A DNA stretch of 57,927 bases, the filler included, from Jimgerdemannia flammicorona (Eukaryota), in assembly GCA_003990765.1 (NCBI GenBank). It is 2 parts of 2 records of this genome, joined end to end, with 100 filler letters (N's around TTAATTAATTAA, not from the genome) between each part and the next. Parts side by side here need not be neighbours in the genome. Positions count along the whole stretch, not along the records: positions 29,015 to 57,927 come from RBNJ01000535.1; 1 more part is not named here. One strand, given 5' to 3'. How positions within the stretch are numbered: position 1 is the stretch's first letter; each line of letters begins with the position of its first letter. Position numbers and translations under genes: made by a program. Under the pieces are notes generated by a model. That model had not been told where the DNA came from and made no database searches. It saw only the letters and a list, made by a program, of their open reading frames with translations. Positions 1-57,927 of the stretch are shown piece by piece.

Positions 1-893
1 CAATTTTACGGTAGATATTGCAATGGCAACAAATGTATATACAGAGAGTTTTTTTTTTGCGGTCAAAGTTTTGCGGCTTTGCAGCCTCCCTTTTTATGCT
101 TTCAACTGCATTTTAACTATCGAACTGTGCTTACGGAACGAGTTCTGGAAGTTCGGAAACTGGCTAGTCAGTGTCATTGGCGTAGGGCAAGTCACCGTGG
201 TTCTACTCTATTCACATTTGTCTCTCACAAGATGACGTATCTCCAAAATTCCCATCGTCTGTTCGCTAATCATAAATCGTCATTCCATAATTGACAAATA
301 ATCTATAATTGCCGTTGCTCTTCAATTGTTGTCGTTCTATGATCACCGTCGTTCTATAATCATGGCCATTCTATAATAGTCATTGTTCTACATTGTGCGA
401 TTAATCGCCGATCCATAATCGTTGTTCAACATTCGGCGGTTAATGGTGTTGGGTGAATTATTGCTGGTTTGCATTCTACGGTCTGCGGTCTGCGATCTGT
501 AGTTAGTCGTCGTCGTTAATCATTGTTAGACGGTTAATCGGTTAACAATTTATCCACAATCACATTTCGGTATGTTCGGGTCACGACCGATCGTACTTCC
601 AGTGCAGGAAACCATGTTCAGGCTCAACAAGGTCAACCATGTATCATCCGTCCAGCATAATATATGCTACCAGAACCAAGCATAATGGATTGGTTACAAT
701 CGTTCTAGGGGCATTGACCGGTCAAATGAATATTTACGTTAGACCAGTTGGTTGATGGGGTCAAAACACAATAATTAAACTGATGATTACCATCTACATG
801 TTCGACAACCTGGTCTCTTTCATTTATACATGACAATCCTTATATATAAGCCTTGTAACATCGTAATAAAATCACATTGAGTGGAGCCTTTAT

Positions 894-1726
894 CTAGTCT
901 TTGACATCCGGTTTGTTGTACACAGTCTCTCCAATAGAAAGAGAAGTATCAGGTTTGCTATACACAATTTCTGAAACAGGCTGGCTGTTCTCAACGCGTT
1001 GTTTTATCGGCATTGGCGGTCCGTTGGGATTGGCGCAGGGGTTGTGCTGACTGTTAAATTGCGTTTGATACATTGGCTTGTAGGACTCGGGATAGGGATT
1101 ATACTGATCGGTCGACGGTCGGTTGGGATCGGCGTAGGGGTTGTGCTGATTATTCGGTTGCATCTGGTGTGTATGGGGCAACGACATGGCTTTGACGTAA
1201 GAATTGAACTGATCGGCCGGCGGCCCCGAGTTAGCGCTGTACAGATTGGTCATTTGCGTCTGGTGTGTTTCGAGCGGCGGCCTATTAGGTTCGGCGTTGT
1301 AGGGATTGTACTGATCGGTTGGGAATCTGTTAGGCTCGGGAGAGGGGTTGTGCTGATTAACCGGTTGTATCTCGCGTGTCTGGTGCGGGGCCTTGGTTTT
1401 TCGCCACGGTTTGCGGACGACGAGAAAGATAAGGATGGCAATAATGAGCACGGCGATACTAATGCCAATCACACCACCAATGCCACCAACGCCACCAACA
1501 GCGATCAGTCCGTCCGGGGACGAAGTGAAGCTAGAAGTGAAGCTACTGGTCCATTGAAACGGGGTTTTCCTGGTGTCCAAGATGTTAACATCATTCAAAC
1601 CGTTGAGTGAGTTACCCATCCCTGTTGTCGAAAATATTAATAGAAAAAATAACATTAGTATGATGTACAAGCCTATCGACCGAACGTTGACACGTTGAAT
1701 AACGCTTCAAAAAAAAAAAAAAAAAA

Positions 1727-1817
<91 letters not shown>

Positions 1818-3281
1818 GGGAGGGAGGAGGTTGATGAGAGGAAAACACACATATATATCATGCGTACCAAAGAAAACAATCATCTGCCCATTGACCATGA
1901 CCGATGATGACGCGAGTCTTGCCGCCGGCGCAACCCCGTCGATGGGCGGCTGTGTCCACGACCAGGTCTGGGTGTTGAGCACGGCGATGTCGTTGTAATT
2001 GACCGTATCTGATGTCGTTCCACCGCAGCAGATGATTATGGAGATGCCGTCGGTACCTGAATGAGCCAATTGCTTATTTCATGAATTTTGGATATGTAAA
2101 CGGCTGACTTTTGGCAGGAATGAAAGTATATAAAATGCATCACTCACTTAATACAGCATTATGGTAGCGGCGGGAATTGGGTATGTTGCCAGTGGCGCTA
2201 CGCATAGTCCATGTAGCAGTTTTGGTGCTATAAAAATGTAAAATCAGTTGGAAATGAGACGATAGTGAAGGAGTCACTGCTCATAGATCGAAATAGCAAA
2301 AATAAATAAATAAATAAAATATCGTGCTTACTCAAAGACAGGAACATCACTCATGGAGACTTGGGTCTGCTTCACGTAAGTGTCATTTATCTGTACACCA
2401 GTCAAACCTCCGATAATGACCATTTGATCATTACTGGAAAAAAATCCAAGACAAGACGTTCACGGATTTAATTCAAATAGCAAAAAGAGCCACATGAAGA
2501 TGCATTTAACACGAGAGAGAGAAAGAGAGGGAGTGGGATCGTACGAAAGCATCGTTGCTGTGTGCGCAATCCGGGGCACAGGCGTGTTTCCGGTGATTTG
2601 TAAAACATTCCATACAAGCTTAGTTGTATCAAAGGTAAACATAGAGTCGAAAATGTGCTTAGAGGATCGCACGGAAAAGTATCCTATCAGTACGTATGCG
2701 ACGGAGACAGGAATCGGTTAAGGTATATTGTCGCATGGATAGCTTAATAACGATGACCGAACGTGTATGGATGGCGACCAACCTGTGTAATAGGTACCCC
2801 ACCCGCCCCAGAAATAGGCAATCCCGGTCGAAGCCAAGCCAACAGTTACATCACTTCTTTGCTGCGGCATATTTGAAATATAGGATGGAAAAGACCAAGA
2901 CTTTGTGACGACATTATACTGCGCGAATCCATTTTGCGGCAGTTTTACGCTAGGGTCGCTTGAACCTCCCCAAATATAGAAGGATTTGCCATCAGCAGAG
3001 GACCACATAGGTTTGAATTCGGTCCCAGGCACAGAGAAGGTACCGGCGTCGCTTGTACGGTCGGCCCATGCTGGGCTTGTGCATGGCCAGGACTGGGAGA
3101 CATCGAGGGCGTACATGTTTGAAACGATGTTTCCGGCAGGATCATCGCCACCGTGGACGTAGATAGTGTTGTCCATGAGCAATGCAGACTGGTACATACG
3201 GGCAGGGGGGATGAAAGCGATGACGGGGTGGGCCATCATGGAGAGCGCCACAGGCAACGCCAGGAAGATGAGCCTCGACAT
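894..3281 (-). CDS. Kelch-repeat (galactose oxidase-like beta-propeller) type I membrane protein, ~578 aa, 6 exons: 3281-2783, 2683-2545, 2433-2332, 2227-2148, 2056-1868, 1621-894
   Basis: Manual splicing at GT..AG sites gives 1737 nt in frame. Signal peptide MSRLIFLALPVALSMMAHPVIA; kelch blades with GG motifs (IYVHGG, FYIWGG, AYFWGG, MVIIGG, IIICCGG; PxPRxxH-type motifs); S/T linker; TM helix GGVIGISIAVLIIAILIFLVV followed by RKPWRK; P/N/Q/Y-rich tail. CpG content is normal. Confidence 0.88.
1709..1813. repeat. ~105-nt poly(A)/poly(T) tract inside intron 5 of the kelch gene
   Basis: A-run with a single T, lying between donor 1867 and acceptor 1622. It explains the poly-Phe ORFs. Confidence 0.9.
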
Positions 3282-5237
3282 CGTGAGTTGATGGCAGGAA
3301 TCGGAAAAGACACAGGATGAGGGTGGAGAAAGAGAAGACAAACGTTAACAAAGCCACGCTTCCGGCAGTTCCGTCGTCCCACTCTGTCTTTGCATGTGCG
3401 ATCGGCAATCCGCAGGTGGCTCATTTGTTTGTGAACTACCATGTGCCACTGACCCAAAAAGCCTGCGGCTTTAAGGTGAAATCGCCATCGGCGAGGACTA
3501 TCGGTGGCGGATATAGGGATGGTATGACCCAAAATTTCGATCTGAAACACTGCCAGTAGCCAGTAGTGATCTTAAATTGTTAAACACTCTCTTTTCGCAC
3601 GACTCACTGTGTGTCAGTGTGATCACCCGACACTTTGTGTCCCGATCACTGTTAATTGTACATGACCACATCGTGACTCGTAAGTATCAATAAAGGACAC
3701 AGACATGGGAATGTCCAAAAAGAGAACGGGGTATATAGAAATCTAATGGGACACATGATATCAGAATTTGGCCGTGGCGACGGGATCAATGCACTACCTC
3801 TTCAAAAAAAAAAAAAGATACATCGGGGATGCTATTCCAGATTATTTGAGTACGAAGCTAGGGGTTTAACATGCCAGCGGCCAAATAGCTTCTATCTCCG
3901 TCTCTCCAACAGAAGACGACGTAGACCTTATTATGGCTGACGCAAGTACTGTAACTTTGGTTAAGGCCAACAAGATCATCCAGCTATTAGAATAAATCGT
4001 AAATAGATTAGTTACCGGGATTTTACAAGGAAATACGTATGCATAGACATATGAATCATTATTCCGTCACTGCCAATCATCCCATTAACACGTGTTCAAT
4101 GTTGCATTCATTCCCGAAAAATAAATATCTCTCGTTTTCAACGATCGTCTGAACAGCTACGACATGAACTATCAACAAGAGCTCTTTCGCCAGGGTCGAG
4201 GACACCCTCTCCAACGGCCACCCCTTCACACCATGCCCACTTTGAAATAAAAAACACGCGCAAAAACAGTCGGTTGTGTAAAGAGAAGGCATTTCGCGGA
4301 CGTCCCCTCCGAATTCAATCAGCTCTCGCTTGGTCGGCTCCTCGTGAGTTTGATGGGAGAAATTGAAACTCTGAAAAATTTAAAAGGTCGAAACACAACT
4401 GGCTAGAAATATTAAAGAGTTCAGTGGCTGTGTGAAAAAAGGGCAGAAACCCCGGCAAAAGGAGGTACGCCCCTTTCAAAATCAGCATCTGCTTGGTGTT
4501 CTCCAAGCGCGGAGGTCCGCATTTTTTTTTTTTTTTTTTTTTTTTCAAAATCTATCTTGCGTATATATCAGCTCTTGGATCTTGCGTTCGTGCTAATCGT
4601 GTTCGGTGCACGTGATGACGTAGGGTAGGCGAATTTCTTTGGCACCCTCCCTAACCTCGGTATAATGAAATCTATAATTTTCTAAGACATCCACCTGTCA
4701 TCAAATATTCTCTAAGAGTCCTGTTAAATGTTCTGACTCGCCGCCACCGTAAGTGATTTCGATCTGGGTACTGCGATATTCCTGTGGACCTGCGGAATGG
4801 GGCGGGAGGTTGGTTGCAGCGTGCGTAAATTATTCGTGAATTATAGAGGCAAGACACAAGAAGTATATATAAAGACCTATGAAACCATTGTCTATAGTTT
4901 ACCGTGAGGCCTTTATACCTTTCGGCCATCATATCGACAAGGTTCGTGGACTTATGGAAGGCGGCAGCTTCGGTGGCACCCTTAATGGAGGGTTTGTCTT
5001 TGCTTTCGCAAATTTCACGGTTCAGATCAACACTTTAAGTGGGCATTCTTTCATTTCTGCATTAGTGGACTTGAACGAAATGTTCGAGTGTGTGCAATTC
5101 GAATGTGGCTCGTGCGAAAAAAAACCACTGAATATATATATATATATCATGCAATACAATCTAAGCTAGTGAACTAGATATCCAATGCAGTCCTCGTACT
5201 TAATGAGTTAGATTATATACGAGTTGATAGTACATAC

Positions 5238-6795
5238 TGTGACAAGTGAATAACATAGTATAGCCAGATGACATGAACACTCAGCATAGCATAGTTACCC
5301 ATACCTAGTTACCCACATGCACCACCACTTATAATTAGCCAAAGATACTAAATCAGGTTTGTTGATCTGTGTCCTAAGGACACACCTGTGCTCATTGGAC
5401 ACACCTATGCCCATCAGATATATGTACCTGTACCCACTAGACACACCTGTACTCAATGGACATACCCAGTTACTCTTTTTCCAAAACAGCATTACTGTGC
5501 ATTCTATAGTTAGCCACATAGCAACTAGATAGTAACCACAACTATATAAAATACCCCAGAGACAAGAGTGAATAAACCTTAGTCTGAAAAGTTCAAAAGC
5601 AAAAGTCAATTGTCTGGTACACTTAGAAGAAATGTCTGCCAAAAGTCACTTAATTTAGGAAGGATTACAATACTAGGAGATATACCTACTAATAAGCTAC
5701 TACCAAGAAGTTATAAGCTTTACTCTATTCTTACTCTGGTTCACTTTCTGATAAAAAAGCCTGAGTTTGCTGCCAAGTTTAAGTGAAGAGCTTTGCTACT
5801 ATTTGAGTAATCTACTACTTAAAGAAAAGTTATTATTTTTAAGAAGTCTGCCTAAATTCTCAATACAAAGCCAGTCTAGTATAAGATGTACCTTCACAGT
5901 GAATCTGTTCATGCAAATGAAGCAGTTTATTTTTTTTTTATTTTTTTTTATGAGTACTAGGCCTCTTTATTAACTAATTTATAATAAATACAAGATCCTT
6001 ATACTACATTAGTAGCCTCCATCCAACCCCACTCCACTTTACTCTACTTTAATATATATACTCTCTTCTCTCTACTCTTTCTCTCTTAGAAACTATCAGA
6101 CCATTAATTACCTCAATCTGCTTACTACTTCTCTCATATATCTCTTCTATCAAACATTGATAGCAAACTTTTTGAGGGCCCCACCTCTTTCACTAGCTGG
6201 ACAGAATGTTCACCATCAACTCCTCCTACTGTACCATTCTTTTCCCCATGATCATTCACCTCCTATTCTTAAACATATACAGCCAGTATCCAGCCAACTC
6301 TACCCACAAAGCAGTTTTTGATATAACTTATTAGTTAGAAAAATCCACTAATTTAGAAAAATCTGTGCTATCTGAGTTATTCTCAAGTAAACTACTGATT
6401 TAGAAAGAATCTGCATCCTCTGAAAAGTCTGCCAAATTATCAACTCACTATTTATTAAGAAATACTATTAAGATCAATAGACTATTATATAGAAATTATA
6501 TATATAAAGAAATCTACTTACAGAAATTATCATGTAAAAATTATATAAGAAAACCACTTATATTATATAAAGATTATCTGCTGTTACCCATCATACAAAT
6601 TATTACTACTCTTAAAAACCTATCCTAAAAAGGAAATTGACCACTTGATATTCAGATTTATCTATTATACTAGATATCAAAGATATCCGAAATTATAAAA
6701 TATTTTATTACTTTGACAAAGTAACTAGAGACTCAAGCCAATCTACATAGTAGTCTCAATCTTGTAATTTGTCTTTATTGAGTTAGTACATTATA
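5238..6795 (+). repeat. Gypsy-1 5' LTR (~1.17 kb plus a LINE-tail insertion)
   Basis: Aligns by eye to 25540-26639 from tgtgacaagt/tgtgataagt to gagttagtacattata/gagccggcacgttaca. TATA-like tatataaa at ~5543 and AATAAA at ~5571. Confidence 0.9.
5927..6308 (-). mobile_element. 5'-truncated non-LTR retrotransposon (LINE 3' tail) inserted in the Gypsy-1 5' LTR
   Basis: Absent from the 3' LTR; begins with poly(T); flanked by duplicated aagcagt (5920-5926, 6309-6315). Confidence 0.8.
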
Positions 6796-6797
6796 TT

Positions 6798-6814
6798 TGG
6801 AGACTCAACTGGAA
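6798..6814 (+). promoter_or_regulatory. Primer-binding site of Gypsy-1, resembling a tRNA-Pro PBS
   Basis: TGGAGACTCAACTGGAA lies 2 nt after the LTR. It matches TGGGGGCTCGTCCGGGA mostly through G>A/C>T transitions. Confidence 0.5.
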
Positions 6815-7059
6815 AGATTTTCTTTAAATCTATATGACTTTTTAACTCATAAGAACCCAACAGCCAAACTGGATATATTTGATATAATACTAATCTCTAT
6901 CACTATAAGAGAAAGAGTTATCACCAGTATTTGGACAAAAAGAGAAATAAATATCTCAAGACTTATTAATTACTCAGTATTAGAAGGATCTCAACCAGAA
7001 GTCAGTATAGTATAAAATCCTCAACTAGTACTAATAGACTTACTATCAGGAGACCTGAC

Positions 7060-7428
7060 TAGTACTCTCAACAAATTGAATTGAATTGATTTTGACCTAA
7101 ATTTAATTTGATTCAATCAAATCAAAGATCCAACTTGATTTAATTTAAATTGAATCAAATGCTAATTTAATTTAAAATTTAATTTGAATCCTATTTTTCA
7201 AAATATAATAACTCAACAAATATATGTCCAAATTTAATAGTCTTTAGCTTATTAGATTTTCTATATAAGGTAAATCTAATAAGCTAAAGATTTTTAAATT
7301 TGGATATATTTTCATTAAGTTATTACATTTCTAATAATAGATTTTATATTGGATCCTCAATTCAATTTGATTCAAATAACTCTCAATCTAATTCAATTTA
7401 AATTAATTCAATTTATTTGGAAGCACTA
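7060..7428. mobile_element. AT-rich foldback/MITE-like element in the Gypsy-1 5' leader
   Basis: The whole segment is an imperfect inverted repeat. A perfect 19-bp central stem tctttagcttattagattt (7241-7259) pairs with 7272-7290. Ends: tagtactctcaacaaattgaattg / caatttatttggaagcacta. No clear TSD. Confidence 0.6.
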
Positions 7429-10400
7429 CTAGAAATAACTCCTTTAAGGATACCCAGACCTACTATATCTCACCTAAGATCAATAATACTATCTTTAGAA
7501 TATCCAAGCATTCCAAGTCTTAGTAATAACTCAAAAAGTAAATTAGAACCAGAATTAGAACTAGAAGACAGTAATGACAAAATTGCTACCTCAATGTCAA
7601 TCTTTGCAAAATATCCAGAAGAAATCCCAAGAGAATTTCTTAATAGAATTGAAGGAATTATAGCTCTAAAGAATCTCTCTGTCTAGAGAAAAGTTACTAT
7701 CTATAAGGCCCAACTCAGAGAACCAGCCAAGGAAATTTTCAACTGAGTAGTAAGTAATATATATTCAGACCTTAGGGCAGCCATCCATATAATACTCTGG
7801 AAAGAAGAATATAGTACCATGATCTACTGGTTTATCAAAAAATATATAGAAAACAAAACCTACTATAAGACTCAAGAATCCATTATAGAGATGAAGATAA
7901 ATCTTGAAGAATCATCTAGGGCATTCTTTACTAAAATTCAGAAAAAAATATATAGTTGGGTTCAATACTACTAATTAAGACATTATAGGTCCAATGACCT
8001 TTATAAATGGAATCTCTCCAAATATCACCCAGTAGATATAGCTTAAAGATTTTTCAATATTAAATAAAGAACTATTTGGAGTGATCATGATAAGAAGAAT
8101 AACAAAGAAGATCTCTTAGTTAAAACTCTGTAAGGACTTCTTCAAGAATACAGAAAATCAGAAGAAGGGAAGCCAATCAAGAAGTAGAAGAAAGAGAGAA
8201 ATGAAATCTAAGACCTCAACTCCAAGTTGGATCAATTGGTTGAACAAATTGAAAAACTCACCACATGTAAAAATCAGAGCTATCTACAGAACAACAGAGG
8301 GTACATACTATGAAGAAACCAAGACTACTCATTTAGAGATAATAAGAACTATCAGCTATAAGAAGAGAAGATACTCAGTCTGAGGCAGAGCCCAAGTTCA
8401 ATACTTTTACTATAGATAGTTTGGATACTATACTATAGAATGTGATAATAGAAAAAGTGACTAAAGAGACTCAGAACCACTAAATCAAAAGAATGCAATC
8501 CAGTATAAGAAGACTGAAGTTCACTCTATTAAAGACTTTGAAGAAGAAAGCAATAGTGAAAACTACAGTGATCTAAACCTATATATAATCAAGATTATTA
8601 TTAGAAAAATAGTCTACCCAGCTGAGAAAAGAAAGAGACCAGTAGAAAGATTATCTAGAAATACTAGCAGAATAATTATCTAAGAAAAAAATAAAGAAGA
8701 TGAAAAAGAGCAGGTTGAGATATCTCTCAGATCTCTCTTATCTGAGGATGAAGAAATAGAGCAAGAAGAATAATTGTCTATTCTTCTAAAGTCTAAGAAG
8801 AAGTATATCCTAAAGACTATACTCAGAAATATCAATAATGAAGCCTGATAAAAGATTTAAGAAATCAAGATAGAAGTTCCTCTTCTACAGTTCCTATAAC
8901 TGATATTTGCTAGAGTTCAAAATAAGCTATTAAGAACTATCAGGTCCAGTACTGGCTGAGTCTCAATTCTATAACAAGAACTAGTACCAACTATTATCCA
9001 GACTGCAGAAAGACATATCATTATATATCTGTATAGAGATATTGGAGAACAGAAGGTGAAAATCCTTATTGACACAGAAGTAGCTATTTATATCATTGCT
9101 AAATAATTTCTAGATAATCTCCAGTAGTCCCTTGATAGACTATCTAATCTCAGTATCATATTAATAGATAGAGCCCAAACTCAACCCCTTGGAGAAGTAT
9201 ATATAAACATTACTATCTCTCTTAGATACATTTAGTTCTCTATCTCAAAAGCTATTGTTACTGAAGCTATTACTTATGACATGATCCTTGGTACTAACTA
9301 GATGAAAGAAATAAATACTATTATTAATATTGACCAATAGGTGCTCAAATTCAACTATAGAGAAAATAAGTATAGAATAAAAGTAACCAGCTATAAATAA
9401 TTGAAGAAGAAGTAGAAGGTCACTATTTAGAAAGAATATACCAGTAGTGAAGAATCTACTATAAAGAAAGAAGAAGAATCTGAAGATAGAAATGATCTCA
9501 GACTCAACCTATAAATTAACCTAGCAGATAATAGACATATGAGCTAAAGATACATACTATCTCTATTATAATTGAAGCTATTGTAGAATAAGCTAGAGGA
9601 TATCCCATCTGTTGCAAAAGATATAAGTGCTCTGAACATTCCTTCAAAATTATTGAAATAAGGAATTTATCCTACCCTAAGTATAGAAAAAGGAAAAAGA
9701 AATATAACTACTCTCTGAATATATCTATAACTGAATCTACAGAAGTATAAGTAATCTAAGATCAAGAAATATCTGATAAAGAAACCTCTAAACAAGAAGT
9801 TTCCAAATAGGAGGAACTCTCTGAACTTATCCTCTAAGATGATCTCTACTAGATATGTACTATCAAAAGATGATGACCTCTGAAATGCTGAAGAAAGACC
9901 AAATATAGTTATTTTTGCTCTAAGATGAGAAATATACCAGGAAAGAGCCTTTTAGCTAGAAATATATCAGTATCAAAAGGTCTTCTACTCTCTCTGAGAC
10001 TATCACTATCAGTGCTACTTAATGGATTAGTAAAAAAGATAGAAATACTATAGACCAGAATCTCTAATCATAATTATACAAATAACTATCTTCTAATAAA
10101 CTACTATAGTATTGAAAAAACAAGCTAATAGATAGGGTCACTTCATCTGAACAGAAGTACAGCCCTTAGCTACTCTTCTCCCAACTTATGATAAGGATAG
10201 ATACTGATTCCTAAAGTAGTAAGAAGTCAATAACCAGAACTATATTTTTGAGTAATGAGATATTATAATTATGAAAAATATCCAGACTGCTGAAACTATC
10301 TATATCAGAAGATTCATCTCAGCCAAGATGTTACTATATATATACTAAAGAAAGAAGATAACAGAGCTCAGATCTGAAAAAACTAGATCAAGAAACCAAA

Positions 10401-10659
10401 GAAGAAGACTCTTAAGATCTATGATATAGAAAATAACACCCTAGTCTTTATTAGATATAAAACTCATCAAGGATAGATAGAAGATACTGTCAACTTTATA
10501 GAAGCTCTAGATTCTATAAGAAAAAGAGAAATCAATTATCTCTGAGACCCCTCTACTGAAGCCAGATAATAATATCTTAACCTTAGAGTCTGTAGACTTA
10601 TGTATGTCTACTTGAGTCTCAGCCCAAGGATAATCCAAACTTAGTGAAGATATCACCCA

Positions 10660-11330
10660 GTATGACTTGCTATATCTCAAAACCAAACCTCCAACAAAAG
10701 CTTACCAGGAAGATATGAGATATGCTGGATGGTGGATAGGTTGGGGTCCTTTAGGGGGGCAATGGTAAGGTTTGGTAGTGAGGATATGCGAACAGAGTAG
10801 TGGGAGGGTGGGGATTATATTTGATAGAGTAGTGTTTCATCGAAAAGGGATAGGGGGGAGGGGCCCCCCTAGGGGGATTGGATAGGGGGTGGGTTCACTG
10901 TACTTATATGGGATAGATAGGTATAATAAAGGAAGAGTCCAAGTGACTAAAAAAAAAAAAAAAAAAAAAAAAAAGGAAGATATAAGATATGACCTTTATA
11001 GTCTCAGAGATAAATCTATTAAGCCTGAAAGAACAATAGTGCTTAGTACAGAACTAGCTATACAGTTACCCAAAGGAACTTACATCTAACTAACCTCAAG
11101 GTCTAGACTTACTCAATAAGAAATAACTATAAAAAGAAAAATAATAGATCTGGATATATAGGTGAAATCAAGATTATCATAAATAATAGTAGTATAGAAT
11201 GAAACTGAATCTATAAAGGATAAAAGATTATACAAGTAATCTTTATAAAGATCAAGACTCTCTAACTATAAGAAGTCTTCAAACTAACTCAAGATATAAG
11301 ATAAATCAAAAGATTTAAAAGCTTAAATAA
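10660..11330 (+). pseudogene. Retroelement dUTPase domain of Gypsy-1, split by a LINE tail
   Basis: PTKAYQED|YDLYSL...TELAIQLPKGTY..LTSRSRL...IIDLD..GEIKII and a degenerate motif-5 region. Confidence 0.8.
10725..10973 (+). mobile_element. 5'-truncated LINE tail with poly(A), inserted in dUTPase motif 1
   Basis: G-rich 3' UTR, AATAAA and ~25 A; 18-bp TSD aggaagatat(g/a)agatatg at 10707-10724 and 10974-10991. Confidence 0.88.
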
Positions 11331-14109
11331 GAAAGAAGTATATATTTTCTAGGTTAATTACTTTAAGAAAAATACTTCTTAGCAAGTATACTGCCAATTA
11401 GTCAAGCTATATAAGGACCTCATCTTAGAACCAGAAGAGTAGAATATCTTTGAAATCTTTATACTACTTGATCCTAGAAATCTCTTCTTTAAACTCAATA
11501 AAGATATCAAGAATCTAGATATAGAAGGATATACATTTCTTAATAAGATAAATCCTATATACTCTTAAGTAACTAATCAAAGCTAAGAAAGTCTCATTCT
11601 ACCAAAAGGAACTATTATAAGTCATCTGGTGTCCTATCTCAATTAAATATATAGAGAAGTTTATAAACTAAACCTATTAGGAAATAGTAGAAGATCTTAA
11701 AAGAAAAGAAAGACCTTTCTGTAATCCAGGAGAAAGTAAAGCCTTCCACCAATATTGGAGAAGAATTGACCCCCTAGCAATAGTAACAACTTACAGAACT
11801 CCTTTATAAATATCAGAATATCTTTAATATAGATTATGGTAACCTATCATATAACCCATTATACTACTATAGTATAAATATAGAAAATGTAATACTCATC
11901 TAATAGAAGTCTTATAGAATACCCTATTATCTAAATATATTTGAGAAGGAATACATTCAGGAACTCTTAGACAATAGAGTCCTATAACTCTCTACTAGCT
12001 CCTAAGTCAGCCCTATTCTTATTATACTAAAGAAAGGAGGATGAATACTCTATATAGACTACAGAAAGCTCACCTTAGTGACAGAAAAAAATCTACTCTT
12101 TGTCTAGAATCAATGATCTTCTAGATCAATTATAAAATACTAGATACTTCAACAGTATGAATCTTTTCACAGAATTTTATGAGATCTCTATAGATATTAA
12201 AGATATTCAGAAAATAGCTTTCTTACTTTAGAAAAACTATTTAAATATCTCTGAATATCCTTTAGACTCTATAATATACTCTTCACTTTCTAGAGAATGA
12301 TAAACTCAGTCTATAGCCCACTAATTTACTACTGCCTAATTATATATATAGATAATTCTAATATCTATTTAGCAAATTTTGAAGAATACCTATACTATCT
12401 AAAAGAATTCTTCCAGCTCACCTGTAAGAACTACCTGAGACTCAATACTAAGAATGCTACTTTAGAAAACAAAAACTTGAATTTTTAAATTCAATATTTC
12501 TAAAGAAGGAACTCATATAGATTCAAAAAAAACTGAGAAGATCAATAACTGATCAGTATCCAAAACCCAGAAGGAAATATTATTATTTCTGATATTAGTA
12601 TCTTATTATAAAAGATTTATTAAGAACTTTGTCCAAATCACTACTCTAATTCAAACTCTTTTTAAGAAAGAAGTACTATATAAATAGATAGAACTACAAA
12701 AACTAGCCTTCAGAGAACTCAAGTACTGTATGACTACAGTACTAATTTTTATATAACTCAACCTACAGAAGCCATTCATCTTATATATAGATACTTTCAA
12801 AGATGGCCTTGAAGTAGTTCTAGCCTAAGAAGGATCTGACCAGTAGTATCATATAATAGTTTATACAAGCTGAGCTACCAATCAGTAGTAAATCAATTAT
12901 AGTAACACTAAACTAGAATATCTTATAATTATATGAACAGTCACTCTGTTCAAACACTACCTTATCAAAAAAAGGTTTACTCTGATAACTAATTATACTA
13001 CTCTCAAATAGCTATTCAACTATAAGAAACTTACTAGAATCCTTATCTACTGGATTCTTTCTTATAGGATTATAAAATAACTATTATCTATAAGATAGAA
13101 AAAGCTTACAACAATGTTGATATACTTTCTTATCAATTCTAATAAATCAGAAAAAGAATATACCAAGGAACTATACTCTAAAGAAAGTTCCTATAACTAT
13201 TAAAGCACAAGAAGACCTTATCTGAAAAGAACACTAGAAAGCCTACCAAAGATAGATAAATATAAAAGAAAAACTATATACAATATATCAATATTAGTCT
13301 AATCTCAGAATATAAGTTAGAGATATACTCAAAAAATATAATATATATCAGCTAAAAGTACTAAGAAAAGAAAAACTATCAAATACTACTATAATCAATT
13401 GTATTATAAGATAACATCTTTTAAATATAAAGAGTAGATATTATTAGATCTCTATTAGTTATACTAAAAAGGAACAAATATATCCTAGTATTTATAAAAT
13501 ATCTAACTAAATAGCCCAAAGCTTTCTCAATAGAAATTGCTAATGTCTTAACTATTGTTGGCCTTCTCTATGGTCTCATACTTAGATATAAACCCTGAGA
13601 AGAACTTATTTCTGAATAAGATATAGAATTTGTTAATAATATAATCATAAGTTATATTTAAATTTATATGATCTATCTCAAATAAACTATATCATACTAC
13701 TTTCAAACCAATGGTATAATAGAACAAATGAACCAGACCATTAAGAAAGAACTTATCTGAGTCAATTCTACTAATTAAGACTTCTGCTTATCTGAGATCC
13801 TATAGAAAATTTAGAATACTCCTGCTACTTCTACTAAACAAAAGCTATTCAAGATAATATTTATTAAGAGAATCAACTATTGATCATAAGAACCTCAGAG
13901 ATCTCATCAAAAAAACAGAACAATTATATAATTAAACTTAAGCTCAGATAATCAAGACTTAGAAAAAATAAAAGAAGTACTATAACTAAAAGTAAAAGAA
14001 TCAGAAGATCAATATTAAAGATCAAGTACCAGTCTGAGGAAGTATAATCAAAATGAACTTTGCTATCAAAATAGAGTCTAAATAAGAAAGATCTTATCTT
14101 ATGCACAAT

Positions 14110-14264
14110 TGTTAAAATATCTTAGTTATAGTAACTTAATATATAATAGTGCAGTCTGACTATATTATTATGTAAATATTATCAATATATATAAAAGTAT
14201 ATAAGTTAGTATCAATAAACAACACCCTTCTTCCTCTCTCTACTCTTCCAAGTATTCTACAACA
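14110..14264 (+). repeat. Copia 5' LTR
   Basis: TGTTAAAATATC...CTACAACA; homologous to 18946-19098. Confidence 0.9.
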
Positions 14265-17200
14265 AAAGGTTATAAACCTCACTAGTGAAAGTGGATAATA
14301 AATATATCTCTAATATATATACTATATTATGCTATAATATATCAGTCAATACTAGTAATATAAGTAGTATATCAAGTCTAAGTAGTATAAGTAGAATAGG
14401 ACTCAGAATGGGTACTGGTACTGATAGCATAAGTATACTCAATATAATGATCATGACTATAACTATTCCTGTATTAGTGCTGATGATAATAAAGAGAATA
14501 ATTTCTATCTTTGATGGTAAAGATTATACTATATGAGCATACTATATGAAGAACCTCTTGGAAGAATATAGTTTAGAGGACTACTGAAAGCCACAGATAT
14601 AAGTAATGATATATAAAACTGTAAAGAATTATAGAGCACTAAGAGAGATTATATTCACTCTTTTAAACATACAAATAAAACTTGTTATCAATACTACAAT
14701 AGTAAATGAAGTCTGAGAGATCTTATATAATCACCACTAGTAGGTATCTATATCAAACAGATTTTATCTGAAAGTGTAACTATTTAATCTCTGAATAAAG
14801 TTCAAGAAGAGTATCTGAGATTATGCCAACTATGTTAATAATCTGATGAATCAAGTGAATTCTCTTTCTATACCAGCAGACCTAATCAAGAATAAAGACA
14901 AGGTTCTGGCTCTTATACATAACCTTTCCAAGGAATATAATATAGTTATCACTACTATGAGAGTATCTGGCAAACTATTGAACTACAAGTATATTATCAT
15001 AAGTCTTTTAAATAAGGAATCAAGACTAGGTAATAATGACAATGATGATAGTAATGAAAAAGCCTTCTATAGAATATATGGACAAGACAAAGATAAGCTG
15101 AGCAAAGAATGAGACCAAGGCCAGCAATAAAAAAATTTTATAGTAATACTTCTACTATAATATATAAGTATAAATACTATAAGCAAGATTACAACTATAA
15201 GAAAAAGAAAAAGAGTGGTCAAGGTGAGTAATATAAGCAATAATAGGTAAATATTATAGATATCAATAATAACAATGAAAGTAGCAGAAGCAGTGATCTA
15301 TCCACATACAGAAGGAGTTATAAAAATGAAAAATATTAATATAGGTATCAGTACAAATATAAGCTATATGCTGAGTACTTATATATATATATAGTAAATA
15401 AGTCTAGCTTATAGATTCTGATACAATACAGTATATAATAGCTCACTATGAGTAGTTTTCTATATATGAGAAGTTTGAGCATTCTGTATCTATCAAACTA
15501 GGTAATAGTAATGTTATTTATACTCAAAGTAAGAGAAATGTTAGTATACATCTATATAGAAAAGTCAACAAACTCTCAGGCACCTTTGTGGATATACTAT
15601 ATACTCTAGATATCAGTAAGAATCTCTTCTTAATAGGTCAGATGATAGCTTGAGAAGATAAAGGAGTAAATATATAACTGAATAGTATAATAATAATTAA
15701 ACCAAAGAATAATAAGAAGTTAATATATATATTGAAAAAGGAAAACCTGTATATGTATAATTAATAGTATACTAAGTGGTACATTATCTATATATTCTGC
15801 TATAACTAAAGAGAATCTCTAGTATATATAGTACAAATTCTTAGAACATATCAGTAAGACAAGCTTGAAATAGATAATAAAGAGTAAATACATATATAGA
15901 TTACTGAACAATATATTACCAGACTTCAGCATTGTGATGAATATATAATAAATAAGACTTTCTAACAACCTTTTCAGAAATTAACAAAGTAAGTAACTGA
16001 TATTTTCAATATAATATATATAGATATCTGTAGTCCTATATAAATAGTAATATATTCTGAAAAGAAGTATTTTATTACTTTTATTGATGATTATACTCAT
16101 AAAGCCTATATATACTTCTTTATAGTAAAGAATAAGACATTTGAAAAATTTTAAGAATTTAAGACAATTATAGAATGAAATAAGATATAAGATACAGACT
16201 CTATACTTAGTTAATGATAAGGAATATATCAACAAAGTCTTCAGATATTTCTTAAAGAAATATGATATTTAATATTCTATAATAGCTTTCTATACATCTG
16301 AGCAGAATAGTGTAACAAAGTACTTCAATCAAATGATAGTAGAGATGGCTCAAATGATGATGAATAAAGCCAGCTTACTATACTCCATCTGGGCTAAAGT
16401 AGTGAATATAGTGGCATATACTCAAAATCATTATATTTCTTAAGCTCTAAGTAAAGACTCTAATAGATCTGGCAGATCCAATAATAATCAATGATCTAGG
16501 AATAATAGTAATCTTATTTCTGAAAAATTATAGAGTAGATCTAAGCCAGATATTTCACACTTATAGATATTTGGAAGTAAGGCTTATATCTTAGATAAGA
16601 GTAATAATAGAGATAAATTCAAGCCTAAGATAGATAAGTATATATTCCTTAGATACATATAATAAAGTAGTATATAGATTGTAGAGTCTGCAGAAATATC
16701 ATATCAATATTTTACATGACATTCAATTCAAGAAAACTAACAATCTGACAGTATAGCCAGCAACAACTATACCAACTTCAAAAGTGAGTAAAATGATACC
16801 TATATTAGTATTAGTGTAATCCATACTCATGCTAACAAGACTATCAGAGCCAAGAATTATAGAAATTATAGATGAGAATAATGATGAGGATATCTCTCTA
16901 AAAGGTAAGAAAAAATACAAATCTAGATTACATAATAAGATAAAAGTAAATTTAGAAGATTATTGAAATCAGTCTAAGAAATCTCATTATAACAATAAAT
17001 ATCATATAAACTATACTTACAAGTATACTTATATTGTAATAACTAGTGAACTAGTAAACTACAACAAAGCCATATATTCAAAAGATAAGAAATAATGAAA
17101 AAAGGTTATAAATGAGAAATATAATTCACTTATCAAGAATGATATCTGGAATTTAGTCTCTCTTTTAGTGAATTGATAAGCAATAGAATCCTGATAAGTA

Positions 17201-18945
17201 TATAAAATTAAGTATAATAGTAATGGCAATGTAGAGTGGTATAAGGTCTGGTTTGTAGTAAAGAAGTATTCACAATAATATGGCATAGACTATAATGAGA
17301 CCTTTTTCCCAGTATTTAAGCTTATTTTACTTAGAATACTTCTTGCAATTAGAGCCAAATATAACTATGAAATCTACCAAATAGATATTAAGATAGCCTT
17401 CTTGAATAGTGATATAGATGTAAAGCTATATGTCTGTCAACTATAAGGATATGAACTATATAATAATGAGCAAAAGGAGTTCATATGTAAGTTATATAAA
17501 GGTCTTTATAGTATCAAATAAGTAGTAAGGCTGTGAAACTGAAAAATTGATAAATATCTCTTAAGTAATAGATTTAAGTATTGCAAGGCCAATCTATATA
17601 TATATCTGATATATATCCTCAGAAATAGTATATTTAAGAATTTGGATCAATAATATGTATTATTCTAGTTGGAATAGTAAGTGAGATTAATGATATAAAG
17701 GTAATACTACACTAGGAGTTCAAGATGATAGATATGGATAATACATTCTATCTTCTTGAAATATTGATCATATATGATAGATATAAGTATGCTATATATC
17801 TATCACAAGCTATATATATTTAAACTATACTTGAACAATTTGATATGAGTAAATGTAAACCTATTGGAATACCTATGGAGATATCTGTGAGGCTAAAGAA
17901 GTCCAATACTATGCCTAAAGACAATAATATTCTCTATCAATAAGTTATAGGATCTCTCATATATCTTATACTTGAGACAAGATCTAATATATTATATATA
18001 GTCAATAAAGTAGTATAGTACTCATCCTGCTATAATAATTTACATTAAATAGTAATCAAGTATATCTTTAGATATATCAAAGGTATAGTATACTATATGC
18101 TATATTTAAGCAATGATAATAGATCAAGCAGGAGTACTATAAGATTATCTAGTATATGTAATGTAGACTGGACTGGAGATCTCAATAATCAGTACTCTAT
18201 AACTGGATGTCTCTTTAAAATTAGTAAAAAAGGAGAAATTTTATAGCAAATATATAAACAACCTTTAGTGATGATGTCATCTATGTAAGCAGAGTATTAA
18301 GTATTATCTACAGTAACAAAGGAAGCTATATAGCTTTAGAAATTGCTATAGAAGTTAAGATATAATCAATAGTACTCTATGTTACTCTAATAAGATAATT
18401 AGTCTATAATTACTATAGCAAAAAACTCTATACATTATATTAGAATAAAGCATATTGATATACAGCATTATTTTATATGAGAATATATAAAAAACAGTAC
18501 TACATATATATCTAAAATATACTTCAATAGAGTATATAATGACAGATTCATTAACTAAAGCTCTTCTAAAGGCAATGTTTGACTTATACATATAAGAAAT
18601 GAGACTTACAATAAGTAACTCTATACTAATAAAAACTATACACTAATAATCAACATTTAAGTATTTCAATAGAGATCATAGGACTTTTCAGGCTTCTAAA
18701 AGCCTTCTACTATATCTTATATATATCTCTATATTTCTATATATCTTACATATATTTCTCTAACATTATTTCTTTCTGAATCTATATTACTAGTCTTTTA
18801 CTATATTCTTGATCTATTTTCATACTTATAAGTAGAAAATTTTGACCTTTTCTGATTATCTAGATAGTATCCAGTTAGTTATATTTAGTTAGTCTTTTAT
18901 TTGTATATTTCTGCATATTCTGAAATATATCTTGTTGAGCAGGAG

Positions 18946-19098
18946 TATTAAAATATCTTAGTTATAGCAACTTGATATATAGTGATATAGCCTGACTATA
19001 TCATTATGTAAATATTATCAATATATATATAAACATATAAGTTAGTATTAATAAACAATACTCTTCTTCCTTTTTTTGCTCTCAAGTATTTCACAACA
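18946..19098 (+). repeat. Copia 3' LTR
   Basis: TATTAAAATATC (TG>TA)...TCACAACA, following PPT gagcaggag. Confidence 0.9.
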
Positions 19099-19160
19099 AC
19101 AATAGAGGAACTAGTATCTATTTAAGAAGTATAGATAGATATACTCTGAGGACCTCAGTC

Positions 19161-19162
<2 letters not shown>

Positions 19163-19191
<29 letters not shown>

Positions 19192-22100
19192 CTTATCCTT
19201 TTCTTTTTTTTTTTTTTATAGTTACTTAGACTGTACCTTTATTATCTCTCACATCTATAATATAATATTATATTATATCTCCCCTAACCTATCTCACATG
19301 GGACCCTCTCACCCCCATCCTTTATCTAGGACATTTTTCTATTAGATACCTCAATCCTCTCTCTACTCTTCACTATAATCCTCCTCACCAGTTCCTTCTG
19401 GCTCCCCCCCTTGGGCCCCCACCTGACCCACTACCCATTCAGAAGCTCTAACATTAACCACTCCCATCTTGCCTCCCTCATTCCAACTGCCAACCCAGGG
19501 CCCTTCTCAAAAACACTCCACCAGTATTCTGTAAGTCCAACCTACATAGCTATCACTTATCTGACTGTTAGTTACTCATTATCCACACCACCTACCAACT
19601 GCATCTGCAGGACTTCCCACTGCCCACCTCCCTCTGGAACAGGAGCAGTCACCCCCAACCTTCATCCAATCCTTCTCCAGAAAATCTCCAAGCTCTTACA
19701 CTTCTCTTGTCAGTATTCTGGAGTCTGTACCACTCTACTCTCCTATCTAACATTATAGCATTCCTTATAATCAAAGGTCCTCTCCTTCTATCAAGTGCCC
19801 TGACTAGAAGTTCAGTATCACATTCTATCTCAGAAACCTCCACTACACCACCCAGAACTTGGGTGAGAGCTACCTTACTACTATCTTATTCTAAGACCAA
19901 ATACTGGACTAGTTCTAATCTTCACTAATATTGACTACCTGCCAGGTCTCTGGCCACAGATCCCTCTCCTATCCTTCAAGGTACTCTATTCCATCCTCAA
20001 GACTAAAGTCCTCTACCTGACTACCCCCCAACAGAAGGTGGTCCTACCTCTACATCTGAGGCACTCAGTCCTCTTCTCCCTCCTCACTCCTCTATCAGAT
20101 ACCAATACAGTGGGTACCATTGACTACACCCCATCAAAAACCTTTATAGTACATCTTTTGACTCTTCTCCAGTATTTTCAAAGAGAGTAAGTCACCAGAA
20201 CCTCCTCTGGGTGATACTTGTATCTTCCAAATATATTACATTAGGGGTACTCATTCTCCTCCTTTAGCTCACTAGCTCATTTCAATCATCATGTCCACAA
20301 GCAGTGTAGACATTTGGTAAAGTCTACTAGGCCAAGCCCTCTACAGCCCACAGACACTATCAGCATCTCTTATCTAATTTGGCTATACCTCTCAGCCAAG
20401 AGCCATGAGTAGGCCATCTTCAAAAACCTCTTAACCACCCATTTTGGAAAGTCAAGATAGTACTCTAGATACCATAGCTTCAGTATCTAGTATATATTCA
20501 GCAACATTACTCTTCTCACCAGTGAAATGTATCTACTATCTCAGCCTACTAACACCTTGCTCCATTCTATTAGCTTATATTCTCACTACCCCTTGAGTAG
20601 CAAGGAGCTATATACTGAGAAGTAGATTTCTAGGTACTGGACCACCTCTTCAGCAGAGACAATTATTCCAATGACATCTCCCCCTACCACCCCTTCACTA
20701 AGTACTATTATCTCACACTTGTACCAGTTGAGCTTTGTCCCAGAGCACCTCTCATACCATTCTACTGCCCCCTTCAGTTTGGCTATATCCTCTATCAATC
20801 CCAATCCAACCACCATATATCAGCAAAGGCCCCCCATCTTCTAATTTACCCTAAGAATATTCAAACCTCCTACTCTGTACCTAATCCTATCCAGTAATAG
20901 TTCCAAAGTGAAGGCATATAGAATAGGGGAAAGTGGGTCCCCCTGTGGCACTTCTCTTTTCAGAGAAAAGGAGATTCCCCTGTGGCCATTTGCCAAAATA
21001 GCTATCTGGCTTCCCTCCAGCTGACTGATAATAGAGTATTGAATGCCTAGGGAATACCAATGTACTGCAGTACTATACCAAGCCAAACCCTCTGGATCCT
21101 GTCATAGGTCTTCTCCTGATCCAAGAACACTAGGTGGCCATCCACTCCTGTAGCCCTTGTCTCTTCAATAATGCCATAGACCTAGACAGTGCCATCTCTA
21201 ATAAGGTGACCCTCCACAAAATCCCTCTGCTCCTTCCCTAACACCTATTGAGCCACTTTCTACAACCTGGCTACCAGAATCTTTATCACCATCTTATGGT
21301 CCATATCAAGAAGTATAATCAGCCTCCAGTTTTTCCAATCCTCTCTCCTCTCTTTATCTTTATATAACAGAGTCACCAGCCCCAACTGCTGTCCCCCAAT
21401 CTATGCCCCAGAACTAATAATCTCATCACACATCTGTACTATCTTCTCCAGCACCTCCTTGACCAATACTATCTTCTTCCAAAAATCTCATAGCAATCTA
21501 TCCTCTCTGAGAGTAGTTCTCAGACTCATTGAAGCTAAGACTTGGAGGATTTCCTCCCACTATACTGGTACTCCAAGTTCCCCCAGATCCAAAGCTAGAG
21601 CTGAGTGCCACTCTTTCAGATATCTCTCAATATCCAGCACCTCCTCCCCTCTCTCCTTCTCACTCCAAAGTCTGCCCCAATGGTCACTTAGCTATTTTAG
21701 TATATCCTGCACCCTCACTACTATCTCATCATCCTTATCCAATACTCTCTCTCACCTGTACCTTGCTTTCCTTATTCTGAGGAGTCTTAACAGAAACTTA
21801 GTAGGTTGCTCTCCTTTCTCCAGTTCCTGCCATCTCAGTCTAGCTGCCAATGCTCTTATCTGCACATTCTTCTCTCTTCTCAGTAAGTTCCACCTCCAGC
21901 TTAGCCTGCCAAACCCTCCAGTCCATCACCTCATCCTCCTCCAACAGCTCTGCCCATCATACCAGTAATCTTTCTAACTGCTGAAATGTCCACCAGATAC
22001 TCCTCTGTCTCTGAGAACCCTGTATCTTCCCTGTCTCACTCCAGAAACACTGAGCCTCAGACTTAAGTCTATACTATCAGTCTCCAATACTCAGGCCTGC

Positions 22101-24940
22101 CTCTCTCCACTTTACAATCTGGAACTGGATTCTTCTCTCCCAGAAATCCCACAGAGCAGTCTTGTCCAACAGAGAGAAGTTCAGGCACCAATATCCAGAC
22201 TCCTCTCCACTTCCTCCAAATCTCTCTCTTTTATAAACACCCTAATAATCTGACCAGGGGTACTATTCTACCTCCATTCTTTCCCAGACCATCTCCCCCC
22301 AGCACTCAGCAGTCAAAACCCAGTCAATCCTAGAGCCCAGTCCTCCTGCCCAATGTATATATATCTAATACTCACTACTCTATAGTCTCATAGCATCTAT
22401 TAGAGCACTAAGTCTCTCAATCTCCTCTTAGTCCTCCATTCCTCCACTTCTCTCCAACATCCCCCTTCCTCCATCTATCCTGTCCAGTCTGTAAATCCTG
22501 GATTATATTAAAGTCCCCACTCAGACAGTCTACCTTAGCTCCCACCAGAGCACCCAAGTCCTGTAATCTCTGTATTCATTCCACTCTGGCCCTCCTCTCT
22601 ACTGGATAGTATCAAGAGTTTACCACTATATTGCCCCAGCCCAGTCTCTTCCATAACCCTTACACCAATCTACTCTCTCAATGTTCAATGTCTCCAATAT
22701 TCCCCTTTCCCTTTCTGATCAATATTTTCATCTTTCCCTACCATATCACTGTCCTCCTCTACTCTCTTGTCCATTCCAATCTATTAACCTCAACCTCACA
22801 CCTTATATTCTAAAGTAGAAATACATCTGCATCCAGTTTCCTCAGCTAGCCAAAGATATTGCAACATCTCCCCACCCCTCAAAGTCCATTTACATTTATA
22901 GAGAATATATTGGTTATACTGTTCATAGTGAATAATGTTATGGAGGTATGAACCCACTCTATAATTTCATACTCACATTCTCTTCTACCATATCTAAGTT
23001 CTGCTCAGCCTCAATCTCTGTCTCCAATTCCTGCTGCTCATTTAGAGCTGCCAACAACTCCATACAGTCCTCTCCATCCACTATTTCTATAGATATATGT
23101 TACTTCTCACACACCACCTGCCACTTTGCCAGCCCATTCTTCAGCCCCCATAGATACACTACTCTATTATTTATAATACTCAAAAGAGTGCCTCTTGGGC
23201 CACATCCACCACATACTCCTCCTCCTCTAACAGTGCTGCCATCATCTCATCTCTCAGCTTCCTCACCCCCCCCCTCACCCTACAGTACCTCTCCCCAGAA
23301 GACCTCACTGATCACTTGAAAGTTTATCTTGCCCAACTCCTCCACTGCCACATTTATCATTATCTTCTACAGCTACTTCTCTCTACCAACTATGTATCTC
23401 CTCTCCCCAGGCTGACTCCTGCCCTCCAGCTCCCCTGTCCTCTCCCTCCTCAGCCCTCCCAGATTCATCTCATCTATCCTCTGACACATCCTATAACTCC
23501 TCTTCCCCAACTCCAGACCCCCTATACCTAATCAAAGCATTCTCTACCATCTCTATATCTGCTGTCACCTCCTCCAACTTCTGACCCTTGGCACTCTCCT
23601 GGTCTTCCCCTTGCTGCCCTGTCTCAGCCTATATACTAGCTCTCACACTCACTCTGCCAATTACCTTGGCTCTCTTCTGGACCCCTCCCAGACTTACCAA
23701 TAACTCTTTCTACATCTTTCTCTCCTGTGTCTTCTCCCAGAGAGCCTGACCCATCCACACCTTCTTACCATTAATAACCTCAACCACTGTTCTAGTCTTA
23801 TACTTCTTCCAAGCTATCTGCCTCCTCTTGACTACTCCCACTATATTCTTCAGTACCTCCAGCAAGTCCTCCTCCTCCTTTAGCATCCCTATCACTCTTG
23901 ATACCTTGCATTCCACAGATTTCTACCTCAGTACTACTAGCCAGTCCCTCTCTTTCTCAGTATTCTCTCTCTCTGCCAGCCTTACCCTGATATCCATATC
24001 TTCAGTCCTAAGCTCTGTCCCCTCTCAGACTTGAAATCTAACATCCACAATCTTGCTAAACTCCTTGACTACATCCTCCACCAATTGCCTAGTTTTCTCC
24101 TTCTTGATAGTTAGCAGGTCAGCCACTACCAGCTGTACCACCCTGAGGTCCCAGTATATATATCTCACTATTAGAACTACTACTCTCTTGATTCTTAGCC
24201 CCTTCTCAAAAGCCCCTAATAATAACTCCTCCTTCTCAAATCTCACCTCCACTGACTCAAGCTTTTTCAAAAACTTCACTGAGGCTATACCTTTCACTTT
24301 CTTTACCAAGAGCCTTAGCACTATCTTCACCATCACTATCAAGCCCCAGAAGTATATTATGACTATAAATTCAGATCTTGACTTCTTGAGTAATAGTACT
24401 ACTATCAATTCTATCACACTATTAGCAAGATTACTGGGTCTTGTGCCCTTCCCACAACTCAGTCTACCATCAGCAGTCCTATCTAGATTTTTTCCAGATT
24501 ACCTATCACACTCTTATCAGCAGTTACTTCTTCAGTTACTATACTACCAGCCCCACTACTCTGGCCCCCTAGAGGGGCTCTCCCCCTCTCTCCTGTAGCT
24601 ACCTTTTCCTTTCCCAGCTTTAGTTATCCATTCAGTCCTATCACCCAAGCTCCCATTTTGATCTTGTCTGCAAAGATCACTCAGCCAATCCCCTGCTGTC
24701 TCACTCCACCTCTTCCACCCCTGCCAGCCCCCCAGCCCCTCAGAGCAGTACTTGGAATCCCCAAACCTACACCTTGACCTCTTCTCACATACTGCTAGTC
24801 AAAGGCACTAGGGTTACCCTGCCTTATATACTCTCCAGATTGCTTATTGCTTACTATATTATTATTATCTTTTTACTGAAAACATTGTTTGAAGTATTGT
24901 CTGAGATTTATATAACCTGAATATTACTAGAGAAAGAGTT
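19163..24940 (-). mobile_element. LINE-A: full-length L1/Tx1-like LINE (ORF1 ~24560-22950, ORF2 EN-RT ~22925-19300), degenerate
   Basis: Poly(T) at 19163; degenerate TSD acctcagtcta / acttcggtcta (19152-19162, 24941-24951); APE motif NIFSINVNGL; RT motifs VFLDQEK, VPQGDPLSPILY, GAFAD, QYLEIYF. Confidence 0.9.
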
Positions 24941-24950
24941 ACTTCGGTCT

Positions 24951-25499
24951 ATATCAATTATCTCAAGATATACTTACTACCTATACAATGAACCAGAAGA
25001 TTGATCAGTACCTTCAGACTCTTGTTCTCAGTTCTTTTTAAGTCCTATCAATTCTCTTATCTCAGTTCTGAGAAATCAATAAAACCTATCTTCAATAGAT
25101 TAGATATACCAAGGAAATCTTATCTTAACAGAATATCTACTACAGATCTATCAACTATAGGTCTACTATGTAATTAATCAACTACTATAAAACCTTCTAG
25201 TCTCAGAACAGATATATATCTATAATACCACTGGTCTGTCTCAAAGGAATATTATTACTATAGACAGACTCTATACAATCTATAAATAAAATATTACAGT
25301 ACTGATCTAGGCTCAGTTCTCTCTAAATAACTTTTAAAAAATGACTATATCTATCTATCTGAATATTATTAATCATATTGAAGTTCTGTTCTCTGAGAAA
25401 GAAGAAGAGTTACTAGAATGGAGTAATTCAGATACTAAAAAAGATAATAGTACAGATATAAATATTGAAGATATCTATGAATACTATAATAATGACTAA
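24951..25499 (+). pseudogene. Accessory ORF between Gypsy-1 integrase and PPT (unknown function, acidic C-terminus)
   Basis: 183 codons in one frame with no apparent frameshift; stops are compatible with mutated CAA/CAG/CGA; ends ...EKEEELLEWSNSDTKKDNSTDINIEDIYEYYNND*. The N-terminal part is separated by LINE-A. Confidence 0.5.
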
Positions 25500-25539
25500 A
25501 AAATAGTCTGGAGACAGACTATCCTTAAGTAGAGGCTGA

Positions 25540-26639
25540 TGTGATAAGTAAATTATATAGTATAGCTAGATAATATAAATACTCAGCATAGTATTTATAT
25601 ATATCTAGTTACTTATATATATATATTACTACTTATAATTAGCCAAAGATACTAAATCAGATTTGTTGATCTGTGTTCTAAGGATATACCTGTGCTCACT
25701 AAATACATCTGTACTTAGTAGATATATCTGATCACTCTCTTCTCAAAACAGTATTACATACTATATATTTTATAGTTAGTTATATATATAGCAATTAGAT
25801 GGCAATCATAATTATATAAAATAACCCAGAGATAAGAGTAAATAAACCTCAGTTTGAAAAGTTCAAAAGCAAAAATCAATTATCTGATATACTTAAGAGA
25901 AATTCTTGCCAAAAGCCACTTAATCTAAAAAGAATTACAATATTTAAAAGATATATCTGCCAATAAGCTACTACTAAGAAGTTATGAGCTTTGCCCTATT
26001 CTCACTCTAGTCTACTTTCTGATACAAAGCCTGAGTTTACTGCCAAGTTCAAGTGAAGAACTTTACTAATCTGTTGCTTAAAAAAAAGCTACCATTTTCA
26101 AGAAGTCTACTTATATTCTCAATATAAAGTCAGTCTAATATAAGATATATCTTTGCAGTGAATCTATTCATACAAATGAAGCAGTCTTCAATATAACTTT
26201 ATTAGTCAGAGAAGTCCACTGATTCAGGAGAATCTGTTATTCTCAAGTAAACTGCTGATTTAGGAAGAATCCACATCCTCTGAATAGTCTGCCAAATTGT
26301 TAGCTTGCCATCTATTAAGAAATACTATCAAGATCAACAGACTATTATGCAGAAATTGCATACATAAGGAAACCCACTCACAGAAATCATTATGCAGAAA
26401 TTGCATAAGGAAACCACTCACATTACACAAAGATTGTCTGCCATCACCTGTCATACAAATTGCCACTACTCTCAAGAACCTGTCCCAAAAAGGAAATCAA
26501 CCACTTGTACTGCTAAACACCAAGGACATCAGGAATTATAGAACATTTTGTTGCTTTTTGACAAGTAACCGGGGGCTCAAGCCAATCTACATAGCAGCCC
26601 CAACCTTGTAATTTGCCTTTATTGAGCCGGCACGTTACA
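25540..26639 (+). repeat. Gypsy-1 3' LTR (1.1 kb)
   Basis: TG...CA; homologous to the 5' LTR; preceded by hairpin tagtctggagacagacta and purine tract aagtagagg. Confidence 0.9.
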
Positions 26640-28727
26640 ATACATTCCCATTTGCTTCATCTCGCATTTCGCGCGCTAGAGGGTGCGTCGTGATGCTCTG
26701 TGCATACTTCCCGAGATTCTTGTGAGTCCACAAATATGGGCCTTGACTACCTAGTGACGATCCACGTTTGGTATCTGGTCGATTCAAATTCTTCCTATTT
26801 TGCAATTTAACTCTTGCACATCACAATCGTCCATGACGAAGAGACGCGATTTCGAGTCATCACGATGACGTCTCCGCCAGGTGCTGGAATATGTCGTTCA
26901 CGTTATCAATTCGTAAACCCGATCAATCAGCACGTCTTCGTTCCGAGCGTAGTCGGCCTTGATATTTCAAGGTTTCACGGAACGCGTCGAGAGTTGCCTA
27001 CGATACTGGCAGCAACATTTTAATTTTTAATAAGCTCGCACCCTTGCCTTCGAGTATCACACGTCTTTCGATTGGCTGCCATGGATTGTCACATGCATCT
27101 CTTTCTCGGCTTGATAGGAACTAGGAAAATTTTCTTGTCAGCAGTTGGGGTTTTGGTCCGACGCGGAGTGGCAATGATTGACAGGGCCTGATTTAAAAAA
27201 TAAATAAAATAAATAAAATAAAATAAAATAAAATGAAAACCGAAATTGGCTGAGTGAACAAAATTCACTAAGGCCTTTGAAACCAACAAAACTCTCACCT
27301 CATTGGATATCGGAGCTAAGGGCGTAAAAGCATTCGCAAAACCAACAAAATTCTCACTTCATTGAATCTGCAGAACAATGAGATCGAAGATAAAAGCGCA
27401 AACGCCTTCAAGACTAACATAACTCTCAAAGTAGATTCGACGATATCCCGGCGATCTCCAGATTTGACCTTCAAAAACGAAACGAACGTTTTGGCTCACG
27501 ACATTTCTCATTGAGCTGAGATCTCGATGATTACATCTCTTACCAAAGGTCTTCCAGAAAGGCAGCACAACAATCAAGTTAGGATGGTGATACATAGTTT
27601 GCATCTATTTTTGCGGGCTTGTGTGGACGAGTAAACAACTCGTTTGCGGAGTGCTTGTAGGGACCGCAATTTATAAATCATATGTGGCTCGACGACCTCC
27701 GTCGTAATGTATTTATGTGTGCGGTAATAATTACTATGGAGAATTTCATGTAATCAAATCAGATGGCCTATCCTCTTTTTGCCGTCGAGTATTTTTGACT
27801 TGGTTTTTACGTGCTTTTAACCCTTCCATGTCGTTGCTTTGACTGGACAACGCGTAACTGCGCTCAAGACGCATGACGGGCGTTGGAAATGCTACTTTCC
27901 CTTAGATGGGACAAACATTGCCGTTTACTTTGACTCATTATTTTATGGCCCAGTTCTTCAACATGTTTGGTTTGTCATTTTGCGGTTCCACATAATTAAA
28001 ACCGCCATGCAGTTCGAAGTCGCTGCCCGGACATCTGAGGTTCAAAGACCGCTAATTCCCAACGCAATAATTAGAATTATTCGGTCCATAGTCTGTCCTC
28101 ACCGGCCGAGACGAGAGCTATCCACAACGTGTATGTATAATTTGGAAACACTCATTAACCTTTATGTATTTTTAGGTACGATGAACGTGGCGAGGTTATC
28201 GGCGACGGAGATTCCAGTCTTGTAGGTACTGGGCTGTATTGGTTGTAGTTTCCATGCTATGGCAGTATGCCGTATTACATGACTATCAAATACAACGTGG
28301 ACTTGGTTGTGGTAGACCACTATATGTGGTTAAAGTTTGGCTAGGAACCAAAGGAAGAGAACCAGCAACATCATCTCAAAATTATTTATGAGTTAAGATG
28401 CTGAATGTATTGTTCACATAAAAAGGAGGAGAGAGGCATATCACGTACACGTATTTATCAAGGTTGTATCGGTGAGCCAATACAACTAAATGTGAGGATT
28501 CTTGCCTCAGAAAAACGTAAATGCGAATACAACTGAAGAATGCAAGACCTCGACGGAAGGTAGAAGGGGAAAAAAGCTTTGGAACCCGCGAGTTCGATAT
28601 CAGCTAACTATATATCTGGCAACTGGTACCTTTTCACTTCTGCACGTCGACCTTTTACAGATGTCACCATGCCTGATGCATCCGTCCAAATCCGCGCCAA
28701 TATTGCCATGGTCACAAACAACATTTT

Positions 28728-28914
28728 GACACTCAGTATCATGTAAAGCCCTCATTCCAACACATCTCTCTCTTTCCACACAATCAACCAACTTAAGCAT
28801 ACTCCCATATCAGCCCCCTCCTCTCCCACCATAACCGTGGTAGGACTGATCCATATACAGAGAGGAAGATGCCAAGGTACCTCACCACCTCTCCTGCGGG
28901 GACAATTGTTCCAA
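28728..28914 (-). mobile_element. LINE ORF2 fragment at contig end
   Basis: Minus translation GTIVPAGEVVRYLGIFLSVYGSVLPRLWWE parallels LINE-A (IIVSAEEVVQYLEIYFSVY). Left boundary approximate. Confidence 0.75.
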
Positions 28915-29014
28915 NNNNNNNNNNNNNNNNNNNNNNNNNNNNNNNNNNNNNNNNNNNNTTAATTAATTAANNNNNNNNNNNNNNNNNNNNNNNNNNNNNN
29001 NNNNNNNNNNNNNN
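28915..29014. other. Artificial contig-joining spacer
   Basis: 44 N + TTAATTAATTAA (stops in all six frames) + 44 N = exactly 100 bp. Confidence 0.95.
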
Positions 29015-29034
29015 CCCCCCTTCGCCTTTCCCAG

Positions 29035-30936
29035 TTGCTTGTCCCGAACTTTCGGGTTTATTCTTCTCTTGGAACACTTTTGTCTCCTCCCTTTTCTTCG
29101 GCTGACTGCCCCCTTTCTCCCCTTCAAGTCTTTGCCTTATCCTTGGGTCCTCGCTTTGTTTTTCCTGCGACTCCCTCACAATTCTCCTTCACTGATCCGG
29201 CTCGTCTAACACGTTTTCGTCGTGCTCTTGACCTTGCTATCTTCTTTCAAGATCATGGTGAGATGCCCTCTCGCTATTTTGTTCCTAGCGATTGGGTCCC
29301 CCCTCCCAATGTCTCTTCACACTGCGTATTCCTCGACATGGCTTGCTCTTTGTCCGTTCCCGGACGTGCTGGCTCTTGCTTGGTTTCGGACCGTGCCGTG
29401 CGTACCGCGCTTAAATTGGTCAAGCAATTGCCTATGCATTTGCTCACAGTCACTGATAAGAATCAGGGTTTTGCACTTATTCCCAAGTCGCTCTACCTTG
29501 ATGGCCTTTCTGCCCTCCTTCGAGCCACGGCTTACGAGCCTAGTGCTCTTGGATTGGATGAGGTTCTTACTCTTCTTCGGGTTTCTCTGGCTCACGCTAG
29601 ATCGCTTTCGGATTCCCCGTTCGCGAACCCCATTTTTAACTTCTTCCAGGACTCTTTGTCCTCCCCGGATGTTTCTCTTCCAGTTTTCTATGCTCTTCCT
29701 AAAGTTCACAAGCCTCTTTTGGCTTGGCGTCCTATTACGGCTGCTTATAGTTCTCCTACCACCGAGATTTCGAAATGGTTATCCCGTTTCTTTCTCTCCT
29801 GGATGGCTCTCTTACAACACCGTCTTGGGCCTGAGTACACTATTCTTCGTGATACTCAGGAGCTCGCCCTTCTCTGCTCCACCATTGTGCCTGTTTACCG
29901 ATTTTCCCATTTGGCCTCTGGTGACTTCTCTTCCTTCTATACTGCTATTCGCTTTGATGAGATCGATGATTGCCTTCGCTTCTTGGGTTCCTTGGTTTTT
30001 CCCTTGGATTCTCCAGTTTCGTTGGCCTCCATCGTTGAGCTTACGCTCCTTGTCTGCGGCTCTAACTATTTTGAGTCGGCCCTTGGCTCCTTTCATCAGA
30101 CTTCTGGTATTGCCATGGGAACGAATTGTGCCCCCACCCTTGCCAACCTCGTTGGCCTAGCCCACGAATTGCGTGCGTTACGTGATATTACTTCACCTCT
30201 TTCCATTGCGTTCCGGGCTGGGGATATCTTCTTTCGCCGATACATTGATGACTTTATTGTCTTCGCTGTTGCTGGTGTTGATATCCCTAGTGTGTTCCAG
30301 GGCGTCTACCCTCCCCATCATTCTATTACTTGGGTGTGCAGTACGACTAGTATCCCCTTTTTGGACCTTTCCGTTTCTCTTTCTCCTTTCCGAACTGTTG
30401 TTTATTCCTGTTTTCCGCGTTCCCAACAGTTCCCTGACTTCTTGTCCAACCATCCTCGTCGCACTCTTCTTGAATGTGTTCGTGGTGAGGCTCGTCGTCT
30501 TGCATTATGCTGCTCCCGTCGTTCTGATTGGGTGTCTGCTGTTCGTGTTCTTGGCAACTTCGTGGTCCATCGTCATGCCTACCCAATTTCTATCGTTCGT
30601 GATCTGCTTGCTTCTGTTGAATGGTCTGTTGTTCGCTCTTCCCTCCTCTCTCCTCTTTATCCCCCCTCCCTTCCCTCTCTCCCCCCTTACCCTCTCCGTA
30701 CCCCCTCTTCTTTCCCACCCCCGATTCTTGTCGTACCATTTGATCGTGCTCGCTGGGTCGCTCAATGCCCTGATACCGTCCTGCGCTCATCTCTTTCATG
30801 CCATGGACTTTCATCTCTTTCTCGACGCCCTCTGATTGCTCGTTCGCGTCTTCCTTCTATTTCTTCTTCAATCCATCGCTCTCGTTTTGCGTTTTCGTCA
30901 CCTTCTGGTGCCTCCGGTTCTGCCGGAGAGGATTAA
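29035..30936 (+). CDS. Intact Penelope-like reverse transcriptase without GIY-YIG endonuclease (>=633 aa, 5'-open)
   Basis: LSLGPRF, TDKNQG, FYALPKVHK..WRPI, ILRDT, SGDFSSFYTAI, NYFES..FHQTSGIAMGTNCAPTLANL, RRYIDD, IPFLDL, SNHP..GEARR, LVVPF. The ORF ends after the thumb with no GIY-YIG motif. The frame is open back to the N gap. Confidence 0.92.
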   Translation: MLVPNFRVYSSLGTLLSPPFSSADCPLSPLQVFALSLGPRFVFPATPSQFSFTDPARLTRFRRALDLAIFFQDHGEMPSRYFVPSDWVPPPNVSSHCVFLDMACSLSVPGRAGSCLVSDRAVRTALKLVKQLPMHLLTVTDKNQGFALIPKSLYLDGLSALLRATAYEPSALGLDEVLTLLRVSLAHARSLSDSPFANPIFNFFQDSLSSPDVSLPVFYALPKVHKPLLAWRPITAAYSSPTTEISKWLSRFFLSWMALLQHRLGPEYTILRDTQELALLCSTIVPVYRFSHLASGDFSSFYTAIRFDEIDDCLRFLGSLVFPLDSPVSLASIVELTLLVCGSNYFESALGSFHQTSGIAMGTNCAPTLANLVGLAHELRALRDITSPLSIAFRAGDIFFRRYIDDFIVFAVAGVDIPSVFQGVYPPHHSITWVCSTTSIPFLDLSVSLSPFRTVVYSCFPRSQQFPDFLSNHPRRTLLECVRGEARRLALCCSRRSDWVSAVRVLGNFVVHRHAYPISIVRDLLASVEWSVVRSSLLSPLYPPSLPSLPPYPLRTPSSFPPPILVVPFDRARWVAQCPDTVLRSSLSCHGLSSLSRRPLIARSRLPSISSSIHRSRFAFSSPSGASGSAGED

Positions 30937-31111
30937 AAAACATCCTTGCCCCCTCTGGGGTCTCGCGCTCGCTCTGGGGTCTCAGCCTTACTCCGCTCCC
31001 CTCCGCTGCCTTCGGCCCCTCACTTCGCTCGGGCTCGCTGCAGCTCGCTCTGTTTCAGCCTCACCCCTCGCTCACGCTCACCCCTCCGGGGTCTGCAGAT
31101 GTTTTTTAATC
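30931..31111. repeat. 14-bp perfect inverted repeat enclosing a cluster of GC mini-hairpins in the PLE 3' region
   Basis: GATTAAAAAACATC (30931-30944) / GATGTTTTTTAATC (31098-31111). Inside: CCCCTCTGGGG, GCCTTCGGC, CCCTCACTTCGCTCGGG, CTCGCTCACGCTC, CCCCTCCGGGG. Confidence 0.85.
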
Positions 31112-31270
31112 TCAATTTGGATTTGTTTTGTTTGTGTTTGTTTGTGATTTTTATCCTGCAACTGGGATTGGCTCCCCTCTTATCTCCGCCTATCTCCGGC
31201 AGTCATGTGGTTCCTAATTCGGTTTGCCCCGAGTTGTGGCGCGTCCTCCCTTTTGGGACATCATATTTTG

Positions 31271-31364
31271 TATATAAGGACTGCGTTTTTACATGGCAAT
31301 AAACGGCTGATGCAAATTTGGTTACGTTCTTTGTTCGTCCCCCTTATACACGCTTTTCCACATG
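31271..31364 (+). promoter_or_regulatory. PLE pseudo-LTR promoter/poly(A) signals and downstream ATG
   Basis: TATATAAG 31271, AATAAA 31298 and ATG 31362, which opens MSSIRFDTGSGFAPLAPAGPSSSSF in PLE-like C/T-rich codon style. Confidence 0.55.
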
Positions 31365-32099
31365 TCTTCCATTCGCTTTGACACTGGCTCTGGGTTCGCT
31401 CCATTGGCTCCTGCTGGGCCTTCTTCCTCCTCCTTCCTATGTTATAGTGGAAGATTTTGTTCATCATTCACTGGAAGCTCACAGAGGCATTGCACATCCT
31501 GAATGACATTCACAGGTAGATGTATGTTCTGTCTGGAGTGATGAAGGCTAATTTCTCACTTAATGTTTCTGTGAGTCCAATTTGGTAAAATCCTGAGTAT
31601 AGATCCAAGGTGCTGTAGTACTGTGCTTCATCTCCCAGAGTTATAAGGTTGTTGTTAATGAGGGGCAGTGGTTGGCAATCCTTCTTGATAACTATATTGA
31701 GCTTTCTGTAATCAATGTAGAGTCTTGGGTAAATTCTCCAGGCTTGCTTCCTTTCTTTAGAGCTAGTATAACTGGTGAAGACCATGGTCTGCTCACCTCC
31801 TTGATGATACCAGCTTCTTCCATCTGCTTGATTTCTTCTCTGAGCCATTCTCAGTAGGCTGGTGGAACAGGTCTTGCCTTCTGGTAAATTGGTTCAGTAT
31901 CTCTGGAATCTATATCATGATAGTAGTATGGAGTCTTTCCTTTAATATCCTTGAAGCCTATGGTAAGAACATCTTCAAATTCATAGAGTATTTTCTTAAG
32001 CTCTGTCTTGAGTGGGAATTTATTTCTAATAGTATAGCTGTGCTTATTTGTAGTTTCTTCCTTATTGTGCTTTAGCTCAGTAATCTTGGTACTAGTAAA

Positions 32100-32500
32100 C
32101 ACTCCTCTTCTTATAGATCCAAATCCTTTCCTTTCCTTTCTCTTTCTGTTTTCTCCAACTTTTTGACTTCTATGATCCTTGGCTGAAGAACTGGGAAGAT
32201 CAACATCTGTACCAGTCAGTCTTTCTTCTTGATTGGAAATAGAATTATAGGATTGTAGTTTCTAGTAATAAGTAGTATTTCACCAATATAATCTGAATCA
32301 ATGACTCCACCTTCAATTGTGATTTCACTCCTAGCCAGACTACTTCTTGTCTTGAGGATTCTGTCATAGTCCTTTGGAATGGTTATCTCCAGACCAGTTG
32401 TAAGTAGGATGATTGTCTGAGGTTTGAGAACAGTTTCCTCTACTGTAGTAATATCCATTCCAGTTGTATTTTCTGACTTATATTATGGTAAGACTGTATT
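32100..32500 (-). pseudogene. Gypsy-2 dUTPase domain
   Basis: TGMDI, TTGLEITIP, KTRSSLA, EGGVIDSDYIGEI, KGFGS. Confidence 0.9.
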
Positions 32501-33257
32501 GGAATGAATCTTCTGAATCTTGATCTTGATTTCCTCTTCATCATTACTATCTTTGAGGAGAGCTGGTGGTTTATCATCCTCTTTCTCTTTCATTTTCTTT
32601 TCTTCTCTTACCTGTTTCTCAAGGGCCTTCTCTCTTCTTTGGTGGTAGATTCTCTTAATTTTGTCAGTATACTGGTAAAACTCATTGATATACTCTATAT
32701 AGTATATTCAGATCCCATGGGAGTAGACTTCTTGTAATATATATCTTTCCATAATCTTCTTTCATCAGTCTTCTTTACTCATCCATCAAATTTTCTTCTT
32801 CTTTTTCTGAGTTGTCACCATGTAGGCTTTCTTTTATTCACTTTCTTCTTCCTCTATCTCAGGCAGGACTCCTTTGTTGACATTGATGAGAATTTACATC
32901 TTCTGTCTGCTGTAGATAATCTGCTGTGACAAATACCAATTTGGTTGCTTTTTTAACTTTCCAACCTAGGCAGTCTACTGCTTTCTTGCTGAGAAGGCAT
33001 CCTCCTAATTCTGTATCAATGATAGTCTTAAAGACTCTATCCTCAATTTGGCAGATTGCATAGGTAGAGATTTTATAGTTATCTTTGCTTTCTTCTTCTG
33101 AGTCTTCTTGAACATTGTTGGTCTCAGTTATCTTCCATCCTTACTCCTTGGTTGTTTCAGTAAGTTCATATCTCATTTGCTGTCTGAATGTAAGTATTTC
33201 TGCTAGCTGGCCAAAGGTTATATTGATCTTTTGTTGACTGAGATCCATAAAGATATC

Positions 33258-35303
33258 TGTAAGAGAGTTACTTGTTAGAGTAACTATTACATAATTCTGG
33301 AAGGGATTTCTAGAATTTCTGGATATTCTAAAAGACTATTTTCTTAAGGTCAAGATAAATTTCATATGGAGTACATCTTCTATACTGATTGATTTTAAGA
33401 TCAGTTTGATATCTCAACCAAAGCTCTTATTCAGACTAGTTCTAGATATTCAGGATTTTCCATATTTCAGAGAAGTTCAAGAAACAAAGACCAGCTTAGT
33501 TGAATTGGCATATTACTGCAGACAATATCTAATTAGAAAATTTCATAATAGGGTTAGGACTGGGACTTAATGTGGAGCAGATTTACTTAAGAGTGGTTTG
33601 TGGGTTATTAAATAGGTTTATTTACTATTCATGTTATTACTATACTAGGAGTAGTTATGTGAAGAGATATTGTAGAGAAGTATTCAGGAATGTTCTTATA
33701 TGTTTGAGTCTGTTCAAGTCTGCAATTCTGAGGTCTGGAGAAGGGGGTATTTATACTAGTAAGGAGCTATTGGACTATATTAAATATGGAATAGCACTTA
33801 GCATCTTGCTGAGTCAGAATGCAGTCACATAGTACAAGTGTGATCTGATATATCAAGAGATTGTCTGACTGCTGAGTCAGTTAACAGTCACATCATATAT
33901 GGCTAATCTAACTATAGATTTAGACACTATCTGAGTAGTCTTCAATAATATCACCATTGATGATCTCATCTCTGATGAAGTAGTCATCTAGGAAGAGTTG
34001 TTTGCAGATTAATTCTTCTTATTTGCTAAGGTAATAATATATTGAAACTTTGTTGCCATTCTATAAGATAGCATCATCTGTCTCATATACTGGATATGGA
34101 GTTGGTGGGTGAAGGAGGAGTACATTATCTTCACTTTCATTGGATTCACTGTCAGCATACTTTCTATAGGTTATAGTACTATAAGTTGCAGGGTTGTAGT
34201 ATACTAGTGATTGTACTTTATATCACTCATACTCAGGTAGTAGAGTTATTGGTTCAATCCTGAGGATTGTCTGGAGATACACATTGTATTCTCTGATCTC
34301 TTCATTGTAGTTGAAGTAATCAGGGATAAATATAGGCTGGTATTCATAACAGTGGTCATTATCCCAATAGGTCTCATAAATGGTTATGAACTGTTGTAAG
34401 TTCATCAATAAGGTTGGCAGAGTAATCAGAGTTGGCAGGGATTTTTGACTCAAGGTGATGTCAGCCTCAGAGGGATCATTATCTTCTACTTTATCATCAT
34501 TGAACCAGATTATATCATAGATATCCTTCATGGCATATCTGACTTGGGACATTTGCAGAATGTAGTCATCAGGATGTGGGAAGGTTCTGTCTGTGGTTTG
34601 AATGTACTTGATGTACTTGTGGTTGAGTTTTTATATCATATTGTCAATTTGGCCATAGGATAGGGTAGCAACCATTTTAGCAGTAGTGACTCAGAGGTAG
34701 AGAATAAAGATACTGTACTCATAGAAGAGTTCTTGATATTTGTGGGCAATGAGTTTCTGGTGTTGAGATATCTGAGTAATATCTATATTATAGTGGTATT
34801 CAACCATATCTTCTAGGAGGCTGTCAATCTAGTAGTAGCTTGAGATTTGTCTGATTCAGTAGGCCTTACTAAGTATGTTCAGGGTATTCCATTAGGCTTT
34901 TATGAAGTAGAGGAATGCTAGGCTATGGATATTAATGAAGGGCAGAGGGAGTGTGGCTCAGTTAACAATGGCATTCCAAATGTCAGCATGGATCCAGTTA
35001 TAGATCTCTGTGGTCATATTTATGTATATGTTTAGGAGTTGGGGTTATTTGTTTAATTTGTTATTGAACACATCTCAGTGCTAGGTATATATACATTCAG
35101 TCTTGATTGGTAAGACTCCATTTGTGTAATTCTTGTGTTTTATGACTTCAAGTTAACTCAGCTTTGTGCACTGTAACTTCAGTTTGACTTAGCTTTATAA
35201 TTTACAAGTGATTTCCAGATTTGTTCAGAGGTTATATGTGATTTTAGTAGCTTGTTTGAAGGGTGACATGTGATTTCAGTAGCTTATAGGTTGTGCACTT
35301 ACA
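33258..35303 (-). repeat. Gypsy-3 3' LTR (2046 bp)
   Basis: Colinear with 42520-44574; TATAAATA on the minus strand at 33755-33748, downstream of the ORF. Confidence 0.92.
33920..35017 (-). pseudogene. ORF encoded inside the Gypsy-3 LTR (U3), unknown protein, ~320-365 codons
   Basis: MTTEIYNWIHADIWNAIVN...YETYWDNDH...DDYFIRDEIINGDIIEDYSDSV*. It spans 1098 nt, the same as the copy in the other LTR. Many internal stops differ between the copies (e.g. TGA/CAA, TAG/CAG). Confidence 0.8.
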
Positions 35304-35736
35304 ACTCTCCCCTTCTTAGCTTTTCATATCCTCATTGAGGTCATCTAGTATTATTATACCATTTGGATAGTCAAAAGTCCAGTAAGGTTCATTTTTTTCA
35401 GAAAGTGGCATACTTATAGTATAGTTGCCTAATATGTTAGATTCATACATTAAAGGGTCATATGTTTAATACTGTGTACTGGAAGAGATTCTAATGTCAT
35501 TTACTGCTGGAGAATTTTCTCTAAAGAATCTTCTTAATTATCTATATCTTATTTCCCATCAGTGGTATGAGAAGAATAGGCTGGCTTTCAGTATTGCTAT
35601 TTTTCTAGAGAGTTGGTATTTTATCTTAACTTGTTGAGTTCTTGATTTTATTTATGATAATTATAAAGGTACCTGATGTTCAGAGGTAATATATAGTATG
35701 TACTGATAGGTGCAGAAGTATTTGGGTTTCAGTTAT

Positions 35737-37007
35737 TTAAGAAATTATATTCCTAGACCAAATTAGTGGTATTTTGGAGATTGGTCTTGGGTTCTCATAT
35801 TGCATCATAGATTGGATAACCTTTCCATTTGACAAGGGTCTCAGGATGGTTTTTGTGGCTGTTGAGGATTTGTTCAACTTCATATTCTTCTTGGTCCTTA
35901 ATAATGATAGGTACAGATGGTTTTGCAGATCAGTTTGGAAATAGCTCATTGTCATTTTTATTATATTGCTTGAGACATTGGACATTGAAGACTGGGTGAA
36001 TCTTAATAGTATCTGGTAGTGCCAATTTGTAGGAGATTGGAGAGACTTGTATAATAACTTCAAATAGTCTAATAAATTTGCTGTTTAGCTTTATAGATGG
36101 TCTGTGTTTGAGGTTGTCAACTTGGTATCCTTGGATATCTAGTAGGACTTTTTCTCTGATGTCAAAACTTTCCTCTTGGTAGTACTGGTTAACATACTGT
36201 AACTGTTGTTCTTGAGCTTGCAATAAATTCTCAATTGCCATCTGGCTTAGATTGTATATTCAGATCAGGAATTCTTCAACAGCTTCAACTGTGAAGGGTT
36301 CATCAGTAGTTTAGATAAGTCTCAGAGAGGTGTTTGGGTTTTGTTCTATATTGGCAAAGAATGGGATCATTCTAAGAGAGCCTTGCTTACTGTTGTTGTA
36401 GACAAACTCAACTACAGTGAGGTATTCATGCCGATCACCTTGTCTGTAGAAAATATAGTTCTATAGCATTTGTTCTAGAGTTTGGTTCATTCTTTCAGTT
36501 TGGCCATTAGTTTTAGGGTGAAAGGCTATAGATAGTGCAAGTTTTGTTCCAAGGTATGTATGAAGGGCTTTTTAAAAATGGCTAGTAAATTTCATATCTC
36601 AATCACTAACAATGATCTTAGGAAGATCATAATAGTAGAAGATGTTATCAAACAAGAGTGTGGCTATGTCTAGTGCTATTGCAGTAGTAATAGTTAGTAT
36701 AAGTGAACTTGTTTGCTGAGAGAGTCTATGAAGACAACAATTGAATCTTTTCCTTTCTTAGTTCAGGGTAGTTGTATAATAAAGTTTATAAAATTTTGTT
36801 CCCAATTAGCAGATGGTACTGGGATAGGGTGGAGTAGGCCAGGTTTTGCTAGTGTTGAGGACTTGTTGCATTGGTAGGTATCACAGGAAGTTATGTAGGT
36901 CTTTAGCTGATCTGCCATATGGAGCCAATAGAAGTTTCAGGAAATATCTTTATAATATTTATCAAATCCTAATTGTCCAGCTATAGGGGCATCATAATAT
37001 TTGAAGG
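35737..37007 (-). pseudogene. Gypsy-3 integrase with C-terminal chromodomain
   Basis: YDAPIAGQLG..NFYW, CDTYQCNK, AFHPKTNGQTERMNQ, IHPVFNV, EEYEVEQILN..LVKWKGYPIYDAI*EP. Confidence 0.9.
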
Positions 37008-40000
37008 GACTCCTTTTGCTCAAACCATTCAGAGTGAGCTAAGCCACACGGACATCACTTCATGAAAAGTAATACATTTTCAAGTTTTCACTTTATTTAT
37101 ACTGGTGTATAAGGTGCAGCAGAAGTCTGACAACAGTTCACAACAAGTTTCTTCGAAATCTGTCAAGTTTTCGTGACATGGCGACCCAAGACTTGTCAAG
37201 CTCAGAGTGCCTAGAGAGGAGGAGGCCTGGCCTGGGCCTCTCTAAGAGTTTTGTGGCAGCTGCTGGTCAAGGTGAAGCTGGAGGGCAGGTGGGTGGTCAA
37301 GGGCCAGCAGCAGGACTGGATGGTTGGTGCATGGTGATGGAGAGTAAGTGGGCAGCCTCTAGGCCTATAGTGGGGGAGTAGCAGGGGCATAGTGTTAACA
37401 GGGGTGGATGTCAGGTGACTGGTCAGCTGACTGGCCAGGGACCCAGCAGGGGTCAGGGGTCCCAGGGTGTGATGATGGGGACTGGCTTTCCTGGGGCTGG
37501 ACCAGTGGCTGAGGGTGGGACTGCTGGTGGTACAGTAGCTCCAGATGAGGTTGTAACAGGTGTATCTGGCAGCAAGAATAAGGTGACTCTGGCAGCAGGA
37601 ACTGGGGAGCTGGTAGTACAACCATTCTTCCATAAGTCAGTATCGACTTGGACAGTGTCTGCCAATTTCTTGGGCTTTGGTTTGTTGGTCAAGAAAGTTC
37701 TATGACTGGTGGGTGAGGAGGTTGCAGGGGCTGAGTCGCTGAGGTTTATCCCCTCGGTGGAGGCAGTAGAGGTCGGATTTATAGAGGAGGAGGCTATGGT
37801 GAAGGCCTTGGAGAAGGGGCTGATGGTCAAGAATGTTAAGATGGGAATGGTGAGGTGCCTGAGATGGGACCCACATGTGGTGAGGTTAGTGGTAGAAGGA
37901 TTGCCGATGTTGAGCAGGTAGGAGACTAAGATAGTGATCGCCAAGGCACTGAAAGGCTTTGGGGAGATGGTGGATTTTGGATTTATGTTCTGGGAGGGTA
38001 TGAAGTTGAGAAATGGCAATTGTGAGGCAATGGTGTGGCTGGAGGGGAAGGAGATGACAGGCCTGGAGTGAGACTGGCCAGAGGTCATTCATGTTGGAGA
38101 GCAGGACTGTTGGGTCTGGAGGAGGAAAGGCTCTGAGCAGGAAGAGGAGGAGCTGCTGATAGCCCTTGAGGAGCATGATGAGGCGAAGGCTTTGCAGAAA
38201 AGAAAGTGAGAGGAATTCGCTAAAGATTGGATCTGGATTGAGACAGATGGCAAGAGGAAGCATTGGTATAGGGCAAACTGGGAATAGCTGCAGGCAGTGT
38301 TGCGAGCATCTTCAGAGGAGGAGGTTGAAAGAGTAGCATCTGACTGGAACCGAATGGAAGAGGTAGAGGTGGCTGAGGTGTCCTTCTCCCAGCTGGGAGG
38401 AGTGGGAGAATCTGCACATGCACCAGTGACTGGGAAGTGGGCAGATGGTGAGGAGGAGCAAGGAGGGGGCTTCAAAGATAATGTTGAGGTGGTTCTAGAA
38501 ACTCAGATGAAAGACATGGTGATGGCTAGATCAGTGAATGTATACTGGGAATGTCCTGAAGCAGAGGAGGTAGTGAGGTTGGATAAGATCTTGGAAGAGG
38601 ATGAGCTGGTGGATGTTGTCTCAGATGTATCTGCAGACAGGGAATTGCTTCAGGAGCTGTGCAGGACTCCCAGGCCTGCAACTCCAGGGCCATCGGCGAT
38701 GGTGGTGGATGGCTGATTCCAGGCAGTTCTGGAGGAACTGGCAGAGGACGACATTAAGGAAGTGGATGTATTTCAGGGCTCCCCGGAGGCATGGGAAGGA
38801 TTTCTCAAGATGGTATTGCAGGGACCGAAGCTGGTGACTGTGATGGTAGCAGCCCTTCTGGAGGATGAAGGGTATGAGGTGGATGATGGCTGAATGGCAG
38901 ATATTCATAAGGTGGTGTCTGAGTGAGTAGACCTCTTTTGTGGTAGTAATAATAGTGAGAGGATTTGGCAGACTGTTTGTGAGGAGCATCGAGACATCAT
39001 TAAGGGCTGAGCTGAGAAGGTGGTGGCAGTGGTGGCTGATATCTAAACTTCAAATTCTCCATGATGAAGTACAACCTACAAATTCTGTCAATCAACATCA
39101 ATGGTTTATGAGATAGAGTAAAGTGGTGGCATCTGTTTCAGTGGTTGAAAGTCCAGGAGTATGATGTGGTATTTCTTCAAGATATTCAGGCCTATGGTGA
39201 GGAGGATTATGGATCATAGAGTAAGGAATAGTTTAGAGATACTGGGTGGAGTAAGCAAGTTGGTATTTTGGTCGGGGTTGGAAAGGGAGAGTTAGTAGAT
39301 GTGGAATGTTTTGGTGATTGACTAGTGTGGGGCAGATTGAAGGGAGGAAAAGGAGATGGACTCTTGGTGGGCTCTGTGTATCTGCCAGCAGTTGGCAGAG
39401 AGCAAAAGCAATGGGTGGTGGAGTGGCTGGCTTGGGAGGATTGGGTGGCTCTAGGGTTAGACATTTTGGGGGGTGATTTTAATATGATTAGAGACTGTGC
39501 ACTAGATCGGTCTAATGGTGAGGCTGGTGTAGCAGTTTCTCCAGGGTTATCTCAGTGGCTTCAGGTGGAAAAGGGTATGGGATTAGTGGATGGTGTACAA
39601 TTGCAGGCAGGAGATAAGTCAGGCTCCTTTACTAGGTGGCATTCTATAGACAATGGGATGGTTGGCACACAGATTGATTGGGTACTGGTAGCTGAACATT
39701 GGGGTAATGTTTTCGATGCAGTCAGAGTACAGTAGTGTCCTTGGTCAGACCATTGGGGAGTTGAGGTGAGTGGATGATTCCAGGCTGTTAATGGAGGAGG
39801 TGGGTGCTGGCATCTTAATGTGGCTCTGCTTAGGTGTCCGGTGGAGCGAGAGCAGTTTGTGTACTTAGCCTGACAGGAAGTGGAGTGGTGGGTGGCTGGT
39901 GGTCTATCTATTGCTGATTGGTGGGGCAGATTCAAACACCTTGCTGGTGCATATTGGAGAGATACTGGGGAGGTGGCAGGGAAGGAGCATAAGGATAAGA

Positions 40001-41645
40001 AAAGGAGAGTTGAAAGTGGTCTACAGTGGTGGCTAAAGTTATTAGAGGATGGTTCTCTGACAGAAGAGAGGAAGGGTCATCTCACTAGAGAGGTAGTCAA
40101 CTTATAGGTGACTTTGAGGGAGGCGGAGGATAGAGTAGTAGACAGGCTACTGGCATACCTGAGGGCTAGATGACTGGAAGAGGGTGAATGACCGACAAAG
40201 TACCTATCCAGAGCCCCAAAGGTAAGAAACGTTCAACATAGCTGATCATTGGTCCTATGAGATGATGGTATTGAGGTTACCAGTATGACAGAGATGTTGG
40301 AGGAGATTTCAGGACAATGGCGGGCTCTCTGGGGTGATGATGAGGTGGGAGGGAGGGTTGGGGTAGGGGATATTGTGGAGGTGCCTCTTATGCAGAACTG
40401 GCCAGTGGTGCCATTATCTGCAATAGGAGCTACAGTACTAGGCAGAGTATCTTTGGAGGAGATGTTAGAGGTTCTGCAGAAAGCACTGAGTAGTTTATCA
40501 CCAGGGGAGGATAGACTCCCTTAGGAGTTTTGGAAGGAGTTTCAGGTGGAATTTGGAGCTTGGTTGGTTGAAATAGTTAATTTTGTATTGGAGGAGGGTT
40601 AGTAGATTGGGAATGGAAACTTAGGTCTGGTGTCCTTGTTGTATAAGGAGAAAGGTGACAGAAGAGAGTGGCATAATTGGTGGCTAATCATGCTGCTGAA
40701 TGTCAACAAGAAGCTAGTCTCTAAAATCTTAGTAGGGAGATTGCAGCAGTGGATTGGAAGACTGGTAGGAGAGGAGCAGAGGGGCTTCGTGAAGGGTCAG
40801 CAGATTAGAGACAGTACTGCCTGGGTGCAGAATGTTTTGGAAGGCTGTAGGAGTCAGCAGGTTGATGAGAGGATGGTCTTCTTAGATCAAGAGAAGGTAT
40901 ATGATAGAGTATGGTGGTGTTATCTGGAGGTGATTCTCTAGAAAGTAGGATTTGGTTTTGGAGAGGTTGGAAGGTTGATGGGGCTGGTGTGAGGCTGTTG
41001 AGGGGCAGTGCTGATGAATGGATAGAGTAGTCAGGAGTTTGCCTTAGGAAGAGGGGTTCCACAAGGAGATCCTCTTTTCCCTCTTCTTTATATTCTCTTG
41101 CTAGAACTGGTGCTGGCCCGGTTAAGGGGACGGCTGAATGGATTGTATATGGGTGAGGTAGTATGGAAGCTGGGAGCCTTTGCAGATGACATGGTGGTGG
41201 GGCTCAGCAGTGTGGCAGATGTGGACATTTTAAGAGATGGAATTGAACAGTATGAGGGGTTGGCAGGTGTGAAGCTGAATTGGGGGAAGTGTGAAACCTT
41301 AGAGTTAGGTGTGGGCTTAGGGGCAGCAGGATTTGGATGAGTGGTGCCTCCAGGGGAGGCAGTACGTTACTTAGGGATATGGTTCTCAGTTTTCGGGACC
41401 ATTTTGCCGAAGGAGTGGTGGAGTTCTATGGTTTGAAAATGGGAAGGTGTGCTGACAGGCTGGGCTGGTCGAAACTTTTCTTTGGCGGGAAGAGTGGTGG
41501 TCCTGAATATATATTGGCTGCCGAAGCTGTGGTACCTGGGCTACCACCTAGATTTTCCTAGATGGGTGGTGTGGCATCTTAAAAAGGCTATAGAAGGGTG
41601 GCTTTGGAAGGAGAGATGGCCACAGATTGGATGGGAGGCATTGGT
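37008..41645 (+). mobile_element. LINE-B: L1/Tx1-like LINE (ORF1 from 37178, ORF2 from 39061), 3' end deleted
   Basis: ILSININGL, VVFLQD, ILGGDFN, IDWVLV, SDH, VFLDQEKVYD, GVPQGDPLFP, GAFADD, RYLGI. Same family as LINE-A but less mutated. Confidence 0.9.
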
Positions 41646-42480
41646 ACTTGAGGTACTGGTGCAGAGTATTATGGTATTCTTTGAGTCTGTGTAAGTTGCT
41701 GGAGTAATAGTTATAGGTCTAGAGTAAGGGCTTGATTGATAGCTGTCTGTTGCTGTATAGGTGTATTCTGTCCTGATGGAGGTATGTCTCCTTCAGTAGT
41801 ATATCCAGGATCGAATTCTCTAAGATACTCCTCCTTCTCTTGGTTTTGGTCCCTGCGCAGTTGGGTTTGCTCAGCATTGAAATAGATAGAATCAGTTATA
41901 TATCTGATTTTGGATGGACTTAATTCAAAGTCAAGTTCTGCTTCAGTATTGATTTTGGGGTCAGGTAGAGCTGTAGCTAGGCCTGCTTCTGGTTCAGAGT
42001 CAGGTTGTTGATGAAGGGTTTCTCTTACTTCTTACTTAAGAATATAGTGGGCCTTACTATTCTGGAAGTAGTAGTATAATGCAGTCTTGGTCCTGGAACA
42101 GTGGAAATCAGTAGAGTTGAGCCACTTGGCTATGGAGACTTAGGATTCTTAGGTCGCTCAGATTTGTAGAGCTGACAAAACTCTTATTGAGAAGAGTGAA
42201 GAAGGCTTCTATAAGACCTCCTTTGTCTTGACTTGTGGGGTGTAGAGCAAGAAGTTCATTGTATAGGGTTTTGCCTATCTACAGATTTAATTGGAGTACT
42301 TCTTTCTTTGAATGAAGTCTGATCCACTTTTTATAGTATGGAGGTCAAATTGTCCTTATATATTAGGTTCAATTCTCTCCAGATTGTCAGATAGTTCAGG
42401 ACAAATTCCAGTTCAGAGGTTGGACTTTATACCAACTTGTAGAAATTCACAGAAGGGTTTGTAGTGGGGTGAGGAAGTAT
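41646..42480 (-). pseudogene. Gypsy-3 leader and gag N-terminal relic
   Basis: Follows the PBS. Minus frame reads ...EAELDFELSPSK...QQQTAINQAL...APVPQVPMPP up to the LINE-B junction. Confidence 0.55.
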
Positions 42481-42519
42481 CTTGAAGTAGAATTGGATTG
42501 TAAACCACTGCTACTAAGT

Positions 42520-44574
42520 TATAAGATGGTTACTTGTAGAGTAACCATTATATAGTTCTAGAAGTGGTTTCTGGAAGTTCTGGATATTCTGGAAGACCAT
42601 TTTCTTAAGGTCAAGATCAATTTCATATAGAGTACATCCTCTATGCTTATTGATTTCAAGATCAGATTGATATCTCAACGTAAAGTCCTTATTTGAACTA
42701 GTTCTAGATGTTCAGGATTTTCTGTATTTCAGGAAGTTCAAGAAACTAAGACCAGCTTAGTTGAATTGGCATATTGCTGCAGATAATACCAAATTTGGAA
42801 ATTTTGTAATAGGGTTAGGACTGGGACCTAATGTGGAGCAGATTTACTTAAGAGTAGTTTATGGGTTATTAAATAGATTTATTCACTATTCATGATATTG
42901 CTATACTAGAAGTAGTTGTATGAAGGGATATTGTAGCAAAGTGTTCAGAAATGTTCTTGTGTATTTGAGTCTATTTATATCTGCAATTCTGAGGTTTAGA
43001 AGAGGGGGTATTTATACTAGTGAGGGACTATCTAGACTATACTGAATATAGATATAGTACTTAGTGTCTTGCTGAGTTGAAATGTAGTCATATAGTATAA
43101 GTGTGAGCTGATATATCAAGAGATTGTCTGACTGCTGAGTTAGTTCATAGTTATGTCTTACAAGGCTAATCTAACTATACTATAACTACTAAGCTATCTA
43201 TAGATTTAGATACTATCTGAGTAGTCTTTGATAATATTACCATTAATGACCTCATCTCTGATAAAGTAGTTATCTAGGAAGAGTTATTTATGGATTAATT
43301 CTTCTTGTTTACTGAGGTAATAATATATTGGGACTTCATTGCCATCCTATAAGATAGCATCATCTGTCTCATATGTTGGATATGGAGTTGATGGACAAAA
43401 GAGGGGTGTATCATCTTTGCTTTCATCAGATTTACTGTCTACATACCTTCTATAGGTTATGGTACTATGAGTTACAGGGTTATAGTATACTGGTGGTTGT
43501 ACTTTATATTGCTCATACTTAGATAGTAGAGTTGTTGATTTGTTTCCAAGAGTTGTCTGGAGATATATATTATGTTCTTTAGTCTCTTTATTGTAGTTGA
43601 AGTAATCAGGAGTAAATACAGACTGGTATTTATACCAGTGGTCATTATCCCAATAGGTCTCATAGGTAGTTATGAACTGTTGTAAGTTCATTGGTAAGGT
43701 TGGCAGGGTAATCAGAGTGGGCAGGAATTCTTGGCTCAAGATCATGTTAGCCTCAGAAGGATCATTATCTTCTGCTTCATCATTATTGAACTGGATTATA
43801 TTATAGACATTCTGCATGACATATCCAACTTGGGGCATTTGCAGGATATAGTCATCAGGGTACAAGAAGGTTCTGTCTGTAGTTTAAATATACTCAATAT
43901 ACTTGTGGTTGAGTTCTTGTATCATATCATTAATTTGGCCATAGGATAGAGTAGCAACCATTTTGGCAGTAGTGACTTAGAGGTGGGGAATAAAGGTACT
44001 GTACTCATAGAAGAGTTCTTGATGTTTGCGAGCAATGAGTTTCTAGTGTTGAGATATCTGGGTAATATCTATATCATAGTAGTATTCAACCATGTCTTTT
44101 AGGAGGTGGCTGATCTGATAGTAGCTTGAGATTTGTCTGATTTGGTGGACCTCACTAAGTATGTTCAGGGCATTCCATCAGGCTTCCATGAAGTAGAAGG
44201 TTACTAGGCTATGGATATTCATGAGAGGCAGAGGGGGTGTAGCTTAGTTGATAATTGCATTCCAAATGTCAGCACAGATTCAGTTGTAGATCACAGTGGT
44301 CATGTTTATGTATATGTTTAGAAGTTGGGATTGTTTGTTTGATTTGTTGTGGTTCTCTGTTTTGATGCATCTCAGTGCTTGGTATATGTATATGCATTCA
44401 GTCTTGATTGGTAAGACTCTGTTTATATAATTCTTGTGTTTTGTGACTTCGAGTTGACTCAGCTTTATGATCTTATAGGTAATTTCCAGATTTGTTCAGA
44501 GGTTGTATGTGATTTCAGTGGCTTGTTCAAAGGGTGACATGTGATTTCAGTAGCTTAGAGGTTGTGTACTTACA
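42520..44574 (-). repeat. Gypsy-3 5' LTR (2055 bp)
   Basis: Homologous to 33258-35303; PBS adjacent. Confidence 0.92.
43206..44303 (-). pseudogene. Second copy of the Gypsy-3 LTR-encoded ORF
   Basis: Contains the 172-aa ORF 43347-43865; colinear with 33920-35017 and of equal length. Confidence 0.8.
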
Positions 44575-45834
44575 ATATCATACTTGAAGGTCTTTGTTTT
44601 GTGAAGCTTCTTCTTCTTTTCTCCTTTACTGACTAGAGTGGTTCTTTGGATGATATCTTGAACAGCCTGAGCTAGCTTCATATCCTGATCCATTTCTTTG
44701 CTTTGACTTTCTATAGCAGTCTCCATCTGCTTTTCCATAAGGTTCTTCTTGGGTCTCTCTGGTGGTCAATTGTAGAGTTCTTTGTAGACATTCTTCTTAG
44801 TGGTCTATATAGGATAGGTCTCTCATTCTTCTTTATCTGATTCCCCAATCTCAAAGGTGATGATATTGGCCTATTTCTTATTTCAAGTAGCATTGCTTAG
44901 CTATATCTTGTACTTGGTTTCACTCATGCATTTATATAAGTAGTGGTCTTCTTCTCCACAGGTATAGCAGATACCTCTTTTCTTATCTGAGGTAGTGGTG
45001 AATTTCTGAACTAGGTGGTAGTCTCTTTCTTTAATTTCCTTTACCATATCTCCTAGGTGAGCTGTCATTTTAGTGAACTTCTTGATAAGTTCCTCCATGA
45101 GATCACTATTTCTCTATTACTCAGTAGCTCTTGGTTGAGGTGTGTTTCAATTGATCACTATGGTAGGGATCATGCTGGTTGCCTTGAGTGCTTCAATTTT
45201 GACTCCAGTGACCCCCTTCATTGTATGGTCTTATAGATGTCTAGCTATCTAGTATCACTGAGCATAGGTGACCTTCTGTATCAGATCCAGGACTATTAGT
45301 AATGAGCAGATGGCTAGGGCTATCTCTAAGTAGATTCCTTTCATGAAGATTACTTCAGCTACTTGATCCCTGATGGTAGTAGCATAATATGTGAGAATTA
45401 TCTAATATCAGATTCTGGTAGAATGTGTTTGGATTCTTGCTCATTCCTTGGTATGTTATGTTGAGCTGATGCTTGATCTCATCTATATAGTATATGGCTC
45501 AGAGCTAGGTCTTCTGTGCTACAAGCATAGTATCATCATCATTTCCTATATAGGTTGTAGCTGTGAATGCTGCTCTTGCTGGTCCTTGGAGACTGAAGAG
45601 CATGAGAGTTACTTGCTGTCTTGCTGTCAGGTCCCTCATTAGAGCATATTGCTCAAAATCATCAATTAAGATAATAATTGACTTATCTGAAGTATAACCA
45701 TAGAATACTGGTGGTCTCATATCCATCTTATCTGGATATCTTAATTATATAGTTGTTCAGATGGTGATAGTTATTTGTTATTTAGCTTGAAAGTGAGAGA
45801 TTCATCTTGAATTACCAGCCAATGGACACTAAGT

Positions 45835-46324
45835 TATAACATAGCAGATGCTTAATCTTGGAAGTATGTCAGATTTCTATATCTTGAAAACTTGATCTTC
45901 TTTGACTCTACAGAGTCCTTGGGATGCAGAAGTGGGTGAGTTCGAAGTATATCTATCTGCAGGCTTACTAGTTTCTTTGCTTTCTCTATGCTTTTGAACT
46001 ATTTCAATCTGAGATTTATTCACTCTAGATACTGGGGACATTATAAAAGTTTGCTAGCTATAAGGTGGCTTAGTTGTAACTAAGTTATGAGTTACTTTTC
46101 ATAAGTATTAATCCTTAATATCTGTTAAATCTTTAATGATCATCAAGACTTTAACATATGTAAATTCTTGACATTTGTGAAGAGTTTAACATTCATGAAA
46201 ACTTTAATATTTGTGAAATAACTACTATTTGTAAGGCTATCCTATATTAGGAATTGAGTTCAGATACTATGATCAAATGTTTAATTCCCCTGATTCTTAT
46301 TCCTAATTGAGATCAATTGTCATA
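45835..46324 (-). repeat. Gypsy-2 5' LTR (~490 bp, no ORF)
   Basis: Starts right after the PBS (minus tagtgtccattggc, same as Gypsy-4 TGGTGCCCATTGGC). Carries ~18-bp tandem repeats at 46130-46220. Copia sequence resumes at 46325. The partner LTR is not in the window. Confidence 0.65.
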
Positions 46325-46787
46325 ATAAGAAATGAGACTTTATAGACAATTCTATACAGCAAGTAACAAGTAATAACAATAATATAGGATATAATAAATG
46401 GGTTTTCAGAGTACTAATAAGTCATCTTAATATTGCTTATATCTCTTTATTTATAAATAGATTTATATTACAGATTTCTACCTCTACTTATCTAGTTATA
46501 GATAATCTTTTACTAGATTCTTTACTTATTTTCATACTTATAAGTAGGAAATTTGGATCTTTTTTAGTCATCTAGATAGTATTGTATTGATCATAATTAG
46601 TTAGGTTTTTTGTATTTTATTTTTTTTGTATATATATCTTAATTATATAGCAACTTGATATATAGTGGTATAGCCTAACTATGTTATTATATAAATATCA
46701 TCAATCTTGATATATAAAAGTACAACTTACTAGTATCAATAAATAATACTTCTCTCTATCTGTTTTTTCTTCTAATATTCTATAATA
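46325..46787 (+). mobile_element. 3' end and LTR of a Copia copy related to 14110-19098
   Basis: ataagaaatgagactt matches 18592-18607; ttcatacttataagtag matches ~18820; LTR body gcaacttgatatatagt...tatcaataaa matches 18967-19054. Confidence 0.8.
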
Positions 46788-47844
46788 GTATTGAAACTAA
46801 TTAAAGAAGTACTATGGCCAATAAAAGATATATAGCTAATACTCTAATAATAGAATAATTATGATATCCTCAGATCTAATTATTATTAATTAGCAACTAG
46901 AATATAAAGTTAATTATATCTTAAATTATAAGAACTAACAATTTAGATAGACTATCAAGTCTATCTAGTTCTATCTGATAAAATGAAAAGGTTATCTATT
47001 ATTTAGAAAAAAGAAAACAATCTCTTACCAAATATAGAAGAAGCAGTAATTTAATATAAATAAATAGTATAATAGAATATTTAATAGAATTTCCAAAGTA
47101 CTTTCATATCTTTGAAAAATAAGTTTAAATACTCTTGAATATTATAGAGATATATAACTTAGTTACAATATTAATAGCTGATAATAATACTGTACACAAA
47201 CAAAGAATAAGATTTCTGTAATAATTCTCATTACTATTAAATACCAAAAGACCTTTTTGAACTAGTTTCTGTTAACATATAAATTTATAAAAGCTCTGAT
47301 CCAAATGAAGTATAATAATACCTTAGAAGAATCTAATACTTTTTAGCCTTCTACTACTAACAGAAACTAGAAAATAAAATAAATTATTTACTTTCAATAA
47401 AGTTATTATAAAAGAGAAATAATTTTATGAAAGTTATATAGATTATATATTTTATATATTATTAATGAATAATATATAACTAATGGAATAATATAATTAT
47501 ATATTGATACATTAAGTTACTATCACAATACTTCTGTTCAATAAGATATATAATCTAAAAAAAAGACTATAATTTGGCAGTAAAAATACAAACTAGAATA
47601 AAAAGTAACATATATAAAAAAATCAGAACTATATATAATCTAAAAAACTAATATAAAATTCCATATTTAAGGAATTTTTACAGATCAAAAAGTATCCCAA
47701 AATATCTAAAATATCTATCTATAGATGAGAAATATAATTTGTATATATAATTCACTCATAGATGAGAGTGTTAATATATATATATACAATATAATAAGAG
47801 AGACTTTTTACAGCCTAAAAGGTATTCCAAAATCAATTGAATGT

Positions 47845-50800
47845 TAGCATATCAGTTAAGCTTAGTATCTGAACATCTCTCATACTATTCTACTACTCTT
47901 ATCAGTACTATCATATTCTCCACAGAGCCCAGCCCTATTACTATATTATCAGCAAAGGCCCCCATCTTCTAGTTTACTCCCAGAATGTTCAACTCCCTCA
48001 CCCTATGTCTAATTCTATTCAACAAAGGCTCTAGAGAGAGAGAATAAAAGATTGGTGATAGTGGATTTCCTTGCAGCACTTCGTTACTCAGGGAGAATGA
48101 CTCTTCTTTATGCTTATTCATCTAAATAGCTACCTGACTTCCCTCCAACAAACTGATTAAAGATTGTCTAAACTCTGGGGAAATCCTCATATACTTCAGC
48201 ACTCCCTCTAGCCACACATACTAGACCCTATTATAGGCCTTCTCCTGGTCCAAAAATACTAGCCAATTATCCATCTCTGCAGTATATACTCCTTCAATAA
48301 CCTATACTATCTCACCTCTGATTAAATGACCTTTGACAAAGCCCCTCTGCTCTAATACCTGCTGAGCCACTCCTTGTAACCTAGCCACCAATATCTTTAT
48401 AAACAACTTGTGATCTATATCCCAAAGTATAATTGGCCTCCAGTTCTTCTATTCCTCCATTTTTTCTTTATTTTTATACAACAGAGCTATAAGACCCAGA
48501 TGCTGTCTCCCAATCTAAGTCTCTGAGTTAATAACTTCATTATACATTCACATCAACTCCTCTAAAGCCAACTCTATATCTGCTATTCTCTTCTAGAAAT
48601 CTCAGAGTAAACTATCCTCTCTAGGGGCCATCTCAAGACTATTATTACTAACACCCTACAGATCTCCTCTCCTTAAACAGATACTCTAAGTTCATCTAAT
48701 CTCTCTACCAGATCTGAGTGCCAATCCTCCAGATACTGTTCAATATCCAGTATATTCTCTCCCCCCTCCTTCTCACTCTACAATCATTCCCACTGAGAGC
48801 TCAACTGGCCTGACCACTATCTCTCTTGCCTCATCCAATACTCCTTCACACTACTGCCTCACCCTTCTTGTCTGTAATAGTTTTGATAAGAACTTTGTAT
48901 ACCTTTAAGCCCTGCTATTACAGCCAAGTTACTATTTCCTTCATCTATAATTCTTTCTTCTGCCTAGCCACTTCTTCAGTTCCTCCACCTCTAGTCAGAT
49001 CTACTGAACCCTCTAATCTCTCTTCTTGCCATTGTTTAGCAAATTAGCCCACTTCTCCAATAGCTTCTCCAATCTCGGAGAAGATAACCTTAAATAACTC
49101 CTCTGTTAAGCACCCCTCTCCCCCCCCCTGCCTCTCTCTAGAATCACTAAGTATCTGATTTCAAAAACTGCTATTTATCTCCAATCTCCAGCCCCTGTGC
49201 CCTTTAGTTAATAATTCTGAAGTTAATGTCTATTACTCAAGTATCTCACAAGAAGAGCTCTCTCAGTAATAAAGTATTCAAGTACTAATATCCAGACCCC
49301 TCTCTACTTCTCTCAAATCTTCTAAAATCTAGCAGACCCTAGTGATCTGACCATAGACACTAGATGATCTCTAAAGAGCTCTAGACATCCACTCTCTAGT
49401 ACTCAGCAGTTAAGATCTAGTCAATTCTCAAACTCAGCCCTGTCTAGTAAGTATAGATCCTGTGATCTCTCTATCCAAGATGTCCAGTATCTACCAGTGA
49501 GCTCAGACTTTTGATCTTCTCTCAGCCTTTCATATCTCTGCTCCTACCAGCCATCTCTCTCCCTCCATCAGTTCTGTCTAACTACCTATCTCATATTATG
49601 TTAAAGTCTCTACTCAGATAGTCAATCTCCTCTACTACTATTGTACTCATCTCTTATAGTTCTCTTATCCACTCCATATACTCCCCCCTTTCTACTGAGC
49701 AATAACAGAACCCAATAGTCAAGAGGCTCTAGTCTGGTCTCCTCCACACTCCCCACACCATTCAACCCCCCCAATGTCTGATGACTCCAATGTCCCTCTT
49801 GTTCTTCTAAATCAGAATATCTACTCAACTCTATCATATAGCCACATATCTCTATTCTCTCATCCAGTCTAGTATGTCTAAGTCCTCAATACACCCTATA
49901 TTCTGCAGCAAGAACAGTTCAGTATCCAGCCTCTTCAACTAGCTGAAAATATTCCAACACATCACTATATTACTCAATTTATTAATATTCATAGAGAAGA
50001 TTCTAGTTATACTGTTTATATTGAATAATATTTGGAGAAAATTCACCCACTTTATAATTCTATACTTACTGTATTACTAGTAATCTCTCTGCCTTAAGCT
50101 CATCTGTCTCTCTCTACTAAGTATCTAGTTCTTCTAAGATCTCCCAATAGTCCTCTCTATATACTACTTTCATATTAGACCAGTACTTCTTACACACTAT
50201 CTGCCACTTTGCCAACCTCTTTCTAGGGCCTCAATGATAGGTTATACAGTCATTTGCAATTGCTATAATTACTATCTCCCTGTTGTCATTCACCTTGTAC
50301 TTATCTGCCTACAATAGACCTACTATCAGCTTATTCTAAAGCTTCTGCCCTACCTCTTCTCCTTATAGAACATCTCTTTAGTATCTCTTACTAATTACAT
50401 GAAAATTCAACTCACCTAGCTCATCTGCTATAATATTCATCAGCACCTTCCACAACTATCTCTCCTCTCCAATAGTATTATCAATACCTAGAGCTACCTC
50501 CAGTCTTTCAACCCCCTCACCTTCTTCAGTATTTATCCTCACTGACTCATCTCAGTCCTCCTTCAGCATATTCTGCAGCTTATCAGTTCCACTCCTCCTG
50601 TGGACATATGATACTACACTTAGGCCTCCTCTATCATCACCTCATTCTCAGTTACTGTACTCTGCCCAGATCCTCCCCTCTCTTCCAAGATTACTATAGG
50701 AGCTACTTTTTTCTCTTCTGCTCAAGCACTAGCTCTTAACCCAAATTCTTCAGCAGTATCTCCCCCTCTACCCTCTCTTTCAAATTTATCAACAAATCCT

Positions 50801-52035
50801 TTTGATACTATCTCCCTTATATTCTCTCCCAGGTGACTCAATCCAGTTATACTCTCTTGCCATTCACCATCTCTACTACCATCTTAGCCTCAAACTCCTT
50901 CCAGATGAACCTTCTCTTCTCTACTATATCAGCCAGGTCTTCTAATATATATCTCTAGTAATACCTCCTCCTCCTCCTCCTCTAGTATCTTCTTTACTCT
51001 TAAGACATTATACTCCACTGGTCCCCACTTAAGTATCACCAGTTAATCTCTTTCTTTCCCAGTATTCTCCTTATCTACCAGTCTTATCTTGATATCTATA
51101 TCTCTAGTTCTAAACTCTATACCTTCCCAGACCCAGAATCTAATATTGACTACATTTCTATACTTCTTGATGATATCAACAATCAGTCTCTTAACAACAT
51201 TCTTCTTTACTATAAGTACATTTGCCACCATCAGCTACACCACCCTGGGGTCTCAGTATAAGTACCAAGCTATTGGGATTACCACACCTCCAACCACCAC
51301 TCTTTTCTTCAATACTCCCAATATCAAGTCCTCTTTCTCAAAGTCTATCTCTACTTCTTTCAGTTTCTTCAAGAACTTCACTATGACTGCCCCTTTTACC
51401 TTTTGGGCCAGAAGCTCCAGAACTATTTTTACTATAAATGCTAAGCCCCAGAAGTACAAAGAGATAGCAAATTCAGATACTAATTTCTTGAGTAATAGTG
51501 TTACCACCAGACCCAATATACTATCAGCCAGATTCTTCAGCCTCATTCCTCTTTTCTGCCTAGTCTTATCATCCATTTACACATCTGGATTTTTTCTAGA
51601 TTAGTAGTCCCTCCTCTATCAGCAGTCCTCCTCCTCCCCCAGCCACTACTTCTTCAGCTCCATCACTACTACTATCTGGGGCCACCCCCCTAGGACCAGC
51701 TGCTCTCTCCTTCTCTTTATCTTCCTACAGCCAACCCTCTAGGCTCATCAATAGATGTCCAGCCTTGACCTTATCAATAAAGCTCACCTTCCTCATTCCA
51801 CACCCACCAGAACTACTATTTCTCTCTTGATATTTATCTGAAAGAGAGCCCAATAGACTCTCTCCCAAGTTATGACTCTACTCAATATATTGTCAGTTGA
51901 AAGTACTAGGGCCACTCTGTCTAGCACACACCTTAGAGTTAATGTTAGATTCTATATTACTATTATCTTTTCTTCAAAAGTTATATTAAAAGTATTATTA
52001 AACGTTTATATAACCTGAGTGATACTGAAAAAAAA
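47845..52035 (-). mobile_element. LINE-C: same L1/Tx1-like family, 3'-truncated and degenerate
   Basis: ORF1 VLLLKK..EFAI..YFWGL..IVKIVL matches LINE-A; RIFSMNINKL; VFLDQEKAY; VLQGNPLSPIFY; GAFAD. The 5' UTR resembles 24850-24940. Confidence 0.85.
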
Positions 52036-52039
52036 ATAG

Positions 52040-53741
52040 ATATGAATATTGGTATACTATTTATAAGACCTATTTCTTAAATATACTGCTCAAACTTTAG
52101 TTTTGGAAGAGCTTTAGTAAGTAAATTGGTAATTGTATACTCTGTGAGAATATATTTCAAATATAGTACCTTTTCTATATATTTTTATATAAAATAATAC
52201 TGTATATCAATATATTTTATATTACTATGATATATTTAATTCTTAGTAAGTACTATTATTGATTGATTACCTTATTTAATTAGCATATCATTCTTCTGAG
52301 TGAAGCTGAGCTCTTTATATAGTTTGTAAAGCTAAATAGTTTTTTGTTATACATGAAAATACTTAGTACTCTGCCTATATTGATAATATTACTATAGATG
52401 ATTACTTATATATTTGTTATGAAATTATAGACCCTTTACTGTTTTTGTCAATGTGGAAGAGATACTCAGTTATAGATTAGTAGTCATCTAAATATCTGTT
52501 CAATTGATACATATCATATACACTAGATAGTCAGATATCATTTTTCTTATCATTGCTTCCACTTAATCTAATATCACTACTACTCAATATAAGTATATAG
52601 TATACTGATCTCTTTAAGTATCTGAGATATTTTTAACAGTACTTTAATATAAATTATCATAATAAGAGGAATACTGTACTATTTATTTATAGTATATAAT
52701 AGATCAGGTCATTCTTAGTATGAGATATATAAGAGGACTGACTGCTTGCTGATAGAGAATATTTTTGTCATTATCTTTAGTACTGTTTTTAGTGAGTATA
52801 TTGTAATCATTCTTGAGTATAGTATTCAACTTTCTTAACTTTACAGAATTATCTATAAGATATGTATTTATTAAAATTAAAATATTTGAGGATTATTTGA
52901 GTATATATCACTTATGAGAGATATATTATATATATATTTCTATTATATATAATAAATATCTCTAAAAGAAAGAAGGTATTACCTATATTTATTATTATGA
53001 ATTCTTAGTATAAGACTTCTTTAACCACATTAAGTCTATTCTTATAAATAATAATGATAATATTATTCATCTATATACTAATGAATACTATACTTCCATT
53101 ATCATAATACTAGATATATATATAATTGTCTGTTTTGTAATATGGGAATCTATTATTAAGGAGATATTTATTAATTCTTTTATTCTATAATTATACCACT
53201 TACTTAATACTATATGGTTTATTATATAATCTATATATAAGCTTACTGTTTTTATATCCTTGTAGTTGATGGATATATAGTTCAATATCTATAACATTAT
53301 TCAAGTATGCTGTCTTTATATCTATTTGATAGATTTTGCTATTATATACCATACTAATTATAAAGAGTATTCTAAATAATATAAGCTTAAATATAGATAA
53401 AAAGTTTCATTATAGTCTATACTATAATTTTGTGAGTAACTCTTAGTAATTAAATAAGCTTTATATTATTCTATATTTTCATCATTCTTATGCTTAATTT
53501 TAAGACTCACTTTGATCCAAATATTTAGTAATTTAGCTGAAGAAATATTAAATTATATATACTATTCTAGATAAGTGAATCATATTTTTCATCTATAGCT
53601 TATTTCTATTTCTTATAATCAGAGCTAATTATAGTCTTTTGTAAGTATTTAGCTTGCTAAAGATATTGTAATATATATATATTGATATGATTTGATATAG
53701 CCTATATAGTTCTGTTATTGCTATTTAGAGCTTGCTGATAT
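52040..53741 (-). mobile_element. Highly degenerate Copia RT/RNase H relic
   Basis: Minus translation KSYSQNYSIDYNETF, IYQIDIKTAYLN, YQQAVSPLIYL, KYIDIQY. Confidence 0.8.
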
Positions 53742-55282
53742 TGTAACAGTGACCCCAGAATGATGACATTAGTACAGGAGACAGCCTTTCCTTACAAGCC
53801 ACCAGATCGGAGCACAAGAAGATTATATGGCATATGAGATGAGCAATGATGACCAACTGTAAGTCATTGTGACTATAGCACAAGCATCCTGAAGAATATA
53901 AAAGAAGGATCAAGGAACTACAGTAGTAGCAACCAATAAGAACCACCAATCCCAAAATAGCTCAAAGACTTACTATAAACAAAATGCCTGGTGCCTGCCA
54001 AACCTCAAGGTCAAGGAATTATCAAGGTATCACAGTCGAGGAAAGGATGTTCCAAGACATCAGAAGAGCTATAAGGACCCACTCAAGAAGGACTCCTAGT
54101 GTCAACCTGAGTACTGCAGACCCCTATCACTTTATTCTCTACCACCACGAAATGGAAACAAGGATCACCATCGCCACCAAATGCCTCTAAATGTGGCAGG
54201 AATATGAAATAGGAAACCTCCTCTGCCAGGAGTTCCCACAGGCCAGCCCTCAAGAGCTACAAGATACCACTCCCATGGACCTACATGAGGCAAGGACAGC
54301 AAAGAAGATCCATCAGATCTTCAGGCATGCACCATGGTCGATCCCCAACTTGGAGTATGTTAGAGTCTCAGACTTCAGAGACTTGTCATCCCACCATATC
54401 AATGCACTAGAAACCAGGGTAGCCACAGAAGCCCAGTCCACTATCACCCTCAACAGTGAAGAAGTAGAAGACTTCTGGTACCCTATCCTTCAGGACAACC
54501 CAGACCAATTCCTGCAAGGATTGATCTCAGTATTCCAATACCCAAGCATCCAGGTTAGATCTCCCCAAGACCCCACATTTGTCCCCTATTTTGTGGAAGA
54601 GAACCTCATAGACTAGAGAGCTCCAGATCTTGTCCTCGATTTCCCCACTGAACGTGATGATGTCATCAGTGATGACGTCATCCCACGTGACATATCCGAA
54701 GCACGCAAAGAACATGAAATGTATGACAACGAAGTACACAAGACACACGGCCTGCACAATGAATTCGTGGACCTCATCTCCTTCAGTGATGATGATGATG
54801 AAGCTTCCATGGTCCTGAACTTTCTGCTCTAGGTTCTTTGTTACACTGGATAATGCCAGCACCAGTATTCTTATATAATACTGGATAATGCCAGCACTGA
54901 TATTCTGAGGTGACGCGAAATTGTTCCAGCACTGGTATTTTGATTTGATACTAAATAATGCCAGCCCTGGAACTTAGTAGTTTTAATTATTGGAATTTAT
55001 ATTTAGCTTTATATCTTAGTAACTATTGAATTATATTTTGTATAAATACCTCTCTTATTTCCTCTGAAATAAAGTCAGTCAAGTTCTGGTTTCACTTACA
55101 CACACTTCCTTGCAAGCAATCTAAGAGATAACAAGATAGTTAAAGATAAGAAGTTTGAGGACTATAAGACCTTAGAAAGGCACTCCAATAAGAACTTGCT
55201 TATAACAACTTGAGTTAGTCTAAGAGATACACCTTGAAGAGAATCTGGCATATTTGAAGGACTCAGCAACCACTACATAACA
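53742..55282 (+). repeat. Putative Gypsy-4 5' LTR (~1.54 kb) containing an ORF, tandem enhancer-like repeats, TATA and AATAAA
   Basis: TGT...ACA bounded by the PBS; repeats actggataatgccagcac at 54843-54970; TATAAATA 55041; AATAAA 55068. The partner LTR is outside the window. Confidence 0.7.
53984..54832 (+). pseudogene. ORF in the putative Gypsy-4 LTR (U3), unknown protein, >=282 aa
   Basis: ORFs 53984-54190 and 54191-54616 and the continuation to TAG 54832 share one frame, with only two internal stops (TAA, TAG). Acidic end ...VDLISFSDDDDEASMVLNFLL. Confidence 0.72.
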
Positions 55283-55285
55283 ACT

Positions 55286-55299
55286 TGGTGCCCATTGGC
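55286..55299 (+). promoter_or_regulatory. Gypsy-4 primer-binding site (tRNA-His-like, TGGTGCC...)
   Basis: TGGTGCCCATTGGC lies 3 nt after ...ATAACA; the same site occurs in Gypsy-2. Confidence 0.6.
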
Positions 55300-55403
55300 T
55301 AGTGATTCAAGATGAATCCCTTGCTTTCAAGCTGAAAAATGAACAACCCCCACAACAACTACCTTGACTACAAGAGTCACCCCCTGCAAGAATTCAAGAC
55401 AAA

Positions 55404-57927
55404 ATAGAAATATGCCCACCCACATTCTATGGATATACTACTTAAGGGTCAATCCTGACCTTCATTGAAGACTTTGAACAATTCACCGCCATACAAGCCC
55501 TTGGTGTGGATGCTCAATTGGCCCTTCTACCAGTCAGCCTCAGAGAACCTGCCAGAGACAAGTTCAATGTAGCCACCATTGCTGATACTGGTGCAGCCAA
55601 ACTTGCCAACATGAAGACCTTCCTCAGAACAACATATTATACTAAAGAGATCAAGCAAGCTCTCAAGAATCAACTCAATACTATCTGCCAGGGACTTAGT
55701 GAAGATCCCAACTCATTCTATACCCAAATTTGCCACCAGATTGTCTTGGCTGGCTATGATGATCACCTCAAGGAACAAATAGCAGATTCAATCTTCCTCA
55801 AAGGAGTTCACCCTGAAATTGCCCTAGCAATTCGGTCTACCCCAGCTGCACTGACCCTTGATCAGAAAGTTGTCTTTGCACAGAGATATTGGACTGCCAG
55901 ACACCCTGCTGAACACTCAATGGAGAAAATAACTGGTATCAAGATAGAGCCATCAAAGCCAACTAGTATCTTACCTACCACAGTTGTAAACAGACAACCA
56001 AACCCACCTAGCCCCAAGACAGCCAAAGCTGACCCAGTGGAAGAACTTGCCAAGCAGTTCACCGAGATGACTGCACACCTTGGTGATGTTGTTAGAGAAG
56101 TCCAAAGCACCAACAGGAGACCAGTATAGAGATTTGCAGCTGCTACAGAAGAACACAATAACATCACATGCTTCAGATGTGGAGAAGAAGGCCACTATGC
56201 AAAGAATTGCATGACTGAAACAAGATGCAAAGCCCAACCAAGCAATGCTAGCAGAACCAGAGAACAAACCAATGCAGTAGTCATTGAGGAGATTGGTGAC
56301 ACTGATGATGAAGAGTACTATGAGGAGCTCGAATTCTACCCTGCTACTGAAGGTACCAGAATCCAGGCCAAGCCCTATGACAAGAAGAGCAATAGCAAGC
56401 CAGTTGGAAGACCAAAAAAGACTCCAGCTGTCACTATTCAAAGCAAGACCCAACATGAGGAGATTGATCAAGACATGGAGTTAGATGAGGCTGCCTGCCA
56501 AATCATCAAAGGTACTACTCCAGTCTCAGGAGAAAGCGAGAGCAAGAAGGAACAGAAGCTGTGCAAGACCAAGATCCATCAGTATGATATCTACAAGGAC
56601 CTCAAGGAACAGAAGGTCAATGCCACTTTTGGGCAGCTAGCTGAAGTCCCTGCCTTCAGACAGCAGTTGAGAGTAGGACTTGCAACTACTGTCAAGAATC
56701 AAGAGTACAAGATTGTAGAAGCTCACAATGCACAAGAAGAATCTGAGAACTCAGGTGAAGAATCCGAAGACCAGTGCAAGACATCAGCCTATACCCCTTG
56801 CCAGATCGAAGACTGTATCTTTGATGCCATCATTGATACTGGTGCTGGAGGATGCCTCATGAGCAAGAAGGCAATTGATCACCTAGGTTGGGACATTGAA
56901 GAGTCCACCAAGATGGTCTATGTCACAGCAGACAGTACACGAGCTACCCCCCTTGGCAAAATCTGAGAAGTCCCCATCAAGATAGGAGGAGCTACCATCC
57001 CAGTAGACATGATTGTTACAAGCGCCACCAACTATGACATCCTCATTGGCAACCAATGGCTTCACAAGGCCAAGGCTATCATTGACCTCAATGCCCAGAA
57101 GATGCAGATCAACTATAGAGGGAGAAAGGTATGAGTTTCTATCAATATCCACAAAGGAGTCCTGCCAGACATGGCAGAAGGAGATGAAGAAGACACAGAG
57201 GTCTTCATGCACTTGGTGAATAAGAACAAGAACAAGAACAAGACACCCAAGCTCACAGATGAGCAGTAGTATAACAAGATCATCGATGGGTATGCCCCTC
57301 AAGGAAGATGTCCCCATGGTACTAGAATATACTGCTCCGAACACCTGAATGACTGCTGGTCCTGTATCAGCGAAGTCAGGAAAATCCGCCAATGAAAATA
57401 TGAGCAAGAAGCTGCCGAAGCAAAAAGGAAAGCTGAAGAAGATGACCAGCCCCCAGAGCTTCAAGCTGACAGTGACAATGAGGAGGAACAAGAACCAGAC
57501 ATCACTCTCAAGGTCAAGAAGTTTCACCCTGAAGCCAAGATCCCAGAATACAAGACTGAAGGAGCCATAGGAATGGATCTTGCCAGCATCCAAGATGCTA
57601 CCCTTGAACCACAGACCACTACCCTACTTGGCACTGGAATTGGAGTCAAGCTGTCAGAAAACCATGCCGGAATTATCAAGACCAGGAGCAGTCTGGCCAA
57701 AAGTGAAATCTCAGTTAAAGGAGGAGTAATTGACCCAGATTACACTGGTGAGATTTTTCTCATAGTCAGAAATCACAACCACACCACCCCCTTTGAAGTC
57801 AAGAAGCATGACAGGATTGGCCAGATGCTGATCCACGAAATCAAGAAGCCCAAGATCATAGAGGCCACTGAACTTATCAAGACCAAGAGAGGAGAACAAG
57901 GCTTTGGATCTACTGGAAGAGGAGCCT
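55404..57927 (+). pseudogene. Gypsy-4 gag-protease-dUTPase polyprotein (single frame, few nonsense mutations)
   Basis: PPTFYGY, CFRCGEEGHYAKNC knuckle, DAIIDTGAGG, ILIGNQWL. Stops are consistent with mutated CGA/CAG/CAA/TGG. Confidence 0.92.
57507..57915 (+). CDS. Intact trimeric dUTPase domain within Gypsy-4 pol
   Basis: All five motifs are present: AIGMDL, KTRSSLA, GVIDPDYTGEI, DRIGQML, RGEQGFGSTG. Confidence 0.93.

Follow-up and report, generated by a model that had tools for sequence, protein, structure and literature searches.

The element and its boundaries

The window, by which we mean the whole 57.9-kb stretch of Jimgerdemannia flammicorona DNA analysed here, contains on its plus strand a Penelope-like (PLE) reverse-transcriptase ORF (29015..30936) that ends in a TAA stop codon at 30934-30936 and whose 5' end is lost, being cut by the gap at 28915-29014 (runs of N with the linker TTAATTAATTAA). 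The motifs LPKVHKP and YIDD, which we take to be PLE hallmarks, are visible in the translation. The Pfam domain RVT_1 was matched below threshold (E = 0.0027, 17.9 bits, cut-off 29.6). A protein search with the ORF product gave seven matches at E <= 0.001, the best of them with 50% identity (to P0002) and the others with 26-31%, and two of the seven, P0003 and P0008, carry RVT_1 together with a C-terminal GIY-YIG domain; a further library search gave 3596 matches at the same threshold. Protein homology thus bears out the sequence-only reading of this DNA, in which the ORF had been taken for a PLE-type RT. No relatives were found when the ORF protein was compared with genome contigs and viral contigs, and among 574 candidate short protein fragments matching RT residues 470-633 none reached E <= 0.001.

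The GIY-YIG endonuclease lies C-terminal in canonical PLEs and N-terminal in Naiad/Chlamys. No endonuclease domain was detected C-terminal of the RT or anywhere else in the window, the N-terminus of the ORF being lost in the gap. Only one of 30 relatives scanned had a GIY-YIG domain, and the nearest long relatives in that set have N-terminal extensions of 350-600 residues in which an endonuclease is undetectable.

Downstream, past the cassette described below, the remaining inter-ORF (pLTR-like) region (31112..31432, plus strand) contains TATATAA (31271-77), AATAAA (31298-303) and an ATG at 31362, all three of them candidate signals judged by their sequence; the ATG opens an S/P-rich frame that reaches the 3' boundary of the element. 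We place this boundary at 31432..31433, according to loose ends of contigs from run X1 (three contigs diverge after 31432 and four before 31433) and a fall in CpG observed/expected from 0.7-1.2 to 0.0. It seems to fall within the putative ORF of a next unit, 71 nt past the ATG. Together with one inverted junction contig described below, and with the 5' side of the copy being an assembly gap, this gives a hint of the partial-tandem or inverted pLTR arrangement, with a 'tail', of PLEs. The PLE copy sits inside a CpG-free LTR-type repeat, and since its CpG is intact while the surrounding repeats have an observed/expected ratio of 0.00, the copy looks young. A telomeric location was rejected, as no runs of at least two TTAGGG/CCCTAA units occur in the window.

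A hammerhead ribozyme was sought with Rfam at E <= 10 over 28000-34000, which gave four sub-threshold matches, none of them a hammerhead and none within 30900-31450, and the hammerhead core CTGANGA is absent from the sense strand of 29015-31432. Naiads also lack hammerheads (PMC8557442), so a missing hammerhead does not exclude a PLE. The best explanation of the locus is a recently inserted Penelope-like retrotransposon in which both hammerhead and endonuclease are undetected.

An inverted repeat across the stop codon

The end of the RT ORF coincides with one side of an inverted repeat that delimits what we call the cassette. The left arm, GATTAAAAAACATC (30931..30944, plus strand), contains the last sense codon, GAT, and the TAA stop, and its perfect partner, GATGTTTTTTAATC, occupies 31098..31111; the arms are 14 nt each, 100% complementary and 153 nt apart, for a total of about 181 nt. 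This confirms an earlier description of a perfect 14-bp inverted repeat overlapping the stop and enclosing about 150 nt. The stem is AT-rich and is prolonged beyond small bulges by about seven further pairs, and its arms are the only A6/T6 runs within a GC-rich stretch. On the scale of the window such repeats (perfect, at least 14 bp, gap <= 200 nt) are not rare: two were observed against a mean of 0.205 in 200-nt block shuffles, and 18% of the 200 shuffles contained at least one. Inside the GC-rich element the repeat is unusual, as none of 1000 100-nt block shuffles of 29015-31432 reached 14 bp, the maximum being 12.

Two smaller inverted repeats lie next to the left arm. A hairpin CTCCGG-TTCTG-CCGGAG (30912..30928, plus strand), within the final codons of the ORF, is present as previously noted. 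A 10-bp perfect inverted repeat has its 5' arm at 30920..30929, 1 nt from the left arm, and its partner at 31193-31202; it forms an outer stem in the predicted 331-nt RNA fold (z -2.38; 0/100 shuffles as good), although by our own estimate chance alone would often produce a 10-bp inverted repeat with arms so far apart.

It is most improbable that the cassette serves in coding or processing, whether by promoting readthrough of the stop codon, by stimulating a frameshift or as an intron of the 3' UTR. The RT frame does stay open for 121 codons beyond its single TAA, yet all three sense frames are open in this region because purines are scarce, and the RT-frame translation of 30937-31299 gave no match at E <= 0.01 among 109 candidates. 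The heptamer AAAAAAC follows the stop, but does not share the register of the RT frame. In favour one may also count CTGCAG ahead of the right arm; the best GT...AG pair (30908-31098) yields D-V-F-stop. Moreover, reading the sequence with the TTAA-bounded unit excised leaves the stop intact.

Predicted folding of the cassette

The interior of the cassette (30945..31097, plus strand, 153 nt) consists of C 46%, G 23%, T 25% and A 6%, and is made of degenerate direct repeats (GGGGTCT, GCTCGCTC; GCTC-type) together with CCCC/GGGG blocks in symmetric placement; TRF called no tandem array in it. The strand asymmetry that had been attributed to the cassette does exist, but it is not specific to it, since the pyrimidine bias spans the whole element (68% pyrimidine on the ORF sense strand and 77% at third codon positions). 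No known structured RNA (ribozyme, SECIS or snoRNA) was matched in the cassette by Rfam at E <= 10. A tRNA or SINE origin was rejected, as there was no tRNA match, and so, on inspection of the sequence, was a Helitron end. G-quadruplex or i-motif patterns (four runs of at least 3 G or C, loops <= 12 nt) are absent from 30931-31111; two motifs of this type occur in the ORF tail (30661-30722).

The sequence-only reading had proposed a string of mini-hairpins on the minus strand, and all of the motifs that it listed are present (CCCC-GGA-GGGG, GCC-GAA-GGC, CCCC-AGA-GGGG, GAGCGTGAGCGA and CCCGAGCGAAGTGAGGG), with mini-hairpins on the plus-strand sequence at 30950-60, 31008-16, 31050-58 and 31081-91. 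The architecture built on them did not hold up, however, either by count (p ~0.06) or by nearest-neighbour energies. Hairpins with a 4-bp stem and a 3-5-nt loop number four (two distinct) against 1.46 +/- 1.25 in 2000 dinucleotide shuffles, 6.4% of which equalled or beat this count, and those with a 3-bp stem number 11 against 6.2 +/- 2.6, with 5.7% of shuffles reaching 11. The sequence GCCTTCGGC, as read, can close a cUUCGg tetraloop by one pair only, and a stem of 3 bp leaves a UUC triloop.

When the 14-bp stem with separate mini-hairpins was compared with one rod-like hairpin, the energies were -26.7 versus -63.7 kcal/mol for plus-strand RNA, +5.9 versus -29.7 for plus-strand DNA, -28.7 versus -80.6 for minus-strand RNA and +5.1 versus -35.0 for minus-strand DNA. 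All four strand and parameter combinations, calculated with parameter sets that give no special bonus to DNA GNA triloops, thus favour a single long irregular hairpin over a string of mini-hairpins. The whole cassette is predicted to fold better than its shuffles in each of the four cases (z -4.85 for plus-strand RNA, -3.62 for plus-strand DNA, -7.20 for minus-strand RNA and -4.22 for minus-strand DNA; 0/200 shuffles as good in each). The interior alone (30945-31097) gave z-scores of -1.24, -0.16, -4.26 and -0.89 in the same order, so that by these models it exceeds shuffles in structure only as minus-strand RNA. The antisense (cDNA-sense) strand gains 16 kcal/mol over the sense strand with RNA parameters and about 4 with DNA parameters, because internal loops there turn G/A-rich.

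Many of these properties could be those of a neutral passenger, that is, a low-complexity GC-rich segment of the untranslated region generated by slippage or template switching, clamped by a palindrome by chance and carried along without a role. Such an origin would agree with an interior of short degenerate direct repeats that is no more structured than shuffles as plus-strand RNA, plus-strand DNA or minus-strand DNA, with mini-hairpins at chance level, with a strand bias equal to that of the rest of the element, and with the lack of any protein, Rfam or tRNA match in the cassette. It would leave unexplained a perfect AT-rich 14-bp stem that 0/1000 local shuffles reached, its notable placement exactly at the stop codon, and a length that is constant and gap-free in copies up to 17% diverged, where a slippage-prone tract should vary. 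We regard a neutral passenger as possible if doubtful, and nearly as likely as the role in reverse transcription that we propose below.

The cassette in other copies of the element

Copies were compared among 193 contigs from four public sequencing runs (X1-X4, from three studies). In diverged copies, the left junction of the cassette is bridged by records 6, 7, 12 and 20, and the right junction by records 8, 13 and 25, from X1, X2 and X4. These seven records are 83-97% alike and six of them have no gaps; record 7 has 35 differences in 204 nt, likewise with no gaps. The only insertion inside the cassette among the 193 contigs is of 1 nt and is listed once. In a decayed copy in X3 the small hairpins are gone, owing to C>T and G>A changes, which shows only the decay of dead copies. 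None of the 193 contigs skips the cassette, and its best explanation is that of an integral part of the border between RT ORF and pLTR-like region, common to the family. A 23-nt pattern across the right junction had no match in genome contigs and viral contigs.

These comparisons bear on the alternative that the cassette is a small MITE or foldback element with flanking TTAA or TA, whose insertion into GATTAATC would have taken place in a family ancestor. Its ends can be read as TTAA/AAAACATC...GATGTTTT/TTAA, with GATTAATC as a palindromic empty site, and in its size of about 170-180 bp, its terminal inverted repeats and the TTAA on either side it is similar to known TTAA/TA MITEs. It differs from them in that no further copies or empty sites turned up, and in a GC-rich interior that shares the host element's sense-strand pyrimidine bias, which would be unexpected for a DNA transposon. 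The empty site, which had been suggested as a check on PLE copies, was looked for in the contigs and seen in 0/193; self-BLAST found no second cassette in the window, and matches to the terminus there at <= 2 mismatches number three, the two arms included, where 2.96 would be expected. Scanning metagenome contigs for exact arms gave two loci, both AT-rich with unrelated interiors. Furthermore, the flanking TTAA/TA belongs to the 14-bp palindrome itself and therefore cannot count as a separate target-site duplication. Since the cassette is skipped in none of the 193 contigs and has no other copy in the window, the MITE alternative is not supported, and we consider it very unlikely.

Two observations may concern copies that lack the ORF or are rearranged. 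Summed contig depth, a measure unsuited to ranking parts of one stretch, rises in X1 from 12.2 in the ORF to 24.5 and 67.4 in the cassette and then to 106 in the pLTR, and in X3 from some 4-5 within the cassette to 16.9 just past the right arm. Such a step could also come from pLTR copies that are solo or non-autonomous, or from further organisms present in the metagenomes. Among the 18 loose ends listed of 53, none marks a truncated copy in X1 that begins at the right arm. In addition, in one X3 contig the reverse complement of the left inner flank (16/17 nt) runs straight into the right arm, with the 3' flank behind it. This is a single read-length contig that contains adapter sequence, and it may have arisen as a chimera at the 14-bp repeat in the library, from a copy whose interior is inverted, or from a palindrome more perfect than the present one.

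Comparison with known systems

In stringent-type LINEs such as UnaL2 and CR1, a 3' hairpin, sometimes with a microsatellite, is recognised by the RT. The cassette resembles these in being a conserved hairpin with repeat-like sequence in an untranslated region of a non-LTR-style retroelement, whereas theirs forms the 3' terminus, at which the RT begins synthesis, and the cassette is 321 nt upstream, touching the stop codon. A further point of reference is given by purine repeats that self-pair, with tandem sheared G.A pairs, and by mini-hairpins of the d(GCGAAGC) type: the antisense strand has GAGC-type repeats, GCCGAAGGC and GCGAAGT, but the last lacks the closing C, and with DNA parameters the interior of neither strand beats shuffles. 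In the literature searched we found no described hairpin in PLE untranslated regions of fungi.

Hammerhead-bearing PLEs (Penelope/Poseidon, Neptune, Athena, Coprina) share with this element a PLE-type RT and a structured non-coding module between the stop of one ORF and the start of the next. Here, however, no hammerhead is matched by Rfam at E <= 10 and the sense strand lacks a CUGANGA core, and the module, a plain long hairpin nearly free of A on the sense strand, lies at the stop-codon end rather than at the ORF-start end. The earlier statement that the cassette is located where other PLEs carry hammerheads is thus loosely right, inasmuch as hammerheads are in the pLTR (PMC8557442), but the hammerhead of the one PLE studied in vitro extends over the beginning of the next ORF, at the opposite inter-ORF end (PMC11167929). 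The 3' boundary is comparable to that of PAc, which is 111-118 nt into the next ORF (PMC11167929), the element here seemingly ending 71 nt past ATG 31362. Athena and Coprina, which are endonuclease-deficient, are similar in the lack of a C-terminal GIY-YIG, as well as in the host, which here looks fungal, a likeness of features rather than a placement in their clade; they are telomeric, with reverse-complement telomeric repeats beside the hammerhead (PMC8557442), whereas the present copy is interstitial in an LTR-type repeat, with neither telomeric repeats nor hammerhead.

What is known of PLE biochemistry suggests two further readings. The cassette could be a cis-acting signal in the sense RNA, a long post-stop hairpin bound by newly made RT (cis-preference, RNP assembly). 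It directly follows the stop, and the protein would thus leave a terminating ribosome in its vicinity; as plus-strand RNA it folds with z -4.85; it is kept in diverged copies; and the PLE RT that has been studied in vitro binds its own RNA at a structured portion, with synthesis starting inside a stem-loop (PMC11167929). That site of binding and initiation, however, falls within the initial 172 nt of the following ORF and not behind the stop (PMC11167929), 321 nt separate the cassette from the 3' boundary at 31432, and the interior as plus-strand RNA is not above shuffles (z -1.24). We consider such a signal unlikely.

Alternatively, the inverted AT-rich arms might be paired nick sites, a landing pad at which self-targeted insertion would build up tandem arrays, as an identical ATT-containing sequence recurs on the two strands at a distance of 167 bp. 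In the case of the PAc PLE, a predicted dimer, each strand is nicked at 5'-ATT-3', within AT-rich DNA that lies a little downstream of the junction between its own ORF and pLTR (PMC11167929); the arms are, as noted, the sole A6/T6 runs in their GC-rich surroundings. Yet the element has no endonuclease domain that we could find (none at the C-terminus, and the N-terminus is lost in the gap), GIY-YIG occurs in only 1/30 relatives, and insertion at the arms was seen in 0/193 contigs. A landing pad therefore seems to us improbable, to about the same degree as a MITE.

A possible role in reverse transcription

Our tentative preference, which falls short of being probable, is that the hairpin at the ORF/pLTR border acts as a roadblock or hinge in reverse transcription and gives rise to 5'-truncated and fold-back copies. 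Synthesis of cDNA from the 3' side would run into the hairpin, where the element's RT would often halt or switch template, so that numerous copies would consist of the pLTR part alone; now and then the arms would fold back and give inverted copies. In an element without the usual hammerhead, the hairpin could thereby influence how pLTRs come to stand in the partial tandems and inverted orientations that PLEs typically show. Heavy truncation at the 5' end, partial tandems and neighbouring 5'-truncated copies in inverted orientation are known features of PLEs (PMC8557442). The rise in depth from ORF to pLTR in X1 and X3 is what would be expected from 5' truncation at the hairpin, and the inverted junction in X3 is the one predicted for a fold-back at the arms. 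In favour of a roadblock we also count a stem beyond local chance, a whole cassette that outfolds shuffles on both strands, its retention in the family, the absence of a hammerhead and the youth of the copy; against it, the listed loose ends mark no X1 copy truncated at the right arm, and the interior alone does not go beyond shuffles in three of the four strand and parameter combinations. Moreover, stalling at a roadblock would be an effect that selection need not have favoured. Roles in RT recognition, template jumping or end protection, as suggested in the sequence-only reading, are possibilities of a similarly hypothetical kind.

A stronger version of this idea would see the cassette as a functional replacement in PLEs without hammerhead or recognisable endonuclease, namely a G.A-stabilised cDNA hairpin whose arms snap back and prime the second strand, or mediate template jumps, yielding inverted and partial-tandem pLTRs. 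This we hold to be quite unlikely.

The mobility of PLEs is poorly understood, only one PLE protein having been studied in vitro (PMC11167929), and the origin of their tandem and inverted terminal structures is an open question (PMC8557442). The cassette is a concrete, testable cis-element in this context, since the element described here is a young, CpG-intact, hammerhead-free copy with a conserved long hairpin exactly at the ORF/pLTR border. If the cassette is neutral, it is an ordinary feature of one transposon family. If the hairpin merely stalls reverse transcription, it would still explain why pLTR-only copies outnumber ORFs, and if the snap-back reading is true, it would be a direct source of the inverted and partial-tandem pLTR structures that are the unexplained hallmark of PLEs.

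A hairpin-forming module at the end of the RT ORF

A long hairpin-forming module sits exactly at the ORF/pLTR border of the Penelope-like element (PLE) copy at 29015-31432 (sense strand +). As the sequence-only reading had noted, a perfect 14-bp inverted repeat overlaps the TAA stop codon and encloses about 150 nt: the left arm, GATTAAAAAACATC (30931-30944, +), and the right arm, GATGTTTTTTAATC (31098-31111, +), both found by an inverted-repeat search, are fully complementary over 14 nt and stand 153 nt apart. A sense-strand ORF ends at 30936 inside the left arm, with GAT as its last coding triplet and the stop at 30934-30936. The 6-bp hairpin CTCCGG/CCGGAG described upstream of this cassette is likewise present (30912-30928, +), and CTGCCGGAGA at 30920-30929 pairs without a mismatch with 31193-31202 over 10 bp. 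Sense-strand base composition of the interior is C 46%, T 25%, G 23% and A 6%. Short, degenerate repeats in direct orientation (three copies of GGGGTCT, plus GCTCGCTC-like units) make up its sequence, and TRF reported no tandem array in it.

Window-wide, such repeats are not rare: two perfect inverted repeats of at least 14 bp within 200 nt were observed in the whole 57.9 kb, versus a shuffle mean of 0.205, and 18% of 200 block shuffles had at least one, the chance repeats coming from AT-rich DNA. The sole other one in the window with a gap of at most 200 nt (7241-7259 / 7272-7290) has arms of about 19 bp and AT-rich surroundings. Within the GC-rich element, 14 bp was reached in none of 1000 local-composition shuffles (maximum 12). 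The whole cassette also folds better than dinucleotide shuffles, with z-scores of -3.6 to -7.2 across both strands and RNA and DNA parameters, and none of 200 shuffles folding as well in any strand/parameter combination. The interior alone shows no excess structure over shuffles, antisense RNA excepted (z -1.24 for + RNA, -0.16 for + DNA, -0.89 for - DNA and -4.26 for - RNA).

The cassette had been read as a string of mini-hairpins, and every motif listed is indeed there, but they are not in excess of chance (four matches with 4-bp stems versus 1.46 +/- 1.25, reached by 6.4% of 2000 shuffles; 11 with 3-bp stems versus 6.2 +/- 2.6, reached by 5.7%) and the fold is energetically disfavoured, a model of stem plus mini-hairpins lying 35-52 kcal/mol above the minimum-energy fold in all four strand/parameter combinations. 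The minimum-energy fold is a single long irregular hairpin, comprising the 14-bp stem, small bulges and about seven further pairs, and then GGGG blocks of one half pairing with CCCC blocks of the other. Since the energy models used give no bonus to DNA GNA triloops, the mini-hairpin fold could still form in ssDNA. With RNA parameters the sense and antisense folds are 16 kcal/mol apart, with DNA parameters about 4; on inspection of the structures, the difference stems from internal loops rich in C/T on one strand but in G/A on the other. That the cassette is a neutral, stem-clamped low-complexity segment is doubtful, yet nearly as likely as the role in reverse transcription that we tentatively prefer (below).

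Element class, strand bias and CpG content

Protein homology agrees with the earlier assignment of the ORF (29015-30936, +) to a Penelope-like reverse transcriptase (RT), though its Pfam RVT_1 match is under the cut-off. The ORF is 50% identical to the library protein P0002 and 26-31% identical to six others, two of these seven having RVT_1 plus a C-terminal GIY-YIG. Altogether 3596 library proteins matched at E<=0.001, and 30 relatives, the top-ranked and long ones from the best 150 of these, were scanned for domains: RVT_1 was present in 22, GIY-YIG in one and no family in eight, and the long relatives among those scanned have N-terminal extensions of 350-600 residues. The 5' end of the RT ORF is lost in a scaffold gap (28915-29014), which consists of two N runs flanking a six-frame-stop linker, TTAATTAATTAA, and whose flanks may be non-adjacent in the genome. 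Because no endonuclease domain follows the RT or occurs elsewhere in the window (the ORF N-terminus being missing in the gap) and GIY-YIG was present in just one of the 30 relatives, the element appears to resemble endonuclease-less PLEs, a likeness in domain content that leaves aside its own missing N-terminus. The window has no telomeric repeats. A Kelch-like ORF near the element, matched in a protein atlas, hints at a fungal source and is a lead only.

Strand asymmetry, which had been attributed to the cassette, is real but element-wide: pyrimidines make up 68% of the RT ORF's sense strand (77% at third codon positions, where A is 8%) and 71% of the cassette. This agreement argues that the interior is a long-standing part of, or derived from, the retroelement rather than a recently inserted DNA transposon. 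Purines are extremely scarce in the coding strand at 29035-30933 (A 12.7%, G 19%), so all three sense frames are open; P0002, unlike the element, has an ordinary K/N/E/I-rich composition. In the low-complexity C-terminal tail of the ORF, two sense-strand C-run motifs (30661-30722) would correspond to antisense-strand motifs of the G-quadruplex type.

Over tens of kb of repeats (5000-26000 and 31433-57927) the CpG observed/expected ratio is about 0.00, as against 0.85-1.3 in the gene-like window start (1-5000) and in 26000-31432, which includes the PLE. CpG erasure in the window's repeats seems to be near-complete. The PLE copy looks young, with its CpG intact, and seems either to have escaped this erasure or to be very young.

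Retention of the cassette in diverged copies

Word shares with the stretch were 0.17, 0.05 and 0.05 in three of five sequencing runs. Four of the runs, soil metagenomes plus one run labelled with an organism, belong to three studies, and 193 of their contigs aligned to the window at >=80% identity (159, 6, 25 and 3 by run). The left junction is spanned by records 6 (30730-30960, 10 differences), 7 (30865-31068, 35), 12 (30771-30983, 17) and 20 (30790-30955, 28), and the right junction by records 8 (31088-31240, 13 differences and one gap), 13 (31089-31295, 13) and 25 (31053-31220, 5). No contig among the 193 joined across the cassette, and the sole length change listed inside it was a 1-nt insertion in one contig; of 345 differing positions, 40 were listed. 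Thus, copies with up to 17% divergence retain the module, its length unchanged.

The proposal of a TTAA-flanked MITE fared poorly on the same evidence, and we consider it very improbable. Besides the lack of an empty site among the 193 contigs, the window holds no second copy, and an exact-arm scan of metagenome contigs found two loci, both with unrelated AT-rich interiors. The TTAA "duplication" belongs to the palindrome itself, and excising the TTAA-bounded unit leaves GAT TAA, so the stop codon was not made by the cassette.

Summed contig depth is about 12 (run X1) and 2-9 (run X3) over the ORF and 67-106 (X1) and 12-18 (X3) over 31103-31450, the step falling inside the cassette in X1 and directly after the right arm in X3; this is only a weak hint, since contig depth is no basis for ranking one part of a stretch against another. 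One read-length X3 contig (at 31098-31170) has adapter, 17 nt and then the right arm and 3' flank, those 17 nt matching the left inner flank of the cassette in reverse complement (16/17). Four readings fit this single contig: a library chimera, a fold-back product, inversion of the interior, or a palindrome more perfect in that copy. In another X3 copy the small hairpins have been destroyed by C>T and G>A decay.

The 3' part of the element and its surroundings

We placed the 3' boundary at 31432/31433, inside a CpG-free LTR-type repeat, on the basis of composition, loose ends of X1 contigs (three diverging after 31432, four before 31433) and a drop in CpG observed/expected from 0.7-1.2 to 0.0. 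The first three carry other sequence beyond 31432. Between cassette and boundary lie TATATAA (31271, +), AATAAA (31298, +) and an ATG (31362, +), from which an S/P-rich frame stays open until the boundary cuts it. This order fits a pLTR promoter followed by the next unit's ORF start. By inference, 30937-31361 forms the inter-ORF (pLTR-like) region, and this copy breaks off 71 nt inside the ORF of the next unit.

Further downstream, 32920-33257 is an inverted relative of 56586-56932, and the G-rich block at 37-42 kb lies between the two copies (33260-35304 and 42522-44575) of a 2-kb direct repeat, 82.5% identical, which may represent a pair of LTRs or a segmental repeat. Three GC-skewed blocks (19000-25000, -0.36 to -0.63; 37000-42000, +0.36 to +0.50; 48000-52000, -0.44 to -0.56) are 64-74% alike, have low-complexity long ORFs and are poor in CpG (observed/expected 0.12-0.21 in the second block, about 0.00-0.03 in the other two); they may represent another strand-biased repeat family. 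Translations at 55446-57926, read by eye, suggest ORFs like those of LTR retrotransposons, with what read as a CCHC zinc knuckle, a DTGA motif resembling that of aspartic proteases and a dUTPase-like end.

Comparison with other PLEs and a possible role

In PAc, an Anolis PLE studied in vitro, the stem-loop in which reverse transcription begins lies 111-118 nt inside the ORF (PMC11167929); similarly, our copy seems to end inside the next ORF, at 71 nt. The element is without a hammerhead: an Rfam search of 28000-34000 at E<=10 gave four sub-threshold matches, none in 30900-31450, and CTGANGA is absent from the element's sense strand. The cassette had been placed where other PLEs carry hammerheads, which holds in the sense of "in the pLTR", where PMC8557442 locates them, but not for the exact site: the PAc hammerhead overlaps the ORF start (PMC11167929), so that the cassette and the hammerhead occupy opposite ends of the inter-ORF stretch. 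By analogy with PAc, where ATT is nicked at the ORF-pLTR junction, the arms might be paired AT-rich nick sites, though we hold this to be very improbable. An RNA signal bound by the RT, as first suggested, is somewhat less unlikely, whereas a recoding or splicing signal is the least credible.

Our search of the literature, of limited coverage, found no description of a hairpin module at a PLE stop codon; we regard the element as a PLE whose pLTR holds a structured module of a different sort. Our preferred though tentative reading is that the cassette is a roadblock and hinge for reverse transcription. A roadblock at the cassette would yield copies of the pLTR only, and arms folding back would yield inverted copies, both of which are known for PLEs generally (PMC8557442).

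Follow-up and report, generated by a model that had tools for sequence, protein, structure and literature searches.

To our knowledge, protein genes lying inside an LTR are otherwise known mainly from retroviruses, and in fungal LTR retrotransposons, which are regarded as gag-pol machines, the LTRs have been assigned a purely regulatory part. In mouse mammary tumour virus (MMTV), the superantigen ORF sag is located within the U3 region of the LTR, whereas HIV/SIV nef and foamy-virus bet are 3'-terminal accessory ORFs that reach into U3, with spliced RNAs as their messages. Extra ORFs are also carried by the Ty3/Gypsy elements of plants. As described in the sections cited here, the Ty3/Gypsy element Cer1 of C. 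elegans has a spliced mRNA for an orphan accessory protein, CERV (517 aa, 5 exons), which has been shown to act in the export of genomic RNA (PMC10309623), and fungal Gypsy elements include both dUTPase-bearing chromoviruses and elements with an 'additional ORF with unknown function' (Novikova et al. 2010, PMC2864245).

A chromovirus gutted by a LINE-like insertion

The window (i.e., the whole stretch of Jimgerdemannia flammicorona DNA that was analysed, 57,927 nt) contains a chromovirus (Ty3/Gypsy) on its minus strand, bounded by two direct repeats of about 2.05 kb:

42520-44574, minus strand: 5' LTR, 2055 nt, TGTAAGT...CTTATA (self-BLAST and global alignment)
33258-35303, minus strand: 3' LTR, 2046 nt, TGTAAGT...CTTACA (self-BLAST and global alignment)
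44575-44579, minus strand: target-site duplication GATAT, upstream copy, sequence read at the LTR edge
33253-33257, minus strand: target-site duplication GATAT, downstream copy; flanking sequence matches that starting at 56586 (75% over 87 nt)
35305-35317, minus strand: polypurine tract AAGAAGGGGAGAG, adjoining the 3' LTR and clear in the alignment
42505-42516, minus strand: PBS-like TAGTAGCAGTGG, 3 nt past the 5' LTR, a candidate by sequence layout
43009-43016 (twin 33748-33755), minus strand: putative LTR core promoter TATAAATA, a motif 190 nt past the ORF stop
42878-42883 (twin 33617-33622), minus strand: candidate poly(A) signal AATAAA, motif only
33807-33909, minus strand: two 40-nt repeat units, each with TGACTCA, located past the ORF stop and ahead of the TATA box (repeat search of the 3' LTR)
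35741-36999, minus strand: pol remnant with integrase zinc-binding domain, SH3_Tf2-1 and chromodomain (Pfam), many stops and one frame change
37150-41750 (borders approximate), plus strand: non-LTR (LINE-like) retroelement in the place of gag-PR-RT-RNase H

Self-BLAST pairs 33260-35304 with 42522-44575 at 82.6% over 2086 columns, and the LTR ends listed above are these ends as refined on the alignment. When the LTRs are aligned globally, 1722 of 2013 aligned columns are identical, and there are 73 additional gap columns, representing nine indel events (events counted by eye). The termini are TG..CA, and an unoccupied paralogous site in a related element, AGTATGATAT-CTACAAGG at 56581-56598, has GATAT once only. 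A repeat search found no second set of ends or terminal repeats inside the LTR. We take the TGACTCA of the 40-nt units to be a candidate AP-1/Gcn4-type site. The layout of the PBS-like sequence resembles that of ACT-TGGTGCCC at 55283-55293, in a second chromovirus of the window.

The pol remnant matches Integrase_H2C2 (1.2e-8), SH3_Tf2-1 (4.5e-12) and Chromo (3.5e-6) in Pfam, and has 575 relatives at E <= 1e-5 (best 44-45% identity) with the same domains. On the sense strand of the chromovirus, a Pfam search of all three frames found neither gag, PR, RT nor RNase H, and hence no order PR-RT-RH-IN, the element having been gutted by the insertion of the LINE-like element, whose RT domain (RVT_1, 1.6e-19) lies at about 40672-41383 on the plus strand and whose borders were set by composition shifts. 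Because this copy is a gutted remnant, its assignment to a family stands on the IN-chromodomain region and the LTR structure; the label 'Gypsy-3' applied to it earlier came from no tool. An endonuclease-like part of the LINE-like element was recognised by eye only. The window as a whole is a nest of transposable elements, with LINE-like copies, the second chromovirus and an RT-like ORF.

Transitions account for 259 of the 291 mismatches between the LTRs. When sites are grouped by their inferred context, the LTRs differ at 56/58 CpG, 119/296 CpA, 59/185 CpC and 19/265 CpT sites, such that the contexts of C>T hypermutation rank as CpG > CpA ~ CpC >> CpT. The CpG observed/expected ratio is 0.00-0.16 in the transposable elements and 0.88-1.08 in the CpG-rich stretches 1-5000, 26000-28900 and 29015-31000. 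Repeat-induced point mutation (RIP) in ascomycetes introduces C>T and G>A transitions into duplicated DNA with a preference for CpA; the pattern in these LTRs fits either 5mC deamination or a RIP-like process, unlike the classical CpA-only pattern.

The frame inside the LTRs and its intact homologue

Both LTRs contain a 1098-nt sense frame (35017-33920 and 44303-43206) upstream of the TATA box TATAAATA (43016 and 33755) and of AATAAA (42883 and 33622), as the earlier note had reported. Its further observations, that the two frames are equal in length while the flanking LTR has indels and that D, E and Y abound at the encoded C-terminus, also hold: there are no gaps in the 1098 columns, compared with 73 in the remaining LTR, and the C-terminal composition recurs in both copies. 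The frame has eight internal stops in the 5' LTR (codons 8, 20, 42, 87, 109, 140, 319 and 340) and nine in the 3' LTR (codons 20, 42, 54, 63, 109, 129, 265, 319 and 333). Because four of these (codons 20, 42, 109 and 319) are common to both, comparison of the two copies alone leaves a 366-codon frame with four internal stops. The proposal of an open ancestral ORF of ~320-365 codons was right in that the ORF is real but overstated its length, an intact homologue backing 251 codons (codons 115-365 of the frame). The relevant frames are as follows:

43206-43961, minus strand: LTR-borne ORF, 5' LTR copy, 251 codons plus stop, three internal stops (frame codons 140, 319, 340)
33920-34675, minus strand: LTR-borne ORF, 3' LTR copy, 251 codons plus stop, four internal stops (frame codons 129, 265, 319, 333)
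43962-44303 (twin 34676-35017), minus strand: in-frame upstream extension, codons 1-114, a candidate only as to coding status (periodicity chi2 22.5 and 23.6 in the two copies)
54191-54829, plus strand: analogous ORF in the putative 5' LTR (53742-55282) of a dUTPase-bearing chromovirus, 213 codons (stop deficit, periodicity)

The ORF occupies LTR positions 614-1369, the first 613 nt of the LTR preceding an ATG in the context GCCAAAATGG. From the TATA and AATAAA motifs alone, we infer that it lies upstream of the LTR transcription start, i.e., in U3.

Several features support a genuine protein-coding ORF inside both LTRs. The 5' copy has 3 stops where composition-matched simulation gives 21.4 +/- 4.4, and the 3' copy has 4 against an expected 21.1 +/- 4.4; the minimum over 5000 simulations was 5, and the other sense frames across the ORF contain 12-41. 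Three-base periodicity is strong in the 5' (chi2 43.1, p 1e-7) and 3' (chi2 47.5) copies, and vanishes past the ORF stop, the remaining LTR on that side giving chi2 1.7-7.4. The homologue, P0001, comes from an unrelated ENA contig of 998 bp; this 247-aa protein is intact and is 58% identical to the ORF (E 4e-88), with the same Met and the same C-terminus. It matches the 5' copy at 146 of 251 positions (pairwise E 1e-99) and the 3' copy at 142 of 251, and the alignment, with 200/251 positives, has only two gaps of two residues each, hence in frame. At least one LTR copy agrees with P0001 at 169 of its 247 residues, and codon 319, a stop in both copies, corresponds to Trp.

An exhaustive profile search of 1,835,955,588 representatives returned P0001, a one-member cluster, as the sole relative, so that the family consists of three sequences, two of them the LTRs of one insertion. 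Searches of Pfam matched no family with either window copy (max E 0.1) or with P0001 (max E 10), and no PDB chain was matched at E <= 10; by these searches, the protein family is an orphan. The product, an acidic protein (pI 4.05) with abundant Tyr and Pro, is probably largely disordered, models giving no confident fold (AF2 pLDDT 33.4 and 38.9, Atlas model pLDDT 0.39). The suggestion that it might act as a transactivator or silencing suppressor drew no homology or fold support from the Pfam, PDB, AF2 and Atlas searches.

Both ORF copies are dead, having been inactivated by C>T hypermutation. The differences between them look neutral and bear no sign of purifying selection: 51 of 157 transitions are synonymous (33% expected), as are 4 of 12 transversions (13% expected, a non-significant excess), so the hint of purifying selection that the transversions had seemed to offer is not borne out. 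Nothing was found that points to chimeric LTRs, which had been proposed on the same grounds.

The ORF in the second chromovirus has a single internal stop, a TAG, where 10.1 +/- 3.1 stops are expected (none of 3000 simulations was as low), along with a periodicity chi2 of 40-53 and an acidic product (pI 4.33). It lies about 210 nt upstream of a GTATAAATACC box, with repeated motifs between, and the same box occurs in the promoter motif of the first element's LTR. The motifs that follow are TATAAATA at 55041, the position of the box, AATAAA at 55068 and TGGTGCCC at 55286, with gag/PR/dUTPase from 55446; since this LTR is present only once in the window, its status as an LTR is a matter of deduction. 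The resemblance of its ORF to P0001 is a weak C-terminal one (hhalign probability 1.3%, E 0.039 over 20 columns in a single comparison).

Alternative readings of the frame

We consider it probable that the LTRs hold dead copies of a genuine, lineage-specific retrotransposon gene of about 251 codons, situated wholly within the LTR/U3 and having an accessory role. That the frame is instead a chance opening in A/C-rich, non-coding LTR is next to impossible: the sense strand has 13% G, which reduces the frequency of TGA and TAG codons, but chance would produce neither the match to P0001, with its shared start and end, nor the periodicity, and 0/5000 simulations of matched composition had so few stops. 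Homology and stop deficit thus refute it. If, on the other hand, the gene encompassed the full 366-codon frame, the stops that both copies have at codons 20, 42 and 109 would be CGA codons that had each decayed to TGA twice, once per copy. Nearly all CpG has been lost, as the 56/58 differing sites attest, and codons 54 and 265, where one copy reads TGA and its twin CAA, imply an ancestral CGA; moreover, the 342 nt of the extension are without an indel between copies, and periodicity continues upstream of the Met (chi2 ~22-26, where the 99th percentile of 99 background windows is 22.5). However, P0001 begins exactly at Met115 and has no counterpart to codons 1-114, and the three stops that are left after comparing the copies contrast only weakly with the seven in each other frame. 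Each of the three codons presents a TGA/TAA pair between copies, and their decay requires six same-strand C>T events at three codons. We regard this longer gene as unlikely.

Two further readings accept the ORF but derive it from elsewhere. Gene capture by LTR retrotransposons is established (e.g., maize Bs1), and template switching could have brought an intronless cellular or orphan gene, or its mRNA, into the LTR or 3' region of an ancestor, making the ORF a passenger and P0001 the cellular original in a related organism. The ORF is indeed complete and intronless, running from its own ATG to its own stop, and P0001, known from one 998-bp contig alone, might stand by itself as a gene, a situation that would speak for capture. 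But a cellular gene would be expected in the annotated proteomes of several species, whereas the exhaustive search yielded P0001 only; the low Gly (1.6%), Arg (1.2%) and Val (2.4%) of P0001 suit the element's G-poor sense strand; and the ORF at the corresponding position in a second chromovirus family fits an accessory gene borne by LTRs better than it does a single capture event. We therefore doubt that capture is the explanation. Still less probable is that the LTR absorbed a fragment of a different transposon whose gene became the frame. Nested insertions are common in this nest of elements, but the ORF is whole rather than a fragment, no terminal repeats or second ends lie within the LTR, and proteins of transposable elements are usually abundant in databases, where this one has a single relative. 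Nor did Pfam match it to any such protein, and the gag/pol fragment of another element, named in the earlier note as the match that would overturn the idea, was absent from the Pfam and profile searches.

A candidate route into U3 and comparison with known systems

If the ORF is an accessory gene of the element, it may have originated as an additional ORF downstream of pol and ahead of the polypurine tract, in the 'env position' used by many Ty3/Gypsy elements, and have been taken into U3 when plus-strand priming moved upstream; such a polypurine-tract shift offers a concrete candidate route from a 3' extra ORF to a U3 gene. Because about 1.4 kb of the full-length RNA separates the pol-terminal chromodomain from the ORF start that follows it, the ORF would need its own mRNA. 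This could be either a subgenomic RNA made by splicing or a transcript that is initiated within the 600 nt of U3 preceding the ATG and terminated at the LTR poly(A) signal. The protein would assist the element as an accessory factor; our best guess at its role is that of an acidic activator or adaptor.

Lying wholly inside the LTR, such a gene would be copied to both ends at each retrotransposition and survive in solo LTRs, every one of which would have coding potential and might be expressed. Repeat-masking pipelines would systematically hide genes of this kind, which may explain why very large protein collections hold a single relative. A conserved LTR protein gene, if true, would add a retrovirus-like layer of complexity to fungal retrotransposons. 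A broader view, to which we give only tentative credence, is that some clade of fungal-type chromoviruses routinely carries a U3 protein gene in the manner of sag, nef and CERV: the ORFs of the two families here, though unalignable, are at equal distance from GTATAAATACC and have acidic, apparently disordered products that share the C-terminal motif L-x-[LI]-D-x4-R-D-[DE]-V-I-x-D-D.

Pfam and PDB searches found no sequence relationship of the ORF to Sag, Nef or Bet, the lack of a Pfam match setting it apart from Sag in particular. The likeness to nef and bet is that of 3'-terminal accessory genes reaching into U3, but these overlap the LTR only in part and share no homology with the present ORF, which begins 613 nt inside it. 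With MMTV sag, the resemblance is one of layout: a whole ORF, a few hundred codons in length, lying entirely in a long LTR, upstream of the promoter and hence at both ends of the provirus. The host, however, is a fungal-type chromovirus rather than a retrovirus, and the predicted protein is acidic and looks disordered. The fungal Gypsy elements of Novikova et al. 2010 (PMC2864245) likewise have extra ORFs of unknown function in Ty3/Gypsy, which the passages compared do not place inside an LTR; the comparison is by the legend of Figure 3, and an element of the present kind may already be among those drawn there. CERV (PMC10309623), at 517 aa and 5 exons, differs in having a demonstrated part in RNA export, but according to the portion of that account used here it is, like the proposed product of our ORF, a lineage-restricted orphan accessory protein of a Ty3/Gypsy element, with no relatives beyond a narrow group and with a separate mRNA, which in our case is a prediction.

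A gene carried in both LTRs of a chromovirus

Both LTRs of the chromovirus contain the 1098-nt frame (366 codons, including the stop) that an earlier note had described, and within it lies a real gene of 251 codons that is dead in both copies. The claim of a coding ORF is upheld by an intact homologue, by a deficit of stop codons and by three-base periodicity, but the ORF is shorter than had been proposed, with support beginning at Met115 (codons are numbered along the full frame).

Parts of the chromovirus
42520-44574 and 33258-35303, minus strand: 5' and 3' LTRs, ends read from the alignment (TGTAAGT...CTTA(T/C)A)
35305-35317, minus strand: polypurine tract AAGAAGGGGAGAG, adjoining the 3' LTR
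3 nt past the 5' LTR, minus strand: putative PBS-like TAGTAGCAGTGG, by sequence
About 37150-41750, plus strand (opposite to the chromovirus): G-rich non-LTR element (RVT_1, 1.6e-19), in place of gag, PR, RT and RNase H

In a self-comparison, the LTRs emerged as one long pair of direct repeats in the window (33260-35304 and 42522-44575; 82.6% over 2086 columns). The element is nested within an older Gypsy copy, GATAT borders both of its ends, and a related element at 56581-56598 retains the empty site AGTATGATAT-CTACAAGG, in which GATAT occurs once. Because this unoccupied site has only one GATAT, the LTR pair represents one insertion whose boundaries are secure. What remains of the chromovirus between the LTRs is the 3' part of pol (integrase zinc-binding, SH3_Tf2-1 and chromodomain). 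The integrase part has 575 relatives at E <= 1e-5, with top identities of 44-45%; those named include Paraglomus occultum (42%) and Closterium (33-34%). No Rfam family matched anywhere in 33000-44800.

The full frame is interrupted by eight internal stops in the 5' LTR copy and nine in the 3' LTR copy. When the 5' copy was used as a query with its stops replaced by X, a single protein was found among 309 candidates (P0001, E = 4.1e-88), an intact homologue of 247 aa from an ENA contig of 998 bp. The alignment runs from Met115 to the last residue, with 146/251 identities, 200/251 positives and two 2-residue gaps for the 5' copy and 142/251 identities for the 3' copy, and 169 of the 247 residues of P0001 are matched by at least one LTR copy. 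Past Met115, the only stop common to both copies is codon 319 (TAG), which is Trp in P0001; at every other stop, the codon is open in the sister copy. Since the differences of P0001 from the copies include in-frame indels and changes that, under the standard code, are not single transitions (Ser3/Ala, Gln19/His), it represents a diverged lineage rather than an undecayed version of this insertion. That the ORF is open and in frame across this divergence argues, at the level of sequence, for probable purifying selection.

Stops are also far fewer than composition predicts: from Met115 onward the copies contain three and four, against 21.4 +/- 4.4 and 21.1 +/- 4.4 expected from 5000 composition-matched simulations (lowest counts 5 and 6), and the other sense frames carry 12-41. 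The ORF shows strong three-base periodicity (chi2 = 43.1 and 47.5), of which there is none past its stop codon (7.4 and 1.7). The start codon lies in the context GCCAAAATGG. A global alignment of the LTRs (1722 of 2013 aligned columns identical) has 73 gap columns, in nine events counted by eye, and none falls within the frame; by our own arithmetic, nine uniformly placed indels would all miss it with a probability of about 0.001. However, because the indels outside the frame fall in tandem-repeat contexts, we leave the gap-free frame unexplained and draw no conclusion about selection from it.

The ORF occupies LTR positions 614-1369 and is followed by two repeat units containing TGACTCA. TATAAATA lies 190 nt past the ORF stop and AATAAA another 133 nt downstream, a layout of motifs that would place the ORF in U3. 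On the genomic RNA, about 1.4 kb separates its ATG from the chromodomain upstream, at the end of pol, so translation would presumably need a separate mRNA.

The encoded protein is an orphan. P0001 was the sole match in word-based searches with the full frame and with P0001 itself, it was the only match of an HMMER profile against 1,835,955,588 representatives, and its cluster is a singleton. Two scans of JGI metagenomes yielded 145 pattern matches, none confirmed, and 0 matches; a scan of IMG/VR yielded 185, none confirmed. Pfam has no family for the ORF copies or P0001, no PDB chain matched by sequence at E <= 10, and the ESM Atlas gave no usable match (best TM 0.30). Structural models were too poor for a fold search (AlphaFold2 pLDDT 33.4 from a 3-sequence alignment; Atlas model 0.39). 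P0001 is highly acidic (pI 4.05; 46 D+E vs. 10 K+R), with a net charge of -7 over its final 22 residues, and contains 23 Tyr; 9.7% of its residues are Pro, and Cys is absent. How seldom such a protein turns up in protein collections is a poor guide to its rarity, since repeat masking probably strips such ORFs from fungal annotations.

Hypermutation and the upstream codons

Both copies were killed by C>T hypermutation of repeats, through either 5mC deamination or a RIP-like process. Transitions account for 259 of the 291 mismatches between the LTRs and, by inferred context, differing sites number 56/58 for CpG, 119/296 for CpA, 59/185 for CpC and 19/265 for CpT. These counts do not fit classical RIP, restricted to CpA. 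CpG sites that took different paths of decay in the two copies account for many of the apparent CpA/TpG changes, and 18 TG/CA pairs lie within the frame. The decay targets repeats and spares other DNA: the CpG observed/expected ratio is 0.00-0.16 in all repeats tested and in AT-rich blocks, and 0.88-1.08 in three stretches, 1-5000 (with a Kelch gene), 26000-28900 (unannotated) and 29015-31000 (with an RT-like ORF), while the GpC ratio is 0.78-1.03 throughout the window. It had been proposed that a few synonymous transversions between the copies hint at purifying selection. The synonymous counts (51/157 transitions, 33% expected; 4/12 transversions, 13% expected) give no sign of selection after insertion.

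Such decay bears on the extent of the gene. If codons 20, 42 and 109, each of which is a stop in both copies as a TGA/TAA pair, were decayed CGA, the full 366-codon frame could be the gene; CpG has been almost wholly lost (the LTRs disagree at 56 of 58 inferred sites), codons 54 and 265 are TGA in one copy and CAA in the other, and periodicity continues upstream of Met115 (chi2 about 22-26, where 99 background windows have their 99th percentile at 22.5). However, P0001 has no counterpart of codons 1-114, and we consider this longer gene unlikely. The coding-like periodicity extends some 400-500 nt 5' of the supported ATG (43962-44460 and 34676-35190, minus strand), despite the shared stops, and might be the trace of an upstream exon, of a separate upstream ORF or of an ORF that was once longer.

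Other repeats and ORFs in the window
37150-41750, plus strand: LINE-like copy, with RVT_1
19100-25000 and 47900-52000, both minus strand: LINE-like copies, recognized by eye and by mutual similarity of 65-67%
2721-3344, minus strand: apparently cellular Kelch-repeat protein ORF (Pfam, 2.9e-13); nearest Atlas clusters from Ascomycota and Mucoromycota; the host is probably fungal
897-1706, minus strand: apparently cellular 270-aa ORF in which 'NPY/QHNP' motifs recur, with a hydrophobic stretch; nothing in Pfam matched

In the LINE-like copies, the apparent coding strand is strongly enriched in G (plus-strand GC skew of about 0.36-0.63 in magnitude). A 657-codon frame (28963-30936, plus strand), open from stop to stop and beginning inside an N run (N runs at 28915-28958 and 28971-29014), has RT-like motifs by eye (ALPKVHK, YIDD) and no Pfam match at E <= 0.001; presumably it resembles Penelope-like elements. 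Unlike all other repeats in the window, it is not depleted in CpG (observed/expected 0.88).

A second, putatively LTR-borne ORF

Features of the second element
55446-57926, plus strand: gag-PR-dUTPase chromovirus
53742-55282, plus strand: putative 5' LTR of about 1.5 kb, starting TGTAAC, whose mate would lie beyond base 57927 of the window
54191-54829, plus strand: second ORF, inside the putative LTR, of 213 codons with one TAG, pI 4.33
55041 and 55068, plus strand: TATAAATA and AATAAA motifs within the putative LTR
55283, plus strand: ACT-TGGTGCCC motif, directly past the putative LTR

The second ORF contains one stop against 10.1 +/- 3.1 expected (0/3000 simulations were as low), shows three-base periodicity (chi2 = 40-53), and lies about 210 nt upstream of the GTATAAATACC box, which is common to both chromovirus families. 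Beyond short motifs, the promoter-proximal LTR parts of the two families cannot be aligned, and the two ORF proteins have only a short C-terminal motif in common (hhalign E = 0.039, 20 columns, probability 1.3%); the full 366-codon frame and an extended version of the second ORF showed no similarity (hhalign E = 0.41). The second ORF had no Pfam match, and its AlphaFold2 model (pLDDT 38.9) was too poor for a fold search.

The gag (CCHC)-protease-dUTPase region of this element (55446-57926, plus strand) is a continuous frame with five stops (2 TAG, 3 TGA) and no frameshift, a pattern that matches point hypermutation and not ordinary decay. GATAT directly precedes TGTAA at the 5' LTR edge of both chromoviruses (44575-44579 and 44568-44574; 53737-53746), and a third GATAT-TGTAA occurs at 53662-53671, 75 nt upstream of the second element's LTR edge; the repetition may be due to chance, to a preferred target or to an additional, degraded LTR edge.

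A probable accessory gene in the LTRs

We favor the view that the ORF is an accessory gene of the element, a role in which its function and expression are inferred. A passenger captured by the LTR seems improbable, mainly because the second element has a parallel ORF. Retroviral ORFs that lie in or overlap U3 include MMTV sag, nef and bet.

The text covered by our literature searches, including passages of the crapaud paper (PMC10787394) and of Muszewska 2011 (PMC3248453), describes no protein-coding ORF within the LTR of a fungal retrotransposon. According to excerpts of their sources, dUTPase-bearing fungal Gypsy elements are described, and some fungal Gypsy elements are drawn with an 'additional ORF with unknown function' (Novikova et al. 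2010, PMC2864245), and orphan accessory proteins are known in Ty3/Gypsy elements, as in CERV of the C. elegans element Cer1 (PMC10309623).
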